Positions 1 to 64,000 of a stretch of DNA of 64,000 nt are shown piece after piece. The position numbers and the translations under genes are program-made. Where the stretch lies: assembly GCA_031362565.1 (NCBI GenBank), contig JANLSU010000070.1, forward strand, positions 1-64,000. The letters run 5' to 3'. The notes beneath the pieces are model-generated. The model saw only the letters and a list, made by a program, of their open reading frames with translations. It did no database searches and was not told the origin of the DNA. Numbering within the stretch: the first letter of the stretch is position 1; each line of letters begins with the position of its first letter. This DNA comes from a bacterium (lineage in GTDB: Bacteria; Krumholzibacteriota; Krumholzibacteriia; G020349025).

Positions 1-70
1 CGAACGACCGCGAGCGCGCCCGCACCCGGCGCCCGCCGCGTCAAACCGCCGCATCACCGCCAACCAAGCT

Positions 71-103
71 CCGGTCCGGTCCGGTCCGGTCCGCTCCGGT
101 CCG
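71..103. repeat. Pentanucleotide tandem repeat (CCGGT)n, about 6.5 copies, one variant CCGCT
   Basis: Directly visible: ccggt x4, ccgct, ccggt, ccg. Confidence 0.85.
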
Positions 104-114
104 CCGCGCCGCCC

Positions 115-150
115 AAAAAAAAGAGCGGGGCGTGCTTGCGCACGCCCCGC
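115..150 (-). terminator. Rho-independent terminator of the 170..3400 gene
   Basis: Perfect 11-bp stem GCGGGGCGTGC/GCACGCCCCGC (125-150), followed on the minus strand by TCTTTTTTTT. Confidence 0.85.
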
Positions 151-169
151 CCTTGTACGAACCGTGGAC

Positions 170-3100
170 TTACTTGAGCAGCGCCATCTTCTTGGTCGCC
201 GTCAGTTCATCCGTCACGAGCTGGTAGAAGTACACGCCGCTCGGAGCGCGGAGTCCCTTCTCATCCAGACCATTCCACGTCACTTCGATATTCCGCTTCG
301 CCTGCATCGGGCCATTGACGAGCGTCTTCACGAGGTGACCGGCGACGTCGTAGACAGCCAGCTTGACGTGGCCATTGTGCGCCAAGTCGAAGCTGATCTT
401 CGTCGTCGGGTTGAAGGGGTTCGGAACGTTCTGTGCGAGCTTCGTCACCGCAGGTGCTTCGATCTCCGGCTCGGTGCCGGGACCGGTGACGTTCGGGGTC
501 TTGATGCAGTTGACCGGCAGCGCTTGGCTGAAGATCTTCGTCAACAAGCCCTTCTCGGCGGATCCGGGCGCGCCACCGAAGGCATCCCGGATATCCAACC
601 AACCGAAGCCCATCCACACGGTGTTCCACTTCAACACGGAGTTCTTGTTCATGATGATGGCACCAGTACCCGTGGTCGCGCCCGACTTGTACCTGTGGGT
701 CACAACTGCGGTACCGGTTGCGCCAGCGCCGTCATATGCACGGATTGCCGGGCAGCCACCATTGAGGCTGAACTTGTCGCCGACGAAGCTCGTGACGCCG
801 CCGTTCGCCCAGGTGAATGCGGCTCCACCTTCGACGTCCGGGTTCACGGACAAAGCCTGGTCGGTCACGATGGTCGTGAGACCCATATCCGTCGTGAAGA
901 GCGGGTTGCTCGCCTTCTGGAATGCGGTGTTCTCGCCATCGAGCAACACGGTGGCCGTACCGATCAAGCCCGTGCTGCCCTGGGCCAGATAGTCACGGTA
1001 CCACTGTGCCTGGTTGATCTTGTTGTCGTCCCAGATGATACCGTCCGGCATGTTCGGGACCAGTGTCGAACGGCCGTCATCCTGGATGATGACTGCGTAA
1101 CCGCTGCACTGCCCGACGACCGCACGGCTACCAAGAACGTTGTTGGTGTTACCGTAGCCCTGGACGTCAAAGACGTCGTAGGACCCCGCGTAACCCATCG
1201 CCTCCAACGTGTACATGAACGACGTCCGGTTGATCCGGCCGCTGCGACGGTTGGAATTCAGCTTCTGGAAGTACAGAATACAGTTCTTCTGCGTCGAAGC
1301 TGCGATTTCCGGAGCCGTCGGGTCGAGATCGCCGTTCGCATCCGCTGCGATCCGCGCCAAGTACGCCGGCGACCAGTTGATGGTCGGGAGGTAGTTGACT
1401 TCCCGCAACCCGAGCGTTGCGAGTTCCGCCGCGGCCAGGTTCAACGGCAGTGCCGTCATACCGGACGGGCTCGACGTGAACCCGCCGTCCGTGTCGGTCG
1501 CGACCCAGAAGTAGTCCATCTGGTCGCCACCACGGAAGTACGTGTCGTCCATGTCGACGAACCAGCGGTTCGCTACGACGTTTCCGAGGCTGTTCCGGGC
1601 GCTGTCTGCCGCAATGGAGAAGAACCCGTTACCAGCAACGGTGTACGGCGCAGGCGCTTTGCCCGCGTGCGGGCCGGCAATGATCGCACCATAGAACTTC
1701 ACGGAGTTGACGCCGTGGCCACCACGTGCATCGACGACGTTCTGCAGGTAGATCGAGTCACCCGAGACGAAGTTCGAGGTGGTGTTGTTGATCGCGAGAT
1801 CCGTGCCTTCGGAGAACGCGCACGAACCGAAGCGGCCCGCACCGGCCGGTGCCGGATCCGGCGAGTAGTGTTCGCCGTTCGGGATCAGGTTCCGCACGGT
1901 CGGGAACGCGTCTTCCGCCTGCGTACGGGTATCGATACCGACGTCGATGGACGGACCCGTAAGGACCTTGCGGCCGATACGGATACGGTCGACGTACGGA
2001 CCGGGTCCCGGATTCAGGGTCGTCGGCGGCAGCGAGTTTGCCAGCGTCGGCAGCTGGAAGTCGCTGTTCCGGAAGCTGACCTGGATTTCCTTCGCCGTCG
2101 GCGTGAAGTTCACCGTCATGTCGAACAGGCTCGTCAACCACTGGAAAGCACCCAGCGAGTTGAACTGGTTGGCGTGTCCCCAGTTTCCAACGCAGTCGAT
2201 CGAGTCGAGCGGCGCCGCCGTGTCGGTGTTGTCGCGGCGTGACTTCGCACGCACGCGCCAGCCCTGAACGATGTCGCCGTTGCCGAACGGGTTACCCGGG
2301 AACCGGCGGAACGACAGGATCGTGCCGGTGGCGCTCGGGGTCGACGCTAAGCTCACCCACGGGCTGACGAAATGATCGTCGAGCCAGTTGTGAATGACGG
2401 CCTGGCCGGGACCAAACGCCATGTCCGGGAAGAACGCGATACGCAGCGGGTCGGTGCCCAACCACGCGCACGTGACGTTTTCCGTGCACTTGTCGTTGTC
2501 CGTGATGTGCGAGAAGATGCGAACCCATGGCGCGGCGCAGAACGGCTGGTTGCCCGCCGTGTTCACCAACGCCACGTTCGCATTCAGCGCGCCTTCGAAG
2601 TTCTCGGAGTACGCGAGACCACCGGTCACGACGATGTTGTCAACGATGAGGCCGGCGTTGTTCGCCGTCGGCCAGTTGCCATCTTCGTCCGAGTAGCCGC
2701 CGTCCGCCGTGAAGCGGATGTAAGCTTCGTGCGTTCCCGCTCCGAAGTTCGTCAGCGCGAGCGGCCCAACGTGCGAGCCACCGTCTTGACCGCTCTGGCC
2801 GGTCAGGACTTCGGTACGCAGCGCGGCCGGAGTTGCCGTCGGGTTGGCGCAGATGTTCGCCAAGACTTCCGAAAGACCCAACGAGTCCGTCTCGACCGTG
2901 ACGTAGTCGTAGCCCGCTTCGCTGTCGCTCGACTTGTCGAACTCGAGCATTGCAGTGGCGCCGGAGTACTTCAGGATGATCGAGTAGTCCCATTCGTTCC
3001 CGTAGCCGTCACGTACCCAGCACAGGTTGTGGCGGGACAAGATTGCGGCTTTGCCGTTGATGTAGCCGGTGACTCGCACCGAGTCCGCGCCGAGACCGTT

Positions 3101-3400
3101 GAACCGGTTATCGACCGACCAGTAGTTCGAGCCGTCGAACAAAACGCGGTTGTCGAATTTGACCCAGCCCGTGGTCGTGCACGAGGCGCCGTTGTCAAAC
3201 GACCAATCCGCGATCCAGACCGTATCCTGTAGAACTTTGCTTGGCGCGGGCTGCGTGCCGTCGACGTCGCCGATAATGTCCGATTCGTTCACGATATTCG
3301 TGAACTCTTTCGGCGCATGATCCGACTTCGCAGACGCGATGCCCGCGAACAGCACAGCGCCACAGAACGCTGCAAACGAGATACCCAAGTATCTCTTCAT
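170..3400 (-). CDS. Large secreted protein (1076 aa) with C-terminal FlgD-Ig / T9SS-type sorting domain
   Basis: N-terminal signal peptide; C-terminus LAQNVPNPFNPTTKI..VYDVAGHLVKTL..WNGLD..SGVYFYQL..KKMALLK; GGGGGA RBS. Confidence 0.85.
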   Translation of the reverse strand: MKRYLGISFAAFCGAVLFAGIASAKSDHAPKEFTNIVNESDIIGDVDGTQPAPSKVLQDTVWIADWSFDNGASCTTTGWVKFDNRVLFDGSNYWSVDNRFNGLGADSVRVTGYINGKAAILSRHNLCWVRDGYGNEWDYSIILKYSGATAMLEFDKSSDSEAGYDYVTVETDSLGLSEVLANICANPTATPAALRTEVLTGQSGQDGGSHVGPLALTNFGAGTHEAYIRFTADGGYSDEDGNWPTANNAGLIVDNIVVTGGLAYSENFEGALNANVALVNTAGNQPFCAAPWVRIFSHITDNDKCTENVTCAWLGTDPLRIAFFPDMAFGPGQAVIHNWLDDHFVSPWVSLASTPSATGTILSFRRFPGNPFGNGDIVQGWRVRAKSRRDNTDTAAPLDSIDCVGNWGHANQFNSLGAFQWLTSLFDMTVNFTPTAKEIQVSFRNSDFQLPTLANSLPPTTLNPGPGPYVDRIRIGRKVLTGPSIDVGIDTRTQAEDAFPTVRNLIPNGEHYSPDPAPAGAGRFGSCAFSEGTDLAINNTTSNFVSGDSIYLQNVVDARGGHGVNSVKFYGAIIAGPHAGKAPAPYTVAGNGFFSIAADSARNSLGNVVANRWFVDMDDTYFRGGDQMDYFWVATDTDGGFTSSPSGMTALPLNLAAAELATLGLREVNYLPTINWSPAYLARIAADANGDLDPTAPEIAASTQKNCILYFQKLNSNRRSGRINRTSFMYTLEAMGYAGSYDVFDVQGYGNTNNVLGSRAVVGQCSGYAVIIQDDGRSTLVPNMPDGIIWDDNKINQAQWYRDYLAQGSTGLIGTATVLLDGENTAFQKASNPLFTTDMGLTTIVTDQALSVNPDVEGGAAFTWANGGVTSFVGDKFSLNGGCPAIRAYDGAGATGTAVVTHRYKSGATTGTGAIIMNKNSVLKWNTVWMGFGWLDIRDAFGGAPGSAEKGLLTKIFSQALPVNCIKTPNVTGPGTEPEIEAPAVTKLAQNVPNPFNPTTKISFDLAHNGHVKLAVYDVAGHLVKTLVNGPMQAKRNIEVTWNGLDEKGLRAPSGVYFYQLVTDELTATKKMALLK

Positions 3401-3625
3401 GCTGTTCCCCCCTAAAAATGACGACGAACACTTGAGGCACGAAAGGAAAGACTCGGTCCCCGACGTGGGGCCTTCCAGACATGGAATCCAGGACGGGATT
3501 CCGGGCTCCCACCCCCTCCGCGGGAACGCGACCGTGTACCGCTTCGGAACCTCAGGGTGCTATGCCCTCCGCAGAGTACGGTGGAGCCGATGCTCCAGGC
3601 ACGGCGAGTTGGATTTGACCAGGGG

Positions 3626-3655
3626 ATGCTATCAGTCGAAACACCTGGGTGTCAA
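3626..3655 (-). promoter_or_regulatory. Sigma-70-type promoter for the 170..3400 gene
   Basis: TTGACA-18 nt-TAGCAT with TGn extended -10 on the minus strand. Confidence 0.5.
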
Positions 3656-3663
3656 GACGGAGC

Positions 3664-4467
3664 TTAGCCCTTCCGGGGGATTTCCGAGGTTGTATCGGAA
3701 CGCACCGGCTCCGGGCTCGAGGTGTCCCCTTTTTTGAGCAGGGCCATGGCGCGGGGATACCGGTAGCGGTCGACGTGGACCTCGAGCAGGCGATGCAGCA
3801 CGAGTCCGACGGCGCGCCGGGTGCGCGGGCCGGTTGGCGGGACTTCGCCGCGGCCAAGCGCTGCGAGGCTGGCGGCAACGTCCGCTGCCAAGGCGACCCG
3901 CCCAGCGCCGGCTGGCCGGCAGAAACCGCAATAGAGAGCGCCGTCCCGGAGCTCGAGCACCGCGGCCGCCGCTCCCGCTTCTTGACCACAGGCCGCGCAG
4001 TTCTGCAGGGCGGGTTCCAGACCGAGGCGGCCGAGGAGTGCCAGCTCGAAGCGATAGAAGGCGGCGAGCGCTCGGGCGCGGTCGGGCGACAACGCCAGCG
4101 CTTCGAGCCCGGTCAGGACGTCCTGGGTCACTCCAGCGTCGACGGCCCCCTCCGGCATCACCTGGTCGACAAGTTCGAGCACCGCAAGGCCCGTCGCCAT
4201 GATGTCCAGACGCGCCGCCCCCGCCAGCCACGAACGCTTGAGCACCGCTTCGCGGAGCGTTCCCAAGTCCCGCCCCGGGCCTCGGCTGAAAACCAGATCA
4301 ATTTCACTGCCGGGCTCCAGGCTGGCGCCGAATTTGTGCCGCGGCCCGCGACTGCCGTGCGCCACCAGGCGCAGCCGGCCCTGCTCGACACCCAGCACAC
4401 AAACGATCTGGCTCGTTTCGCGCAGCTTGTAGGCCCGCAGCACAACGCCGTGATCCGCGGCGATCAC
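3664..4467 (-). CDS. recO: DNA repair protein RecO
   Basis: GVVLRAYKLRETSQIV N-terminal OB motif, CAACG..CGFC zinc finger; GTG start overlaps upstream stop (GTGA). Confidence 0.9.
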   Translation of the reverse strand: MIAADHGVVLRAYKLRETSQIVCVLGVEQGRLRLVAHGSRGPRHKFGASLEPGSEIDLVFSRGPGRDLGTLREAVLKRSWLAGAARLDIMATGLAVLELVDQVMPEGAVDAGVTQDVLTGLEALALSPDRARALAAFYRFELALLGRLGLEPALQNCAACGQEAGAAAAVLELRDGALYCGFCRPAGAGRVALAADVAASLAALGRGEVPPTGPRTRRAVGLVLHRLLEVHVDRYRYPRAMALLKKGDTSSPEPVRSDTTSEIPRKG

Positions 4468-5105
4468 GCCTGGCCGCCGGTCGGTACGCCGGCGTTCCGC
4501 GGCATCCACTGCGCCGCCGCGGCGCCGCCCGAAATGAGCAGCTTGAGGGCCTGCTCGATGGTCATGTCGAGCGGTGTCACCGCGTCGCGCGGCACGAGTT
4601 GCACGAAGCCGGTGGTCGGATTCGGAGTCGTCGGCAGAAACACCGTAATGAGATCGAGGTCGGCGATCGGTCCAGCCATGCCGCCCGTGTCGGCCATCAC
4701 GAACACGATCGCATAAACGCCGCTGCGCGGCCATTCGATGAGCCCGACCTGCCGGAAGGCCGAGGCCTTGTCGCCCAGGAACACCTGGCTAATATCGCGC
4801 ATGGCGCGATAGAGCGGGCTGTACAGCGGGATGCGCTCCAGCCAGCGCGACACTCCGCCGACCACCCGCGCCCCGAGCAAGTTGCTCGCAAACAGTCCGG
4901 CCAAGAACACCAGACTCACGAGCGCGATGAGCCCAACGCCGGGGACGCTGCGGTGCAGGGTGCGTTGCACCACCGGTTCCAGAATGCCGTCCAAGTACTG
5001 GAACGCAATCCACATCACGTAGGCCGCCACGACCGTCGGCAGCGTCACCAGCAACCCGGCAATGAACAGCCGTTTGGGTGCGAAACTCCAGCCGCGCATC
5101 GTCAC
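4464..5105 (-). CDS. DUF502 family membrane protein
   Basis: FIAGLLVTLP, two TM helices, VFLPTTPNPTTGF and ALKLLISGG motifs. Confidence 0.85.
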   Translation of the reverse strand: MTMRGWSFAPKRLFIAGLLVTLPTVVAAYVMWIAFQYLDGILEPVVQRTLHRSVPGVGLIALVSLVFLAGLFASNLLGARVVGGVSRWLERIPLYSPLYRAMRDISQVFLGDKASAFRQVGLIEWPRSGVYAIVFVMADTGGMAGPIADLDLITVFLPTTPNPTTGFVQLVPRDAVTPLDMTIEQALKLLISGGAAAAQWMPRNAGVPTGGQA

Positions 5106-6367
5106 TCCGCGTTGGTATCGCGCACGGCGGGTGCGCTCGTGCGCCGCACATGCACTTGTGTGATGCGCTTGCCGCGCACCGCCACGATGGTGAACTCCAG
5201 CGCTTCGTGTTCGAAGCGATCGCCGGGCGACGGGATTTTGCCCGCCAGAGCGTACAAGAACCCGCCCAGAGTGTCGTATTCGTCGGCCGGCAACAAAACC
5301 TGCATCCGCTCGTTCAGTTCATCCAAATCCACCTTGGCGTCGACCCGGAACGATCCGTCGCCCAGAGCGTGCACCAGCGCCTGCTCTTCGTCCAGTTCGT
5401 CGTGGATCTCGCCCACGACTTCCTCGATGACGTCTTCCATGGTCACGAGGCCGGCGGTGCCGCCGTATTCGTCGACGACGACCGCCAGATACATGCGCCG
5501 CGCCCGCATCTCCGCCAGGAGTCCGGCGACCCGCTTCGTCTCCGGCACGAAGTACGTTTCGCGCACCAGCTCCCGGAGTTGCAGCGTCGCCAAGCGGTCG
5601 TGGTTCTTGATCAGGTCTTTGGCATACAAGAATCCCACCACGTCGTCGACGGTCTCGCGGTACACCGGCAAGCGCGAGTGTCCCTCGCGCTGGATCAGAT
5701 GGATTGCTTCGTCGATCGTCGCCGACGCCTCGATCGCCACCATGTCGATGCGCGGTACCATGATCTCGCGCACGACGGTTTCGCCGAGATGAATGACGCG
5801 CGAAATCATCTCGCGTTCGCCGCGATCGAGCAGCCGCGCGCTATCGTCGCCTTCCACCAAGTCTTCGGCATCTTCCTTGAAGAGCACACCGCTTTGCAGC
5901 GTCAGCGGCGGATACAAGCGCACCAGAGCGGTGCCAAGCGGCCGGCGCACCGGGTAGAGCAAGAGATAGAAAGGCAGCACGAGCACGGCCGCGGTGTCGC
6001 AATAGGCGCGCGGCACCGCTTCGGCGGCGCGCATCCAGCCGAGCAAAGCGCCGAGCAGGGCGGTAGTGTACAGCCCCGCGAACAGCACGATGAGCACGCC
6101 GCGCGGCGCCTGCACAAACAGCGGTTCGAGAGTCTGTGCGAGAAGCAGCGCGCCGATGACGGCCATGCAGATACCGCCGAAAACCCAAGACGTCACGGCG
6201 GCGGTCGCATCGCGCAGAATGAATGCCGCCAGCCCGGGTGGATCGGGAGCCCGTTCGCGCGCCTCGAGCAGGCGCTCGAATGCCGGCAGACCGGCGATGG
6301 CGGCGGCGTAAAATCCCGCCAGTGCCGTCCCCAAAGCCGCGAGCGGCAGCGCGGTCCAGGCGTTCAC
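5102..6367 (-). CDS. Hemolysin/CNNM-CBS-CorC family transporter-associated protein
   Basis: N-terminal TM region, VREIMVPRIDM, HSRLPVY, VVDEYGGTAGLVTMEDVIEEVVGEI, CorC domain; GTG start overlaps ybeY stop. Confidence 0.85.
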   Translation of the reverse strand: MNAWTALPLAALGTALAGFYAAAIAGLPAFERLLEARERAPDPPGLAAFILRDATAAVTSWVFGGICMAVIGALLLAQTLEPLFVQAPRGVLIVLFAGLYTTALLGALLGWMRAAEAVPRAYCDTAAVLVLPFYLLLYPVRRPLGTALVRLYPPLTLQSGVLFKEDAEDLVEGDDSARLLDRGEREMISRVIHLGETVVREIMVPRIDMVAIEASATIDEAIHLIQREGHSRLPVYRETVDDVVGFLYAKDLIKNHDRLATLQLRELVRETYFVPETKRVAGLLAEMRARRMYLAVVVDEYGGTAGLVTMEDVIEEVVGEIHDELDEEQALVHALGDGSFRVDAKVDLDELNERMQVLLPADEYDTLGGFLYALAGKIPSPGDRFEHEALEFTIVAVRGKRITQVHVRRTSAPAVRDTNAE

Positions 6368-6867
6368 TTGCGTTTCCTTCCCCGTACCGCCGCCGGCGCC
6401 GCCGCGACCATTGGCGGCAATGCCAACCAGCGCCAGCGTGGCGCCAAGCGCCGCAGCGTTTCGACCTCGGCGGCATGCATGCGCTGCCGCTCGGCCCGCA
6501 CGTGGTGATCGTGTCCCTGCACATGCAGCAGACCGTGCAACACGAGCAGCACGAATTCCTGGCGCAGCGTCCGTCCGAACTCGCGCGCCTGGCTCGCGGC
6601 CCGCTCGAGCGACACGTACACCTCCGCGTCGGGACCCGCTTGCGAGCCGGATGCCGCCCCAGCGTAGCGGAACGACAGCACGTCCGTCGGGCGGTCTTGG
6701 CGGCGGAAGTCGCGGTTCAACTGCCGTAACAGGGCATCGTCCGCGGCGACGACCTGAACGCCGAAATGACGCGGCAAGAGCGGCCGCGCCGCGGCTTCGA
6801 CCGCGGCGCGGGCACCCGGGGGCCAGCGGCATCCGGCGCCGCGCACGAATGACACGCGCATGCTCAC
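6364..6867 (-). CDS. ybeY: rRNA maturation endoribonuclease YbeY
   Basis: LNRDFRRQDRPTDVLSF and HGLLHVQGHDH motifs; phoH-ybeY-corC synteny. Confidence 0.9.
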   Translation of the reverse strand: MSMRVSFVRGAGCRWPPGARAAVEAAARPLLPRHFGVQVVAADDALLRQLNRDFRRQDRPTDVLSFRYAGAASGSQAGPDAEVYVSLERAASQAREFGRTLRQEFVLLVLHGLLHVQGHDHHVRAERQRMHAAEVETLRRLAPRWRWLALPPMVAAAPAAVRGRKRK

Positions 6868-7862
6868 AACCGCCGTTCGCCGGGCGGCGCGGCGGCCGGG
6901 CCGTGCGCGTGGCGCGCGAACGCCTGCAGGATCTTCTGGACCAAACGATGCCGCATGATATCCACGTCGGTCAGGTACACGAACGCCACACCCTCGACGT
7001 CGTTCAAAATGGGTTCGACGCGCACCAGGCCCGAATTTTCGGGCTGTGGCAGGTCGATCTGGGTCACATCCCCGGTCACGACGGCGCGGCTGTCGGGGCC
7101 GAGCCGGGTGAGAAACATCTTCAGTTGCGCCAGCGTCGTGTTCTGCGCTTCGTCCAAAATCGCAAAGGCATGCCGCAGCGTCCGGCCGCGCATGTAGGCC
7201 AGCGGTGCGACTTCCACCACGCCATTCTCGATCGAACGGCGCAACTGTTCGTCGCCCATGAGTTCCTGCAATGCGTCATACAACGGGCGCAGATACGGAT
7301 CGACTTTCTCCTGATAATCGCCGGGCAAGAAGCCGAGATTCTCGCCGGCTTCGACCGCCGGACGGGCCAGCACGATGCGGTCGACGTCACGCCGCCGCAG
7401 TGCCGCCACCGCCGCCGCGATCGCCAAGTAGGTCTTGCCGGTGCCGGCGGGCCCGATCGCGAACACCACATCGTGCGCCGCCATGGCGCGCACATAGTCG
7501 CGTTGCGCGAACGTTTTTGGACCGACCGGCTGGCGCCGCGAAGTCAACAACAACGGTTCGCCGAGCAACGCGCTCGGCGAATCCTCGTGGGCGCGAGTGT
7601 CGATGGCATAGTGAACGTCGGCCTCGGACAGGGCGCGCTTTTGCCGGACAATCTCGATGAGCCCGCTCAGCACCCGCTTGAGTTCACGCACGTCCGGTTC
7701 GGGGCCGCTCAGGATGACTTGGTCGCCGCGCACGACGACCCGGCCCGGCAGGCGGCTTTCGATGAGGCGCAGGTTGCGATCATGGCGCCCCAGCAGATCG
7801 ACCGGCTGGACACCTTCGATGGACAACGTCTCGGTGTACTCGGGAGACGATTCAGACGCCAC
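6864..7862 (-). CDS. phoH: PhoH-family ATPase (YbeZ)
   Basis: GPAGTGKT, RPAVEAGENLGFLPGD, LAYMRGRTL, DEAQN, GDVTQIDL. Confidence 0.92.
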   Translation of the reverse strand: MASESSPEYTETLSIEGVQPVDLLGRHDRNLRLIESRLPGRVVVRGDQVILSGPEPDVRELKRVLSGLIEIVRQKRALSEADVHYAIDTRAHEDSPSALLGEPLLLTSRRQPVGPKTFAQRDYVRAMAAHDVVFAIGPAGTGKTYLAIAAAVAALRRRDVDRIVLARPAVEAGENLGFLPGDYQEKVDPYLRPLYDALQELMGDEQLRRSIENGVVEVAPLAYMRGRTLRHAFAILDEAQNTTLAQLKMFLTRLGPDSRAVVTGDVTQIDLPQPENSGLVRVEPILNDVEGVAFVYLTDVDIMRHRLVQKILQAFARHAHGPAAAPPGERRL

Positions 7863-7868
7863 GCGACC

Positions 7869-9665
7869 TCATTCCGTACGTACCGATTCGCCACTGGGCG
7901 GCACCGCGATGAGCAGCGACAGTTCGCGCAATTGCTCAGCGCTGATCGCCGACGGCGCACCGTCCATGGGTGACGTGGCGCGCTGCGTCTTCGGAAATGC
8001 GATGACGTCGCGCAAGCTCGTGCCGCCGACGAGCAGCATCACGAACCGGTCGACGCCCAGGGCAATACCGCCGTGCGGCGGCGCACCATACTCGAAGGCC
8101 TGCAACATGAAGCCGAATTTCGCCTCGATTTCGGCGTCGCCGATCCCGACTTGATGCATGACCCGGCGTTGCAACTCCGGCCGGTGGATCCGAATGCTGC
8201 CGGAGCCGAGCTCGACACCGTTGCAGACGAGATCGTACAACTGGGCCCGCACCGCCGCCGGATTGCTTTCGAGCGTCTCGAGATACTCGGCCTCCGGCAT
8301 GGTGAACATGTGGTGCGCCGGCGCCCAGCCGGTCGGCGATTCGGCCGACGGCTCGAAGAGTGCGAAGCGATGCACCCAGCAGAAATGCAGTCCATCCGCG
8401 ACCGGCAGGCCGAGCTTCTCCGGCAGGCCGAGCCGCACTTGCCCGAGCGCCTGCGCCGAGCGCGCCGGTTCGTCGGCCACGAAGAAGAGCGCGTCGCCGG
8501 GACCCGCACCGGTGCGCGCCGCGAGCGCGGCGATGGCCGGCGCGCCGAGGAATTTCGCAATGCCACCGGCGGCGGCGCCGTCGGTTTCCAGCTTCACCCA
8601 CGCCAGCCCCTTGGCGCCGCCCTTTTGCGCCAGCAGCGTCAACTCGTCGATGTCCTTGCGCGACAGCTTGGCGCCGCCCGGCGCTGCGAGCACGCGCACC
8701 CGGCCGCCTTGCGCCAGCACGTCGCGAAAGGCGTTGAAGCTGGTGCCCTGGAAGACGTCGCTGGCGTCGTGCAACAGGCAACCGAATCGCACGTCCGGCT
8801 TGTCGCTGCCGTAACGCGCCATGGCATCGTCGTACGTGAAGCGCGCCAGCGGCAGCGCCGGCACCGCCCGGCCGGCCGCCTCGCACATGGTGGCGACGAT
8901 GCCTTCCGTGACGGCGAAGACGTCTTCTTCGGTGACGAAGCTCATCTCGAGATCGATCTGGGTGAACTCCGGCTGGCGATCGGCGCGCAGGTCCTCGTCG
9001 CGCAAACAACGCGCCACCTGGAAATAGCGGTCGAATCCGGCCACCATCAGGATCTGCTTGTAGATCTGCGGGCTCTGCGGCAAAGCGTAGAAACGCCCCG
9101 GGTGCAAACGGCTCGGCACCACGTAGTCACGGGCGCCTTCCGGCGTCGTCTTGATGAGCAACGGGGTTTCGATCTCCAGAAAGCCCTGCGCGTCGAGGTA
9201 GCGGCGCGCCGCCAGCAACGTCTGGTGGCGAATCGCCAGCGAGCGTTGTAACGCCGGCCGGCGCAGTTCGAGGTACCGGTAGCGATATTTGAGTTCCTCG
9301 GTGGGCTCGATGTCGCTGTCGATCGGAAACGGCGTCGTCTTCGAGGTCGAGAGCACGGCGATTTCGCCGGCGGCAATTTCGATCTCGCCGGTGGCGAGGT
9401 CGCGATTCGCCATTTCGCCCGGCCGGGCTTGCACCGTGCCGCGGACCGCAATCACGTATTCATTGCGCAGCTCACGCACGGCGCCTGCCGACGCGCCGCT
9501 CGCGGCGTCCGCGACGACTTGGGTCACGCCATAGCGGTCGCGCACGTCGACGAAGGTAAGGCCGCCGTGATCGCGCCGCCGGTTCACCCAGCCGCACAAG
9601 ACGACTTCCCGCCCGACATCGCTCGGGCGCAGCGCGCCGCACGTATGCGTCCGCTTCCAGTTCAT
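7869..9665 (-). CDS. aspS: Aspartate--tRNA ligase
   Basis: RTHTCG, RRRDHGG, LPQSPQ, RDEDLRADRQPEFTQIDLEMSF, GAPPHGGIALG. Confidence 0.97.
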   Translation of the reverse strand: MNWKRTHTCGALRPSDVGREVVLCGWVNRRRDHGGLTFVDVRDRYGVTQVVADAASGASAGAVRELRNEYVIAVRGTVQARPGEMANRDLATGEIEIAAGEIAVLSTSKTTPFPIDSDIEPTEELKYRYRYLELRRPALQRSLAIRHQTLLAARRYLDAQGFLEIETPLLIKTTPEGARDYVVPSRLHPGRFYALPQSPQIYKQILMVAGFDRYFQVARCLRDEDLRADRQPEFTQIDLEMSFVTEEDVFAVTEGIVATMCEAAGRAVPALPLARFTYDDAMARYGSDKPDVRFGCLLHDASDVFQGTSFNAFRDVLAQGGRVRVLAAPGGAKLSRKDIDELTLLAQKGGAKGLAWVKLETDGAAAGGIAKFLGAPAIAALAARTGAGPGDALFFVADEPARSAQALGQVRLGLPEKLGLPVADGLHFCWVHRFALFEPSAESPTGWAPAHHMFTMPEAEYLETLESNPAAVRAQLYDLVCNGVELGSGSIRIHRPELQRRVMHQVGIGDAEIEAKFGFMLQAFEYGAPPHGGIALGVDRFVMLLVGGTSLRDVIAFPKTQRATSPMDGAPSAISAEQLRELSLLIAVPPSGESVRTE

Positions 9666-10951
9666 GCTCCTGCACCCGCTCCCGCTGTTTCGAGAATCCG
9701 GCGTACGGCGCCGAGCACGTCGGCCCAGGCGTACGCCGCTTGTTCGCCGCTTTGTAAATCGCGCACCAGCGCTTCGCCGCGCCCCATCTCGTCATCGCCA
9801 AGCAACACGACGACGCGGGCGCGGGCCCGGTCGGCGCCGCGCATCTGCGCCTTGAGCGCCCGTCCGGAAAGATCCACCGTCGCCGGCGCGACGGTGCGCA
9901 GCGCCCGCGCCAGCACCAGTGCCCGCCGGCGGGCAGCGTCGCCGAGCGGCGCGACCCAAATCGCCGCACCGGCGGCGGGCACGGCGTCGCGCGCCCGCTC
10001 GGCCGCTTCGACCGCGACGAGAACGCGCTCGATGCCGGCCGAAAAACCCACCGCTGGAGTCGGCGGACCACCGCACGCTTCGAAGAGGCCGTCGTAGCGG
10101 CCGCCGCCACCGAGCGCGCTCTGCGCACCAAGCGCCGGATAGTGCACTTCGAAAGCCGTCCGCGTGTAGTAGTCGAGACCGCGCACCAGGCGCGGATTCT
10201 CCGTGAATGGCACGCCGAGTGTTTCGAGCCCGGCGCGCACGCTCGCGTGGTGGGCGCGGCACTCGTCGCACAACGAGTCGCGCAAGAGCGGCAAGCGTTC
10301 GACGACCGCCCGGCACGCGGGGTTCTTGCAATCGAACACCCGCAGCGGATTGGTCAGCGCGCGCTCGCGGCAGGTGTCGCACAAACCGTCGCGTTCCGAC
10401 TCGAGCGCCGCCCGCAGCCGTTCCTCGTACGCCGCACGGCAACCCGGATGCCCCACACTGTTGATCTCGGCGGCCAAATCCTCGAGCCCCAAGTCGTGCA
10501 GCATCGTCATCATGAGATCGATGGCCTCGACATCCAGTTCGGGCAACGGCGAACCGATGGCTTCGGCGCCCACCTGGAAGAACTCGCGATAACGGCCGGC
10601 CTGCGGCCGGTCATAGCGGTACATCGAGCCCAAATAATAGAGACGATGCACCCCCGGCTCGGCGCCCAGGTTGTTTTCCAGGAAGGCCCGCACGACCGGT
10701 GCGGTGCCCTCGGGGCGCAGCGTCATGCTGCGGCCCTTGCGGTCGGCGAACGTGTACATCTCCTTCGAGACGATGTCGGTGCCGGCGCCGACGCCGCGCA
10801 CGAACAGTTCCGTCTCCTCGAAGAGCGGGGTGCGAATCTCGCCGTACCCATAAGCGTCCAAGCAGCGCCGCATCGATTCGGTGACACGCCGCCATTGCAC
10901 GGCGGCCGGCGGCAGCAGGTCCTGGGTGCCTCGCGGTCGTTGAAACGGCAT
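9662..10951 (-). CDS. hisS: Histidine--tRNA ligase
   Basis: RPRGTQD, LRPEGTA, RYDRPQAGRYREF, LVRGLDYY, GGGGRYDGL; start moved to MPFQRPRG. Confidence 0.96.
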   Translation of the reverse strand: MPFQRPRGTQDLLPPAAVQWRRVTESMRRCLDAYGYGEIRTPLFEETELFVRGVGAGTDIVSKEMYTFADRKGRSMTLRPEGTAPVVRAFLENNLGAEPGVHRLYYLGSMYRYDRPQAGRYREFFQVGAEAIGSPLPELDVEAIDLMMTMLHDLGLEDLAAEINSVGHPGCRAAYEERLRAALESERDGLCDTCRERALTNPLRVFDCKNPACRAVVERLPLLRDSLCDECRAHHASVRAGLETLGVPFTENPRLVRGLDYYTRTAFEVHYPALGAQSALGGGGRYDGLFEACGGPPTPAVGFSAGIERVLVAVEAAERARDAVPAAGAAIWVAPLGDAARRRALVLARALRTVAPATVDLSGRALKAQMRGADRARARVVVLLGDDEMGRGEALVRDLQSGEQAAYAWADVLGAVRRILETAGAGAGA

Positions 10952-10965
10952 GCTCGCCTCGATCG

Positions 10966-11364
10966 TCAGTTGGGAATGCTCCGGCGCCGCGGGCGCGCGC
11001 TCCACAAGGTCCATGCAAGAGCCCCGAGCGCCGCGCCGACGGTATCGGCAAGCACATCGAGCGCACTCACTTCGCGCCCCGGTGTGCCCGACTGATACGA
11101 CTCATCGATGGCACCGATCAACAGTCCAAGCAATGCGCCGCTGAGGAGCGCCCGGCGGCGCGATACGCCCGCCAACTGCGCCCGCGCGAACAGAATGCCC
11201 AGCACACCATATTCGCTCAGGTGGCAAAACTTGTCCGCCATGGGGAGCCCGACGTCGGGCGGGCCCAAGTCGGGGATCGAGGACAGCCCGAAGACCAGGG
11301 CGATCCACATCCCAAACGGGATCCAGGCCGAACGTCGCGATGGTCGACCCGTCATCCCAGGCAC
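10966..11364 (-). CDS. VanZ family membrane protein
   Basis: DKFCHLSEYGVL, DESYQSGTPGR..SALDVLAD motifs. Confidence 0.85.
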   Translation of the reverse strand: MPGMTGRPSRRSAWIPFGMWIALVFGLSSIPDLGPPDVGLPMADKFCHLSEYGVLGILFARAQLAGVSRRRALLSGALLGLLIGAIDESYQSGTPGREVSALDVLADTVGAALGALAWTLWSARPRRRSIPN

Positions 11365-11440
11365 CTCACCCTTCGAACCGGCGATGATAGCGACGCCGGG
11401 GAGCGCCTGGCAAGGCGACCAGCAAACAGCGCGGGGAGGC

Positions 11441-11836
11441 TTACTTGCGGCGGCCGACCGGCAGTTCGACCAGGACCGGCTCGGCGACGCGCACCACGGT
11501 GAGATGCGCGAAACCGCCGAGCGCGACCGACGACGGGCCCGGCGAGAAGCGGACGACGGGGATGCGGGCCCGTGACAGATCGAGGCGCAGTTCCGCCTTG
11601 GGCCACACGTGTTGGAGGACGAATTCCTGGGCCGCCCCCGACAGCACGACCCGGGCTTCGCGCGGCGGATCGGCGAGCAGCATCAAAGTGTCGGGCAGGT
11701 TCACACAGCGCACCGGCAGTGACACTTCGCGCTCGACGATCTTCGTGCCGTGCACGAACGACCAGAGCAGCAACGCCAGCACCAACGACAAGATCTTGAG
11801 TCCGAGATTCTGCCGCCACCCATCCACCCGGCGCAT
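11441..11836 (-). CDS. CdaR/YbbR-like protein (single repeat)
   Basis: NLGLKILSLVLALLLWSFV anchor typical of YbbR/CdaR, followed by one beta-rich domain. Confidence 0.7.
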   Translation of the reverse strand: MRRVDGWRQNLGLKILSLVLALLLWSFVHGTKIVEREVSLPVRCVNLPDTLMLLADPPREARVVLSGAAQEFVLQHVWPKAELRLDLSRARIPVVRFSPGPSSVALGGFAHLTVVRVAEPVLVELPVGRRK

Positions 11837-11838
11837 GC

Positions 11839-12462
11839 TCACGGCTCCCGGTACAACGCCTTGATCTGACTCCAGGACTGCGGGACGACGGCGGTCGTAC
11901 ACCAGCAGTGTTGGGCGCAATTCAACACCGCGTCGATGCCGGGGGCCGCAAACCGGCGTAGGTCGCTGCCGGTCGGGTCGTGTGGATTGCAGACCCGGAA
12001 CTGCGGATCCTGGGTCGCCGTCGAATCGGTCCCGAATCCCTCCAAGTGCAGCCGCAGGTCGGGGCGAGGGGTGTCGCCAAAGCTGAGGTCGTCCAGAACG
12101 AACTCTGCCACTTGGAAGGGCGAGGGCCCGGAGAGGCATTCGCGAAAGCGGACCGCAAGACCAGACGACAAGTCACCCTGCGCTTCGATCACGACCCTGG
12201 AACGCGGAAACACCAGCGACTGGTCGTGCACGGAGATCAGCAGCGGAAACTGCACCCGGAGCAAGACGCCGCTGATCGACGAGTCCGGCGGAATGAACGC
12301 GAACAAGTACGCGCGCACCGACCCGAACGGCACGATCGGCGCGCTGCAGACCGTCGCTTGCGGGTCGAAAAACACGCCGATGCGCTGGCCCAGCAAATGC
12401 GTCGGCGCCACGAGCAATACCGCCACAGTCGCGGCCCCGAGTCGGAACAACCAGTGCTTCAC
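11839..12462 (-). CDS. Secreted hypothetical protein with C-terminal SWSQIKALYR motif
   Basis: GTG start after CAGGAG RBS, signal peptide, IGVFFDPQATVC, C-terminal TAVVPQSWSQIKALYREP. Confidence 0.75.
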   Translation of the reverse strand: MKHWLFRLGAATVAVLLVAPTHLLGQRIGVFFDPQATVCSAPIVPFGSVRAYLFAFIPPDSSISGVLLRVQFPLLISVHDQSLVFPRSRVVIEAQGDLSSGLAVRFRECLSGPSPFQVAEFVLDDLSFGDTPRPDLRLHLEGFGTDSTATQDPQFRVCNPHDPTGSDLRRFAAPGIDAVLNCAQHCWCTTAVVPQSWSQIKALYREP

Positions 12463-12589
12463 GTGAATCTCCTGCGGCCTGGCGAGCCTGCTGCTATCGT
12501 AGGGGGCGTGGTGCCAGGGCGCAAGCCTTGCAGTGCGCTGCATCCGACCACGGCCACCGCGTGCGGCGGCGCGGCACACGGCCGCCGCT

Positions 12590-13741
12590 TCAGCCGCCCT
12601 CGCGCACGAATTGTTCGACGCCGGCGGTGAGCGACTCGGCATAGCGGCGCTGCGACGCGCTGTTGCGCAGCATCTGCGCGTCGCGTTTGTTGGTGATGAA
12701 CCCGAGTTCGACCAGCACCGACGGGCAGGCGATCGACTTCAGGACCGCCAGCGCACCCTGTTTCAGACCACGGCTGTCGTTGCCGGGAAGTGCTTCGAGC
12801 TTGTCGAGGACGGCTTCGCCCAGCCGCTGGCTCTCGCGCATGGCCTGGTTCTGTTTCATATTCCACAAGATGTCGACGATGGGCTGCACTTCTTCGCCCT
12901 TCGGCACGCCGCCGACCTGATCCGCGGCGTTCTCCCGGTCCTCGAGTTCGCGGGCCGCTTTGTCGGCGGCACCTTTGAGCGACAAGAAGAACACTTCGCT
13001 GCCGCGCGCCGACGCCGACGCCGCCGAGTTGAGATGAATGCTCATGAAGACGCGCGCGTCATAGCGGCGGGCGATCTCTTGGCGCTGTCCCAACGGGATG
13101 AAATAGTCACGCTGGCGCGTCAACACCGCCCGCATCCGCGGCCGCGACTCGATCGCGCCGGCCACGAGCTTCGCGACATCGAGCGCCACGTCCTTCTCGG
13201 CCAGGCCATTGCCGCTGCAGCCGGGGTCGTTGCCCCCATGCCCGGCGTCGATCGCGACGATGATGTCGCCGCTTTTGCGCACCGACTCTTCCTCGCGCTC
13301 CTGGGCGGTCTTTTCATCGGCGGTCAGCGTCTTGCGCAGATCGAGCACGATGCGGTGCTGTTCACCGCCGGCATTCGGCGCCAACGGGAAGGCGGTGAAA
13401 TCGGCGTCGCGGACCAATTCCACCCGCATGAGCACCGAAGTCGCGGTGTTCTCGAAGACGATGCGATGGACGAGCCCATCGTCGACGAGGGCTTCGAAAT
13501 CGGCGCACTGGGCGCCCAGAATCTCGACGACGACGCGCTGATCGGGATAGGCACGGGTCGCGAACTGGGCGGGGGCGTCGAGTTCGACGACCAGCCGGGT
13601 GTGATCGGGGGCGCTCCAGCGCCGCATCCGGCGTACGCGCAGGGTTGCCGCGACGACGACCCCGGAGGGCAACGCCACCCAGACCGGCAACGCGACGAGC
13701 AGTCCCAAGAAATGTCGTCTGGAGAGTTCGATCGTGCGCAC
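12590..13741 (-). CDS. N-acetylmuramoyl-L-alanine amidase (AMIN + Amidase_3), Tat-exported
   Basis: SRRHFL twin-arginine signal, IDAGHGG, EKDVAL, SIHLNS, SVLVELGFITN. Confidence 0.92.
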   Translation of the reverse strand: MRTIELSRRHFLGLLVALPVWVALPSGVVVAATLRVRRMRRWSAPDHTRLVVELDAPAQFATRAYPDQRVVVEILGAQCADFEALVDDGLVHRIVFENTATSVLMRVELVRDADFTAFPLAPNAGGEQHRIVLDLRKTLTADEKTAQEREEESVRKSGDIIVAIDAGHGGNDPGCSGNGLAEKDVALDVAKLVAGAIESRPRMRAVLTRQRDYFIPLGQRQEIARRYDARVFMSIHLNSAASASARGSEVFFLSLKGAADKAARELEDRENAADQVGGVPKGEEVQPIVDILWNMKQNQAMRESQRLGEAVLDKLEALPGNDSRGLKQGALAVLKSIACPSVLVELGFITNKRDAQMLRNSASQRRYAESLTAGVEQFVREGG

Positions 13742-13818
13742 GTCCCAAAAGCCCCCGCGTCCGCGTCCCCGTGAACGCTCACTCTAGCGCGGGCCGCTGC
13801 GGCACGGAAAGGATTGCG

Positions 13819-14769
13819 TCAGTCGACGACGACGTCCGTCGGCAGCACGTAGTCCATGGGATCGACCTGGAAGCCGTTCCGCAGAACTTCGTAGTGGCAA
13901 TGACAGCCGCTCGACTTGCCCGTCGAGCCAACGCGGGCGATGAACTCGCCGCGCTTGACGCGCTGGCCGGCTTGCACGAGCGTCCCGCTGCAGTGCGCGT
14001 AGCGGGTCACGACACCGTTGCCGTGATCGACCTCGACGACGATGCCATAGGTGCCGAAGCGTCCGGCGAGCGTAATGACGCCGTTGGCGGTGACCCGAAT
14101 CGGAGTGCCGGGGCGGGCGGCAAAGTCGATGCCGCGGTGCATCGCCGCATTGCCCGTGAACGGATCCATGCGCCGTCCAAAATGACTGGTGATCGTGCCG
14201 TTCTGGAGCGGCCGCACCGACGGCGTGTAGTCCCAGACGCGGCGCTTCTGTTCGAGAGCGGCGAGAATCTCGCCGTAGCTTTCCTTCTGCATGCGGGACT
14301 GGCGGAGCAACTGGGCCAGATCGCGGCTCGCGCTCTCGACATCCACCCGCACATCCGACGACAAGCCTTCGATGGAACTGAGCGTCGGCGCCGGACCACC
14401 GACGCCGGCCTGCAGCACTTCGGAATCGAATTCTTCCAAGCTGGCCACGACGCGCAGGCGTTGCTGCACTTCGAGGCTCGACTTCATCTCGCCTTGCATC
14501 GTCGCGACCTGGCTCTGGATGTCGTTCAGGCGCTCGCGCAATTGGAGATTCTCGCCGCGCAGCGTCAGGAGCTGGCGTCCTTCGGCGGCGGCGCGCAGAT
14601 ACCGCGCACCCGTGAAACCGGCCAAGCCGAGCGTCGCGAGAACGCCGCCGGCCAAAACGTAGAAGAAGACCTTCGGCACCATGAACTGGCGCACGGAGGC
14701 GTTATCCGGCACGTATAGGAACGTGAGCTTCTTACCGCCGAACGGTCGCGAAAGCAGCGATCGCAGCAT
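13819..14769 (-). CDS. M23 family peptidase with coiled coil
   Basis: TM + coiled coil, HRGIDF, YAH, GSTGKSSGCHCHYEV. Confidence 0.9.
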   Translation of the reverse strand: MLRSLLSRPFGGKKLTFLYVPDNASVRQFMVPKVFFYVLAGGVLATLGLAGFTGARYLRAAAEGRQLLTLRGENLQLRERLNDIQSQVATMQGEMKSSLEVQQRLRVVASLEEFDSEVLQAGVGGPAPTLSSIEGLSSDVRVDVESASRDLAQLLRQSRMQKESYGEILAALEQKRRVWDYTPSVRPLQNGTITSHFGRRMDPFTGNAAMHRGIDFAARPGTPIRVTANGVITLAGRFGTYGIVVEVDHGNGVVTRYAHCSGTLVQAGQRVKRGEFIARVGSTGKSSGCHCHYEVLRNGFQVDPMDYVLPTDVVVD

Positions 14770-15075
14770 GCCGATTGCGCTCCTCGAGTTAACGGCCGGC
14801 GGTGCCGGAGGGTGGTTGATCAGGGAACGAACGATCCAAACGAACGTTCCAGTTCCGAACCCCATGCACTCTGCCGTCCCGACGCTACACGGTCAAGGCA
14901 TCTTTCGCGCCAGAACGGCGCGCGGAGGCCGTTTGCGGCCCGGGGTTCGGGCACCGACAACTGCCGAAACATTTGTCGAATGGTAACTTGACTCTGCATG
15001 TCGGGACGCGGCTGGCCATGAGCCGGCCGCGGCCCGATTTCCAGACGTACCTTCCGCGGCGCTCCGCATCACCCG

Positions 15076-15933
15076 TCAACCCTGGATATAGGCCTCCAGG
15101 CAGCCACTCCCCGTTGCGTCGCGCAACTTGCCGAGCGCCTTCTCCTTGATTTGACGAATGCGTTCGCGCGTCAGGCCCATGGTCGCCCCGATCTGCTCGA
15201 GCGTCAGCGGCTCCAGGCAGTCGATGCCGAAGTACAGGCGCAGGATCTTCTCTTCACGCGTGTCGAGTGCCGCCAGCGCTTGCCGCAAGTCCTGCTCGAG
15301 CGTGTGTCCGAAGGTCACCGCGTCGGGGCGCGCCGAGGCGTCGTCCGGCAGACAATCCATAAGCGAGTTGTCTTCGTCCTCCTCGAACGGGTCGTCGAGC
15401 GACACATAAGTACTCGAGATCGCGAGCGTATCGCGCACTTCGTTGCGCGGCAGATCGACCTTCTTGGCGATCTCGTCCACCGTCGGCTGGCGACCGAGTT
15501 CCTGAGTCAGGCAGCGCACCGTGCGCCCAATACGATACAGCGTACTGGCGCGGTTCAGCGGCAACCGCACGATGCGCGACTGCTCGGCCAGCGCTTGCAG
15601 CATGGCCTGGCGCACCCACCAAACCGCATAGGAGATGAACTTGAAGCCGCGTCCGTAGTCGAAGCGCCCGGCGGCTTTGATGAGCCCCAGGTTGCCCTCG
15701 TTGATCAGGTCCTCGATCGAGAGTCCCTGATTGGCGTACTGCTTGGCGATGGAAACCACGAAGCGCAGATTGGCGCGCACGAGGTGGTCGAGTGCGGCGG
15801 GATCCCCGGCCTGCACGCGCTTGGCGATTTCGACTTCCTGCTCGCGCGTCAGCAACGCCGTGGCGTTGATTTCGCGCAAGTAGACGTCGAGACTGCGTTC
15901 GGCATTCGGCCCACGATGGCTCGGTGCGGACAT
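15076..15933 (-). CDS. Sigma-70 family factor (RpoD/RpoS-like, short, no region 1.1)
   Basis: [51 protein letters not shown]. Confidence 0.93.
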
Positions 15934-16078
15934 GACCCTCTCCTTCGGCGAATTAGACGTACGTCGCGGGACCGGAGTGGGGTCGAGCCTCGCGACGGGG
16001 AGTGATTTTTTTCCTTCGGCCCTTTCTGCGTGGGGATGTGACCCGGGACTCGTGGGGGATCCCGGTCGGATCGTTGCG

Positions 16079-17548
16079 CTATGGCGTCGGGGTCAACGCC
16101 ACGTAGCGCACCGTACCTCCGTCCTTGACCTTGAACGTGATCGGCTTGTCGCGGTCCTTCAACTCATCTCGAATACGGTTGTAGTCGGCCAGGCCGCCGA
16201 TCTCCTGATTGACGATCTCGAGAATCACGGCGCCGGGGCCAAGCCCCTTCTTCGCCGCCACACTCGTCGGGTCGACCTCGGTGACAACGACTCCGCGGTC
16301 TTCGCCTTCCAGCGTGAACTTGTCGTGTGCCAGCTTCGACGTGATGTCGACGACGGTCATGCCGAGCCAGGCGGATCCGCCGGCTTCGGACTCGGCGAGC
16401 GTGTGCTCGTCGTATTCGCCAAGCGTCACGCTCACATCGCGGTACTTGCCGTTCCGGAACACCTTGAGCGCCACCTTCTTGCCGACGTCGGTCGCGGCCA
16501 CCAGAAGCTTGAACGCCTTGGAGTGCTGCACCGGCTTGGCGTCGAATTCGACGATGACATCGTCCACCTGCAGACCGGCCTTCGCCGCCGGGCTTTGTTC
16601 CTGCACATCGGTCACCAGCACGCCTTCGCTGATCTCCCAATCCTTACCTTCGGCGACTTCCCGGGTCAGGTCTTCCAGGAAAATGCCCAGGTAGCCGCGG
16701 CGCACATGGCCGGTCGCGATGAGCTGCTGCGCGACGCTCGCCGCCAGATTGATGGGGATCGCGAAGCCGATCCCCTGCCCTTGAGTGTTGAGCGCCGAGT
16801 TCATGCCGACCGCTTCGCCACGAATGTTGACGAGCGGTCCGCCGCTGTTGCCGAAATTGATCGACGCATCGGTCTGGATGAAGTCCTGCAGGTCGATCTC
16901 GGCGCCAAGGATGTTGAGATCGCTGCGCCCCTTGGCGCTGATGACACCGACCGTCACGGTGCCGGCGAGTTGGGCGCCGAATGGATTGCCGACCGCGATC
17001 GCCCAGTCGCCGATCTTGATTTCGTCGCTGTCGCCGAGTTTGATCGCCGGGAACGGTTTGCCGTCGCGAGCGCGCTCGGTGATGCGAATGACTGCGATGT
17101 CGGTGCGCGGGTCGGAACCGACGAGTTCACAGGCGTATTTCTCGCCGTTCAAGAAGGTCGCTTGCAGCCCATCGGCGCCTTCGATGACGTGATTGTTGGT
17201 CAGGATGTAACCGCGCGGATCCATGACGAAGCCCGAGCCGGAGCTCGGCGCCTCCGAGCGGCGCTTGTCGCGCGGCGTGAAGTCGTGGAAAAAATCGTCG
17301 AACGGGCCGCCGCGGCGCCGCGCAGCCGCACCGGCCTTCCGCACTTCGATGTAGACGACCGCCGGACTGACGATCTCGGCAACGCGCGCGAAAGGGCTGT
17401 GGAATTCGCCGTACGGACCGGCGTCGACGCTGCGCTGGACGCCGTTGGCAAACGCCGGCTGCTGCGGGTCGGCGCTTGCCGAGCCCAGCAGAAGTGCGGC
17501 AACGACCGCCGCAGCACCAATCCCGCGACTGCGATACACCCTGGCCAT
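16079..17548 (-). CDS. Do/DegP-family serine protease with two PDZ domains
   Basis: [32 protein letters not shown]; start at MARVYRS after GAAGG RBS. Confidence 0.92.
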
Positions 17549-17877
17549 GCGCCCTTCCTCCGAAGGCAGCCGACCTACGAGCACGAGTCCTTCGACGTGG
17601 GGATCAGCGCGTCCGTTTGGGGTAGACGCACATATTCGCGAGGTCCGGCCGGAAGTATGGGGGCTCCCGGGCGCCTGACACATCGAAGCCTCGCGACACT
17701 AGAATGGTACGACCCACCCCGGACCGATGTCAAGCCGCCCAACCCCGGACCTTTTGCACCCAAGCCCTGGTGCGTTGCCCCCCGCCGCTCATCCTGCTAG
17801 CGTCCCCGCCCAGCCCCGGCTCGGGCGCGAAGCCGCACCCCCATGGGTCAGGGCTGCGAACGCTGGGAGTCGTGCGA

Positions 17878-18633
17878 ATGCTCGAGACGGCGCCAATCGT
17901 CTTCGTCTCCGATGCCCACTTCGGGTCGGGTGCCGACGAACCGGCGCGCCGCGCCAGCTTTGTCCGCTTCCTGGACGCCCAGCACGGCAGCGGCCGGGTG
18001 GTGATCGTCGGCGATCTCTTCCAATTCTGGTTCGATCTGGGCGCCACGATGCCCAAAGGCTATTTCGACGTCCTCGATGCGCTGTACCGGCTGCGGCGCT
18101 CGGGAACGGGCGTCGACTATCTCGCCGGCAACCACGATTTCTGGCGCGGCGACTTCTTCCGGCGTGAACTCGACATCGAGGTGCACGCCGGAGCCCTCGA
18201 GATCAGCGCTCAGGGCCGCCGGGTGTACGTCACCCATGGCGACGGCCAGGGGCCCGGCGACGCGGGGTACAAACTGTTGCGCCGCGTCGTCCGCTCGCCG
18301 CTCGTCATCGGCGCCGCCCGCCTCACGCACCCGGACCTCGTGCACGCCTTCGCGCACGCGGCCGGACGGTTCTCGCGCGCCCATACCGATCAACGCGCCC
18401 CGGACGAGGCGCGGCTTCTAGAGGTCGCGGGCGCCGCATGGGGGCGCGGTTTCGATTCGGTCGTGCTGGGGCACGTGCACGTGCAATTGCACCGCCGCAC
18501 CGCGGCGGGGGAATTCATCGTCATCGGTGATTGGCTCGACCTGCGATCGTACGTCGTCCTGCAAGGTGGCACGTTCACGGCGGCGCGTTGGGACGGCGGC
18601 AAAGATCAGCGCGCCACGACGACCCGTCCCTGA
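17878..18633 (+). CDS. lpxH: UDP-2,3-diacylglucosamine diphosphatase (LpxH-like metallophosphoesterase)
   Basis: FVSDAHFG, GDLFQFW, GNHD, THGDG, GHVH. Confidence 0.8.
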   Translation: MLETAPIVFVSDAHFGSGADEPARRASFVRFLDAQHGSGRVVIVGDLFQFWFDLGATMPKGYFDVLDALYRLRRSGTGVDYLAGNHDFWRGDFFRRELDIEVHAGALEISAQGRRVYVTHGDGQGPGDAGYKLLRRVVRSPLVIGAARLTHPDLVHAFAHAAGRFSRAHTDQRAPDEARLLEVAGAAWGRGFDSVVLGHVHVQLHRRTAAGEFIVIGDWLDLRSYVVLQGGTFTAARWDGGKDQRATTTRP

Positions 18634-21600
18634 CGGACGCCGGTGCCATCGCGCGCCACGAACACATAAGTGCCCGACGCCACCCGCCCACCCGCCGAGT
18701 TGCGCAGGTTCCATCGCAAGCCGCCATCCGCTGCGCCGCTCAGATCGCGCACCAACTGGCCTTCCACATCATAGATGCGGACCCGGGTCTGCGGCGTCAC
18801 ATCGGCAAAGACGACTTCCTCCGGATCTTGCGGCCGGACGGGATTCGGTGCTACCCGCATGAAGGCGACGCCGCGGCCGTTTTGTGCCACGTGGTAGTCG
18901 AGTTCCGGATGGACGAGCGGCGTCCCGTCCGCGGCCTGCAGCGCCGCGCCGACCCGCACGAAAAAGGCGGCGCCGAGCGCTAGGAGCGGCGCGCCGGGGG
19001 CGAGCCGGAGTTGCACCGTCGCGGAGTCGGCGAGCGTCGCGGTCGCAACGGCGAGTTGCACCGTCGAGCGGCGCACGATGAAATTCCCTGCCAGCACGGT
19101 AGCCGGATCGACGGCACGTCCGAAGACGACCGCGAAACCATTCGCCTCGGCATGCACGCCACGCACCGCGAAAGGCGGCGGTGGACGCGTCGCGACGATG
19201 GCGATCGCCGCGCCCGCGGCTCTGAACCGGCCCTTTTGGTCGTCGCGCACCCGAGCGGCGCGAATGACGGTCGTGCCGAGCGGCAGCGGTGCGTCGAGCA
19301 CGAGTTCGATGTCGCGCCCGTCGCCTACGAGCCCCGCCTGGAGCACGTGCGGGCCGGCACCCGCGGCCGGTTCGAGGCGCCACGCATCCGGTGCCAGGGC
19401 GCTCGGGCCGAAGCGATTCGATGCGGTGACGCGCAGACTCTCACGGCCGAATTGCACCGCCCGGACGAGGCGCGGTAAGGCCTGTGTGTGCACGTCGACG
19501 CGGTTCGTCCGGCCCTGCACCACCAAGCCGGCGACCGCTTCGACCTCGTAGGAATAGTCGGCGTCCGCTACGGCGGTCGAATCGATCCACGTCGCCGTAC
19601 TTGTTTCGCCGAGCGTGTCCCAAACATTGGCGTGCAAACGCCGCACCCGTGAGGTGAGCGCGACATTCGGCGTCCAGCGCAATTGCACCCGCGTCGAGCC
19701 GAGCGACTCCGTCTCGAGATCCGCGAGTTCGCCGGCCGCGGCGCCGGTGCGCCACCAGCGTGCGCCGTTGGACGAGCGGCAGACGACATCCAGGTGTGAA
19801 TCGCCATCCAAGTCGAGCAGAACCGGCGCATCGCCGCCGGCACCCGGCAGCTGCGTCACGTGCACGCCGTCGCGCTGCAGATAGAGATCGCTGCCGCGCA
19901 CGAGCGCGAGCCACGCCGTGTTGTCGAATGGATCGCGCGCCGCCGCACTTCCCGCTTGCAAATCGTTCTCGGGTCCAAGAAACGTCAGCGGCGGTCCTTG
20001 CACGAAGAATGCTCCGGAGCCATCCGGAAGGTACGGGATGAAATCGTACGGCGCGGTCGCGAAGCCATCGCCCGTGACGCTCGCGGACCGCTGGCGTCCG
20101 ACCAGGAAACCGCCGGTTGCAAGCGCCGTGAAGTCGTAGGCGTAGGTGCCTTGCGTGTCGGCCGTCCATTCCACCTGGAAGACGCCCGTCGCGTCACGCT
20201 CCCACACCGCGACATGGCCCTCGGCATCGCCGGACGCAATTTCGATGTGGCCATCGGCATCGAAGTCGCCCACTGCCGCGTCCGCACCGAAAACGTTGAA
20301 ACCGGCGCGGCTCGGATTCACGAGTGCCTGCAGCCGCCGCGGCGGCAGGGTGCGGACGTCGTCGTACACGAACAAACTGTCGTCGCTCGACAAGAGCGCT
20401 TCGAGCGGCGCATCGGCGTCGAGTTGAAACAGTCCCAGAACACGCTCGGCCGGAACCGACGCCAAGAGCGAGTCGGGAAAACCGCTTGCCGATCTCGACA
20501 CGAGCCAAACCGCCTGGCCCGCACGGGCCACGGAGCGTTGCGCCAGCACATCGTCGGCGCCATCGCCGTTGGCGTCGCCGGCGGCAACGGGCCGCATCTG
20601 GCGCCCGGCGTCGAAACGCAACGTCCACTGGCCGCTGTTGACACCCCACGCTTGCAGCGTCGTGAGCGAATCCGCGACCTGACCCCGGCCCCAGACGACC
20701 GCCGTACCGTCCGGCGCCCGGCCCGCCGCTGCCTCCGGCATGAACGCCGCGGTCGAGTCGCCACGCTCGACCTGCGCTTCACGCGGCCAACGCCCGAGCC
20801 CGGGCGGCGCGGTGGCGAGCGTGTCGAACGCGAGCCCCGCGGCGTTGGTGAGCGTCAATTGCCACGGGCCACTGCCGGTGCGTTGCGGAACCTCGATTTG
20901 CAAGCGCGTCGTCAGCCCGGCATCGGCGTCGTAGAGCGTGTCACCGGGGGCAATGCCGATGCGGGCCTGCACTTCTTCATCGGCCACGAGCGTCACGCAA
21001 TCGTGCGCCGCGCCACTCCGCCAACCGCTCGCGACGGCCAGGCTCTTGAGGCGCGGCGGTGTCGTATCGGATTGAAATGCGGTGTGCCGCGACAACGTAC
21101 GTCCGGCGCCTGTTTCGGCTGCCAATGTCACATCCCAGAGCCCCTCCGGTGGGACGGTGAACGGCATCGCCACGAGCGTATCGGCAACGACCGCCGCCGC
21201 GGTCCAAGCGCGGAGTTCGACATTCGGGCCGCCGGCGTGCGGCGCGGCGTCGACGCGCCAGCGCACGATGTCACTTCCCAACACGGTTCCAAGGAGCGTC
21301 ACGCGGCCACGGAAGTAGGCGCGGCTCGGCGCCAGAAATTCCACGAATGCGTCTGCGGATGCGTGCACCGATTGCAGCACGTCGACAACGCCGTGCCCGA
21401 CTGCGGCACTCCAATCGGCGCGCGTGGCGCGCCTCGCGCCAGCAATGAGCAACGTGCGCACCGCTTCGGCATCGGGATGATCCGGGCGCGACATCACAAT
21501 CGCCGCGGCGCCGGCGACATGCGGTGCCGCCATCGAAGTGCCACGCAAACGCGCCCGGCCGCCGCCGGGTGCCAAGCTCAAGATGCCGCCCTCGAACGTG

Positions 21601-22763
21601 CTCGAGATCTCGCCCGGCGCCGCCAACGTGACGCCGGCACCGTAGTTCGAGAAGTTGGCGCGCGCCCCCGTGGCGTCCACTGCGCCGACTGCAATGACGC
21701 CCGGCTGGCTGCTCGGCCAATGCGGCGCGGCGCGCCCGCCATTGCCGGCTGCCGCGACCACGACAACACCATGCGCCAGCGCATATTCGAGCGCCGCCCG
21801 CACCAGGCGCGATTCCTCGCTGTCACCCCAGGACAAGTTGAGAATGCGGGCGCCATTGTCCACCGCATAGACGATGGCCGCCGCGGCGTCATCGGTTTCG
21901 AGGACGCCGCCGCCGAGCGGCGTCGTGTACGCCGCCCGCAGCGTCATCAACCGCACGAACGGCGCGACGCCCTGCAGCGATCCATCGGCGCCGACGATGC
22001 CGGCCACGTGGGTGCCGTGGCCCTGTTCGTCGCTCGGGTCCGCATCGCGATCCACGGCATCGCCGGCAGCGCCTTTGCCCGGTGCATCGGTAAAGTCGAA
22101 CCCGTGGACGTCGTCGACATAGCCGTTGTCGTCGTCGTCATCGCGCTCCCATTGCTCGACGATGCCGTCGCCGTTTTGATCGTTGGCGTCGTCGGCGAGG
22201 CGTGCATCGCCCGGTGAGTCGTCGTTGAGCCACAAGCGGCGCACGAGATCGGGATGGGTGAGATCACTGCCGGTATCGATCACCGCAACGATGATCGTGG
22301 TGTCGGGCGTGACGGCCGCGAGCGCTTCAGGAGCGTGAATCTGCGCCACATTGGGGGGAATCTCGGCGGCAGCGCCACCGGCGGGTGGGCTCGCGACCGC
22401 AACATCGTGGACGGCTTCACAAAGGACGTCTGGGCGGTGCACGGCGAGCCAGGCGCGGGCGCTTTCGCACCTCTCGGCGGTCGGGAAGCGCACGATGCAC
22501 CAAGCATCCATCGGATGCGAGAGTGCCGGCCCACGGCCGGCGGCGAACGCGGTCCCGGTCTTGAATGCAGGGGGTGAGATCGAAGCCAAGAGCGGCCGGG
22601 CATCGATCGGCGGTGAAGGTAGGGCCGCAAGAATCGACGTAAGGGCCGCGGTCCGCGTCACGGCCGACGCCGCGGGTGCCGGCACGCGCACCGCGAGACT
22701 CAGCGGCTCGGCGCGCGCCACGGTGGCCGCGGCAAGCAGCCCCAGCGCCCAACCGAACCGCAC
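18606..22763 (-). CDS. Secreted S8 (subtilisin) peptidase with FG-GAP-like repeats, Fn3/Ig-like domains and C-terminal FlgD-Ig sorting domain
   Basis: Catalytic triad VIDTG / HGTHVAG / GTSMA; GDxDxDG repeats; APNPVRP..IYDVEGQLVR..WNLRN..ASGTY; GTG start after AGGAG. Confidence 0.88.
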   Translation of the reverse strand: MRFGWALGLLAAATVARAEPLSLAVRVPAPAASAVTRTAALTSILAALPSPPIDARPLLASISPPAFKTGTAFAAGRGPALSHPMDAWCIVRFPTAERCESARAWLAVHRPDVLCEAVHDVAVASPPAGGAAAEIPPNVAQIHAPEALAAVTPDTTIIVAVIDTGSDLTHPDLVRRLWLNDDSPGDARLADDANDQNGDGIVEQWERDDDDDNGYVDDVHGFDFTDAPGKGAAGDAVDRDADPSDEQGHGTHVAGIVGADGSLQGVAPFVRLMTLRAAYTTPLGGGVLETDDAAAAIVYAVDNGARILNLSWGDSEESRLVRAALEYALAHGVVVVAAAGNGGRAAPHWPSSQPGVIAVGAVDATGARANFSNYGAGVTLAAPGEISSTFEGGILSLAPGGGRARLRGTSMAAPHVAGAAAIVMSRPDHPDAEAVRTLLIAGARRATRADWSAAVGHGVVDVLQSVHASADAFVEFLAPSRAYFRGRVTLLGTVLGSDIVRWRVDAAPHAGGPNVELRAWTAAAVVADTLVAMPFTVPPEGLWDVTLAAETGAGRTLSRHTAFQSDTTPPRLKSLAVASGWRSGAAHDCVTLVADEEVQARIGIAPGDTLYDADAGLTTRLQIEVPQRTGSGPWQLTLTNAAGLAFDTLATAPPGLGRWPREAQVERGDSTAAFMPEAAAGRAPDGTAVVWGRGQVADSLTTLQAWGVNSGQWTLRFDAGRQMRPVAAGDANGDGADDVLAQRSVARAGQAVWLVSRSASGFPDSLLASVPAERVLGLFQLDADAPLEALLSSDDSLFVYDDVRTLPPRRLQALVNPSRAGFNVFGADAAVGDFDADGHIEIASGDAEGHVAVWERDATGVFQVEWTADTQGTYAYDFTALATGGFLVGRQRSASVTGDGFATAPYDFIPYLPDGSGAFFVQGPPLTFLGPENDLQAGSAAARDPFDNTAWLALVRGSDLYLQRDGVHVTQLPGAGGDAPVLLDLDGDSHLDVVCRSSNGARWWRTGAAAGELADLETESLGSTRVQLRWTPNVALTSRVRRLHANVWDTLGETSTATWIDSTAVADADYSYEVEAVAGLVVQGRTNRVDVHTQALPRLVRAVQFGRESLRVTASNRFGPSALAPDAWRLEPAAGAGPHVLQAGLVGDGRDIELVLDAPLPLGTTVIRAARVRDDQKGRFRAAGAAIAIVATRPPPPFAVRGVHAEANGFAVVFGRAVDPATVLAGNFIVRRSTVQLAVATATLADSATVQLRLAPGAPLLALGAAFFVRVGAALQAADGTPLVHPELDYHVAQNGRGVAFMRVAPNPVRPQDPEEVVFADVTPQTRVRIYDVEGQLVRDLSGAADGGLRWNLRNSAGGRVASGTYVFVARDGTGVRQGRVVVAR

Positions 22764-22771
22764 GGCGTCTC

Positions 22772-23692
22772 CTACAGATCGATGGAAAAGGCGAACTTGT
22801 GGCCGGTCCCAAGATCGTTGCCGACGTCGGCGTAGGCGTAGTCGAAGTGATAGCCCGACTTGCGAATTCCGACCCCGAACGTCAGTCCCTGGGAATCGTA
22901 GTTGGCCTTGTAGCCGACGCGCGCACTCGCCACATCGCGGTACACGTACTCGAGGCCGACGTGCTGGCGCGCATCGCCGTCGGTTACGAACACGAGATCG
23001 AACGCGGCGACAATCCGGCCCGCGAGTTCCGGCATGGCGCGTTGGTAGTCGGCGCCCAAGCGTGCGGTCGCCGGCAACACGAACTCGTCGGACACGAACT
23101 TCACTTTCGGGCCTAAGTTCTGCGCCGCGCCGGCGAACGTCAGGCCCTCGATCTTGGTGCGATAGCGCGCTCCGAAGTCCACGGCCCAACCGTTGGCGCT
23201 GACGTCATCGAGCTTGCTGTACAGGCTCTTGACCGCGATGCCGAGATCGACATCCGGAACGATGCGCCGCCCGTAGGCGCCGGCGACGGTCATTTCGAAA
23301 GCATTGAAGTTGCCGCTCGGATCGGCGCTGGCGTTCTCACGCCGCTCGATCTCGTCGAGGTACATGCCCGAAAAGTGCAAACCGAAATTGCCGGCAGCGG
23401 TGGCGTGGGCGAGTGATGCCGTTTCCATTCGCACCGTGCTCAGCCACTCGTCGTGCATCAATGTAAAGCTGGTGTTCTTCACCGATGCCAAGCCGGCGGG
23501 ATTCCAATAGGTCGCCGTGGCATCCTCCGCAAGCGACACCTGGGCGTCGCCCATGCCGGCCGAGCGTGCCCCGGCCCCCAAACGCAATGACAAGAAGCCG
23601 GCGGTGCCCGCTTCGCCGGCAAACGCGAGCGCCGGCAACGCGACGCAGAATCCAAGCGCGACGCACGGCGCCCAATTCGAGATGCGACCCAT
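22772..23692 (-). CDS. PorV/PorQ (UPF0164) family outer-membrane barrel
   Basis: FLSLRLGAGARSAGMG, YWNPAGL, QNLG, FDYAY motifs; signal peptide; AAGGAGG RBS. Confidence 0.85.
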   Translation of the reverse strand: MGRISNWAPCVALGFCVALPALAFAGEAGTAGFLSLRLGAGARSAGMGDAQVSLAEDATATYWNPAGLASVKNTSFTLMHDEWLSTVRMETASLAHATAAGNFGLHFSGMYLDEIERRENASADPSGNFNAFEMTVAGAYGRRIVPDVDLGIAVKSLYSKLDDVSANGWAVDFGARYRTKIEGLTFAGAAQNLGPKVKFVSDEFVLPATARLGADYQRAMPELAGRIVAAFDLVFVTDGDARQHVGLEYVYRDVASARVGYKANYDSQGLTFGVGIRKSGYHFDYAYADVGNDLGTGHKFAFSIDL

Positions 23693-23812
23693 GGAACGCG
23701 AGCCTCCTTCGCCCCCGGTCGCGCCGCAGGTCGCGCGGTTCCGGAAACTCGTCTCATTGTAAACCGCATGGCGGGCGCCCGTCCACGCCACAGGCAACCG
23801 ATCAATCAAGGG

Positions 23813-26800
23813 CTAACGGCGAATGACCACCGGCCGGACGCGCTGTCCGCCGGTCGAGAGTTCCATGTGTGCAACATACGCTCCGGGAGCAAGGCCGCGC
23901 ACGTCCAGCGCGAACTCGACGATCGTCCCCGCGGTGCCGGTGCGGCGCGCGGCGCGCACCAGTTGGCCTTCGATGGTGTAGAGCCGGAAAGCGACGCTGG
24001 CCGGCGCCGTAAGCGCGACGCGCCCCCGCAATTCTTCGGCCGCCGGATTGGGGCCGACCGTGAAACTCGCGAGGCGCGAATCGTTGCTCTGGACTTGCAC
24101 GGCGGGTGCCCGTTCATCGCGATACGTGTGGGCGCCATTGCCACCGGCTTCGCCCCACGCCACGTTCCCAAGCCGCGGCAGATCGAACACCGCCAGCTCG
24201 CCGCGTGGCACGACGATCAGACTGTCCGGGGCGGGCCAGTAGCGCCGCGTCGACGCGAAGCGCCCGGCGGCGATCAATTCCTGCCGGCCGTCGCCGTCCA
24301 AATCGGCAAGCAGTGGCGTACCGGCGGTACGCGCCGGCAATGCGGCTTCGAGGTCGCGCACCCGGCTGCCGTATCGGTTCCACACCTGCAACGCTCCACC
24401 GCGCAAGTGCAGCAACACTTCCATCCGTCCATCGCCGTCCAAATCCGCAACGAGCGGCGCACCGGCATCACGCCCCGGCTCCGGTTCACGATCGAGGCCC
24501 GGTTCGTGCGAGAACGCATCCGGCCAGCCGTGCAGTTCGGCGCCGGTCGCCGATAACACGTGCAGGGCGCGAGTGCCCGCAAACACCACTTCCAGCGTCC
24601 CGTCGCCGTCCAAATCCGCCAGCGCCAGCGGCGAGACGTGGGTGTCCGCAAAGGTCGAGACGCGGCCGTGAGTCCAGAATTGCCCATCGTCGCTCACCAG
24701 CACGAGGTCATCGGTCGCATCACCATCCAAGTCGCCGCTCGCCATTTGCACGGCGGCGTGCGTCCAGTCCAATTGGATGTGATCTGTCGTCGTGCGGCCT
24801 TCGACTTCGACGGTGCGGGCGCTTGGTGATTCGAGCAACCAGGCGGCGGCCTTTTCGCGGCTGCCGATCGTTTGCGCCGCGATCGGGGCGCTTTGGGGCA
24901 ACGTCGTCCCCGGGTGTGGTGTGCCGTCGAGCGCCCAACTGCCGTCGGAAGCCCGCGTCAAGAACGACAGCTGCACGACTGGTACGAAGAGCGGTTGTGC
25001 GGAAGCGACGGCGATGGCGATTTGTCCGTTGGTCTTGAAGTCGTAGAGCGCCGGCGCCGTGACGCTGCCGGGGATCGCGGTGAGCAGCCCGTCGCGGGTC
25101 GACGGATTGGCGTCCCGATCCCACACTTCGCTCCCATCGGCGTGCCAGGCGAAGATTCGCGCCACCGGTGCACCGAAGGACGCCCCGTTCACGGCGACCA
25201 CCAGATCCGCGGCACCGTCGCCGTCGATGTCGCCGACGGCCGGCGGGCCGGCCCACGATCCGCGCAGTGCAGGTGCAAGCGTGTTCCAAGGCGTCAATCC
25301 CGGCGTGCCGTGCGCCGCGTCGGCAAGCCCACGGTCGAGGAGAAAAATACGCCCCGAATCGGCCAGCGCCACGACCGCCGACGTTCCGCCGGTGAGCGGC
25401 AATGCCACCAGGTCCGACAACTCGAAGCGCGCATCGTCACGCCAGGCCGTGCGGCGTGGGGCGGCGATTTGCGCCGCCGGGGGGCCAAACTCGATGCGCA
25501 CTTGGGCCCGTCCTCCCGGTGTCGTGACAACCGAATCGGGCAAGGCCACGAGCGTGATGCGAATGCCGGTCGGCGCGCCATTGACGCTCCGCGTATTGGG
25601 ATCGCTGTCGGGTCCAAAGACGTGTCCGCGCACCCAATAGTCGTCGGCGCTGCCGAAGCTGCGCGTGTTGTCGGGGCGCGAGTCCAGGTCCTGAATTCCG
25701 TCCGCTTCCTCGACATCGACGGCTTTGCGGCGCGGATCGCCTTCCACATTGTTGCTGGTCGTCGCGAGCACGTCCTGCAGCGCCTGCTCGTCGACGTGCA
25801 GCACCAAGAGCCCATAGCCGTCGCCGGCCTGAACGCCGCCGAGCTGATCGGTCATGAAGAAATCCCACTCGGCGCCGGCGTACGAATCGATGTCGTCACC
25901 GGGCGATAGTTCGCCATCGGCGTCGTGATCGATGAAATTGAACGCACAATCGGCGTTGCGGTCGTCGAATTGGAAGAAGCGTTGCGGCCCGCGCGGCTGC
26001 CCGGCGCACGTTTGGATGTGCGGCCCATCGGGATCCTCGAGCACGTACGACACCAAGAAGTATTCACGTTCCGAAATCCGCACCCGCACGACGGTGGAAT
26101 CCGCCGTACCGCGCTCGAGGTCGCGAAGCGCTACCGTGGCATCGGCGTTCACCTCGACCGGATCGAGCCACCCCATGAGCAGGCGGTTGAAGGCGCTCGG
26201 CTGGGCCGGAATGAAGCCATTCGCGACCCACAGCCCATACGCCATGACATCGAAGTTTCCGAGCCCCTGCGAATCCGGCACCGGCGACGGTGTCGAGTCG
26301 AAGAGTGGAATCAGTCCCAGGCGCTGCCCGATTTCGTGCGCGTAGACACCGAGACTGCCGAGACGCGTGTTGTCCGGTGGATGCAGATCTTGGACTTGCC
26401 ACTCGGGTAGCACCACGACGTTGCGCACTTCGACGCCGTCGGCGGTCGTGATCCCGGTCGCCGTGCTGTCCGATCGCGACAGCACCTCATGAAATGTCCG
26501 GTCGTCCAAGAAGCCGGACCAAATTTGGGTCGGCGAATCGCCGTTGATGTCGGATTCCTGGCCGGGACCCGCGTGCACGACGATGACGCCGTCATAGCCC
26601 GAAAAATCCACCACGCTGTCGGCGGCTTGGACGGCTTCACGCGTCAGTTCGACCATCGAGCTGTCGTAAATCGCCACGTCGCCGTAGCTCGGCTCGGGAT
26701 GCGCGGCGCGCGCCACGACATCGGCCACGTCGACGCGCAACCCCAAGCGGCCCTTCGATGCCGCGTCGAAGTACTGCGTCACGTAGTGAAACTGGGTCTG

Positions 26801-27094
26801 GTAGTAGAAGCGGTCGTGGCGCTGATCGGCGGGCGGCGACGCCCCGAAGGCGAGATCGGGAAATTCGATCCTGAGCGCCAGCAAACGCACGCTGTCGACG
26901 CCGGCCGCCTTGTGCGGCAGAAGCGCACCGGCGGCGAGCCGCGCTTGCAGGCGCGCGAGGTTGTCGCGCGAAACGCTGTGCGCCGGCGGCACGCTGCGCC
27001 CGTGCTTGTGGGGCGCCAGCGGTGACGCGAACGCCACCGAGTGGAGCCCGAGAAAACCAGCGAGCGCGACCAGCGGAAGCCAACGATTGCGCAC
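23813..27094 (-). CDS. M6 (immune inhibitor A)-like metalloprotease domain protein with FG-GAP repeats and C-terminal sorting domain
   Basis: LALRIEFPD, VVHAGPGQE, HEIGQRLG, DVMAYGLW, SAFNRLLMGW, ADLDGDG repeats, GPNPA..YTIEGQLV..LAPGAY. Confidence 0.8.
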   Translation of the reverse strand: MRNRWLPLVALAGFLGLHSVAFASPLAPHKHGRSVPPAHSVSRDNLARLQARLAAGALLPHKAAGVDSVRLLALRIEFPDLAFGASPPADQRHDRFYYQTQFHYVTQYFDAASKGRLGLRVDVADVVARAAHPEPSYGDVAIYDSSMVELTREAVQAADSVVDFSGYDGVIVVHAGPGQESDINGDSPTQIWSGFLDDRTFHEVLSRSDSTATGITTADGVEVRNVVVLPEWQVQDLHPPDNTRLGSLGVYAHEIGQRLGLIPLFDSTPSPVPDSQGLGNFDVMAYGLWVANGFIPAQPSAFNRLLMGWLDPVEVNADATVALRDLERGTADSTVVRVRISEREYFLVSYVLEDPDGPHIQTCAGQPRGPQRFFQFDDRNADCAFNFIDHDADGELSPGDDIDSYAGAEWDFFMTDQLGGVQAGDGYGLLVLHVDEQALQDVLATTSNNVEGDPRRKAVDVEEADGIQDLDSRPDNTRSFGSADDYWVRGHVFGPDSDPNTRSVNGAPTGIRITLVALPDSVVTTPGGRAQVRIEFGPPAAQIAAPRRTAWRDDARFELSDLVALPLTGGTSAVVALADSGRIFLLDRGLADAAHGTPGLTPWNTLAPALRGSWAGPPAVGDIDGDGAADLVVAVNGASFGAPVARIFAWHADGSEVWDRDANPSTRDGLLTAIPGSVTAPALYDFKTNGQIAIAVASAQPLFVPVVQLSFLTRASDGSWALDGTPHPGTTLPQSAPIAAQTIGSREKAAAWLLESPSARTVEVEGRTTTDHIQLDWTHAAVQMASGDLDGDATDDLVLVSDDGQFWTHGRVSTFADTHVSPLALADLDGDGTLEVVFAGTRALHVLSATGAELHGWPDAFSHEPGLDREPEPGRDAGAPLVADLDGDGRMEVLLHLRGGALQVWNRYGSRVRDLEAALPARTAGTPLLADLDGDGRQELIAAGRFASTRRYWPAPDSLIVVPRGELAVFDLPRLGNVAWGEAGGNGAHTYRDERAPAVQVQSNDSRLASFTVGPNPAAEELRGRVALTAPASVAFRLYTIEGQLVRAARRTGTAGTIVEFALDVRGLAPGAYVAHMELSTGGQRVRPVVIRR

Positions 27095-27403
27095 AGGTCT
27101 CCTCGCAAGGCGCCACGAACGAGCCTCAGCGTAGGGCGGGCTGGAACCCCGGTCAAGACGCGCCGCGACCCGTGGCCTCGGCGCCCGGGCGCCGGGGCTG
27201 AAAAAGAAGGCGGGAACCCCTCGCCGCCCGCAATGCCGCCCCTGATCGGCACCACAGGTTACTCAGGGTTCCCTCACGAACCGGCAGACGGTCACGGACC
27301 GACCAGGCGACGCGGACCAAGGAGTTTCCTTGGGGGTCAAGTTCCACCCGCGTGCTGTCGAAGCCTGGGGGCTCGGTCTCGCTTTCCGCGTTCCGGCCGG
27401 CCG

Positions 27404-28501
27404 TTACCTTTCTGTACGGCGGTCGCGACGCCGGGCGCGTTCGGCGTCCGTCAATCCATCGGCGCCGCGTCGCGCGATCGCGACACGCGGCATCTCGAAA
27501 CGGCGGGCACGGGGCCGATCCACGCTCTCCGCCGCCGGAGTCGCGACGCGTCGCGCTCCGTCGTCGAGATCGCGATCGCCTTCCCGCGACGTCGCTCCAC
27601 GTCGCGGGCCGTCGACGGAAGGGGCCCCGTACTCCGCCGCGTCACGTTGGTGCCTGCCCGCATCGACGCCCACTTCGCGCCGGCGCCGTTCACCCGGGAC
27701 GGGACTCCGGTTCCCCGGTGACGGCCTCGGCTCGAAGTGCGCTTCGGCGTGCCGCAGCACGCGACGATCGTTCTGGTAGACGTACAGTGGTCGGTACACC
27801 GGCCGGCAATACCGGCCGCCGCGCTGCCAATCCCAGGCCAGTTCGGCGCGGACTTGCGTCCACGGACCGTGGTAACCGCGATAGCGGCCGGCGCACACGC
27901 CGCACAAATACGCCGGATGCGAGCCCGCATGCCCGACGCAGTACCACGCGGCGTGGGTCGCGAACGCCGCCTTGTCCCAGTCCGGGAAAAGCAACCGGTT
28001 CACATCGTTGAAACCATCGAGTGGATCGCCTTGCACCCGCAGCGGACTGCCGTCGCGCCACCAATCACACCGGCCGTCGCCGGCGACGAGTCCGATGCCA
28101 CGCCAATCGAACGGCACCGGGCTCGCAACGGCCTGCACATAGACGATCCCCTCGACGCCGCAATCGGCGATCGGATACGCGACACTGCGGCCGTCCAAAC
28201 GCACCCGCTCACCCGCCGGCACGAATCCGTCCGCGCTCCAGAAGCGCGGGAAGAGCAACCGAACCCAGCCCTGCGGGTCGATGGCATACACCGCCACGTA
28301 TGCATCCGAATCGACTTGGAACGACAGGCGTGCCGTTTCGCCCGCCTGCACAACGGCGCCGGAACCGCCTGCAATGCGCAGATCGAGTTGCACGTCGCCG
28401 CCATACCACGCGTCCCAGTCCGGGCGCGGCGGATGAGCGGTTGCCGCGGCCGGCAACGCCACGCACGCCGCGATGCACCACAGGCGAGAAGCGTGCTTCA
28501 T
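27404..28501 (-). CDS. DUF4384-like secreted protein with Arg-rich tail
   Basis: Signal peptide; GETARLSFQVDSDAYVAVYAIDPQGWVRLLFP; GVEGIVYVQAVASPVPF. Confidence 0.7.
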   Translation of the reverse strand: MKHASRLWCIAACVALPAAATAHPPRPDWDAWYGGDVQLDLRIAGGSGAVVQAGETARLSFQVDSDAYVAVYAIDPQGWVRLLFPRFWSADGFVPAGERVRLDGRSVAYPIADCGVEGIVYVQAVASPVPFDWRGIGLVAGDGRCDWWRDGSPLRVQGDPLDGFNDVNRLLFPDWDKAAFATHAAWYCVGHAGSHPAYLCGVCAGRYRGYHGPWTQVRAELAWDWQRGGRYCRPVYRPLYVYQNDRRVLRHAEAHFEPRPSPGNRSPVPGERRRREVGVDAGRHQRDAAEYGAPSVDGPRRGATSREGDRDLDDGARRVATPAAESVDRPRARRFEMPRVAIARRGADGLTDAERARRRDRRTER

Positions 28502-29415
28502 CGCGCCACGCTCCGTTCCGAGCGGCTGTGTACGGGGCCGTTGCCGGCTCCCAGGTGCGGCTTGAGTTCCAGGCTGTTGGGTTGGATTTGATACGCCCAG
28601 TCGAGCAGCACCGAATCCCCGCTCAAGCCGACGACGCGCACCTTCGCGACATTGAACGGTTCGACATCGTTCCCCGACCGCGTTTCCTCGTACAGCTTGA
28701 GGAGGATCACATGCCCCATCTGCAGAGGCACCACCGACACCGGCGACCAGGTCGACTCGTCGAGGTGGCCAACGCGGTCGTCGTCCAAGTTGAAGACGCC
28801 GAGATCTTGAAGTTCGACCACACTCGGTTGCCCGGTGCGCAGCACCGGGCGGCCTTCCCAGGCGTAGTACACATCGGCGAACAAGCTGTTGGACTCGAGC
28901 GCATAGCCGTAAGGAGACCGCGAAAAATCGTAGCCGCTCTCCGCGTGGCGGGTGCCGTTCGCGTCATAGAGGCGCAAATCCCGGCCGGCCGGCCGCGGCG
29001 TGTCGGAGGCGACCGACGCATCGCCAAGATCGCTGTGATTTCCGGCGTAGTCGACCGATTCGACGGCGAACCAGTAGGTCGAACCGTTGCGCAGATCGAA
29101 CGGCACGTCGGCCGGCAACGATGCGCCGCGCACGACCCAGTGGCGTTGCGACACCGGCGCTTCGGCAACGCGGTAATAGTCTTGATCGTCGCGGCTGATC
29201 AGGATGCGAAATCCCGCCAGGTCCGCGTCGTGCGGCGGCGACCAGTAGACTGTCACTTGACCATCTCCCGTTACCGAGTAGACGTCGCGCGGTTCGCCGG
29301 GAGCGACGTTGTCGTTGTGGTCGAGCACGTCGCGCCGGTGTGCGTCGTCGAAGCAGCCGGTGAGCGCAGCCGTTCCGACGAGCGCAATGCAGATTCCAGT
29401 TCGCCGCCCGGTCAT
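28498..29415 (-). CDS. Lipoprotein with fibronectin type III domain
   Basis: Lipobox LTGC; GDGQVTVYW..DLAGFRI..LRNGSTYWFAVESVDYAGNHS. Confidence 0.8.
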   Translation of the reverse strand: MTGRRTGICIALVGTAALTGCFDDAHRRDVLDHNDNVAPGEPRDVYSVTGDGQVTVYWSPPHDADLAGFRILISRDDQDYYRVAEAPVSQRHWVVRGASLPADVPFDLRNGSTYWFAVESVDYAGNHSDLGDASVASDTPRPAGRDLRLYDANGTRHAESGYDFSRSPYGYALESNSLFADVYYAWEGRPVLRTGQPSVVELQDLGVFNLDDDRVGHLDESTWSPVSVVPLQMGHVILLKLYEETRSGNDVEPFNVAKVRVVGLSGDSVLLDWAYQIQPNSLELKPHLGAGNGPVHSRSERSVAR

Positions 29416-29572
29416 GAGGTCTCCCCGCGAAACAGCTTGTGGCGCGCACCATGAACGTGATTCACGCCAACGCTTGGTCCACAGGAACAGGCTCCCGACC
29501 GCTCTCGAGACAATTTCGTCCGATCGACACCCCAAGGCGCGGTTTCCGAGACCGCACCTGCAGTGATGCTTC

Positions 29573-29588
29573 CGCAACCGACATGCCA
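29573..29588 (-). promoter_or_regulatory. Sigma-54 (-24/-12) promoter for the lipoprotein-DUF4384 operon
   Basis: TGGCATGTCGGTTGC versus consensus TGGCAC-N5-TTGC; palindrome TGTC-N8-GACA upstream at 29753-29768. Confidence 0.65.
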
Positions 29589-29821
29589 GTGGACGGCAGT
29601 TCCGCCACGCGCCGCATTTCGCGCTCGACCGGCGGGCGCATTCGCAGCAGATGCTGGCACTTGCGTCGGCGGCGCCGGCGCGCGCCGGGCAGTGGCGCGG
29701 CGCCGCGTCCCGGTCTCGAACTCACTCTTGTTGTTGTCATGCCTGAACACCTTGTCTACTTTCCGACACAGTGCCACGCGAATCCCGCGCGGCCCGGCCG
29801 ACTCGCACGACGGAGAGTGGA

Positions 29822-30937
29822 ATGCCCCTCGCACCGGCTCCGGAACTCGCCTGTCCGCGTTGTTCCGGCCACTTGGAACCGGGCCCGGGCAGCGCGCGCT
29901 GTTCCCAGCATGGCGAGGTCGCCCGCCTCGACCCGCACGGGGTCTGGGTGTTCGACGCGTCGGACACGTACTGGGGCGAGGTGGACCGCGGCCTGATGCA
30001 GCGGGTCCTCGCCACCGCCCGGGCCCACACCTGGCGCGCGGCGCTCGAGACCGAGCTGCGGCCGGTGCATCCAGGCCTCATGAACTACGTCCACCATCCG
30101 GCCCGCGCCGACTGGCACGTGCTCTTGCCGCTGGATCGCGAACACACCGTGGCGTTGGATGTCGGTGCCGGTTGGGGCGCCAACAGCTTCGGGATCGCGC
30201 CGCACGTGCGGCGGGTCTTTGCGGCCGAGAAAGTCGCCGAGCGCGTCGAGTGGATTGCGTTGCGCGCGGCGCAGGATGGGATTTCGTCCGTCATTCCGGT
30301 GCGCGCCGATCTGCAGTCGCTGCCCTTCGCGCCGGGCAGCCTGGACGTCGTGGTGGTGAACGGCGTGCTCGAATGGGCCGGCCTCGCCGATCCGAACGCG
30401 CCTGGCGGGCGCCCGGCGAATCCGCGCCTGCTGCAGGAGCGCTTTCTCCGCCAGCTTGCCACGCTTCTGCGCCCGGGCGGCTGGCTCTACGTCGGCATCG
30501 AGAACCGCTTCGGCCATATGTTTCTGCGTGGCGCGCCCGACCATCAAGGACTGCGCTACACGAGCCTCATGCCGAAGCCCATGGCGCGGGCCTACACTTG
30601 GCTCCGCGCCGTGGCGTCACCGCGCACCCATCACGTCGAACGGGACTACCGCACTTGGATCTACTCGTTCACCGGTTACCCGGCATTGCTCGAGCGGTGC
30701 GGTTTCACCGACGTGCAGCGCTATGCGGCGGTACCCGGCTACAACGTGCCGGCGGTGCTCGTGCCGCTCGCGACGCGCGGTCCGATGCGTTACCTCACAC
30801 AACGCGTCCGGCCCGCCGCCGGTCCGCGCGCGCACTTGCGACGCCGGATGTCGCAAGTTCTCGCCGACACGGGGCTCGAAGCCTGGCTGACATCGTGTTA
30901 TGCGCTGACCGCGCGGCGCCCCGGGCGTGACTCATGA
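29822..30937 (+). CDS. Class I SAM-dependent methyltransferase with N-terminal Zn-ribbon
   Basis: CPRC..CSQH, LDVGAGWG, LPFAPGSLDVVVVNGVLEW, LRPGGWLYVGIENR. Confidence 0.85.
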   Translation: MPLAPAPELACPRCSGHLEPGPGSARCSQHGEVARLDPHGVWVFDASDTYWGEVDRGLMQRVLATARAHTWRAALETELRPVHPGLMNYVHHPARADWHVLLPLDREHTVALDVGAGWGANSFGIAPHVRRVFAAEKVAERVEWIALRAAQDGISSVIPVRADLQSLPFAPGSLDVVVVNGVLEWAGLADPNAPGGRPANPRLLQERFLRQLATLLRPGGWLYVGIENRFGHMFLRGAPDHQGLRYTSLMPKPMARAYTWLRAVASPRTHHVERDYRTWIYSFTGYPALLERCGFTDVQRYAAVPGYNVPAVLVPLATRGPMRYLTQRVRPAAGPRAHLRRRMSQVLADTGLEAWLTSCYALTARRPGRDS

Positions 30938-31920
30938 TCGAGCGCATCGAGACCGAATTGCGTGCTGCGTGGTCACGGCGCGGCGAACCGGCACCGCGCC
31001 GCGTGCACTGTCTCAAATTCGGCGCCGCCAACTACGCGAACCCCGGTACCGCCTTGGTGTTTTTTGCGTTTCGCGACGCCGCCGCGCAACCGGCCGCGGT
31101 GGTCAAGGTGGCGCGCGATGCCGCCGGTGATTCCGCCGTCGAGCGCGAAGTCGAGTCGGTGCAGAGCCTGCGCGCCCGGGTTGGGGCGGTGTTGGCGCGG
31201 CTCATTCCGGAGCCGCTGGCGGACGGCGCAGTGAACGGCCGCGCTTTCGGGGCGTGGACCGCGCTCGGCGGCACCGCCGACTTGCACCATGTCGACGGGC
31301 CGCGCGGCGCGCGCCGCAGCGAATCACGCATCGCCGCCGCCCTCGGTTTCCTGCGCGACCTGCAACGGGCAACGCCGGCCGCACCGGTCCGTGCCGCGGA
31401 GTGCATCGGACCGTGGGATGCGGTCCGAGCCGAACTCGCCGCGGCGGGCAGCACACCGGCTGGCTTGGAGAAATTGGCCGCGGTGGCGGCGGCCGCGTGG
31501 GAAACGCCGTGGCCGGCCGCACTCGCGCATGGCGATTTCTTTCCCGGCAACATTCTCTTCGACGCGCGCCAAGTGACCGGCGTGGTGGACTGGGCGACGG
31601 TGGTGCTCCGAGCGCCGGTTTGGCTCGATTCGCTCGGGTATGAACTGAGCTTCGCATTGCATGCGCTGTCGCGTGGCCGCGGCGCGGAGACCGCGGAGCG
31701 TCGGGCCACGGCAGCACTCGGACCATTTGCCGCCTCCGGCACCGAGCTCGCGGCGGCGGGCGTCGACGCGGGCTGGGGTTCGGCGGCACGCGTGCTGGCG
31801 GTTGCGGCGGGAGCGGTGCGCGAAACCCGCGGCGGCGCGGCGCGGCGTGGCGTGGCGGAGTTGTGGCTGCGGCTCCTTGAACTGGAAGCACGCGACTTCG
31901 GCGGGCGCGGCGCGCCATAA
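30934..31920 (+). CDS. Aminoglycoside-phosphotransferase (APH)-like kinase
   Basis: AVVKVAR, HGDFFPGN (Brenner motif), VVDW; ATGA overlap with the methyltransferase. Confidence 0.8.
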   Translation: MIERIETELRAAWSRRGEPAPRRVHCLKFGAANYANPGTALVFFAFRDAAAQPAAVVKVARDAAGDSAVEREVESVQSLRARVGAVLARLIPEPLADGAVNGRAFGAWTALGGTADLHHVDGPRGARRSESRIAAALGFLRDLQRATPAAPVRAAECIGPWDAVRAELAAAGSTPAGLEKLAAVAAAAWETPWPAALAHGDFFPGNILFDARQVTGVVDWATVVLRAPVWLDSLGYELSFALHALSRGRGAETAERRATAALGPFAASGTELAAAGVDAGWGSAARVLAVAAGAVRETRGGAARRGVAELWLRLLELEARDFGGRGAP

Positions 31921-31949
31921 AAATGGGCCGCCGCGATTGCGACGGCCCA
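31919..31949 (-). terminator. Rho-independent terminator on the minus strand
   Basis: UGGGCCGUCGC-AAUC-GCGGCGGCCCA-UUUUU; the U-G pair works only on the minus strand. Confidence 0.75.
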
Positions 31950-32236
31950 CTCCGGAGGCCCGAGCCAGTATGACGTTCGTCCCACTGTCACCGAGTTCTC
32001 GCCTCAACCCGGTGTCGTTCCCCCGTCTCCGCTCGTCACGGAGCACGGCTTCATGAATGTCGGCGCAGAGGTTCGGCGAGGGCGACACGGTAAAAATTCG
32101 CTAGGGGGAAGCACGAGGCCGGGATGGAGCGCCAATCCCCACACTGGCGTCCATCCCTAAGCCCCAGCTTTCCGATCAACCCGCGAATCTCGAACGGTCG
32201 ACCTGAGATTCGCGAGTCACGCATCGATGCGAACAG
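31919..32236 (-). ncRNA. Candidate sigma-54-dependent structured small RNA (~320 nt)
   Basis: Bounded by a sigma-54 promoter and a terminator; two long stems (32182-32214, 32115-32165); no ORF with an RBS. Confidence 0.55.
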
Positions 32237-32246
32237 CTACCTACAC

Positions 32247-32263
32247 AGCACCCGCCGTGCCAA
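32247..32263 (-). promoter_or_regulatory. Sigma-54 (-24/-12) promoter
   Basis: TTGGCACGGCGGGTGCT versus consensus TGGCACG-N4-TTGC (one mismatch). Confidence 0.8.
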
Positions 32264-32285
32264 ACAAAGTCGACGATGCAATGGC

Positions 32286-32372
32286 TTATTTTACAGCACG
32301 TTACAGGTATAGCCCGGCGGGGATCCCAAAACGCCGCCGAAAATTTGCGGGGAACTGTGAAATTTATTCATA
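32286..32372. promoter_or_regulatory. IHF-like AT-rich site and candidate enhancer (UAS) palindromes
   Basis: TTATTTTACAGCACGTTA (32286-32303); CCGAAAATTTGCGG (32337-32350); TGTGAAATTTATTCATA (32356-32372). Confidence 0.5.
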
Positions 32373-32500
32373 GCCGCGGCGGGTGGTTTGTTGGAAAGCG
32401 TTGATTCTACGGCAGTTCGGCTACGAAAAACTTTTACTAGCGGGCGCGGCCCGATTTCGAATTTGGCGCGCCGCGGTTCCCCGCACTGGCGGCGTGGCGC

Positions 32501-32523
32501 AAAAAAAAACGGGCTGACGCCCG
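32501..32523 (-). terminator. Terminator of the TPR sigma-54 activator gene
   Basis: CGGGC-GTCA-GCCCG followed by T9 on the minus strand. Confidence 0.75.
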
Positions 32524-32566
32524 CTCTGAGCCTCCAGTTGGGCTCGGCTGCCCCTTTGGCCGCAAC

Positions 32567-35500
32567 TCACATTTCGCCTGGCTCGACGGCTGAACCGTAC
32601 AGTTTGATCTTCTGCAAGAGGCTTGGATAGCTGATCCCGAGCATGCGCGCCGCTTCGGATTTGTTGCCATCGGAACGGCGCAGGCAAACTTGGATGAGAT
32701 GCGACTCGAGTTGCGCGACGTGTTCGCGCAGCGTCAAACCACCGGGGTCCGCTGCCTCGTCGACGCCGTCGGAGAGCGCCTTGAGTTCGTCCGGCAGGTG
32801 CCGCACGGTAATCGGCTGGCGATCGTCCGCCAGAATGACCGCCCGCTTGATGCATTTTTCGAGCTCCCGCACGTTGCCCGGCCAGGCATAGGCCTCGAGC
32901 AGTTGCATGGCCTGGCGCGACACACCGGGAATGGTCTTCTGCATCTCCACCGTGAACCGGCGCAGGTAGTGTTCGACGAGCGGCTTCACATCGCCGCGGC
33001 GGGCGCGTAATGGCGGGATCGTGATCGGGAAATCATTCAACCGGTAGTACAGATCTTCGAGAAACAAACCCTGGCTCACGAGTTCCTTGATATTGCCCTT
33101 CGTCGCCACGATGACCCGCACATCGACCTTGCGGAAGACGTTCGAGCCGACCGGACGCACTTCGGAACTGTCGAGAAACTGCAAGAGTTTGCCCTGCATG
33201 AACAGCGACGTCTTGCCGACCTCGTCCAAGAAGACCGTCCCGCCCGTGGCGGCTTCGAGCAAGCCCATTTTCTCGGAGTCCGCGCCCGTGAAAGCGCCGC
33301 GCGCGTGCCCAAAGAGTTCGCTTTCGAGCAGCGGTTCCGGGAGCGCCGCGCAGTTCAGGGCCACGAACTTGCGGCCGCGCCGTTCGCTCGCCATGTGAAT
33401 GCCGTGGGCCAGCAACCCCTTGCCGGTGCCGGTTTCGCCGGCCAGCAGCACCGTGCAGGTGCTCGCGGCCACCTTCTGCGCCAAACCCATGACCCGGAAC
33501 ATCGACGCATCAGTGGTGATGAGACGGCGCATGGCCGGATGCAAATCGTCGCGTCCGGTTTGCACTTCGGGCGCTTGCAGCTGTTCGCGATAGTGCTCGG
33601 CCACCAACACGCCCGCCATACTCGCGAAAGTCGCCACGACGTCGACGTCGTCGGGGCCAAAGGGCCGCGGCGCTTGGGCCCGCGCCCGCTCGACATACAC
33701 CACACCGATCACGCGTTCGCCGGCGCACAGCGGATGCCAAATCACTGCGCCGGCGCGCGCCGCCAAGTCCGCAAACTGGCTCGCGAACGCACCGTCGACC
33801 TGGGCGAGCACCCGCGGCCGGCAACCGTCACTCATCATCGCGCCGGCGAGTCCGAGCGCTTCGTCGGCACCGATGCCGCTTGTACCGTGCAGATGCGCCG
33901 CCGCCTCACCCGGAAAACGCAGCGCCAAGAACGCCGACGACGCGCCGACGCGATCCCGCAATGCTTCGAGCGACTGGCGCAAACCGGGCTCCAGGTCATT
34001 GGCCGAACGCGCCAGCGCATACAAATCCGAAAACAACTGCGTCGCGCCGCCGGGACCGTGGCTTGAACGGGCGACGAGCGCACTTTCCAGGTCACGGCGC
34101 AGGGCCTGCGCCTCGCCCAGGAAACCGAACGTGGGATTGTCCTCGCACAGCCGCTCGACGTCGTACAGGGCCAGGAGTCCATCGTCGTATTCACCGCGCC
34201 CGAGATGGGCGCGCGCGATCACGAGCCCCGCCGCGCAGTAGCCATGATCTTCTTCGAGCGCGTGCAGGGCTTCGGAGGCCGCGGCACCTTCGTGGGCGGC
34301 GCGCAACAGCCCTTCGGTGTCGCCCTGCGAGCAATGCAACCGCCCCAATTCGATACGGCTCCATGCCGCTTCGAACGGATTCGCGGTGCGCTCGAAGGCG
34401 GTCACACTGGCGGTCAGACACTTGATTGCCTCGGCGTGGTGCCCGAGTCCCGCTGACGCGAGTCCGAGAGTGCGGAGGATGAAACCCACTTCGTGCGTGT
34501 CGCCACAGGACTCGCAAACCTTCAATGCACGGCGGGCAATCGCGACGGCCTCGGAGCGCAGCCCGCAGCGCAGTTGCAATTCGGCCTGGCGGCGCAGGAT
34601 CTCGCCGACGACGTCACCCTTGGGGGCGAAGGACCGCGCCTTCTTGAGCCCCGACTCGTAGTTCTCGCGCGCCTCGGCCAAGCGGCCCTGGGCGAACATC
34701 GAATCGCCGAGGAATTCGTCGGCGAGCGCCAGCGAGCGCGCCATCTGATGCCGCTCGGCGACAACGCGCGCCTCGAGCAGATATTTTTCGGCCTGCGCGT
34801 ACTTCCCCATCGCAATGAGGACGCGGCCCAACGAATTGAGGCAACTCACCACGGTACCTTCGTCGCCCAGCGCACTCGCCAGCCGGCGCGCGCGCCGCAA
34901 GTGCGCCACGGCTTCGTGGAACTCGCGAGTTTTGGTGTAGACGATGCCGAGATTGCCGAGCGTGCGCGCCAAACGCCGGGTCACTCCGAGACGCTCGGCG
35001 ATATCGCGCGCCTGGGTCAGCGAACGAATCGCTTTGTCCCACTGGCAGGCGTTCTTGTACGCCAGCCCGAGATTGTTCAAGACATCGGCGATGCCCTCTT
35101 GATCCTCGATCCGGCGATACGCCGCCAGGGCGTCGAGATTCAATTGCTCGGATTCCGCGGCGCGTCCGAGACGCAGGTTGCAGCATGCGGCGACGCTCAG
35201 CACGAAGGCGTATTCGCGGTGAGCGGCCGTCGCCTTGAGGATTTCGAGAGCGATGCGGGCGTCTTCGAGGGCCGCTTCGTGCCGCCCCTGCGAGCACAAG
35301 AGATCGGCGCGCCGCCCAAGCATGAGACCATGCTCGAGTTCGTATTCGTAGCCCTTCAGGAACAAGCGGGCGCGTTCCAGGTACGTCTGCGCTTGCTCGA
35401 GCTGGCCGCGCGAGCGCAGGCAATCGGAGATCTTGCGGTTCAAACGGGCCGCGACCGTGGGATCGAATTCGACCTCGGTGCCGAGTCCGCGCAGCGCATC

Positions 35501-35635
35501 CTCGTAGTACTCGAGCGCCGGCGAAAAGGCCTCGGTACCGAAATGGACGTCGCCGACTTCCTCGAGAGCAGCCAAGGACGCGGCCGACTCCCGGCCGTTG
35601 GGTTCCCCTGGATCGTGGCGATCGCGACTCAGCAT
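32567..35635 (-). CDS. TPR-repeat / GAF-like / sigma-54 AAA+ / Fis-HTH transcriptional activator (~1022 aa)
   Basis: TPR-like repeats (LNNLGLAY, LGNLGIVY, LNSLGRVL), GETGTGK, ESELFGH, GAFTGA, FLDEVG, WPGNVREL, NKSEAARMLGIS. Confidence 0.92.
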   Translation of the reverse strand: MLSRDRHDPGEPNGRESAASLAALEEVGDVHFGTEAFSPALEYYEDALRGLGTEVEFDPTVAARLNRKISDCLRSRGQLEQAQTYLERARLFLKGYEYELEHGLMLGRRADLLCSQGRHEAALEDARIALEILKATAAHREYAFVLSVAACCNLRLGRAAESEQLNLDALAAYRRIEDQEGIADVLNNLGLAYKNACQWDKAIRSLTQARDIAERLGVTRRLARTLGNLGIVYTKTREFHEAVAHLRRARRLASALGDEGTVVSCLNSLGRVLIAMGKYAQAEKYLLEARVVAERHQMARSLALADEFLGDSMFAQGRLAEARENYESGLKKARSFAPKGDVVGEILRRQAELQLRCGLRSEAVAIARRALKVCESCGDTHEVGFILRTLGLASAGLGHHAEAIKCLTASVTAFERTANPFEAAWSRIELGRLHCSQGDTEGLLRAAHEGAAASEALHALEEDHGYCAAGLVIARAHLGRGEYDDGLLALYDVERLCEDNPTFGFLGEAQALRRDLESALVARSSHGPGGATQLFSDLYALARSANDLEPGLRQSLEALRDRVGASSAFLALRFPGEAAAHLHGTSGIGADEALGLAGAMMSDGCRPRVLAQVDGAFASQFADLAARAGAVIWHPLCAGERVIGVVYVERARAQAPRPFGPDDVDVVATFASMAGVLVAEHYREQLQAPEVQTGRDDLHPAMRRLITTDASMFRVMGLAQKVAASTCTVLLAGETGTGKGLLAHGIHMASERRGRKFVALNCAALPEPLLESELFGHARGAFTGADSEKMGLLEAATGGTVFLDEVGKTSLFMQGKLLQFLDSSEVRPVGSNVFRKVDVRVIVATKGNIKELVSQGLFLEDLYYRLNDFPITIPPLRARRGDVKPLVEHYLRRFTVEMQKTIPGVSRQAMQLLEAYAWPGNVRELEKCIKRAVILADDRQPITVRHLPDELKALSDGVDEAADPGGLTLREHVAQLESHLIQVCLRRSDGNKSEAARMLGISYPSLLQKIKLYGSAVEPGEM

Positions 35636-35670
35636 GGATGTCCCTTGGCGTTCAACCGAATGCCGCTTCG

Positions 35671-36000
35671 CTACGCTCGGAACCTGGACCACATCTTGAA
35701 ACCTTCACGAATCTGCATCCACAGGTCCTGGAAGTCCCAGTCGCGTTGCGCCCCACCTTGATTCGGCGCGACGCCGGTCGTGGGCACTCCACCGCGCGGC
35801 GGCAGCGCCGTCCGGTTCGGCATGTCGTCATCACCCGGAGTGGTGATCGGCGTGCGCGGATTGGGGAGCGCCGGCTGGTTGCGCGCCCGAGTCACGAGTT
35901 GGCTGTATGAAGATTGATCGGCCGCGCGGAGGGGAGAGACCGCGACGGCAAGCAAGACCGCGGAGACCAGAAGCGACGCTGGCCAAAACCGCTTGAGCAT
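35671..36000 (-). CDS. Small secreted Pro-rich protein (109 aa), candidate signalling pro-peptide
   Basis: AAGGAG RBS; signal peptide MLKRFWPASLLVSAVLLAVAVSPLRA; Pro/Thr-rich core with PGDDDMPNR; aromatic amphipathic C-terminus; 35 nt upstream of the activator gene. Confidence 0.7.
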   Translation of the reverse strand: MLKRFWPASLLVSAVLLAVAVSPLRAADQSSYSQLVTRARNQPALPNPRTPITTPGDDDMPNRTALPPRGGVPTTGVAPNQGGAQRDWDFQDLWMQIREGFKMWSRFRA

Positions 36001-36139
36001 GGCCCAAACTCCTTCCGCACCGACGGCCCCGAGTGGGACTCGTACTGGCGAGGGCCCGGCATCGAAAGCCTTCCGCGTCGCCCCAACCCGAATCCGAAAG
36101 TTCAAGGGCATCCTCCGAAACACGACACGGATTACTCGA

Positions 36140-36167
36140 ATGATAACACGCCGATGGGGGGCGTCAA
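36140..36167 (-). promoter_or_regulatory. Sigma-70-type promoter for the peptide-activator operon
   Basis: TTGACG-16 nt-TATCAT with TGn extended -10. Confidence 0.6.
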
Positions 36168-36307
36168 GTGACCCGCGCCGGATTTCCGCGCGCCGGGCCG
36201 CGAAACCCGTTGCGGCACGGGAGGGTACAGGCCCGCCCACCGCTGCGGTCGCCCCTGCGGGGGCATGCGTCTTGCCCTCCCGAAGGCAAGCCGAAAGGGG
36301 CCGCGCG

Positions 36308-36925
36308 ATGTTCCAGGCCGTTGTGGTCGGTATGGCAGGTGTCGTCGATCGACCGGACGCGCTGCGGCGCGCCGAAATCGACGCGGCAGCGGCGTGGGTC
36401 GCGGGCCGCGGCGGCGACTTGGATGGCTTCCGCCAGGCCGCCGACCCGGCACTCAGCAATTGGCTCGCGCTCGCGCTGCCGGCGGCCGGACTGGCACCAG
36501 ACCGTCGGCTGCTGCGCGAGATTTGGTCGGCGGTTCAGGACGCGGTCCCGGCCGCCGAAAGCGCCGCGGTACGCGACTGGCTTCAGCCGCTCCGTGGCAG
36601 CACCCGCCTGGCGGTGGTCGATTCCGGCAGCGGACACCGCATGGACCGGTGGCTGGCGCACCTCGGCATTGGCGACTGGTTCGAACGCCGCCTGTGGACC
36701 GCAGATCTCGGGCGCGACGCGCGGCCGCCGCGGCCGCTGGCGTTCCGCTGGATTGCGTCGCGCATCGACGTCGCCGCGCACGACTGTCTGTATGTTGCCG
36801 GCCGCGCCGAGCTGGCCGCGGCCGCGCAACACGCGGGTTGGCAAGTCTTGCATCTGCCGCGGCCGTTGGACCCGGCGATCGATTGGGATGCCGTGGTCGC
36901 AGGCCGTTTGCCGGAGGTTTGTTGA
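36308..36925 (+). CDS. HAD-superfamily-fold protein with degenerate catalytic motifs
   Basis: MFQAVVVGMAGVV (motif I without Asp), LAVVDSG, LGIGDWFE, PRPLAF, CLYVAG, AQHAGW. Confidence 0.65.
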   Translation: MFQAVVVGMAGVVDRPDALRRAEIDAAAAWVAGRGGDLDGFRQAADPALSNWLALALPAAGLAPDRRLLREIWSAVQDAVPAAESAAVRDWLQPLRGSTRLAVVDSGSGHRMDRWLAHLGIGDWFERRLWTADLGRDARPPRPLAFRWIASRIDVAAHDCLYVAGRAELAAAAQHAGWQVLHLPRPLDPAIDWDAVVAGRLPEVC

Positions 36926-36929
36926 GCCC

Positions 36930-38126
36930 ATGGAAGGCACGCATTCCAGCCCGAGCGGACTCGATCGCCTCGCCGCAGGCGCGCTCCTGCTGGTCCTCGC
37001 ACCGCTCTTCGCCGGTATCGCGCTCGCCATCCGCCTGGACAGCCCGGGCAGCCCCTTTTGTCTGGAAGAGTGCACCGGCGCCGACGGCCGGTCCGTCACC
37101 ATCTTCCGCTTCCGCACCGTGCGCCGGGCGGTCCCATACAAAGGCCATGGGGCTGTGGCCACCCACGCCGGCGCAACCCTCACCCGCGTCGGCGCGTTCC
37201 TGCACGCCGCGCGCTGGGATGAGATTCCGCAGCTCATCAACATCGCACTCGGCGAAATGAGTTTTCAGAGCCCGCGGCCGGCAGTGGCCGGCGCACCGGA
37301 CAGTTTTGACGCCACCCGGGCCGGGCACGCGGCAGAGACTTCGGCAAGCGCCGCGGCACCCGTGCCGGCCGCGGCCACGCACGACGCCGCCGCGGCAGAC
37401 TCCGCACCGCCCGTATCAGCGGTGGCGGTTGCAAGTCCGGCCGGCGCCGTCCTGCCGGGCGTCGCGGCGCCGCTCTTGCCGCTGCTCGTCATCGGTGCCG
37501 GCGGCCACGCCCGCGTCCTCATCGACATCGTCGAGAAGCAGGCCCGCTATCGAGTCGTCGGCCTGCTCGATGATCGCACCGCACTCCGCGGCACCAGGTT
37601 GATGGGCTATCCGGTTCTTGGCGGCCGTGAAGTTCTCGACGAACCCGGCGCACCATCGCACGCCATCATCGCCATCGGTGCGCCGCGCGCCCGCAGCGTC
37701 TGGCAGGAACACTTGGAATCGCGCGGCTTTCAGCTCGCGGTGCTCGTGCATCCGTCGGCGCAGATCGGGCGCGATGTCAGCATCGGTGCCGGCAGCGTTT
37801 GCATGGCGATGGTCGCGATCAACTCCGGCGCGCGCCTCGGCCGCGGCGTCATCGTCAACACGTCGGCAAGCATCGACCATGACTGTGAGATCGGACCGTT
37901 CGCGCACATCGCACCGGGCGCCCGCCTCGCCGGCGGCGTGCGCATCGGCGACCGCGCGCATGTCGGCATCAACGCCTGCGTCATCCAGAGCCGGAGCGTG
38001 GGTGCCGATGCAACGGTCGGCGCGGGGGCGGCGGTCATTCGCGACGTGGCGGCAGGCTCGACAGTCGTCGGCGTGCCGGCGCGTGCGATTGCGGTGCGCA
38101 AGACCGAATCCGTTCCGGCGAGTTGA
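36930..38126 (+). CDS. Partial phosphoglycosyl (bacterial sugar) transferase fused to a PglD/NeuD-type hexapeptide acetyltransferase
   Basis: AIRLDSPG..IFRFRTV..TRVGAFL..WDEIPQLINIALGEMSF; Ala-rich linker; IGAGGHA, VHPSA, NTSASIDHDC, VVGVPAR. Confidence 0.8.
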   Translation: MEGTHSSPSGLDRLAAGALLLVLAPLFAGIALAIRLDSPGSPFCLEECTGADGRSVTIFRFRTVRRAVPYKGHGAVATHAGATLTRVGAFLHAARWDEIPQLINIALGEMSFQSPRPAVAGAPDSFDATRAGHAAETSASAAAPVPAAATHDAAAADSAPPVSAVAVASPAGAVLPGVAAPLLPLLVIGAGGHARVLIDIVEKQARYRVVGLLDDRTALRGTRLMGYPVLGGREVLDEPGAPSHAIIAIGAPRARSVWQEHLESRGFQLAVLVHPSAQIGRDVSIGAGSVCMAMVAINSGARLGRGVIVNTSASIDHDCEIGPFAHIAPGARLAGGVRIGDRAHVGINACVIQSRSVGADATVGAGAAVIRDVAAGSTVVGVPARAIAVRKTESVPAS

Positions 38127-38218
38127 GCGAATCCGTCCCTTCCGCACCTCACATCGCATCCCTTCTCCGCCCGACCCATCCGATTAGCGTCAAGCAGCTG
38201 TTCGAGTAGCAGCGGCGG

Positions 38219-39580
38219 CTACTCCGAACTCTTGGGCAGATCGTACTTCTCGATCTTCTTGTAGAGATTGCTGCGCTGCATGTCGAGCTCGCGAGCGGTG
38301 CGGCTGACGTTGCCGTCGTTTTCGGACAGCTTGCGTTCGAGAAAACGTTTCTCGGCCTCGTCCTTGAATTCTTGGAATGTGCGGTGTGTGAACAGGCTGT
38401 CGTCGTCGGGATTGCGCGGGCCGACGGGATCGAGTGGCAGATCGACGGCGTCGATCCGGTCGCCGCGGGTCAGGATGAGGGCGCGCTCGACGAGATTGCG
38501 CAACTCGCGGACATTGCCCGGCCAGGGGTGCAGCACGAGGCGCTCGATCGCCTGCGACGTCATGGTCTTGGGACGCTGGCCGACGCCTTCGGACAAGCGC
38601 TGCAAGAAGTAGTTCGCGAGCAGCGGCACGTCGTCGCGGCGCTCCCGCAGCGGCGGGACGCGAATTGGCACGACATTCAGCCGGTAGAACAGATCTTCGC
38701 GGAATTGCCCGGCGCGGGACTCCGCCAATAGGTCTTTGTTCGTGGCGGCAATGACGCGGACATCGACGAGGCGCGTTTCGTTGCCGCCGACCTTCTCGAG
38801 CTTGCCTTCCTGCAGGACGCGCAGGACCTTGGCCTGCGCGGCCAGGCTCATATCGCCGATCTCGTCCAGAAACAACGTGCCGCGATCGGCCTGTTCGAAC
38901 TTGCCGACCCGGTTGGCGATCGCGCCGGTGAAACTCCCCTTCACGTGCCCGAACAGTTCCGACTCGATGAGTTCATCGGGAATCGCGGCGCAGTTCACTT
39001 CCACGAACGAATCGGCGGCGCGCCGGCTCTTGGCGTGAATGGCGCGCGCCACGAGCTCCTTGCCGGAGCCGTTTTCGCCGACGATGAGGACGCGCGCGTC
39101 GGTGGGAGCGACGCGTTCGATGGTGTCGCGGATGGTCTGCATCGCGGCACTCTGGCCCATCATTTCGTCGTGGCTCGGGTGGGTGCGCCGCAGTTCGCGG
39201 ATTTCGCGCGCCTGTTGCCGCTGCCGCAGTCCGTTGCGAATGACGGTCAGGAGGCGTTCCTGCTCCCAGGGTTTCTCGAGATAGTCATCGGCGCCGAGTT
39301 TCATGCACTCGACGGCGGTCTGCGTGTCGCCATGCGCGGTGACCATCACCACGAACGGTCCGTCATTGCGCTCGCGAATCCGCTGCAACACTTCCAAGCC
39401 GTCCATGCGCGGCATCTTGATGTCGAGCAGCACGACATCGACGGGTTCTTCGGCCAGCAGTTCCAAGGCGCGGAAGCCGTCCTCCGCGAGGCGGGTCTCG
39501 TAGCCGTTGTATTCGAGCAAGCGTTGCAGCGAAATGCGGATACTGTCTTCGTCGTCGACGATCAAGATGCGCTGGGCCAC
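38219..39580 (-). CDS. Sigma-54-dependent response regulator (NtrC/NtrX family)
   Basis: REC (ILIVDDE, LLDIKMP), GENGSGKE, GSFTGA, WPGNVREL, HTH. Confidence 0.93.
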   Translation of the reverse strand: MAQRILIVDDEDSIRISLQRLLEYNGYETRLAEDGFRALELLAEEPVDVVLLDIKMPRMDGLEVLQRIRERNDGPFVVMVTAHGDTQTAVECMKLGADDYLEKPWEQERLLTVIRNGLRQRQQAREIRELRRTHPSHDEMMGQSAAMQTIRDTIERVAPTDARVLIVGENGSGKELVARAIHAKSRRAADSFVEVNCAAIPDELIESELFGHVKGSFTGAIANRVGKFEQADRGTLFLDEIGDMSLAAQAKVLRVLQEGKLEKVGGNETRLVDVRVIAATNKDLLAESRAGQFREDLFYRLNVVPIRVPPLRERRDDVPLLANYFLQRLSEGVGQRPKTMTSQAIERLVLHPWPGNVRELRNLVERALILTRGDRIDAVDLPLDPVGPRNPDDDSLFTHRTFQEFKDEAEKRFLERKLSENDGNVSRTARELDMQRSNLYKKIEKYDLPKSSE

Positions 39581-39750
39581 GCGGGCGCTCCTTCGGTTCG
39601 CCCGGCCCAGAGGTCCGCCGGGACCGGCACATCATAGCACTGACCCCTTTTGGAGACACCCGAACTTGCGGGGGCAGGCCCCGGCAGCCTACGCTGGGGA
39701 TGGAACTCGGATTCGGTCCCGAGCCCCTTTACCCCGCCGACGGAGACTCG

Positions 39751-40803
39751 ATGATCGCGCTGAAAGGGCTCTTGTACGAGGAATTGGCCGCCGCGGTGGC
39801 GGCGCTCGGCTTCGAGCGCTACCGCACCGACCAAATCGTCGACTGGATCTATCGCAAGCGCGCCACCGACTTCGGCGCCATGACCAACTTGTCGGCCGAG
39901 CAGCGCACCCAACTGGAGTCGGCGTTCGATCTGACGGCCCTGGACGAGATCGCCCACCAAGTCTCGGCGCACGACGGAACGCGCAAATTCCTGCTGCGGG
40001 CGCGCGATGGCCAAGCGGCCGAAACCGTCCTCATGCCGATGGACGGCCATCACACCGTGTGCGTGTCGTCGCAAGTCGGCTGCCGTTTTGCTTGCAAGTT
40101 CTGCGTCACCGCGCGGCGCGGGCTCGTCCGCAACCTCGGCGCCGACGAGATCGTGCAACAGGTGTTGCATGCGCGGCGCTGGGCGGACGGCGGACTCAAC
40201 ATTGTGTTCATGGGCTTGGGCGAACCGCTCGACAACTTCGACGCGGTGGTCCAGGCGATCCGCGTCCTCACGGCGCCGGAGTTCGCGCCGATCGGCGCGC
40301 GCCGCATCACCGTCTCGACGACCGGCATTCCGGATCGCATCCGGGCTCTCGCCGATCTCGACCTGCGCGTCAAACTGGCGTTGTCGCTGAATGCGAGCGA
40401 CGATGCGAGCCGCAAGGCGCTGATGCCGGTGTCGGGACGCAATTCGCTCCTGGACACGCTCGCGGCGCTGGAGTATTTCGCGGCCCGCACCCGGCATCAC
40501 GTGACGCTCGAGTACGTGCTCTTGCGCGGCGTCAACGACCGCCCCGAAGACATCCGGCGCTTGCGGGCCCTGGGCGGGGCGGAGAAACCATTCAAGTTCA
40601 ACGTCATCCCGTGGAATCCCGATCCGCGGCTGAATTTCGAGCGGCCCGATCCGCCGACCGTGGCGGCATTCGCGGCGGCACTCGAGGGCGCGTTCCGTTC
40701 GGTAAGCGTGCGCTGGAGCAAAGGCGTCGACATCGACGCGGCGTGTGGCCAACTCTTCGGCAAGCTGCAGGATGGCGGCGCCCCGCGCGCTGCCGCCGGC
40801 TGA
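39751..40803 (+). CDS. rlmN: Dual-specificity RNA methyltransferase RlmN (radical SAM)
   Basis: DGTRKFL, CVSSQVGCRFACKFC, FMGLGEPL, ITVST, LEYVLLRGVND, DIDAACGQL. Confidence 0.92.
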   Translation: MIALKGLLYEELAAAVAALGFERYRTDQIVDWIYRKRATDFGAMTNLSAEQRTQLESAFDLTALDEIAHQVSAHDGTRKFLLRARDGQAAETVLMPMDGHHTVCVSSQVGCRFACKFCVTARRGLVRNLGADEIVQQVLHARRWADGGLNIVFMGLGEPLDNFDAVVQAIRVLTAPEFAPIGARRITVSTTGIPDRIRALADLDLRVKLALSLNASDDASRKALMPVSGRNSLLDTLAALEYFAARTRHHVTLEYVLLRGVNDRPEDIRRLRALGGAEKPFKFNVIPWNPDPRLNFERPDPPTVAAFAAALEGAFRSVSVRWSKGVDIDAACGQLFGKLQDGGAPRAAAG

Positions 40804-40819
40804 GCCGCGGACCGCGGCG

Positions 40820-42400
40820 ATGGAAAAGCTTCTCCTCGCACTGACGACCCTTGCCGCGGCGGTGCTGCTCGTAGCGGCGGTTGCGGCGATCCGCAGCGCC
40901 CGTCCGTTGCGCACCCGCCTCTTGGTGGCGTTCGTGGCGCTGGCACTCGTACCGTCGCTTCTGACGCTGGTCGCGTTGTGGCGTGAGTTGGCACCACCAG
41001 CGCGGCTGCGCGCCGCGCGCGGCGTCGAACGCGCCACCGAAGCGGCGCTCGGGCTGGCGCGCCATACGCTGGCGCTCCGCCATGCAACGGCGCTCGACGG
41101 CGCGACGACCGTGGCCGGTCGCCTGGCGATGAACGCCGATTCGATCCCGCCAGGACTCGATCGCATCGCGCCACCCGGTTGCGAAACACTCGTGTACGAC
41201 GTGCGGGCGCGGCGCTTGCGTGCAACGCACGGCGGCTGGACGCGCGCCGACGCGGAATGGTTCTTGGCGCAACCAGCGCTCGCATGGCCGGGCGCCAATC
41301 TTCCACCGCAGCTTCTGTCGACGCCGGATTCCGTCTCCGTCGTCATCGCCGTCGCCCGTGTTCCGGCGCGCCCCGACGAGCGGGTACTGGTCGCGGTGCC
41401 GATCGAGCCGCAGGAAGCGCGCGCCCTCGTCTCGGTGGTGGAAAGCGTTCGTCATTCGCAACGCCTCGACTTCTTGGAGGACCTGCGGCGCCGCACTGCA
41501 GCGCGCCTCATGGCGGTTTTCGCACTGCTGAACGTCGCGGCAGCGGTCGGGCTCGGCCTGCAGCTCGCGCGCCGTGTCACCCGTCCGATCGAACGCCTGC
41601 AGCGCGCATTCGAGTCCGTCGCCGGCGGCGACCTGGGACATCAAGTCGACCTTGGGCGCGACAGCGAGGGTGAGATTGGTGCATTGCTGCACGGTTTCAA
41701 CCGCATGAGCCGCGATGTGCAAGAGAGCAAATTCGAACTCGTGCGCGCCACACGGCTCGCCGCGTGGCAAGATGTCGCGCGCCGGTTGGCACACGAGATC
41801 AAGAATCCACTGACGCCGATCACCCTGTCGATCCACCGTCTGCGCGGCCGCATCGGCGCCGAGGATGCCGTCGTACGCGAATGCCTCGACACGGTGCTCG
41901 AGGAGACGTCGCACTTGGAACGGCTGGCGAATGAATTCTCCACTTTCGCGCGCTTGCCGAAGCCCGACCTGCGAACCATCGATCCGGTGCCGGTGTTGCA
42001 ACAGGTCCTCGACCTCTACTCAGCGCATCCGGGGATCGAAGTGCGGGCGGCCTTCGACGCCATGCCGGCGATCGTCGCCGACCGGGATCAAGTCCGCCAG
42101 GTGTTCACGAATTTGGCGAAGAACGCCGTCGAAGCAATGCCCGGCGGCGGCACGCTGCAGGTCGATTGGCATCGCGACGGTGAACGGATCACGATCGTTT
42201 TCGCGGATTCCGGCAGCGGCTTCGCGCCCGAAGCACTGGCGCATCTCTTCGATCCGACTTTCACCACCAAACCCACCGGCAGCGGCCTCGGTTTGGCGAT
42301 CGTGCGCCGCATCGTCGAAGACCACGGTGGCAGCATCGAGGTCGAGAACCGGACGCCGCGCGGCGCCCAAATTCGCGTCCGCCTCCGCGTCGCCATGTGA
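40820..42400 (+). CDS. HAMP-domain sensor histidine kinase (NtrY-like)
   Basis: Two TM segments, HAMP, AWQDVARRLAHEIKNPLTPI, NLAKNA, DSGSG, FTTKPTGSGLGLAI. Confidence 0.9.
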   Translation: MEKLLLALTTLAAAVLLVAAVAAIRSARPLRTRLLVAFVALALVPSLLTLVALWRELAPPARLRAARGVERATEAALGLARHTLALRHATALDGATTVAGRLAMNADSIPPGLDRIAPPGCETLVYDVRARRLRATHGGWTRADAEWFLAQPALAWPGANLPPQLLSTPDSVSVVIAVARVPARPDERVLVAVPIEPQEARALVSVVESVRHSQRLDFLEDLRRRTAARLMAVFALLNVAAAVGLGLQLARRVTRPIERLQRAFESVAGGDLGHQVDLGRDSEGEIGALLHGFNRMSRDVQESKFELVRATRLAAWQDVARRLAHEIKNPLTPITLSIHRLRGRIGAEDAVVRECLDTVLEETSHLERLANEFSTFARLPKPDLRTIDPVPVLQQVLDLYSAHPGIEVRAAFDAMPAIVADRDQVRQVFTNLAKNAVEAMPGGGTLQVDWHRDGERITIVFADSGSGFAPEALAHLFDPTFTTKPTGSGLGLAIVRRIVEDHGGSIEVENRTPRGAQIRVRLRVAM

Positions 42401-42420
42401 GCGACGCTGGAGCGCCGCTC

Positions 42421-44544
42421 TTAGGGGGACTGCCTCAGAGCGGCGCCGGGCTCCGGAATCGCGAACCCCAAGCTGCGACTGGTGCGCTCCTCGGTCACCG
42501 GGTCGCGGATCTCGATGACCAGGGCGTAGGAGCCGGCCGCCAGGTCGCGGATGTCGACGGCGAGACTTTGCGGTTCCCGGTCGCGACGCGCCTGCAGTTC
42601 GAACGTCGATTCGACGGCGGCGCGGGGTTCGCGGCGGCCCGCGGTGGCAGCGCGGAATTGATTGCCAAAACGCCACGGCGGCGGCTGGACCTGGACGCGA
42701 TAGGTGACCGCGATCAGCCGCCGCGCCTCGAGCGCGGCGCACGACGGGTAGACCTCGAAATACACCCGCAACTGGCCATCGGTGACCAACGAGTCGACGC
42801 GCGGCACCACGACCGCCGTGGCGAGATCCGCGGCCGGCGGCTCGACGGACGGCGCCGTCATGTCTTCGAGCCGGCTCGAACGCCTACCGCCGGCTGCAGC
42901 CGCTGTCTCGTCGCGCAGTTCGTACGCCGGCAACAGATCGCTCATCTGCAGTGCATTCAGATTCGGTGGCTCGATCTCGAGCGGCCGTCGCGCTGCGGCG
43001 CGCCACCCGGGCGCCGTGCCGCTGGGGGTGCCGGTGATGTCGAGTGCCACCTCGTGCGCCGGCGGCGGCACATCGAACCGCACCCATCCGACCAGGCCGC
43101 CGGCGTCCCGGCGGGCGAACTCAGCCCGCTCCGGCGCGACCTCGGCACTCGCTGCCGCCTGGCCGGCAGTGCGCCATGCCGCCGCCCGAAGGTCGATACC
43201 TTTCGTCTCCGGTTCAGCATGCACTTCATACACCAGCGCCAGCGTCGTGTGGCCGTGAGCGGCGCGGAAGCGCGCCGCAAGGAAGTGCCAATACTGCGGC
43301 GCACGGCCAAGGTCGATGGAGGTGCGGTCGGGAGCCTGATCGAATGGTTCGCGAGCACTGAAATCATCGCCGGCGCCGCGCCGGACCAGCACGTAGTCGC
43401 CGTTCAAGTACTCGTCGAAGAACATGAAGGACATGGGGTCGCCGTCGATCTGCGGATAAATCCATTTCAAGATGCGTGAACCCGAGTCGCGCGTCATCTT
43501 GTCGGGCCGCCCCCAGCGCACATACACGACGCCGCGATCGGTTTCGTTCCCGGGCCGCCGGCGGCGCGCCGGCTCGAACCAAAAATCGGCTTCAATGATG
43601 CGCGCCACGTGCTCGATCAAGCGCTCGTTGACGAGAGTCGTGGGGGTCGGATCGCAGCGCCACCAATACTGCTCCGAGATCGAGTCGCGTTGGGACTGGG
43701 TGTAGAGACGATAGGCGCCGAGGCTATCGGGTGGCAGAACGCGGCCGGCGCCAGTCCACACGGCGCGATCGTCCGGCATCATGCAATCGAGGGCGCGCGT
43801 CAAACTCGCGGCCGCCGGCTCCGGCCGCCGGGCGCGTTCTTCGATCGCCGCCCCAAGGAGGGCAAAACGCGTTTCGCAGCCGGTCCGCGCCGCGACCGGC
43901 GCGCACAGGGCGCGGGCCGCATCGACGTCACCGCGCCCGAACAGTTGCAAGCAAGCGAGGCGATAGCGCACTTCGTCATCGTTCGGGTTGGCAGCGAGTG
44001 CACGCCGGAAGCAGCGCATGGTGCTGTCGCACAGCGCCGCCGACTCGAACTCTTCACGATAGTCCTGCAGCAATTCGAGTCCGAGCGTCGCCCACGCCGT
44101 GCCGAGGGTCGAATCGAGTGCCACCGCCCGCCCCAGCACTTCGATGCTCTCGTGGTGGTAGCCCTGCGTGTGCAGCACACCGCCGAGCGCTTCGCGGTAG
44201 ACGCCGTTCTGCGGCGCGCGCGCCACCGCATCGCGCAGCGCCTTGGCCGCCAAGGCGCGCGCTTCGGGGCTGCGGCCGCGGGCCTGCAGGCGGCCGAGAT
44301 GGAACAGGATGCGGTCGTCATGCGGGTGTTCGAAATGCGCTCGCTCGAGCAGCTTCAGCGCCGCCGCGCTGTCACCCAACGCGAGCGCGTCGAGTCCGTC
44401 GGCAAACAGAATGCTGCCACGCGCCGCGCCCATGCCGCAGCCCGCTTGCCCGCCGGCGGCAACGGCCACCGCAGTCACGAGCCCGGCGGCGCAAGCGACA
44501 CGCCGCCATGCCCGCCAACGAGTGTGTCGCGAACCGATTTGCAT
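42421..44544 (-). CDS. TPR + GWxTD-domain protein (probable lipoprotein)
   Basis: TPR-like helices, WWRCDPTPTTLVNERLIEH..A, GNETDRGVVYVRWGRPD, C-terminal Ig-like domain; QAGC lipobox-like. Confidence 0.75.
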   Translation of the reverse strand: MQIGSRHTRWRAWRRVACAAGLVTAVAVAAGGQAGCGMGAARGSILFADGLDALALGDSAAALKLLERAHFEHPHDDRILFHLGRLQARGRSPEARALAAKALRDAVARAPQNGVYREALGGVLHTQGYHHESIEVLGRAVALDSTLGTAWATLGLELLQDYREEFESAALCDSTMRCFRRALAANPNDDEVRYRLACLQLFGRGDVDAARALCAPVAARTGCETRFALLGAAIEERARRPEPAAASLTRALDCMMPDDRAVWTGAGRVLPPDSLGAYRLYTQSQRDSISEQYWWRCDPTPTTLVNERLIEHVARIIEADFWFEPARRRRPGNETDRGVVYVRWGRPDKMTRDSGSRILKWIYPQIDGDPMSFMFFDEYLNGDYVLVRRGAGDDFSAREPFDQAPDRTSIDLGRAPQYWHFLAARFRAAHGHTTLALVYEVHAEPETKGIDLRAAAWRTAGQAAASAEVAPERAEFARRDAGGLVGWVRFDVPPPAHEVALDITGTPSGTAPGWRAAARRPLEIEPPNLNALQMSDLLPAYELRDETAAAAGGRRSSRLEDMTAPSVEPPAADLATAVVVPRVDSLVTDGQLRVYFEVYPSCAALEARRLIAVTYRVQVQPPPWRFGNQFRAATAGRREPRAAVESTFELQARRDREPQSLAVDIRDLAAGSYALVIEIRDPVTEERTSRSLGFAIPEPGAALRQSP

Positions 44545-44624
44545 GCCGTCATGGTAGGTGGTGCGGGGGTGGCGCGCAACCGCCGCACCTTGGATATCGG
44601 CTACAATGCGGCGAGGGAGGACGC

Positions 44625-46016
<1,392 letters not shown>

Positions 46017-46150
46017 TCGGTTCCCGTCGTCACAACGACAGCCGCCGGTGTCGTCTCGACATCCGGCTCACTTCCAGTCCGGCCCACCGCCTGTTGCATA
46101 ACTTCCTGTCAATACGATCCTTCCGCAAAACGCCTCGGGACTTCCGCCGA

Positions 46151-46166
46151 GGGCACACCGAATGCT
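46151..46166 (+). promoter_or_regulatory. Probable sigma-54 promoter for the CBM48-Omp85 gene
   Basis: GGGCACACCGAATGCT (GG-N10-GC); palindromes GTCGT-N4-ACGAC (46026-46039) and TGTCG-N3-CGACA (46049-46061) upstream. Confidence 0.5.
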
Positions 46167-46280
46167 TTATGGGCCTGGCGAGCGGGTCCGCGAACACGCT
46201 CTCGTTTAGTCAACCGACACCCACGGGACAGATCCCCTCCGGCGGACCCGCTCACCGAATACTTGGCAGGAGGACCGTAC

Positions 46281-47783
46281 GTGCGCCGCAGCAAACTCCA
46301 AGGGTCCCTCACCGCACTGGCGCTCGCCGCCGGATGCGCGCTTGCGGGCCGCGCCGTCGCCTCCGATCTCGGTCTCGACGACTTGTTCCCCCATGCCCAC
46401 TCCGGCCGCGTCGTGTTCAGCGTCGAAGCCCCCGAGGACGCTGCCGTGTCGCTCGTTGGTGACTTCAACCACTGGGACGACAAAGCGACGCCCATGCGCC
46501 ATGTCGGCCGCGGATTGTTCGAAGTCGCGATCGAGCTCGAGCCGGGCGGCCATTCGTACAAGTTCGTCGTCGATGGCCGCCGGCGTCTTGACGCTTCGAA
46601 CCCGGAAGAAGTCAGCGATGCGGACGGCGCCGTCAATTCGCGCCTGACGGTGCTCGACAACGGCCGCGTGTCCGAGCGCAGTCACTGGCAACACCATCCG
46701 CGCCGCCGCCGTGACGTCGGCATCCCCTATTCGCATGCGAACTTCGAAGTCAACGGCAACATGTCGTTCAATCGCGTCGACGGCACCAGCCTGTGGCTCA
46801 AGCCGTCGTACCGCGCCACCGACGACTACACGCCGGAGTTCGATGCGTCGTTCGGCTACGGCTGGGAAAGCGAACGCATGACGATCGATGCGGACTTCGC
46901 GCAGCCGGTGGCTCCGAACCGCCTGGTGTTCGTCGGGCTCCACTTGATGGACGGCACCGCCTACGACAATCAGTCGGAAGTGGGCATCGGCGAGAACACC
47001 ATGGCAGCGCTGCTCTTCAAGCACGATTTCAACGATTACTACGACGTGCGCGGCGTGGAGCCTTATGTGCGACTCCACTTGCCCATGCGCTCGACACTGC
47101 GGGTCGCGTACGCATCCGAGGACTACTCGAGCCTGGCGTCCGAGACCCAGTGGAGCTTCTTCAAGGCAGGCCGCGATCGTTTCCGTCCCAACCCACACCT
47201 CTTCTTGCTCAGCGACCCGGACGGATTCGGCGGCGAGGGACGCTTGAGCGCGACGCGCTTCGAACTGATCACCGACACGCGCCGCGCCCGGCATGTCGGT
47301 ACGGTCGGCTTCTACGGCCGCGGCTTCTTCGAAGTGGGTGGCGGCGACTTCGACTACGCGCGCTGGATCGCCGATGGCCGTGCCTACATGCGGCTCGGCC
47401 GCCCGGTCCACTTGGCGGTGCGGGTGCGCGGTGGAGCACGCGTGGCGGGCGATGCGATTCCGTCCCAGAAGCTCTTCTATGTGGGCGGGCTCGGCACGGT
47501 CCGCGGGCATGCGTTCCGCGCCCAGTACGGCGACCGCGAACTGCTCGGTAACCTCGAATACACATTTCTGTTCGACCGGATGAATCACGGTGCGGTCGTT
47601 TTCTACGACGCCGGCACCGCTTGGAACTCGGATCAGGCGCATTGGCGCGACACCGATGTCCTGCAAGCGATCGGTTTTGGCTTCAAGAGTTCGGACGACG
47701 ATTTCCAGGTCAACATGGCCAAGCCGATTGGCCAGTCGAAGGGTGCGATCGAGACGACGGTGCGGTTGAACAGAACGTTCTGA
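46281..47783 (+). CDS. Outer-membrane protein: glycogen-binding (CBM48/AMPK-beta-like) domain + Omp85/BamA-TamA-type barrel
   Basis: AGGAGG RBS, signal peptide, VSLVGDFNHW..YKFVVDG, FNRVDG, GGLGTVRGH, FYDAGTAW, C-terminal Phe. Confidence 0.8.
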   Translation: MRRSKLQGSLTALALAAGCALAGRAVASDLGLDDLFPHAHSGRVVFSVEAPEDAAVSLVGDFNHWDDKATPMRHVGRGLFEVAIELEPGGHSYKFVVDGRRRLDASNPEEVSDADGAVNSRLTVLDNGRVSERSHWQHHPRRRRDVGIPYSHANFEVNGNMSFNRVDGTSLWLKPSYRATDDYTPEFDASFGYGWESERMTIDADFAQPVAPNRLVFVGLHLMDGTAYDNQSEVGIGENTMAALLFKHDFNDYYDVRGVEPYVRLHLPMRSTLRVAYASEDYSSLASETQWSFFKAGRDRFRPNPHLFLLSDPDGFGGEGRLSATRFELITDTRRARHVGTVGFYGRGFFEVGGGDFDYARWIADGRAYMRLGRPVHLAVRVRGGARVAGDAIPSQKLFYVGGLGTVRGHAFRAQYGDRELLGNLEYTFLFDRMNHGAVVFYDAGTAWNSDQAHWRDTDVLQAIGFGFKSSDDDFQVNMAKPIGQSKGAIETTVRLNRTF

Positions 47784-48016
47784 CGCCGCGCCATCAGAAG
47801 AGAACGCTGCGGGGGGCCGGTTGGAGAAGGACGAGCCCTCGGGCCGGGCGCGTCATGTGCTGGCCTCCCCTGGCGACACGCGCCCGCCGGCAATGCCGGC
47901 GGGCGTGTTGCTTTCAGGCGCTGGATTGGGCGTGCATCGGCGCCGACGATCCCCGTGCTAGACTGCCACCTTCGTGACGTGAGTCTTGAAAACACGGACA
48001 CGGCGCGAAGGGCAGC

Positions 48017-48724
48017 TTGGTGAAGGCTCCGGCGTTTCTGACCGCGCTGATGATTCTTGGCGCTGCGGTCTGCACGGCGAATGCGACGCAGGTGCGCATC
48101 GAGCGCATCGGCGCGACCTCGCAGAGCTACGTGTTCGTCGATTACAGCGTCGACAACCCCTTCGAAGACAAAACGCTCGAGGCGATCCGCTCGGGCCTCC
48201 CGAGCACCCTCACTTACACCATCGAAGTTTGGCGCCAACGGCCCGGCTGGTGGGACAAGCTCGAGGAAGCGCGCGAGTTCCAGTTCCGGGTGCTGCGCGA
48301 CCTGCTGAACGATCAATACGTGCTGGCTTCACGCGAAGATGTGCGGCGCTTCCCGGGCCTCGATTCGCTGTCGGTCGTCGCCTGCGCGCACCGGCGTGAG
48401 TACCTGCGGCCGCTGGCGCCGGACAAACCGTACTACGTGGTGGTGAGCGTCAACTTGGCACCGCTGTCGATCGACGACCTGCGTGAACTCGAGACCTGGC
48501 TGCAAGGCACGATCCGCACCGGCGAGGGCGAACGCGGCGGCATCACCGGGCTCTCCGGCACGATGGTCGGCATGCTGTTATCGGCGACGGGATTCGGCGA
48601 TCAAACGGTTCGCCGCCGTTCGGTGACCTTCGTACCCCAGGAGTTGCCGCGCGTCCAAGGCGTCGAACCGCGGGCGATCGCCGGCAGCGGCCGCGACAGT
48701 TCGGGGACGCGCCACGCTCCTTGA
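48017..48724 (+). CDS. DUF4390-like secreted protein
   Basis: Signal peptide; EAIRSGLPSTLTYTIEVWRQRPGWWD pattern. Confidence 0.65.
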   Translation: MVKAPAFLTALMILGAAVCTANATQVRIERIGATSQSYVFVDYSVDNPFEDKTLEAIRSGLPSTLTYTIEVWRQRPGWWDKLEEAREFQFRVLRDLLNDQYVLASREDVRRFPGLDSLSVVACAHRREYLRPLAPDKPYYVVVSVNLAPLSIDDLRELETWLQGTIRTGEGERGGITGLSGTMVGMLLSATGFGDQTVRRRSVTFVPQELPRVQGVEPRAIAGSGRDSSGTRHAP

Positions 48725-48746
48725 CACCCGCCAGGCGGGCGCGCGT

Positions 48747-49367
48747 TCAGGTGAGCGCGGCGGCGGCGGCGGGGAAATTCGCGGCGAGCCGCTGGCGCAC
48801 CGCGGCGCGCAGATCACGGCTCACCGCCGCTGCGGCCTGCGCCCCGTCCACGACCGCCCACCCGTCACGGGTCGCGAGGCGCGTGTAGTGGGAGCGTGCT
48901 TCTTCGAGCAACCGCATGTCGCGTTCGTAGTCGTCGCGGCCGCTGGCCTTGCGGCGGTAGGACTCCGCCGGCTGGATATCCACGAGAATGGTGAGGTCGG
49001 CGCCGAGCAGGCCCCTCTCGAGGCCACGAAGCCACGTTTCGTCCAGGCCCTGTGACAATCCATAGACCACGTTCGAAGCCGTATAGCGGTCGACGCAGAC
49101 AAGCGCGTTCGCCTCACACAGATGGCGCAGCTCGGTATCTTTTTCCCAACGATTGGCGGCGAACAACATGGCACGCGTGCGGGCGTCGCTGGCAATGCCA
49201 TCGCTCAGCAAGGAGCGGATGAGACGGCCGATCGGCGTTTCGTAGTCCGGATAGTGGCGCACTTCGGACCGCAGACCGCCGGCCGCGAGCGCTGACTGCA
49301 GCGATCGCGCTTGGGTTTCCTTGCCCGCTTGATCGATCCCCTCGAGCACAACGAGTGCGCCGCGCAT
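48747..49367 (-). CDS. tmk: Thymidylate kinase
   Basis: LEGIDQAGKETQ P-loop, LFAANRWE, VDRYTASNVVYG. Confidence 0.9.
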   Translation of the reverse strand: MRGALVVLEGIDQAGKETQARSLQSALAAGGLRSEVRHYPDYETPIGRLIRSLLSDGIASDARTRAMLFAANRWEKDTELRHLCEANALVCVDRYTASNVVYGLSQGLDETWLRGLERGLLGADLTILVDIQPAESYRRKASGRDDYERDMRLLEEARSHYTRLATRDGWAVVDGAQAAAAVSRDLRAAVRQRLAANFPAAAAALT

Positions 49368-49473
49368 ACGGTGCGTCCATCCGGTGTGAGTTACGAGCGT
49401 GCGGGACCGCAGCAGAACTGCGGCCGGCGACACCCTAACACCGGGCAACGGGTCGCGTCCAGGGGAGGCGCAT

Positions 49474-50508
49474 TCAGCGCACAAGAAGCATTTTGGCGGA
49501 GAATGTCCGGTTGGCGTAGTCGAGCCGCGCGAAATAAACCCCGCTCGCGACCGGCGTACCGGTCTCGGCGCGGCCGTCCCACGCCAACCGCAGCAGGCGC
49601 GATCCGGGGGTCTGCGCGTACAGGTGGCGGACTTCGCGGCCCTGCGCATCGAAAACCCGAACGGTCGCCGGCAGCGCCGGCGCCGCCTCGAAGTCGACGC
49701 GAATCTCGGTCGAGGGGTTGAACGGATTCGGCGCCGCCGTCAGGCGCGCCACGACTCCGGTGGCGCGCATTTCGCAGAGCCCGCGGACGAAGGCTTCGAG
49801 TCCCTCGACATCGCCCGGCAGGGCAAGGTCCTCGTTCTCGATGCTGCCGCTGTAGTTGGCGCGCGTACCGCCGAACAGATAGCGGAAGTCTTCGGCAAAG
49901 ATCTCGTGCGGACGGTTCTTGTGCACGCCGGCCGCCGCGTAGGTGCGAGTGTCGGCGATCCCGCGGCGGGTCGCATAGTCGTGCCATAGCGGCGCATCGC
50001 GATCCGACATCCAGCGATACTGATACACGTGTCCGACTTCGTGGGTGATGGTGAAGTGCACCGCGTAGTCGCTCACCTCGCGCACGCCGGGCGACAGGAA
50101 GACCATGCCTTCGCGGGCGGAACTGTCGAGGATGCTGCGGCGCGGATAGGGCAGAACGAAGACCTCGACTTGCAGATCGGCGTTGGTAAGACGGATGGCG
50201 CCGATCGCGGCCGCCACAGCCTCCACCGACATCGGATGGAAGGCGCCGTCACCGTGGTTCGGGAGGACCGGGTCGCCGGCACTCGTCACCAGGTCGTACT
50301 GCAGGCCGGAATCGACCACGAGCCGCGCCGCGCTGCCGTTGCGGACGATGCTGGACGCCAACAGATCCTCGGGCCGGTGGATCGTGGCGTCGATGCCGTT
50401 GTCGAAATGCACATGGAGCGGCGCTGCTCCCGCACGCGGCGCCAGGCCGCAAGCGAGGAACACCAAAGCCAATCGGCGAGCGCACGCGCCAAGCGAAGAA
50501 AAGTGCAT
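49474..50508 (-). CDS. Secreted zinc metallopeptidase-like protein with FlgD-Ig sorting domain
   Basis: Signal peptide, HEVGH + EIFAEDF, APNPFNPST..FDAQGREVR..WDGR..ASGVYF..KMLLVR. Confidence 0.8.
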   Translation of the reverse strand: MHFSSLGACARRLALVFLACGLAPRAGAAPLHVHFDNGIDATIHRPEDLLASSIVRNGSAARLVVDSGLQYDLVTSAGDPVLPNHGDGAFHPMSVEAVAAAIGAIRLTNADLQVEVFVLPYPRRSILDSSAREGMVFLSPGVREVSDYAVHFTITHEVGHVYQYRWMSDRDAPLWHDYATRRGIADTRTYAAAGVHKNRPHEIFAEDFRYLFGGTRANYSGSIENEDLALPGDVEGLEAFVRGLCEMRATGVVARLTAAPNPFNPSTEIRVDFEAAPALPATVRVFDAQGREVRHLYAQTPGSRLLRLAWDGRAETGTPVASGVYFARLDYANRTFSAKMLLVR

Positions 50509-50833
50509 GGGATTTTTCGCGACGAATCGAACCAGGCGCCACGGCAGCCGCGGGTGACGCGGGGCGGAGCGGCCTCAGAAGCAGCAGTCGGGCGGATTTA
50601 GTGGCGGCCGGGAGAGCCACCGGAGACAAAGACGTCTTCCGCAAGCGACATGCCTTCCATACAGGCCGGTTGGGACCCTTTTCGGGCCCCGGCCCTGCAC
50701 TGGAACTGACTTTATACCAATAGCTTGCGTGGATTGGCCTGGGGCGCGATCAAACTCGGTGGGCCGGGGCCCCCGTGAAAGGGCGCCTTTTGACGCAGCC
50801 GCCCTTGGATTCGGCGCGGCGAACGCCCCATCT

Positions 50834-51979
50834 TTAGCCGCCGGCGACGGTGGGTACCGCGGCCACGGCCTCGGGCCGGCCGCTCCAGCGCCACAGCACG
50901 AGGGCCCCAAGCCCACCGGCCACGGCAGCAACCTCGACCGCGATGTCGGCGGCCTCGAAGCCCACCGCCCAGCGGCCTTCGGGTGACAGGATGCGCAGCA
51001 GGTCGCCGCAAAGTTCGGGAATGCGCAGGCACACGAGGCCCAGCACGACGCTCGACCACACCGCGCGGCGCGAGCCGGTCGCCGGCCGCGCCTGGCGCAG
51101 CCAGCGCGCCGCGCGCACGCCGACGAGCGCCGCACCGACTTGCATCGCGACCACGACGGTCAGCAACGCCGCAATCAGCAGCAAGAGCGCGACGGGCACG
51201 CCGACCAGAGTCAGTGCGAACAGAAAGGCGACGACGATCGTCGTGAACACGCCGCCGGGCAACGTCAGCAAGCCGAGCCCGATACAGGTGAAGGGGGTAG
51301 CGTCGAACGTCGCCCGCGCGTCGTCGAGCCGCGAGGCCAAGAGGGCGCACACCGGCACCGCGAGCAGAATGAGCAGCGCGAGTTTGATGCAATCGGACAG
51401 AAGTTCACCGACCTGGCGGGCCCGCGGCGACGCGAAACGCTGCAGAAACGGGGTCGAAAATACACTCAGACTGACCACGCCACCGCGCACCTCGGAGCCC
51501 GGAGCGCTGTTGGCACGGCCGGCCACGGCCACCGCACCACCGTGAATGTGCGCTGTCGGCCCGACATCGATGTCGCCACCCAACACCACCGCGCCGCCCA
51601 GGATCTCACCGTCGACCCGCAGGTTTCCGCCCACAAGCACCACGTCGCCACGGACGATTTCGTCGGCGTTCACATGGACGTTCTGCCCGACGCGCACGAG
51701 CTCATAGGCAGCGGTCTTGCGATGTGGCAGCGCATCGGGGCGCCCGGCGCCGGTCGCGCCACGGCGCGATCCAGTCTCGGATGCGGGTGCAAGAGAAGTG
51801 TCGGGAGGCCCCGTCGCCGTCTGCACCGAGTCGATGCCCGCTGCAACCGGCGGTTTGGAGGCCGGCTTGTTCGGGCGCGGCTTGTTCTCGTCGAACGCGA
51901 CGGCCCGGCGTGCAACGAGGCATGCCACGAGTACGACGGCTACGAGCACCGCACGTCCGACGCCAGACCGTCGCTGCAC
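50834..51979 (-). CDS. Bactofilin-like beta-helix + multi-TM membrane protein
   Basis: GDVVLVGGNLRVDGEILGGAVVLGG repeats followed by several TM helices; downstream of an ECF sigma. Confidence 0.7.
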   Translation of the reverse strand: MQRRSGVGRAVLVAVVLVACLVARRAVAFDENKPRPNKPASKPPVAAGIDSVQTATGPPDTSLAPASETGSRRGATGAGRPDALPHRKTAAYELVRVGQNVHVNADEIVRGDVVLVGGNLRVDGEILGGAVVLGGDIDVGPTAHIHGGAVAVAGRANSAPGSEVRGGVVSLSVFSTPFLQRFASPRARQVGELLSDCIKLALLILLAVPVCALLASRLDDARATFDATPFTCIGLGLLTLPGGVFTTIVVAFLFALTLVGVPVALLLLIAALLTVVVAMQVGAALVGVRAARWLRQARPATGSRRAVWSSVVLGLVCLRIPELCGDLLRILSPEGRWAVGFEAADIAVEVAAVAGGLGALVLWRWSGRPEAVAAVPTVAGG

Positions 51980-52103
51980 GATTTCGCCCCCGGATCTCGA
52001 GACAGAATCCCAACGCGATGGCCGCGTCGGCGCGGCGCCCGCTTCCCCGATCGAGAATACGCCGGGATGGGGGGCGGGTTGCGCCACAAAAGGTCCGAGT
52101 CGG

Positions 52104-52685
52104 CTACGAGTCGACCCCGAACGACTCACCCTGCAGCATTTCCTTCAGCCCTTCCCGCGCCCGGTGGATCCGTGCCTTCACCGTGCCGAGCGGTATGTCG
52201 AGCGCCTGGGCGATCTCCTCGTAGGTAAGCTGTTGTTGGTGGCGCATCAAGAGAATGACGCGATAGTGCTCCGGCAGTTTGTCGATGGCGGCGCGAATCC
52301 GCGCGTTGACTTCGTTGCGTTCCGAGGCTTCGTCCGGACGCTGGCCCGGGTCTTCGAGTTGGCGGGCAATCGGTCCTTCGTCACCGTCGACCGGCTCGTC
52401 GATGGAGTACATCTTCATGCGTTGCTTGCGGATGTGGTCGATGCACAGGTTGGCGGTGATCTTGTACAGCCAGCTCGAGAAGGCGTACACGGGGTTGTAG
52501 CGGTCGAGGCCCTTGAACGTCTTGACGAAGGCTTCCTGCGATAGGTCGCGCGCCTCTTCGGGGTTGCGCACCATTTTACGGCACAAGTTGTAGACGGAAT
52601 TCTGGTACTTGCGCATGAGCAGGGTGTACGCCATCTGATCGCCGTTTTTGCAGCGTTCGATCAGCAGCAAGTCTTCCTGCTTCAC
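52104..52685 (-). CDS. ECF sigma factor (SigW/RpoE-like)
   Basis: GDQMAY, DLSQEAFVK, FSSWLYKI, LTYEEIA..IPLGTVKARIHRAR. Confidence 0.92.
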   Translation of the reverse strand: MKQEDLLLIERCKNGDQMAYTLLMRKYQNSVYNLCRKMVRNPEEARDLSQEAFVKTFKGLDRYNPVYAFSSWLYKITANLCIDHIRKQRMKMYSIDEPVDGDEGPIARQLEDPGQRPDEASERNEVNARIRAAIDKLPEHYRVILLMRHQQQLTYEEIAQALDIPLGTVKARIHRAREGLKEMLQGESFGVDS

Positions 52686-52769
52686 CCGGCGTTCCCTTGC
52701 GTGCGAGCAAACCCGCAGGCCGGGACGAGGCATGCGGGCACGATCTTGGGCGCGGCGAGCACTTCGACC

Positions 52770-53150
52770 CTAGCGAACGGGCCCATGTCCGGCAAGGGGC
52801 CGCGGTCGCGATGCGGTTGGGGACGGCGGCGCACGGTGACTGTCGGAGCTCGGGTCCTCGTGGGTCGTGCCCCACCGCGCGGCGACGGCGGCGACCAGGC
52901 CACGCAGGGCGAGTTGCAGGGGTCCGATGGCGATCGCCGCCAGCCGTTTCTTGCCCGATTGCCACATCGGACGGGCGAAGAAGCGCCCGGCCACGGCGCC
53001 GGCGAGAACGCCCGCCACCAGCCACGGGGCCGGATTCCGTCGCACCCGCCGCGCCAGCTCATGGTGCGACACCAGACCATCGACCGCACCAATCACACTC
53101 TGTCGACGGGCGCGGATGGCGTTGACGAGTTCGTCGGCTTGTCGCGACAC
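52770..53150 (-). CDS. DUF3618/YqjK-like membrane protein
   Basis: Coiled N-terminus, RRNPAPWLVAGVLAG TM; synteny with holin-like and ElaB-like genes. Confidence 0.55.
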   Translation of the reverse strand: MSRQADELVNAIRARRQSVIGAVDGLVSHHELARRVRRNPAPWLVAGVLAGAVAGRFFARPMWQSGKKRLAAIAIGPLQLALRGLVAAVAARWGTTHEDPSSDSHRAPPSPTASRPRPLAGHGPVR

Positions 53151-53503
53151 GTAATCGCCTCCCACAGCATGGCACGGGTGCGCGGCAACAAGATGGCGCC
53201 CGCTCCCCGCATGAAGCGCCAACCGGCCCACCATGCCGCCGCCGCAATCAGGAGGTACACACCGGCCACGATCGCCGCAGCGCCGGCCGGCGGAACCGAG
53301 CCCGCCAGCCAGAGAAAAAGCGCCACGCCGGCAGCCACCAGAACGAGGCTGCCGGTCGTGACGCCGAATGCGAGCAGAAACAAGGAGGAGAGCAGCCGCT
53401 TCGAGCCCTCGGTCGCCTCGACGCGCGCCAGTAAGGCATGGAGTCGGGCATACTCACGCACTTCGGATCCGACTGCGCGCACGTGTTCGTCGATGAGCGG
53501 CAC
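53093..53503 (-). CDS. Phage-holin-family (YqjE-like) membrane protein
   Basis: Two TM helices, LARVEA, LPRT motif; elaB-yqjE-yqjK-type cluster. Confidence 0.65.
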   Translation of the reverse strand: MPLIDEHVRAVGSEVREYARLHALLARVEATEGSKRLLSSLFLLAFGVTTGSLVLVAAGVALFLWLAGSVPPAGAAAIVAGVYLLIAAAAWWAGWRFMRGAGAILLPRTRAMLWEAITCRDKPTNSSTPSAPVDRV

Positions 53504-53526
53504 CGGCCCTCCCCTACGCGCTTGGT

Positions 53527-53760
53527 TCAGCGGCGGCGGAGCCGCGCCCCAGCCAGGAGCCCAACCGCCGCTCCGATACCAAGGGCATAGAGCAACGTCC
53601 GCACGGGATGCTGCTCGACCTCGTGCGCGACGCGCTCATGGCCGTTGTTCACACCGTCGCGAACGCGATGCTTCGCGGTTTCGATCGTGCTTTGAAGGCG
53701 CGCACCCGCGGTGCGATGCGGCGTTTCGGTTGTCCCAAACGTTTCTGGCGTTGTTTCCAT
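53527..53760 (-). CDS. DUF883/ElaB/YqjD-like tail-anchored protein
   Basis: GAGGAG upstream; VEQHPVRTLLYALGIGAAVGLLAG..RRR C-terminal anchor. Confidence 0.7.
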   Translation of the reverse strand: METTPETFGTTETPHRTAGARLQSTIETAKHRVRDGVNNGHERVAHEVEQHPVRTLLYALGIGAAVGLLAGARLRRR

Positions 53761-53779
53761 GACCTTTTCACTCCTCTGA

Positions 53780-55297
<1,518 letters not shown>

Positions 55298-55446
55298 TCG
55301 CGGCGGGCGAACGGCTCCGGCACAGCGGATCGTCGCGCCACCCATGCCCAGAGCCACGGTGCCGCGCGTTGACACTCGAACGCGGCAGGCGGTAGCGTGC
55401 CGTTCGGGACGCGGTTCCGGTTCGGGATCGCTGGGAGGGTGCGGGG

Positions 55447-55983
55447 ATGCAGACGACCGACGACGTGACGTTGCCGGGACGCTCACGCCTGGTCGAAATG
55501 GCGCGCGCGGTCACCCCGCCACGCTTCCTTCGCCTCTATGAAGAACGGGCCACGTTCCGGCGCCGCGTGCAACGCGCCGTGACCTGGTCGTTCGTGCCGG
55601 TGCTCGTGTGGGCCTTCGTGTTCGCGGACGGCGGGCTCTTCTCCATCGTCGCGCGGCGCGTGCACCTCTGGCAGTTGGAGCGCCAGGTCGTGCGTCTGGA
55701 AGCACGCCAGGCCGTCCTCCTGCAAGCCATCGAACATCGCGAATCGGACCCCGTCGTACTCGAACGGCTGGCGCGCGAGCGATACGGAATGGCGCTCCCC
55801 GGCGAGACGGTCTATCGGATCGTCGAGATCACACCCGAGAAGGGCCGCGCGATTGCGCGCGAGCAGCGTAAGCTGGCGAAGGCGGCGGGTGCGGCCGAGG
55901 CGGCGGACAAAGCCCCAGTCACCAAAAAGCGTGAGGCGCGCCACCACGGTGACGCGCCACCTCCCACGCTCCGACGACGGTGA
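55447..55983 (+). CDS. Septum formation initiator (FtsB/DivIC family)
   Basis: TM + coiled coil, LERLARERYGMALPGETVY; follows eno. Confidence 0.8.
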   Translation: MQTTDDVTLPGRSRLVEMARAVTPPRFLRLYEERATFRRRVQRAVTWSFVPVLVWAFVFADGGLFSIVARRVHLWQLERQVVRLEARQAVLLQAIEHRESDPVVLERLARERYGMALPGETVYRIVEITPEKGRAIAREQRKLAKAAGAAEAADKAPVTKKREARHHGDAPPPTLRRR

Positions 55984-56000
55984 AACTCTGCGGGCCGCGA

Positions 56001-56351
56001 TCAGACACTGCGGCCGCGAATCAATGCGAGCAGACGGAACCAGGCCGACCCGATGGTCGAGTTCGTGGCGTCCGTGGCGCCTGCCGACCACGTGGGCGGA
56101 ATGCGCGGCCCGGGAGGACCTTTGGGCAGCGTCGGCAGCGGAATCACGTCGCCGCCACGGTTGCTTGGCGCCGGCGCCTGCACGCTCCCCAGCGGCGCAC
56201 TGGGAATCTCCAGGCTCGGCGAGCGACGTTGATCGAGCGATCCCTCCTCGCCTTGGGCAACGGACGCGAACCCTCCCAGCACCACGAGTGCGAGGGCCAA
56301 AGTCATCGTCCAGCGAGTGATCGGGCTTGCGGTGCGGTGTTCGCGCAACAT
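56001..56351 (-). CDS. Small secreted Pro-rich protein (116 aa)
   Basis: GAGGTG RBS; signal peptide ..TLALALVVLGGFASVAQG; Pro-rich core; amphipathic SAWFRLLALIRGRSV end. Confidence 0.55.
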   Translation of the reverse strand: MLREHRTASPITRWTMTLALALVVLGGFASVAQGEEGSLDQRRSPSLEIPSAPLGSVQAPAPSNRGGDVIPLPTLPKGPPGPRIPPTWSAGATDATNSTIGSAWFRLLALIRGRSV

Positions 56352-56650
56352 CTCTCTCACCTCTCTCGTCGACATCGTCGACGTGCGTCGGGTTTGTCTC
56401 TGGGCTCCGGGCGTCGGGGGGCGGCTGACCGGGCCCGGGGGGTGTGGGCCCCGGTCGCCACCTTCCGTCTCGCATCCCGCCGGTGTCCTGGCCGGCGGTA
56501 AGCCTCGTGATGAAGTGTTAAAGCAGGTGCCGGGCCGCTCCGGCATGTGCCCGCAATCAACTGCAATAAATGAGATTAACTTTTGAATCCCGGCGGAGAC
56601 CGCGGCCCGCCTCTGCAAGGATTGCGGGTGACGCGCAGGAGCTGCACATG

Positions 56651-56682
56651 AAAACGCCCGCCGGGGCATGGGCCGGCGGGCG
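56651..56682 (-). terminator. Terminator of the metallophosphoesterase gene
   Basis: 10-bp stem CGCCCGCCGG/CCGGCGGGCG followed by TTTT on the minus strand. Confidence 0.65.
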
Positions 56683-56717
56683 AGCGCGCTCCAACAAAGA
56701 CTTCGGGGGTCACCGCG

Positions 56718-58001
56718 TCATTGGGAGGAGCGCTGCGTGAGGTGCGTTTTCGTAATCGTGACTTCGTCGACGGGTTGGTCGCCGTCGCTCGTCCGGGTGC
56801 GGATCGAGCAGCGCCCACCATCGACATCGACCAGGGTCCAAAGCACCGTTTCATCGCGAAAGAATGCCGTCGGGCCGCAGCGGCGCGTCGGTTGCCCGGA
56901 CTTCACCTTGGACCCGGCACCGCTCACGATGTAGATCGTGCCCTTCGGGTCGACATAGTTCGGGTCCTCCGACGTATCGACCGGTTTGCCGTCGCGAATC
57001 GGATACAGCCGTTCGTACGTGTGGGCGTGGCCGTTGAAGACCACATCGACGTTGTAGCGATCGAACACCGGCAGCAGCCGTTCCACTACCTTGGCGGTAT
57101 CGCCTTTGTAGGTGCAGGTCAGGCCGGGGTGGTGGAAGTAGACGAACGTCCAGTCGGCGCCGCGATGCGACTGCAAATCCTCTTCGAGCCAGCGGACTTG
57201 GTTGTCGACGTCGTAGATTTCCGAATCGCGCGTGTCGAGCGCGATGAAGTGTGCCGTGCCCCAGTCGTAGGAATAGTAGTGCTCGTTGTTGGGCAGGTAC
57301 CACTCGCTGCGGAAGTTCTCGTTCGGGTCCACATGCCAATCGTGGTTGCCGAGCGCCGGCCAGACCGGGATCCGGCACAGAAGGCCCTTCCACGGCAGCA
57401 TCAGATTGACGTCATAGTCTTCGGAACGCCCATCGTCGTAGACGACGTCGCCGCAAATGAGTCCCAGCTCGGGGTGCGGTGTGGCGCGCAGGATCGAGGC
57501 AGCGGTCTTGGCGTGCTCGCCGTCGGGATCCCCGACGTCGCCGGTGACGAAAAAGGTGAACCGGCCGTCTTTGCGCCCGGCGTCCGTTTGAAAGGTGAAT
57601 TCCGGGCCTTCGGCCAGGGTGGTTTCACCGGATCGCACCCGGTAAAAATAGGTCGCACCGGGTGCGAGGCCGCGCAGCACCGCCACGCGCCGGGCACCGT
57701 CGGACGTCGCGGTGGCGGTGGCGCCAAAGGACGGGCTCGTGCCGTAGTCGACAGCCGGAACTCCGTCGGCGGTCGCAATCCACGCCACGAGCACCGAGTC
57801 GGTCGCGAGTCCCTGCAGGTACGGCATGCGGAGCACGCCTGCGGGCAACGGCGCGAAGACTTCTTGGGACTGCTTCTTGTTTTTCTTTTTCTTGCGCTTC
57901 GGCCTCTCGTCCTCGTCTTCCTTAGCCGCAAAAGCCACGGTTGTGAGGAGAGAGACCGCGAACGCGGCCAACAAGAAACGTTTCCAGGTGTGGTGCGACA
58001 C
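56718..58001 (-). CDS. Secreted purple-acid-phosphatase-family metallophosphoesterase
   Basis: Fn3-like N-domain (GLAPGATYFYRV), GDVG, GDVVY, GNHD, FHHP, GHAHTYER. Confidence 0.88.
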   Translation of the reverse strand: MSHHTWKRFLLAAFAVSLLTTVAFAAKEDEDERPKRKKKKNKKQSQEVFAPLPAGVLRMPYLQGLATDSVLVAWIATADGVPAVDYGTSPSFGATATATSDGARRVAVLRGLAPGATYFYRVRSGETTLAEGPEFTFQTDAGRKDGRFTFFVTGDVGDPDGEHAKTAASILRATPHPELGLICGDVVYDDGRSEDYDVNLMLPWKGLLCRIPVWPALGNHDWHVDPNENFRSEWYLPNNEHYYSYDWGTAHFIALDTRDSEIYDVDNQVRWLEEDLQSHRGADWTFVYFHHPGLTCTYKGDTAKVVERLLPVFDRYNVDVVFNGHAHTYERLYPIRDGKPVDTSEDPNYVDPKGTIYIVSGAGSKVKSGQPTRRCGPTAFFRDETVLWTLVDVDGGRCSIRTRTSDGDQPVDEVTITKTHLTQRSSQ

Positions 58002-58333
58002 GCGTGCTGAACCACCTGTGTTGCGCCCTTGGCGGTGCACCGGCACCGCGCGAGGGCTTTCGACTCCGCCGACGACGGGCGCCTCGTTGGCGCCCGATCC
58101 CGTTCGCGTCGCCGCCTGCTGCCTCTCGGCTCGGCCGCAACCCAACTCGGGGAAGGGGCCTCTGCTCAAGCTGTTGCGACGGCGACGCGTCCGTCAACAA
58201 GAAGGTAGCGCGGGGGGCGTGCGAAGGTGTCACGCGCGAGTCGGAGGTCTGTACCAGGTGTGTAAAAGATGCGCCGGGCAGCCGGGACGTGAGCCGGCGG
58301 CGCCGAGCGCCGCGGTCCGCCCACCGTCCTTGC

Positions 58334-58549
58334 TCAATCGAGCAGGCGGTGCCACCAGCCCCAGATGCGCTTGCGCATGGCCGGCATATCCGGAGCCTCG
58401 AGCATCACCATGTCTTCGTGCGACCAGCCGCGTGGTAATGCGACCAGAGCGTCAGTGGCGATTTGACGGATCTCGAACCCCAGATAGAAATCGACGACCT
58501 GGGGCGGCGTCTGTGACTTTGCGGCGGCGATCACGGCGTCCTCCTCCAA
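58334..58549 (-). CDS. Small hypothetical protein (71 aa, TTG start)
   Basis: GGGAGACAGGA upstream; protein-like sequence LEEDAVIAAAK..IWGWWHRLLD. Confidence 0.45.
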   Translation of the reverse strand: MEEDAVIAAAKSQTPPQVVDFYLGFEIRQIATDALVALPRGWSHEDMVMLEAPDMPAMRKRIWGWWHRLLD

Positions 58550-58743
58550 GGTTCCTGTCTCCCTACCTAGCACCCTTCGCACCCTCAAACGAATACGGTA
58601 CCGCGCTTGTTCCCGCAAGTTGCGGCCCGCGCCAAGAAGGGCTAGCGAGAACCCGATTGCGTTCCCCGGATGGTCGTCCGCACGCCAGTACGGACGCCGT
58701 CCACACGTGGCTCGGAGCTGCAAAATGCCATCGTTGTGGGGGG

Positions 58744-58773
58744 TTGACGCGCTGTCTTGGGTTCCCGTACGTT
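58744..58773 (+). promoter_or_regulatory. Sigma-70-type promoter of the tRNA
   Basis: TTGACG-18 nt-TACGTT just upstream of the tRNA. Confidence 0.5.
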
Positions 58774-58787
58774 CGGCTTCGCTTTGT

Positions 58788-58864
<77 letters not shown>

Positions 58865-59030
58865 AATTTTCAGAGATGGCCTCGGCAGCCTGGTAGGCAC
58901 TCGACCTGCACGGCTTCCGGGGCCATTTCGTTATCCCGTCCTTGCGCTCCGAAAAGTGTCGCGGGAAAACCCGGCTGGTGAGCGCCGCGCTTCCTCCGCG
59001 ATGCCGATGAGACCCACCTGATCCTCGACC

Positions 59031-59059
59031 TTGACACCATGTCGAATCTGACATAATAT
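59031..59059 (+). promoter_or_regulatory. Toxin-antitoxin promoter with palindromic operator
   Basis: TTGACA-17 nt-TAATAT; inverted repeat ATGTC-N6-GACAT (59039-59054) in the spacer. Confidence 0.75.
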
Positions 59060-59065
59060 TTGCTT

Positions 59066-59408
59066 ATGGGTGGCGAGGAAAAGGTGCTCGTGTGGCTGCG
59101 AGGGGAAGTCAAAACTCCCCCGTTCTCAAAGGAGGCACGCCTGCAAGCGGGCTTTCTGTTGCGGTTGCTACAGCGAGGCGAGAGACCGGCAATGCCACCT
59201 TCCAGGCCGATGCCTACGATCGGGCCGCGCTGTCACGAACTCAGGATCAGGGACCGGGACCACGACTGGCGAATCGTTTACAGAATCGACCGTGACGCGA
59301 TCGTCATCGCCGAGGTGTTCGAGAAAAAAATCGCCGAAAACACCGCAGCGCGTGATTGATGACGCAAAGCAACGGCTGGCGAGATACGACACCGACAGTA
59401 GAGAGTAG
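59066..59408 (+). pseudogene. RelE/HigB (Gp49-like) toxin, frameshifted at an A7 run
   Basis: KTPPFSKEARLQAGFLLRLLQRG..CHELRIRD..WRIVYRID..EVFEKK; the expected tail SPKTPQRVIDDAKQRLARY continues in another frame after A7 at 59324-59330. Confidence 0.8.
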
Positions 59409-59417
59409 AATGTGATC

Positions 59418-59741
59418 ATGAAGCAAGAGAAGCGCAAGAGGCTAACGCAAAGAGGATGGGAAGTCGGTAATGCCAAGGACTTCCTCGGACTGTCCGAGGA
59501 CGAGGCGCTGTTTCTGGAGCTCAAACTTGCACTGTCGCTTTTCCTGCGCCAGCGGCGCATGCGGCAGCATCTTACCCAGGAACAACTAGCCCAGCTGCTG
59601 AAATCAAGTCAGTCTCGTATCGCGAAGATGGAGGCTGGTGATCCGTCAGTGACCATCGACTTGCTCATGCGGGCCTTGCTCCAGCTCGGAACGACGAAGA
59701 AGGAGATCGCGAAGGCGATCTTGGAGCGTCAAGCCGCCTGA
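59418..59741 (+). CDS. XRE-family HTH antitoxin (HigA-like)
   Basis: GWEVGNAKDFLGLS, LTQEQLAQLLKSSQSRIAKMEAGDPSVTIDLL. Confidence 0.88.
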   Translation: MKQEKRKRLTQRGWEVGNAKDFLGLSEDEALFLELKLALSLFLRQRRMRQHLTQEQLAQLLKSSQSRIAKMEAGDPSVTIDLLMRALLQLGTTKKEIAKAILERQAA

Positions 59742-59790
59742 CCAGGACCTCGCGGGCGGATGATGATGCGGCGGTGGAGGCTGCGGCAAC

Positions 59791-60786
59791 GTGCGTGCGT
59801 ACTATTCCGATCGATACGTGCTGGCGCTGCCGCGGGCGCACGCTTTTCCGATGCAGAAATACGCTGCGCTGCGCGATCGCCTCGTCGCCGAAGGAACACT
59901 GCGCGCCACCGACGTGACCGAGCCGGCGCCTGTCGGCCGCGACACGATTCTGCTCGCCCACACGGCCGACTATCACGATCGCTTCGTCGCCGGACAACTG
60001 ACGCGCCCCGAACAACTGCGCTTAGGCGTGCCGTGGTCCGAGACACTCGTTGGGCGGGCCCGGGTGTCGGTCGGCGGCACGTTGGCGGCGGCGCATGCAG
60101 CGCTCGAGAACGGCGTGGCCGCCAACTTGGGTGGCGGAACGCATCATGCGTTCGCGGATCATGGCGAAGGCTTTTGCGTCTTCAACGATATCGCAATTGC
60201 CATTCGCGCCCTGCGCGCCACCGGACGGATTGGTTGCGCTGCGGTCGTCGACTGCGACGTGCACCACGGCAATGGCACGGCGGCGATCTTCGCGGCGGAC
60301 CCCGCGACATACACGTTGTCGCTGCATTCGGCACGCAACTATCCGGCGCTCAAACCACCCAGCACGGTCGACGTCGCGTTCCCCGACCGGACCGGGGATG
60401 CGGCGTATCTCACCGCGCTCGAACGTGAACTCACCCGCCTCTTCGCGGCATTTGCGCCCGACATCGTGTTCTATCAAGCGGGCGTCGATCCGTACCACGA
60501 CGATCGATTGGGGCGTCTCGCGCTCACCCTGGATGGACTGCGGAGCCGGGACGAGCTCGTCTTGAGTGCGTGTTGGCGGCGCGGCATCCCCTGTGTGATC
60601 ACCCTCGGCGGCGGGTATGCCCGCGACGTCAACGACACGGTCGAGGCACACTGCAACACGTTGCGCGCTGCGAGTGCTCTCGCGCTTGCAGCGTCCGGAC
60701 GCGGCACTGCAGCGCATTCAGCGACGAGCGTCGAGCCGAACCCTGTTCCGCTCCCGGACGGCATACAATCGTCCTGGGGTCCGTAG
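59791..60786 (+). CDS. Histone deacetylase family protein
   Basis: HAFPMQKY, GGGTHHA, GFCVFND, DCDVHHGNGT, AGVD, GGGY. Confidence 0.92.
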   Translation: MRAYYSDRYVLALPRAHAFPMQKYAALRDRLVAEGTLRATDVTEPAPVGRDTILLAHTADYHDRFVAGQLTRPEQLRLGVPWSETLVGRARVSVGGTLAAAHAALENGVAANLGGGTHHAFADHGEGFCVFNDIAIAIRALRATGRIGCAAVVDCDVHHGNGTAAIFAADPATYTLSLHSARNYPALKPPSTVDVAFPDRTGDAAYLTALERELTRLFAAFAPDIVFYQAGVDPYHDDRLGRLALTLDGLRSRDELVLSACWRRGIPCVITLGGGYARDVNDTVEAHCNTLRAASALALAASGRGTAAHSATSVEPNPVPLPDGIQSSWGP

Positions 60787-60809
60787 GGTTCGAAAGCCGG
60801 GAGCGCGAC

Positions 60810-61955
60810 GTGACGAACGGCAGAGAGAACGCGCCTGCAGCAAGCTCATTGAGCGGCCAACGCCGCCTGCCACAGATCGACGCGCGGTCCCTTGGCCTGT
60901 TCCGAATCGTGGTCGCATTCCTGCTCGGCGCTCTCTTCATCGCGCCGCCGGACGTTGTCTCGGGACTCGCGTTCCGCTGTGGTCTTGCGGGGCTGAACCA
61001 TTCGAGTCTCGCCGGTGCAACTCGCGCGGTGGGCGCCCTTGGCGCCTTGGGCTTGCTGGTTGGATTGCGGTCCCGGGGCGCACTGGGTGTAGTGCTGGCG
61101 GCGCTCGTCGCGTGGAGCGCCTTCGCGCCGCAATTCGATGCGCTCAACGGCGGTGTTCTGGTGGCGATGCTTGCCGCGATGTTCCAGGTGCCGATTGCGG
61201 CGCGCTTTTCGTTCGACACGGTGGCGAATGCGATGCGGCGCGGTGTTCGCCTCGACAGGCGGCCGGCCGACGGTGTGCCCGCAACGACGACCCTGGCGCC
61301 GTCGCGCCGAACCATCGCCTTCGGTGTCATCACCGGGGCGGGTGGACTCTGGACCGTAGTGCTCTGGGCGGCGGCGCATTCGGCAATGCCCGGCGGCGGC
61401 GGGTATGACCTGCTGCTCCTCGTGCTGCTCGCAACAATCCTGCTTCTCCTGGGCGCCCGCCAGTGGAACGCCGCGGCGCATGCGGCACTCCGCCCGACCC
61501 GCGCCGCATGGGTGTACTACGACGATTCGTGCGGCTTCTGTTTTCGCTGCTGCCAGTGGCTGGCGCTCGCCGACGGTGCCGGGCGTTTGACGTTCATCGG
61601 CGCCGGCGATCGCGCCGCACACTTGCACCCGATTCCCGCCGCGGATTTGGAGACGAGCGTCGTGGTGGTGGATGCCGCAAGCGGTGCCGTGTTGCGCCAG
61701 GCGCGGGCCGCGGCAGCGATCATCCGCGCGCTCCCCGCCCCCTATCACCCCTTGCGGGCGATGGCGTGGCCGGGCGTGGTGTGGTTTGCCGATCGTGCCT
61801 ACGATTTCGTGGCGCGCAATCGGCATCGCATTTCACTGTGGATGGGAGCGCCGGCCTGTGGCGTCGATGGGCGCCAAACCGTTGCCAAGACGGGCCCCAA
61901 AGACGAAGGCCGCGCGCGTCGCGAGCCCACAGAGCCCACACGTGCGCGGCCTTGA
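60810..61955 (+). CDS. Membrane protein with C-terminal DCC1/DUF393 thiol-disulfide oxidoreductase domain
   Basis: IDARSLGLFRI N-terminus, several TMs, YYDDSCGFC, YDFVARNRHRI. Confidence 0.8.
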   Translation: MTNGRENAPAASSLSGQRRLPQIDARSLGLFRIVVAFLLGALFIAPPDVVSGLAFRCGLAGLNHSSLAGATRAVGALGALGLLVGLRSRGALGVVLAALVAWSAFAPQFDALNGGVLVAMLAAMFQVPIAARFSFDTVANAMRRGVRLDRRPADGVPATTTLAPSRRTIAFGVITGAGGLWTVVLWAAAHSAMPGGGGYDLLLLVLLATILLLLGARQWNAAAHAALRPTRAAWVYYDDSCGFCFRCCQWLALADGAGRLTFIGAGDRAAHLHPIPAADLETSVVVVDAASGAVLRQARAAAAIIRALPAPYHPLRAMAWPGVVWFADRAYDFVARNRHRISLWMGAPACGVDGRQTVAKTGPKDEGRARREPTEPTRARP

Positions 61956-61970
61956 AATCGTCGCGATGCC

Positions 61971-62240
61971 TTACGCCGCAGTTGCCGGCTTGGTTTTGGC
62001 GGAGCGGATCTTCTTCACGGGCTTGACCCCGAGCCGCCGCTTCGCCTCTTCGGCATCGTACCGGTTACGAACCGGACGCCGCTTGATTTCAGCGAGCTGC
62101 GCTTCTTCCTCGCCCAGCTTCTCGCGCTTCCAGGGCGCAATGGCGTGGGTGAGGATTTGCGACAGTCGCGGACCCAGCGGGTCGAGTTCCTTGTCTTTGT
62201 CTTTTGCCGCGACCTTCGCGGCGGCGGTTGCTTGTTTCAT
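61971..62240 (-). CDS. Small basic hypothetical protein
   Basis: 89-aa Lys/Arg-rich ORF with host-like codon usage; no family recognised. Confidence 0.5.
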   Translation of the reverse strand: MKQATAAAKVAAKDKDKELDPLGPRLSQILTHAIAPWKREKLGEEEAQLAEIKRRPVRNRYDAEEAKRRLGVKPVKKIRSAKTKPATAA

Positions 62241-62388
62241 ACTGTAATGTACCCCGTCGGCCGTGGGGAAGTTTCAACGGTCCCCAGAGCGGTCCTCCAG
62301 GCACCTCGCCCAGGGACCCTCACCGGACCCAACTTGCGGTCGCGCAATGGTTTGTCCTGTAGCACCGACGTCCTGGGGAGGACTCTCG

Positions 62389-62694
62389 ATGTCTCATTCT
62401 AACACGTCCGGGGGTGGATCCCAAGCGCCACGCCGGGTTTTGTGCGTGAAACTCGGCCAGGAGCTGCAGGGCCTGCCCTATAAGCCCTTCCCGAGCGAAT
62501 TGGGGCAGCGCATTTACGACCAGGTGTCGCAGGAAGCCTGGGGACAGTGGATCGAGCAGTCCAAGATGCTGGTGAACGAGAACCGGCTGAACCTGTCGAT
62601 GCCGGAATCCCGGGCCTACCTCATGGAGCAGTGCGAGAAGTTCCTGTTCGGCCCGGGCACTGCGCCGCCGCCGGACTACGTGCCGAAAAGCTGA
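62389..62694 (+). CDS. yggX: Fe-S cluster/oxidative damage protection protein YggX
   Basis: VLCVKLG, PFPSELGQRIYDQVSQEAWGQW, MLVNENRLNL, YVP; GGAGG RBS. Confidence 0.9.
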   Translation: MSHSNTSGGGSQAPRRVLCVKLGQELQGLPYKPFPSELGQRIYDQVSQEAWGQWIEQSKMLVNENRLNLSMPESRAYLMEQCEKFLFGPGTAPPPDYVPKS

Positions 62695-62741
62695 CGCGGG
62701 CCGCGCGTTGACCGCCTTGCCCGGGCGTCTGGAATCCGCGG

Positions 62742-63728
62742 TCAGTGACTCCCCACCGTACCCGCGTCGCGCGGCACCCGGAGACTGACACGCACCACAT
62801 CGCCCTCGGACGACGTCCGCATGGTGTCGAGGGCCGATCCCAGGACCAGCGCATCCTTCTTCGACATGCTGCCTGATTTGACGGCGTTCTGGGCCGCGAC
62901 CCGTGCCATGTCCTTGCCGGCATCCAGCGACACGCTGGCGATCTGCGCCGCCATCGGGTTCGGCATCGCGAGCCATAACGTGGTGGCGAGATCCTCGCCG
63001 TCCTGCCGCAAGTCGAGCCGGGCGCCATTCAGGGTGCCAAGGAGCTGCATCGGTTTCTGGTATTGCTCGAGTCCGGCGCTCATGTCGAGGCCGAGAATCC
63101 GGTCGAGGTCCTGCAGTACAGAGAACAGATCGCTGCCGTCACCGGGCGCGACGTACACGAGTGAGACGGCGGCAGGATCGGTTGCCGACGGCACCAAGAG
63201 GCCTCGAACCGAGTCGTGGCCGTCGCCGGCCAGCGAGTGCGACAAGGTCGAAGTCTGCGCCAGAACCAAGTGCAGAGCGCGGCGCGGCCCTTCCGCGATG
63301 CACTCCGGTTCGATGAGCGTCAGCGCGCCCGTCGCTTTGCCCGCAGCCGGCTTGAACATTCGCCGGCCGGCCGCTGTTTCCAAGCCGTCACCGTGCAGAT
63401 GCGCGAATTCCTTGGCCAACGACGCCGCCGATTGGCTGAAGGCCACCGGCTGCACGGCGCCGGCTTCCGCCACATAGGCAACCGTGACCCGCTGCAACTT
63501 CCCACCCTGGAGGCGTGGCGACGCAAACGGCGCCATGACGGCGTCGATGCCGAGTGCCTCACGCGTCCGCGGCTGCGCCGCCGCGCGGGCGGGATCGATC
63601 TGCAAGAGCACGCGGGTATCCGCCGGAAACCAGCGCGTCAGATCGATCTCGGCCTGAACACTGGCGTTGGCGCCGAGCCCTATCGAGATCGCTGCGCCGG
63701 CTACGAATGCAAGTTGCCGCAGCTGCAC
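62742..63728 (-). CDS. Secreted hypothetical protein
   Basis: GAGGAG RBS before GTG; signal peptide ending VQA; FPADT motif. Confidence 0.65.
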   Translation of the reverse strand: MQLRQLAFVAGAAISIGLGANASVQAEIDLTRWFPADTRVLLQIDPARAAAQPRTREALGIDAVMAPFASPRLQGGKLQRVTVAYVAEAGAVQPVAFSQSAASLAKEFAHLHGDGLETAAGRRMFKPAAGKATGALTLIEPECIAEGPRRALHLVLAQTSTLSHSLAGDGHDSVRGLLVPSATDPAAVSLVYVAPGDGSDLFSVLQDLDRILGLDMSAGLEQYQKPMQLLGTLNGARLDLRQDGEDLATTLWLAMPNPMAAQIASVSLDAGKDMARVAAQNAVKSGSMSKKDALVLGSALDTMRTSSEGDVVRVSLRVPRDAGTVGSH

Positions 63729-64000
63729 CGCCCCACACTCCTCGTTCGGGTGAACCGAACTCGGACTGGGGGGCAGGCCGGTGGATCCGGCGTGCGCTCC
63801 ACGGTCAACGAGCCGATCGAGCCCACCGGAGTGTACGAACATCGGCGCCGGAGCGCCAAGGAGCGATTCCGGATCGACCGCTACCGGTACTGTGTCTTGA
63901 GCCCGCTCCAGCTCAGGTCACGGATGGCGGTCGAGGTAAAAGGGGATTCGAAGGCCCCGACGTCCGGCCCTCGTCCAACCACACCCCGTGGATCGGCGCC

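Follow-up and report, generated by a model that had tools for sequence, protein, structure and literature searches.

A conserved Krumholzibacteriota cassette with a small putative exported protein, a TPR sigma-54 activator and a structured RNA may be a peptide-signalling circuit

The DNA examined here is a 64-kb stretch (hereafter, the window) of a 100%-complete Candidatus Krumholzibacteriia genome from the uncultured phylum Krumholzibacteriota. Within it, a gene for a small protein with a signal-like N-terminus directly precedes a gene for a TPR-containing sigma-54 activator, which is followed by a sigma-54 promoter (P1) and a predicted structured RNA. This cassette occurs in essentially every Krumholzibacteriota genome; an ortholog of the activator is present in 194 of the 201 genomes sampled, including 125/125 of the high-quality ones, and in 41/41 relatives. 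The cassette may form a circuit for peptide signalling, of a kind described to date solely in Gram-positives. Independently of that reading, the data define a phylum-wide core regulator and a new structured RNA, absent from Rfam, that is predicted to depend on sigma-54, and they outline a surface-protein regulon with two sigma-54 promoters in an uncultured lineage. They also supply simple sequence rules for the module: beside a TPR-AAA+ gene, the small protein combines a signal peptide with an acidic motif and ends in an amphipathic helix.

All seven cassette features listed in a first-pass annotation of the window were located on its minus strand at the positions given there (Table 1), and all seven are conserved, the comparison covering 21 orthologous activator loci (the window plus L022-L041). 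That annotation had also named, as grounds for refuting its proposal, a lack of conservation of the small ORF and of the promoter and RNA beside homologous activators; both are conserved class-wide, and the proposal was not refuted on this count.

Table 1. Features of the cassette and its neighbourhood, in window positions
Feature	Position	Strand	Basis or detail
Sigma-70-type promoter, TTGACG-16 nt-TATCAT	36140..36167	(-)	Pattern scan
Gene for 109-aa small protein	35671..36000	(-)	ORF 36000-35674, stop 35673-35671, 109 codons
1022-aa sigma-54 activator, predicted cytoplasmic	32567..35635	(-)	Pfam and NCBIfam; ATG 35635, stop 32569-32567
Terminator-like hairpin and T-run after activator gene	32497..32527	(-)	Hairpin 32527-32506
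Imperfect palindrome CTATGAA-N5-TTCACAG, candidate UAS	32355..32373	(-)	By eye, weak
AT-rich IHF-like stretch, candidate UAS to P1	32281..32310	(-)	By eye, also in orthologous loci
Sigma-54 promoter P1, TGGCAC-N5-GTGCT (TGGCACGGCGGGTGCT)	32247..32262	(-)	Pattern scan
Predicted ncRNA, ~320 nt	31917..32236	(-)	Folding and covariation
Sigma-54 promoter P2 (TGGCATGTCGGTTGC, next base G)	29574..29588	(-)	Pattern scan; heads surface-protein operon
P2 operon, surface proteins	18606..29415	(-)	Four genes
Lipoprotein, lipobox LTGC	29415-28498	(-)	P2 operon
DUF4384 protein	28501-27404	(-)	P2 operon
FG-GAP protein	27094-23813	(-)	P2 operon
S8 subtilase/FG-GAP protein	23189-18606	(-)	P2 operon
NtrC-type response regulator (REC-AAA+-HTH)	38219..39580	(-)	Pfam and NCBIfam
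Third activator gene in window	~45045-45545		

The sigma-70 promoter placed at the head of the cassette by the earlier annotation is borne out by a match to the consensus at 10 of 12 positions plus a TG extension. It is the sole match between positions 31500 and 36600, where shuffled sequences yield 0.4 +/- 0.6, and by eye all 20 orthologous upstream regions show a TTGAC hexamer with a TA-rich hexamer some 17 nt after it. A 5' leader of ~140 nt separates this promoter from the small ORF, whose product comprises a signal peptide, a Pro-rich linker, a PGDDDMPNR motif and a C-terminal amphipathic W/R-rich helix, and is of low complexity outside the motif and the helix. The N-terminus has a basic n-region ahead of a hydrophobic core of 12 residues (mean Kyte-Doolittle 3.05), with small residues at -3/-1, which agrees with the earlier description of a secreted Pro-rich peptide, its export being predicted. 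Pfam and NCBIfam searches with the 109-aa protein returned no match.

Counterparts of the small protein are found class-wide. An ORF with a signal-like N-terminus precedes the activator gene by 35-122 nt in 20 of the 21 loci (by exactly 35 nt in the window), and the exception, in L037, looks frameshifted. Among 31 small proteins (78-145 aa) judged by a simple hydropathy and charge rule, every one has 1-5 K/R residues ahead of a hydrophobic stretch of 12 residues whose mean Kyte-Doolittle value is at least 1.98, and 30 carry an acidic motif of the G-D-x-D-D type. In the family alignment (A4) of 16 sequences, which share 23-68% identity with the protein of the window, P..GDDD.P is invariant and R is present in at least 90%. 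The motif takes the form GDDDxP in one family (f1) and GDPGDG in another (f2), each in long and short cassettes alike, and because it tracks lineage rather than paralog it cannot determine specificity.

The adjoining gene encodes a protein in which a TPR region of ~530 aa is followed by GAF, AAA+ and HTH_8 domains, and both the ORF and the domain searches agree with the ~1022-aa activator of the first-pass annotation. TPR_12 is found in six stretches (6.6e-37), GAF at residues ~569-696 (numbering of a 1041-aa frame), Sigma54_activat (PF00158) at 1.1e-60 together with AAA_lid_14, and the C-terminal Fis-type HTH_8 at 1.2e-11. Given an AAA+ domain with a GAFTGA loop, a Fis-type HTH and an rpoN gene in the same genome (DNA-binding domain 5.5e-63, contig C38), the protein has the features of a sigma-54 activator, and promoter activation is predicted. 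The best matches of the TPR profile, for the N-terminal part, are peptide-binding TPR proteins: kinesin light chain (5.5e-15) and Pins/LGN (~1e-11), with Rap proteins matching more weakly (4.8e-6 to 4e-5). This long TPR-GAF copy belongs to the core gene set, universal and present once per genome, and a hairpin with a T-run was found after it, where a terminator had been described.

Beyond this terminator-like hairpin lies P1, the near-consensus sigma-54 promoter of the earlier annotation, which is kept 195-321 nt past the activator stop in 19 of the 21 loci. The pattern TGGCAY-N5-KTGC occurs three times in the window, compared with 0.61 +/- 0.84 in shuffled sequences, and 3 of 100 shuffles reach that number. 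The candidate UAS palindrome lies ~128 nt upstream of the inferred P1 start, and several orthologous loci show, by eye, similar elements (CTRTNAA-N5-TTNAYAG-like) ~110 nt ahead of P1. The UAS-like palindrome and IHF-like site previously proposed are therefore present, but both are by-eye assignments, the palindrome a loose one, and they are the weakest of the items.

The ~320-nt structured non-coding RNA that had been proposed downstream of P1, with its own terminator, is supported in its fold and its terminator, and its transcription is predicted. Its minimum free energy is -156 kcal/mol (z = -4.47), a value that none of 100 shuffled sequences equals, and no conserved ORF was found within the stretch. 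Hairpin A presents the loop GUGGGGA (32142-32136), a second hairpin presents the loop AGGCGAGA (32004-31997), a CCUCC stretch is also present, and the 3' end is formed by a 10-bp GC hairpin (31948-31924) followed by ATTTTTA, a U-run in the RNA. In an alignment of seven sequences, all from the window's family, and for a structure derived from that same alignment, 23 of 63 pairs show compensatory changes; 91.6% of cells are paired versus 84.4% in shuffles, and the 23 double-change pairs compare with 13.5 +/- 2.2 in shuffles (0/500 reach 23) and with 4-9 when the partners are slid. A terminator with compensatory changes closes the RNA in all seven members. Within the window's family, the stretch has the properties of a structured non-coding RNA: a conserved fold, compensatory changes and the lack of a conserved reading frame.

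Covariance models built from single families recover no RNA in other families, so the case for homology across the class depends on position and on short motifs that do not vary: GTGGGG[A/T] lies 378-516 nt past the activator stop in 21/21 loci, and 117-297 nt past P1 in the 19 loci where P1 was detected by pattern. By covariance model R1 the RNA is single-copy in the genome. At gathering score, Rfam reports for the window only one tRNA located elsewhere; nothing falls below E = 1.7 in positions 31700-32700, and 15 orthologous loci gave no match. The lack of an Rfam match rules out identity with Qrr, CrcZ or GlmY/GlmZ. As judged from these searches, the RNA appears to be a previously undescribed type that would be driven from P1 by sigma-54. 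Hfq was not found in this complete genome, which makes a Qrr-like dependence on Hfq unlikely.

The pairing of the two protein genes extends beyond the long copy. A six-frame scan of the same genome yielded 11 frames with GDDD.P, five of which have the signal-like N-terminus that is missing from the remaining six, and each of the five is followed on its own strand by a TPR activator gene, whose GAFTGA is 1.9-2.9 kb downstream; together they occupy three loci. One of these, C83, has three tandem small ORFs ahead of a single activator. The genome holds 22 strong activator genes, including three in the window, and no signal-bearing GDDDxP ORF was found beside the other ~18. Among 19 loci of short TPR-activator paralogs (three from the same genome, 16 from other genomes; activators of 767-861 aa), a small ORF with the signal and the acidic motif abuts the activator start in 17, and the TPR, Sigma54_activat and HTH_8 architecture is present in 7/7 paralogs tested. 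A hidden Markov model built from A4 also recovers the small protein of C21, with E = 4.6e-5 among 47,183 ORFs. The RNA goes only with the long TPR-GAF copy.

Judged from these loci, the putatively secreted small protein with its acidic motif and the TPR sigma-54 activator form a module that recurs. Because the pairing is both specific and repeated, it supports a functional relationship akin to that of a peptide and its receptor, and the small protein is probably a functional partner of the adjacent activator. We propose more tentatively, and with slightly less than even confidence, that this is a two-gene sensory module characteristic of Krumholzibacteriia, of which the window would contain the core copy with a sigma-54 sRNA output.

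A second sigma-54 promoter, P2, heads the surface-protein operon in the window, and TGGCAC-N5-TTGCG precedes the homologous lipoprotein gene in 16/16 loci outside the window's family. In other families, the homologous lipoprotein gene and the gene after it follow downstream within ~0.8-1.0 kb, on the same strand. In the window, two opposite-strand genes intervene between the RNA and the P2 operon, and the promoter, structure and loops are retained. The elements upstream of P1 and P2 differ by eye. In 13/13 listed loci of other families, a 450-494-aa homolog of the NtrC-type response regulator is encoded directly upstream of the small ORF. Elsewhere, the genome encodes eight SBP_bac_5 peptide-type binding proteins, which make a peptide uptake route possible.

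The first-pass annotation held that the cassette unites the designs of RRNPP quorum sensing and of LuxO-Qrr. The anatomy agrees with this claim, and the support for its peptide-receptor part is comparative. A published account (PMC10075063) gives as the RRNPP signature a receptor of 250-500 aa and a propeptide of 10-100 aa, with validated receptors of 285-473 aa and validated propeptides of 21-50 aa. As in Rap/Phr, NprR/NprX, PlcR/PapR and AimR/AimP, a small protein with a Sec signal is encoded next to an intracellular TPR regulator, and the same account describes several paralogous cassettes per genome and tandem precursor genes at one locus, as at C83. The adjacency, secretion signals and TPR domain reported above match this pattern, whereas the sizes do not, the receptors being of 767-1022 aa and the small proteins of 78-145 aa. 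Further differences are that the output here is a sigma-54 AAA+ activator rather than an XRE-type HTH or a phosphatase, that the small gene is upstream of the receptor gene, that the similarity to Rap is exceeded by that to kinesin light chain, that the system is found in a candidate phylum of diderms rather than in Bacillota and their phages, and that the long copy belongs to the core genome and is not accessory, unlike typical diversifying quorum-sensing cassettes.

The downstream half of the cassette resembles LuxO-Qrr of Vibrio, CbrB-CrcZ/CrcY of Pseudomonas and GlrR-GlmY of enterobacteria in combining an enhancer-binding protein, a -24/-12 promoter and an adjoining non-coding RNA; qrr1 adjoins luxO, and crcZ adjoins cbrB. 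Regulation of sRNAs by sigma-54 activators in such systems is described in PMC8657755 and 10.1101/2021.07.01.450815. Unlike those activators, the protein described here is not a phosphorylated response regulator and would sense through its TPR and GAF domains; its RNA is single-copy and without an Rfam match, and no Hfq was found in the genome. In NifL-NifA and PspA-PspF, too, the modulator is a co-transcribed partner whose gene directly precedes that of a sigma-54 activator or shares its operon, and NifA also has a GAF domain, but NifL and PspA are cytoplasmic members of known families, whereas the partner here is small, predicted to be exported and outside any known family. ZraP is similarly a small exported protein linked to sigma-54-dependent regulation (ZraP-ZraSR), although it is a folded periplasmic protein of the CpxP family that acts on a sensor kinase, and the neighbour here is a soluble TPR activator. 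A coupling of TPR peptide sensing to sigma-54 transcription was not found in the literature searched. If the signal-receptor pair is real, cytoplasmic TPR peptide sensing would extend past Bacillota and their phages to a diderm candidate phylum, and would there be joined to sigma-54 transcription.

Our best overall explanation, which we hold tentatively and at somewhat below even confidence, is a peptide-type sensory module with a sigma-54 sRNA output. The sigma-70 promoter would drive synthesis of the small pre-protein and the activator together; Sec would export the pre-protein and signal peptidase I would cleave it, as we infer from its sequence; and the cognate signal for the neighbouring TPR domain would be the small protein itself or a piece set free from it. 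The acidic motif may serve throughout a lineage in processing or recognition, and specificity may come from the C-terminal amphipathic segment, which is variable. Ligand status, together with whatever GAF binds, would release the AAA+ domain, and the activator would then bind upstream of P1 to switch on the RNA, and would probably also work at P2. For the RNA, action in trans is the most likely mode, by way of the conserved GUGGGG and GGCGAG loops and the CCUCC stretch, which resembles an anti-Shine-Dalgarno sequence. Among conceivable routes, export, processing and RRNPP-like sensing of the returned peptide seems the likeliest, even though we regard re-import as doubtful.

Other arrangements of the same two proteins deserve consideration. 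By the logic of FlgM with sigma-28, or that of a TPR chaperone like IpgC acting with MxiE, the TPR domain could hold the unexported pre-protein, perhaps via its C-terminal amphipathic helix, and export would free or change the activator. Such TPR domains bind extended or C-terminal peptides, the tight co-directional pairing, with gaps ranging from about -4 to about 120 nt, points to joint production in stoichiometric amounts, and a switch of this kind would account for the pairing of a cytoplasmic with an exported protein while making an uptake system unnecessary. We nonetheless judge it quite improbable: a standard cleavable signal normally gives rapid, constitutive export by Sec, leaving little to sense, and the three tandem small ORFs of C83 suit signal precursors better than a stoichiometric inhibitor. 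It is also unlikely, though slightly less so, that the small protein makes no direct contact with the TPR domain and is an envelope or periplasmic product, or a membrane-sensor accessory in the manner of ZraP with ZraSR or CpxP with CpxA, that is merely co-expressed. The association is specific to TPR activators at independent loci (5/5 in this genome, none beside the other ~18 activators), and the short-paralog stretches examined have neither the NtrC-type neighbour nor the P2 operon, which are the contextual features, one a conserved upstream response regulator and the other encoding surface proteins, that speak for such a role. An acidic motif that could bind cations, conserved lineage-wide within acidic Gly/Pro-rich low-complexity sequence, would likewise suit a cation-binding or structural function.

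As for the output, adjacency alone cannot assign P1 to the TPR-GAF activator, because the window holds two more activators and the genome 22. The NtrC-type regulator, a conserved member of the cluster, or another activator could drive P1 and the RNA while the TPR-GAF protein acts elsewhere, for example at P2, and the differing upstream elements of P1 and P2 would fit that arrangement. However, the spacing of P1 from the TPR-GAF stop is kept in 19/21 loci, including the window despite its inserted genes, and known sigma-54 sRNAs often lie beside their own activator genes; we find it reasonably likely that the TPR-GAF activator drives P1, and give little credence to another regulator in this role. 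Least credible of all is that the 320-nt stretch is untranscribed, or is a remnant or cis leader of an ancestral downstream operon. The same-strand lipoprotein operon of other families invites that idea, but the compensated terminator ends the RNA in every family member aligned, the operon has its own promoter in all 16 other loci, and in the window the RNA's features persist even though two opposite-strand genes separate it from the operon.

Returning to the peptide-type sensory module, its most specific form would be an RRNPP-like system of diderms whose output is a sigma-54 AAA+ activator, which we consider unlikely in its full detail. Cleavage of the exported pro-proteins would take place at the acidic motif, with the S8 subtilase encoded in the P2 operon as a possible protease, and the C-terminal amphipathic peptide would re-enter the cytoplasm, bind the TPR domain and free the activator. 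Paralogous peptide-receptor pairs would then serve as separate channels in each genome, and the sRNA of the universal TPR-GAF copy would feed back on the activator's own mRNA. This feedback is suggested by the GGCGAG loop, which can pair with a CUCGCC sequence beside the ribosome-binding site of the activator gene in 10 of the 21 loci.

All seven features that the first-pass annotation had proposed as parts of one cassette were found on the minus strand, each where it had been placed, and the weakest of the seven are the palindrome and the IHF-like stretch, which are present as seen by eye alone. Several of our promoter and UAS statements are likewise the product of inspection by eye. The activator carries multiple TPR_12 repeats, a GAF domain, a Sigma54_activat domain (1e-60) with the GAFTGA motif, AAA_lid_14 and HTH_8. 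The TGGCAY-N5-KTGC pattern has three matches in the window versus 0.61 ± 0.84 in shuffled sequences; the third match, at 33725-33739 (-), lies within the activator coding region and probably reflects chance. The window also holds a third sigma-54 activator gene (45045-45545 (+), a 794-aa frame), near which a HAMP/HisKA/HATPase kinase is encoded (40745-42400 (+)).

Features of the cassette, its surroundings and the separate ~100-nt RNA (P1, sigma-54 promoter of the RNA; P2, sigma-54 promoter of the lipoprotein/surface-protein operon; L numbers, orthologous loci)
Feature	Position	Strand	Remarks
NtrC-type response regulator	38219-39580		
Bac_transf/PglD-like sugar-transferase gene	36168-38126	plus	opposite strand, between NtrC-type regulator and small ORF
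Sigma-70-like promoter, TTGACG-16-TATCAT	36167-36140	minus	sole match in 31500-36600, expected 0.4 ± 0.6
Small-protein ORF	36000-35674	minus	109 codons
Activator	ATG 35635	minus	1022 aa; starts 35 nt past small ORF
Terminator-like hairpin	32527-32506	minus	
UAS-like palindrome	32373-32355	minus	by eye only
IHF-like AT-rich stretch	32310-32281	minus	by eye only
P1, near-consensus sigma-54 promoter, TGGCACGGCGGGTGCT	32262-32247	minus	
Predicted RNA stretch	32236-31917	minus	320 nt; ends in 10-bp GC hairpin and U-run
APH-family kinase	30934-31920	plus	opposite strand, between RNA and P2 operon
Methyltransferase	29771-30937	plus	opposite strand, between RNA and P2 operon
P2, TGGCATGTCGGTTGC	29588-29574	minus	next base G
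P2 operon	18606-29415	minus	lipoprotein (lipobox LTGC, ATG 29415), DUF4384 protein, FG-GAP protein, S8 subtilase/FG-GAP protein
Separate ~100-nt RNA	L027:6528-6626		
Separate ~100-nt RNA	L028:2685-2786	minus	
Separate ~100-nt RNA	L030:2211-2309	minus	
Separate ~100-nt RNA	L031:2443-2541	minus	
Separate ~100-nt RNA	L032:2343-2442	minus	
Separate ~100-nt RNA	L033:6601-6701		

This arrangement was compared across 21 loci, comprising 20 orthologous loci fetched from relatives and the window itself. The first-pass annotation had suggested looking for a small ORF upstream of homologous activators and for a -24/-12 promoter downstream of them, and both were largely recovered. In 20 of the 21 loci, the activator start is preceded at 35-122 nt by the end of a small ORF whose N-terminus is signal-like, and the P1 element, TGG(C/T)A(C/T)-N5-(T/G)TGC, is located 195-321 nt past the activator stop in 19 of the 21. 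By eye, the P1 counterpart in L031 reads TGGAAC-N5-TTGC, and no P1 element was found downstream of the activator in L028. The small ORF of L037 is seemingly split ~120-430 nt before the activator start, with its signal peptide in one frame and GDPDE... in another, which could be due to a frameshift or an assembly error.

The wider cluster is also conserved. All 20 upstream regions inspected by eye contain a putative small-ORF promoter with a TTGAC hexamer and, ~17 nt on, a TA-rich hexamer, and an NtrC-type response regulator of 450-494 aa precedes the small ORF in 13/13 listed loci of other families. In each of the 16 loci outside the window's family, P2 (TGGCAC-N5-TTGCG) lies 745-1038 nt past the activator stop and just ahead of a lipoprotein gene. 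The opposite-strand genes that interrupt this order in the window appear to be insertions into an ancestral cluster.

The small protein is predicted to be exported. In all 31 examples, one to five K/R residues are followed by a hydrophobic 12-mer (mean KD >= 1.98) and then by small residues of the kind that signal peptidase I accepts, with signal peptides called by a simple rule rather than by a trained predictor. An acidic G-D-x-D-D-type motif is present in 30 of the 31, and the C-terminus of most is an amphipathic, W- and R/K-rich helix. Within the window's family, 16 small proteins are 23-68% identical to that of the window and share an invariant P..GDDD.P. The acidic motif tracks lineage rather than paralog: the window's family has GDDDxP and family f2 has GDPGDG, with GDADD, LGDD(W/Y)DDD or GEPGHDPF occurring elsewhere. 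The small protein has no match in Pfam or NCBIfam, an ESM Atlas search returned no informative neighbour (best score 0.78), and tblastn matches fall inside the family only (4 of 41 genomes, including the one containing the window). Its putative counterparts across the class are recognized by position and features.

The pairing of a small exported protein with a TPR activator recurs beyond the orthologous loci. The genome containing the window has 22 strong sigma-54 activator genes, some of which were matched by the TPR query. A six-frame scan of this whole genome for GDDD.P yielded 11 frames, five of which have a signal-like N-terminus: a tandem trio on contig C83 and single frames in the window and on contig C21. 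Each of these five is followed on its own strand, 1.9-2.9 kb downstream, by the GAFTGA motif of a TPR-containing activator, and the remaining six frames have no activator within 6 kb downstream. That three independent loci of this kind arose by chance is very unlikely (rough estimate 1e-7, given 16 GAFTGA frames and 5.4 Mb). In addition, an HMM built from the alignment of the 16 family sequences finds the C21 small protein among 47,183 ORFs (E = 4.6e-5).

We also examined 19 paralog loci, hand-picked rather than sampled at random, which comprise 16 further secondary TPR matches from nine families' worth of genomes and three loci of the window's own genome. At 17 of them, a small ORF encoding a signal-like N-terminus abuts the activator start. 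The two loci without one are L093, whose sequence is cut 314 nt upstream, and L080, where the protein is of a different build and no small secreted ORF was found upstream. The L080 protein (2459-6952 (-), contig C120) has 1498 aa, TPR and Sigma54_activat domains, and a long N-terminal part lacking a domain assignment. All seven paralog activators tested have TPR, Sigma54_activat and HTH_8 domains without GAF. On C83 (~7130-10860), three tandem small ORFs with signal peptides and PGDDD(I/D/T)P precede a single 787-aa TPR sigma-54 activator, an arrangement that recalls tandem pheromone precursors. The 700 nt that follow the C83 and C21 activators contain no sigma-54 promoter, and the RNA is therefore confined to the long TPR-GAF copy.

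Because this pairing is both repeated and specific, a joint function of the small protein with the TPR domain is, in our judgement, probable. The small protein has an ordinary cleavable signal and its neighbouring activator lacks a membrane segment; for this reason, the most economical route would be one in which the small protein is exported and processed and a fragment that comes back is sensed, following the logic of RRNPP systems, in which a TPR receptor is paired with an adjacent secreted propeptide (Rap/Phr type). We put this specific route forward tentatively and regard it as less likely than not. Under it, the acidic motif shared across a lineage would be a general element for processing or recognition, with specificity residing in the variable C-terminus; with eight SBP_bac_5 genes in the genome, uptake would be possible. 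Alternatively, the same pairing could reflect an export-coupled partner switch or an indirect periplasmic role of the small protein. A complex prediction that combined the TPR-GAF part of the activator (residues 1-690) with the predicted mature small protein (residues 28-109) gave scores of 0.02 and 0.02, which have no bearing either way.

As regards the target of the activator, P1 is fixed beside the TPR-GAF gene, a place kept in 19 of 21 loci despite insertions elsewhere in the cluster, and for this reason the TPR-GAF protein is likely to be what activates the RNA via P1. The NtrC-type regulator, itself a steady neighbour of the cassette, is a real rival for this role.

The putative 320-nt RNA has a predicted folding energy of -156 kcal/mol (z = -4.47), equalled by none of 100 shuffles. 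A search of sequencing runs for this stretch matched DNA contigs and no RNA run. The alignment for the window's family comprised seven distinct sequences (that of the window, four from genomes and two from metagenome contigs), and the RNAalifold consensus has seven helices and 63 pairs, 23 of which show compensatory changes. Paired cells amount to 91.6% versus 84.4 ± 1.0 in shuffles, and double-change pairs to 23 versus 13.5 ± 2.2 (23 reached by 0/500 shuffles; 4-9 when partners are shifted by 1-3 columns), counts to be read with the caveat that the structure tested was derived from the same alignment. Much of the covariation signal is in the terminator and in two hairpins with the invariant loops (A/U)GUGGGGAU and UGAGGCGAG. 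The seven RNAs share no ORF of conserved position, frame or strand; a 57-aa ORF inside the window RNA (32051-32224), which has no Pfam match, was accordingly rejected as a gene.

Rfam gave no relevant match in the window or in 15 orthologous loci. R1, a covariance model of hairpin A from the window's family, has the window copy as its single match in that genome, and in 10 loci of other families it found nothing significant at the expected place (best anywhere, E = 0.024). In general, models built from one family do not significantly retrieve the RNAs of other families, and the putative cross-family links are made by position and short motifs only. A GUGGGG(U/A) motif occurs 378-516 nt past the activator stop in all 21 loci, and by eye, in each of the 16 loci from other families, its region reads AGGUGGGGUC with a short, varying flanking stem. 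In 17 of 21 there is also a second hairpin, whose loop is (A/U)GGCGAG and whose stems clearly vary.

In six loci of other families this second part is a separate ~100-nt RNA, absent from Rfam and located between the sigma-54 RNA and P2. It has a sigma-70-like promoter ahead, a closing stem, and invariant GGAAUGGCGAGAU and GGACAUCCCCUCCG (anti-Shine-Dalgarno-like). R2, a covariance model of these six RNAs, matches L041 (1.3e-5), L038 (0.029), L036 (0.035) and L039 (0.13). In the window, R2 matches the terminator only, and therefore homology of the 3' half of the window RNA to the ~100-nt RNA, which we considered and set aside, has no support beyond short motifs.

We can only infer a function for the RNA, in which G-rich loops are exposed and a CCUCC stretch precedes the terminator. 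A CUCGCC hexamer, complementary to the GGCGAG loop, lies beside the activator ribosome-binding site in 10 of 21 loci and not in the window, and is a candidate feedback site for the sRNA loop with no covariation behind it. In those loci (L022-L025 and L036-L041), (U)CUCGCC is 11-20 nt ahead of the start codon of the activator and just 5' of the ribosome-binding site; the window has only ACGCC at this position. Predicted pairing of the sRNA with the translation-initiation region of either the small ORF or the activator was uninformative (z +0.9 to -1.95). Hfq was not found in the genome containing the window. CsrA is present there, and a CsrA-sponge role was therefore considered, and dropped because the GGA triplets are mostly within stems.

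In LuxO-Qrr and CbrB-CrcZ, the activator and RNA genes are adjacent. The cassette resembles these systems in that a small RNA accompanies a sigma-54 activator, and its RNA belongs to neither the Qrr nor the CrcZ family. The regulation in these systems is described in PMC8657755 and 10.1101/2021.07.01.450815. Compared with RRNPP systems as described in PMC10075063, the cassette is alike in having adjacent genes, a small gene with a signal, a TPR receptor and several paralogs; it falls outside their size criteria and differs in output domain and host range. No description of the cassette was found in the literature on TPR enhancer-binding proteins, RRNPP with sigma-54, or Krumholzibacteriota regulation.

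A full-length counterpart of the TPR-GAF part of the activator is present in all 41 relatives, with 57-59% identity inside the window's family and 29-36% in other families. Its profile matches 194 of 201 sampled genomes of the phylum (E <= 1e-40), including 125/125 of high quality, and the seven genomes that lack one have a completeness of 65-89%; thus, this is a core and mostly single-copy gene. Public annotations of its orthologs bear generic names only, and a homologous-protein search retrieved only family-level orthologs, generically named, followed by unrelated TPR proteins. The TPR profile is most like the peptide-binding TPRs of kinesin light chain and Pins/LGN, and more weakly like Rap.

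Follow-up and report, generated by a model that had tools for sequence, protein, structure and literature searches.

A probable sigma-54-dependent regulatory RNA of about 320 nt beside a TPR-GAF enhancer-binding protein gene in Krumholzibacteriia

The 64-kb stretch of Krumholzibacteriia DNA analysed here (the window) probably encodes a trans-acting regulatory RNA of ~320 nt, whose gene lies behind its own sigma-54 promoter (Table 1). A preliminary description had proposed an unannotated structured RNA downstream of a sigma-54 promoter at this position, and this proposal is supported: promoter and fold are conserved, the RNA is non-coding and it has no Rfam match. The preliminary description had overlooked the activator gene immediately upstream, the more distant lipoprotein gene with its second sigma-54 promoter and the class-wide occurrence of the RNA. 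Synteny and shared motifs mark it as the family-specific form of a putative RNA that trails the same activator gene throughout the class.

Table 1. Features of the RNA locus and its surroundings (positions in the window).
Feature	Position	Strand	Remarks
sigma-54 activator (bEBP) gene	32567..35635	-	~1022 aa; many TPR repeats, GAF, sigma-54 AAA+ domain, Fis-type HTH
Intrinsic terminator of activator gene	32506..32527	-	9-pair stem, then T9 run
Conserved block TCAACGCTTTCCAA	32391..32404	-	CAA-N6-TTG type; ~150 nt ahead of promoter; kept across 12 aligned upstream regions
Conserved A/T-rich block TAA...TTG...AA	32283..32306	-	between candidate enhancer and promoter; TAA and TG columns invariant in the upstream alignment
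sigma-54 promoter TGGCACGGCGGGTGC	32248..32262	-	-24 GG 32261-32260, -12 GC 32249-32248; GG-N10-GC spacing
Non-coding RNA	31919..32236	-	~318 nt; start predicted 12 nt past the -12 GC, end at the terminator U-run
5' hairpin	32179..32217	-	sequence variable among relatives, hairpin itself kept
Domain A	32107..32173	-	rod-like hairpin, ~67 nt; most conserved part of the RNA
Loop A, invariant motif GUGGGGAU	32135..32142	-	f1 form of the class-wide GGUGGGG loop
Small hairpin CUCCG-UGACGAG-CGGAG	32027..32043	-	GAGCGGAG motif mostly conserved (alignment columns 266-273); pairing by eye
Hairpin B	31989..32014	-	loop and closing bases UUGAGGCGAG at 32007-31998, invariant
Intrinsic terminator of RNA	31919..31948	-	10-bp GC-rich stem, 4-nt loop, then AUUUUUAU
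Second sigma-54 promoter TGGCATGTCGGTTGC	29574..29588	-	ahead of lipoprotein gene; read from sequence
Lipoprotein-like gene	28498..29415	-	third member of the module; separated from the RNA by two opposite-strand genes

Both predicted ends of the transcription unit had been named in the preliminary description, and the sequence features behind them are at the stated positions. The -24/-12 element at 32262-32248 is the sole match to TGGCAC-N6-TGC in the window, and exactly one TGGCA[CT]-N6-NTGC, with a variable spacer, is found in each of the 16 homologous sequences (16/16), 344-395 nt ahead of the RNA end. RpoN is encoded in the window's genome (5.5e-63). Further upstream, we regard TCAACGCTTTCCAA with low confidence as a candidate enhancer site; the A/T-rich block that follows it may, at similarly low confidence, be a DNA-bending site, as the usual layout of sigma-54 promoters would suggest. 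At the 3' end, stem arms at 31948-31939 and 31934-31925 are followed by AUUUUUAU and form the intrinsic terminator (31948-31919).

The RNA folds on the minus strand with a minimum free energy (MFE) of -157.1 kcal/mol (z = -3.89; equalled by 0/100 shuffles), as against z = -2.77 for the plus strand, where 1/100 shuffles was equally good. Covariance models score the region at 70-80 bits on the minus strand and at 24 bits on the plus strand. Many G-U pairs are compatible with the minus strand only, in line with the earlier view that such pairs favour this strand. The 10-bp stem CGCGAATCTC/GAGATTCGCG named in the preliminary description is present at 32214-32205 / 32191-32182; on the minus strand, C-G, U.G and A-U pairs lengthen it. 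Also described before, the stem GGGATGGA-CGCCA / TGGCG-C-TCCATCCC occupies 32157-32145 / 32134-32121, and its outer extensions GGGGC/GCCUC and GGAAAGC/GCUUCC are found in the MFE fold. By inspection, the RNA is G/C-rich and without A-rich repeats.

Relatives of the RNA were found in four related genomes and on 11 metagenome contigs, and promoter, fold and both G-rich loops are kept in all of them. Homolog collection and covariation, the route suggested in the preliminary description, support the fold through compensatory changes. In the alignment of homologs, 98.1% of 736 cells are paired and 16/53 pairs are changed on both sides, values that 0/500 shuffles reach, and slid controls have 36-54% paired cells. 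Covariation thus shows an RNA that opens with a 5' hairpin of variable sequence, continues with the long rod of domain A and closes with a multi-stem 3' domain, with the G-rich loops GUGGGGAU and UUGAGGCGAG, which are invariant in 14/14 aligned sequences. Domain A is scored at 60-92 bits by the covariance models R2 and R3 in all 12 distinct homologs, and its helices 1-3 are 94-100% paired, with compensatory changes. The stem of hairpin B is 98% paired with two pairs changed on both sides, and in the terminator (helix 8) this holds for 5/11 pairs. Outside f1, the family of this RNA, weak covariance-model matches (22-28 bits) in G063, G134, G068, G011, G021, G083 and G166 were rejected; they are generic GC hairpins or coding-like sequence without promoter, terminator or 3'-domain match. 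Weak R1 matches in G004 were also rejected, with no domain A nearby.

No described family matches the RNA, in agreement with the earlier statement that it carries no RNase P, tmRNA or SRP signature. At gathering thresholds, the window's only match to Rfam 15 is a tRNA elsewhere. Below threshold, the RNA region has seven chance matches (E 1.3-8; 11.6-15.7 bits vs thresholds of 36.5-75), the best of which reaches 15.7 bits against a threshold of 60. The gathering thresholds of the Qrr, CrcZ, GlmY/GlmZ, Pxr, NrsZ, CsrB/RsmZ and 6S families are not attained by the RNA, and Rfam gave no matches in 10 homologous loci or in 19 loci of other families.

As to expression, which the preliminary description had made a check on its proposal, three soil RNA libraries each contain a single contig (233-250 nt) that covers the body of the RNA (31959-32195) at ~93% identity. 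These contigs derive from a relative with 15 substitutions and three indels, none of them in loop A or loop B. Support for expression is weak, because all three libraries belong to one study and the contigs give neither strand nor ends; moreover, an RNA library can contain DNA. The contigs do not cover the flanking genes, an absence that contigs cannot demonstrate.

The gene upstream of the RNA encodes a sigma-54 activator with Pfam matches to Sigma54_activat (1.1e-60), TPR_12 (6.6e-37), GAF and HTH_8. Its start, ATG 35635, was set from the conserved ATGCTGAGTCG start in seven family genomes and from our own gene calling; the frame in the open-reading-frame list is longer and reaches 35692. 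The RNA lies directly 3' of this gene in 5/5 assessable genomes of its family, the remaining two being left out of the count since their contig stops inside the activator gene, and in 9/9 assessable RNA-bearing metagenome loci. As a control, the activator was upstream in 0/12 loci that match the search pattern by chance. The neighbouring TPR-GAF bEBP is likely the activator of the RNA promoter, and the terminator behind its gene is predicted to separate it from the RNA unit. Judged from the sequence, the locus combines three features of sigma-54-dependent small RNAs encoded beside their enhancer-binding protein, a functional class rather than a sequence family: a conserved -24/-12 promoter, RpoN together with an adjacent activator, and a non-coding, terminated, independent unit.

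An activator ortholog occurs in 144/151 Krumholzibacteriia genomes and is near-universal and single-copy. Among 20 sampled loci of other families, a sigma-54-type promoter is found downstream of the activator in 19, exact GGTGGGGT in 16 and the motif GGCGAGRWYC, which is related to hairpin B, in 11; GTGGGG follows the promoter in a non-coding stretch in 18/20 sampled genomes of these families. In f2, f4, f6 and f8, GGUGGGG is the 7-nt loop of hairpins whose stems covary, and the 3'-domain model of f1 reaches its counterpart in f6 at E = 0.017. Position and short motifs are the grounds on which the RNAs of other families are taken as homologous; the covariance models miss those RNAs, except weakly that of f6. 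By eye, a candidate for a separate sigma-70-type promoter was seen ahead of the 3' domain in f3, f7, f8 and f9; a scan found one in locus L092 and none in locus L083, and its counts were not above those of shuffles.

A lipoprotein-like gene without a Pfam family forms the third member of the arrangement. The protein of the window is 54.6% identical over 280 aa to that of the gene following the RNA in G003, and homologs are located 3' of the RNA on the same strand in 14/20 sampled loci of other families. The second sigma-54 promoter probably places this gene in the regulon of the RNA. An equivalent promoter occurs 500-780 nt past the first in 16/20 sampled loci, and reads TGGCACGAGCTATGC in G003. 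Since the same activator and RNA are followed in most cases by a second sigma-54 promoter and the lipoprotein gene, we consider the whole to be one conserved module.

In the mechanism that we propose, the active TPR-GAF enhancer-binding protein would enable sigma-54 RNA polymerase to initiate at ~32236 from the promoter at 32262-32248, and transcription would end at the intrinsic terminator at ~31919, as sequence and conservation suggest. The effector step is more tentative and, in our judgement, falls just short of an even call: the two loops might be seed regions that pair with C-rich mRNA sites. Seeds of base-pairing small RNAs are mostly C/U-rich, and G-rich seeds are unusual. Hfq was not found in the window's genome, which is 100% complete by marker genes, and its absence would be compatible with seeds presented in loops.

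Searches for such mRNA sites gave no enrichment. Genome-wide, complements of the loops are as frequent as permuted motifs, and in a duplex scan 3339 predicted start regions did not exceed internal regions, nor did the loops exceed their shuffled versions; its top matches, a UvrD-like helicase and secreted proteins, have no common theme. On contig C60, a gene for a secreted repeat protein has a perfect 10-mer complement of loop B next to its ribosome site; this site was discarded, as it is not kept in homolog loci. In four relatives, the loop-B 10-mer occurs 10 times outside the RNA, vs 23 times for the reversed control, and never ahead of a start codon. At the ribosome site of the flagellin leader lies AAAGGGGAC, whose resemblance to GGGGA of loop A is too generic to count.

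In most relatives, one candidate site would be on the mRNA of the activator itself, in its leader or opening codons, and pairing there would amount to a Qrr/LuxO-like feedback; in the window's genome, no such site was found in the activator mRNA. The GGCGAG loop has its complement CUCGCC beside the activator ribosome site in f1 (6/7 genomes), f2 and f6, and the GUGUGGGG loop faces CCCCAC(AC) in the f5 activator leader. In 5/5 f4/f8 genomes, UCCCGUGCGU is a perfect 10-mer match to activator codons 3-6, and one f3 genome has an 8+8-nt collinear complement to the activator mRNA. The longest complement averages 8.4 nt for the own activator mRNA vs 7.6 nt for activator mRNAs of other families, and windowed duplex energies of RNA and own activator mRNA have a mean z of -0.23; neither test gives a consistent own-vs-other signal. 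For the window's genome, the longest complement to the activator mRNA is 6 nt, equalled or exceeded in 18/18 cross-family pairs, and loop duplexes with this mRNA (-14 to -18 kcal/mol) do not stand out from the genome background. Full-length duplexfold of RNA and activator mRNA yielded meaningless long-range duplexes. The putative feedback on activator mRNA is hence statistically weak, with patchy support in relatives and none in the window's genome.

The G-rich loops might instead bind an RNA-binding protein, CsrA or another, which sigma-54-driven bursts of the RNA would sequester in the manner of CsrB/RsmZ or CrcZ. We consider such a decoy rather unlikely. Invariant loops on covarying stems fit recognition by a protein as well as they fit seeds, and the genome-wide, start-region and relatives' searches found no mRNA target. 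The motifs also recur, with two GGUGGGG copies in f4/f8 RNAs and UGGCGA-type motifs in f3/f9. CsrA is encoded in the window's genome, where csrA is not adjacent to fliW, and in 5/5 other family genomes tested, and loop A of f1 contains GGA. A passage of a 2026 paper gives GGA as the core of every known CsrA site and predicts few Krumholzibacteriota CsrA homologs to be canonical (PMC13443453), which leaves room for a different CsrA specificity. However, the class-wide loop GGUGGGGU lacks GGA, and f1 has a single invariant loop GGA; 9/14 sequences have a second one at the margin of loop B, which the window lacks, so that the several hairpin-loop GGA motifs typical of CsrB/RsmZ are not found in this RNA. 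The window's genome also encodes FliW; outside Gammaproteobacteria, CsrA usually has this protein as its antagonist. Furthermore, f1 has two dissimilar loops, whereas known sponges carry many copies of one motif. Less probable still is a broader version, in which the TPR-GAF activator would be a master regulator common to the phylum, with the GGUGGGG-loop RNA as its dedicated output and as a decoy of a new kind: the G-rich heptaloop and the GGCGAG loop would titrate an RNA-binding protein whose specificity differs from that of all described sponge partners, with the phylum's non-canonical CsrA as one candidate, and the 3' domain would be exchangeable among families, either fused or as a free-standing RNA.

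Control in cis, with the RNA as leader or read-through transcript for the downstream lipoprotein gene, is very improbable. This gene does follow the RNA on the same strand in G003 and in the 14/20 sampled genomes of other families, but the strong RNA terminator is conserved with compensatory changes and the lipoprotein gene has a sigma-54 promoter of its own. Two opposite-strand genes lie in between in the window, and the next gene after the RNA is convergent in G001, G005 and G006. Which genes lie downstream also varies from relative to relative, and this speaks against a leader. Hardly any weight falls on a small protein or a dual-function RNA. The region does hold several short frames, among them MKPCSVTSGDGGTTPG with 16 codons and one of 57 codons that starts 12 nt past the predicted transcript start, yet across 14 sequences none keeps start, stop, length or ribosome-binding site. 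The preliminary description had named conservation of the MKPCSV... peptide as an argument against a structured RNA. This peptide is not conserved; its frame, which had been given as 21 aa, has 16 codons and lies in the variable middle part of the RNA, the least conserved one, and conservation tracks base pairs and loops.

An RNA gene of this kind next to its likely activator has counterparts elsewhere. In Pxr/Nla19 (Myxococcus), GlmY/GlrR (E. coli) and NrsZ/NtrC (Pseudomonas), a sigma-54 small-RNA gene also lies beside the activator gene; these are different RNAs from other phyla, and none of their Rfam families came up when matches with E as high as 10 were admitted. Likewise, crcZ sits just after cbrB, and CrcZ titrates Crc/Hfq through repeated A-rich motifs (AANAANAA). 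For crcZ/crcY of Pseudomonas, direct CbrB binding, IHF dependence and sigma-N dependence are described in a passage of PMC6296734. The RNA of the window resembles CrcZ/CrcY as a large non-coding RNA with a sigma-54 promoter and a specific enhancer-binding protein, its activation being predicted here. Unlike CrcZ, it is G-rich and has two different invariant loops, Hfq was not found, and there is no sequence or Rfam relation; the combination of A-rich AANAANAA repeats with Hfq that marks a CrcZ-type Hfq/Crc sponge was not found in the RNA and the window's genome. The activator also differs from CbrB, as it is not a response regulator and has TPR and GAF as input domains. In the Qrr system, qrr1 adjoins luxO, and the Qrr RNAs, which are ~100 nt long, Hfq-dependent and multi-copy, feed back on luxO mRNA. 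Passages of two papers describe the Qrr RNAs of Vibrio as sigma-54-dependent and driven by the NtrC-family activator LuxO (PMC11407668, PMC4878744). In contrast to Qrr, there is one copy of ~320 nt here, Hfq was not found and feedback pairing is without support in the window's genome.

Circuits in which a sigma-54 small RNA is encoded beside its activator are known, whereas the RNA family is undescribed. Since the principle is well known, the finding is of specialist interest rather than a surprise. A literature search on Krumholzibacteriia found no regulatory RNA described for the class, and to our knowledge the class has no cultured model. The RNA family could be included in RNA databases, and soil and sediment metagenomes would be better annotated as a result. 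If real, the lineage-specific complementarities to activator mRNA would provide a natural experiment on how a small RNA co-evolves with its target. For Krumholzibacteriia, the locus offers a clean, testable circuit that comprises a single-copy sensor-activator, a sigma-54 RNA with a conserved heptaloop and a co-located lipoprotein gene.

The ~318-nt RNA folds on the minus strand at -157.1 kcal/mol (z = -3.89; 0/100 shuffles as good), against z = -2.77 for the plus-strand fold of the same region, and the hairpins named in the preliminary description lie where it had placed them. With BLASTN, just 2 of 40 relatives gave a match, ~50 nt long and in each case behind the same activator gene (encoding a TPR-GAF sigma-54 enhancer-binding protein) and a GG-N10-GC promoter. 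Two covariance models built from three sequences found the RNA in five of the 151 genomes of class Krumholzibacteriia, all in f1, the family of the window genome (families are numbered f1-f9). A motif scan of metagenome contigs returned 23 loci, 11 of which carry both domains in the correct order and on the correct strand. Two of these 11 are identical in core to genome copies and were dropped from the alignment, whose 14 sequences include two further rows near-identical to genome copies. Both G-rich hairpin loops, GUGGGGAU and UUGAGGCGAG, are invariant in this alignment. Its 53 consensus pairs are paired in 98.1% of 736 cells and 16 are changed on both sides, providing the covariation looked for among homologs. 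These values are not attained by any of 500 shuffles, a count that is no probability because the aligned sequences are related; sliding the partner lowers pairing to 36-54%. Frequent G-U pairs and covariance-model scores of 70-80 bits for the minus strand vs 24 bits for the plus strand fix the strand as proposed. Rfam contains no match for the window RNA, 10 homologous loci or 19 loci of other families, and the aligned RNAs share no reading frame that would point to a conserved peptide; the short frame previously given as 21 aa actually has 16 codons.

The -24/-12 element and the terminator postulated in the preliminary description were both recovered (see table). In the 64-kb window, TGGCAC-N6-TGC matches once, at the RNA promoter, and shuffles give a mean of 0.72. 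Since this single match equals the shuffle expectation, the weight of the promoter call comes from conservation: exactly one TGGCA[CT]-N6-NTGC occurs in 16/16 homologous sequences, 344-395 nt before the RNA end. In all five RNA-bearing genomes and 9 of the 11 RNA-bearing metagenome loci, the end of the activator gene coding for its C-terminus is found upstream in the same orientation; the remaining two metagenome loci end too early to judge. Of the loci matching the search pattern by chance, 0/12 have the activator upstream. Two f1 genomes without the RNA (64% and 71% complete) carry the activator, and their contigs stop inside that gene. The upstream regions have in common a CAA-N6-TTG block and A/T-rich blocks, which would fit a candidate enhancer and bending site, and RpoN is encoded in the window genome. 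The RNA is probably an activator-coupled sigma-54 non-coding RNA.

Features of the RNA locus (window positions; gene calls partly from a home-made gene caller)
Feature	Position	Strand	Remarks
Activator gene	ends at 32567	minus	1022 codons; TPR repeats, GAF, sigma-54 interaction (AAA+) domain, Fis-type HTH
Terminator after activator gene	32527-32506	minus	
Sigma-54 promoter TGGCACGGCGGGTGC	32262-32248	minus	GG-N10-GC spacing; ~240 nt beyond activator-gene terminator
Intrinsic terminator of the RNA	31948-31919	minus	10-bp GC-rich hairpin, then AUUUUUAU
APH phosphotransferase family gene	30934-31920	plus	convergent with the RNA; next gene
Second sigma-54 promoter TGGCATGTCGGTTGC	29588-29574	minus	~147-nt leader before lipoprotein-like gene
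Lipoprotein-like gene	29415-28498	minus	without Pfam family; 54.6% identity to the gene of relative G003

For the N-terminal sensor half of the activator, one clear ortholog is present in each of 144 of the 151 genomes (30-39% identity, ~1015-1060 aa). We fetched 1.7 kb downstream of the activator in 20 genomes of families f2-f9, a sample of 20 of about 145 activator loci. A sigma-54-type promoter lies 200-300 nt past the activator stop codon in 19 of them, and GTGGGG follows 45-250 nt after this first promoter in 18 (exact GGTGGGGT in 16/20); one locus has neither and one is masked. The sole sampled genome with neither in 1.5 kb past the activator gene (locus L081, G081, f3) has a shorter activator frame of 965 aa. 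GGUGGGG forms a 7-nt loop in f2, f4, f6 and f8, on stems that vary by genome (GAGA/UCUC, GUGA/UCAC, GCGA/UCGC, AAGA/UCUU). The counterpart of loop B, GGCGAG(R)WYC, stands in a hairpin loop in 11 of the 20 loci, with C-rich CCCCUCCG at +31 to +36 after it in f3, f7, f8, f9 and part of f1. Models of the f1 type do not reach the RNA regions of other families, and the f1 3'-domain model matches its f6 counterpart weakly (E = 0.017); thus, the putative common descent of the RNAs across families rests on position, promoter and motifs. The part with the GGCGAGAUCC and AUCCCCUCCGG loops resembles a separate ~110-nt RNA in loci L082-L084, L090-L092 and L100 (f3, f7, f9 and one f8 genome), with a closing stem and U-run of its own. 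A TTGACA-N17/18-TAnnnT promoter was noted there by eye, and a promoter scan found it in L092 and not in L083. In f1, f2 and f6 this part is continuous with the sigma-54 transcript, and the 3' domain may be modular.

A second sigma-54 promoter occurs 500-780 nt after the first in 16 of the 20 sampled loci, and a lipoprotein-like gene is next on the same strand in 14. Homologs of this gene in relatives usually lie behind their own sigma-54 promoter, and in G003 the gene directly follows the RNA. In the window, two opposite-strand genes (29822-31920, plus strand) stand between them: an APH phosphotransferase family member and a gene with no Pfam hit. These look like an insertion into the module, given that the RNA and the lipoprotein gene are adjacent in G003 and in other families. 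A dyad, TGTCGGAAAGTAGACA (TGTC-N8-GACA; 29753-29768, minus strand), falls within a block also kept upstream of the G003 lipoprotein gene (locus L002, about 1840-1870) and could be an enhancer for the second promoter.

In a single soil study, each of three RNA libraries contains one contig (233-250 nt) covering 31959-32195 at ~93% identity, which indicates that the contigs come from a relative; their differences from the window RNA, 15 substitutions and 3 indels, all fall outside the two loops. The expression anticipated earlier thus finds weak support: the RNA body is covered, but contigs reveal neither the strand nor the ends of a transcript, and DNA can be present in an RNA library.

How the RNA acts can be framed only tentatively, with base pairing through the loops a reasonable candidate. 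Loop complements are not enriched genome-wide or at start regions of the window genome, and target searches with these complements gave no usable candidate. One attractive 10-mer complement site was rejected because it is not conserved. It is a perfect 10-nt loop B complement directly before the GGGGG ribosome site of a gene for a 555-aa secreted repeat protein (contig C60 of the window genome, 11502-13189, plus strand); the protein end, by reading of its sequence, resembles a type IX secretion sorting domain, and the family has many paralogs in relatives, where the site is not kept.

Each RNA was also compared with the beginning of the activator mRNA from the same genome. In f4/f8, the RNA 5' hairpin loop UCCCGUGCGU, ~10-30 nt after the first promoter, matches ACGCACGGGA at activator codons 3-6 by perfect complementarity over 10 nt in 5/5 genomes examined, both being invariant (RNA side L085-L088, L090; activator side L105-L108, L110). 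CCCCAC(AC) in the f5 activator leader is opposite the GUGUGGGG loop, CUCGCC, facing the GGCGAG loop, adjoins the activator ribosome site in f1 (6/7), f2 and f6, and one f3 genome has an 8+8-nt collinear match. The longest complement averages 8.4 nt for the own activator mRNA vs 7.6 nt for those of other families, windowed duplex energies with the own mRNA give a mean z of -0.23, and the window genome has no match between the RNA and the start of its activator mRNA. In view of these controls, feedback on the activator mRNA counts as a lead in certain lineages but not as a result for the window genome. The activator leader ACUCCCGNUCUCGCCGGGG (about -25 to -1) is conserved in 6/7 family genomes (L053, L054, L055, L056, L014), the window genome differing, and could hide a GGGG ribosome site in a hairpin.

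That the RNA instead acts by protein titration seems unlikely. Hfq was searched for in the window genome and not found; CsrA and FliW are encoded there. A study of 2026 predicts atypical CsrAs in phylum Krumholzibacteriota (PMC13443453), which leaves some room for a CsrA decoy, but this reading is weakened by the class-wide loop, which is without GGA, and by the f1 RNA, which has only one invariant loop GGA. In the window genome, csrA lies on contig C70 (13487-13642), flanked by genes for a TPR protein and a PAS histidine kinase; fliW is elsewhere, on contig C33 (36417-43860), as part of a flagellar cluster that includes flagellin. The leader of the flagellin gene is short, with AAAGGGGAC as ribosome site.

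Sigma-54 small RNAs stand beside their activators in Pxr/Nla19, GlmY/GlrR and NrsZ/NtrC. The same arrangement appears in Qrr/LuxO and in CrcZ/CbrB, a pair for which PMC6296734 reports direct CbrB binding and sigma-N dependence. The window RNA belongs to none of the CrcZ, Qrr, Pxr, GlmY and NrsZ families. It differs from them in its G-rich loops, in an activator with a TPR-GAF input part in place of a response regulator, in a module conserved class-wide with a lipoprotein gene and in a 3' domain that may be modular. The arrangement of a sigma-54 small RNA next to its activator is already known; the window RNA itself is a new member of it.
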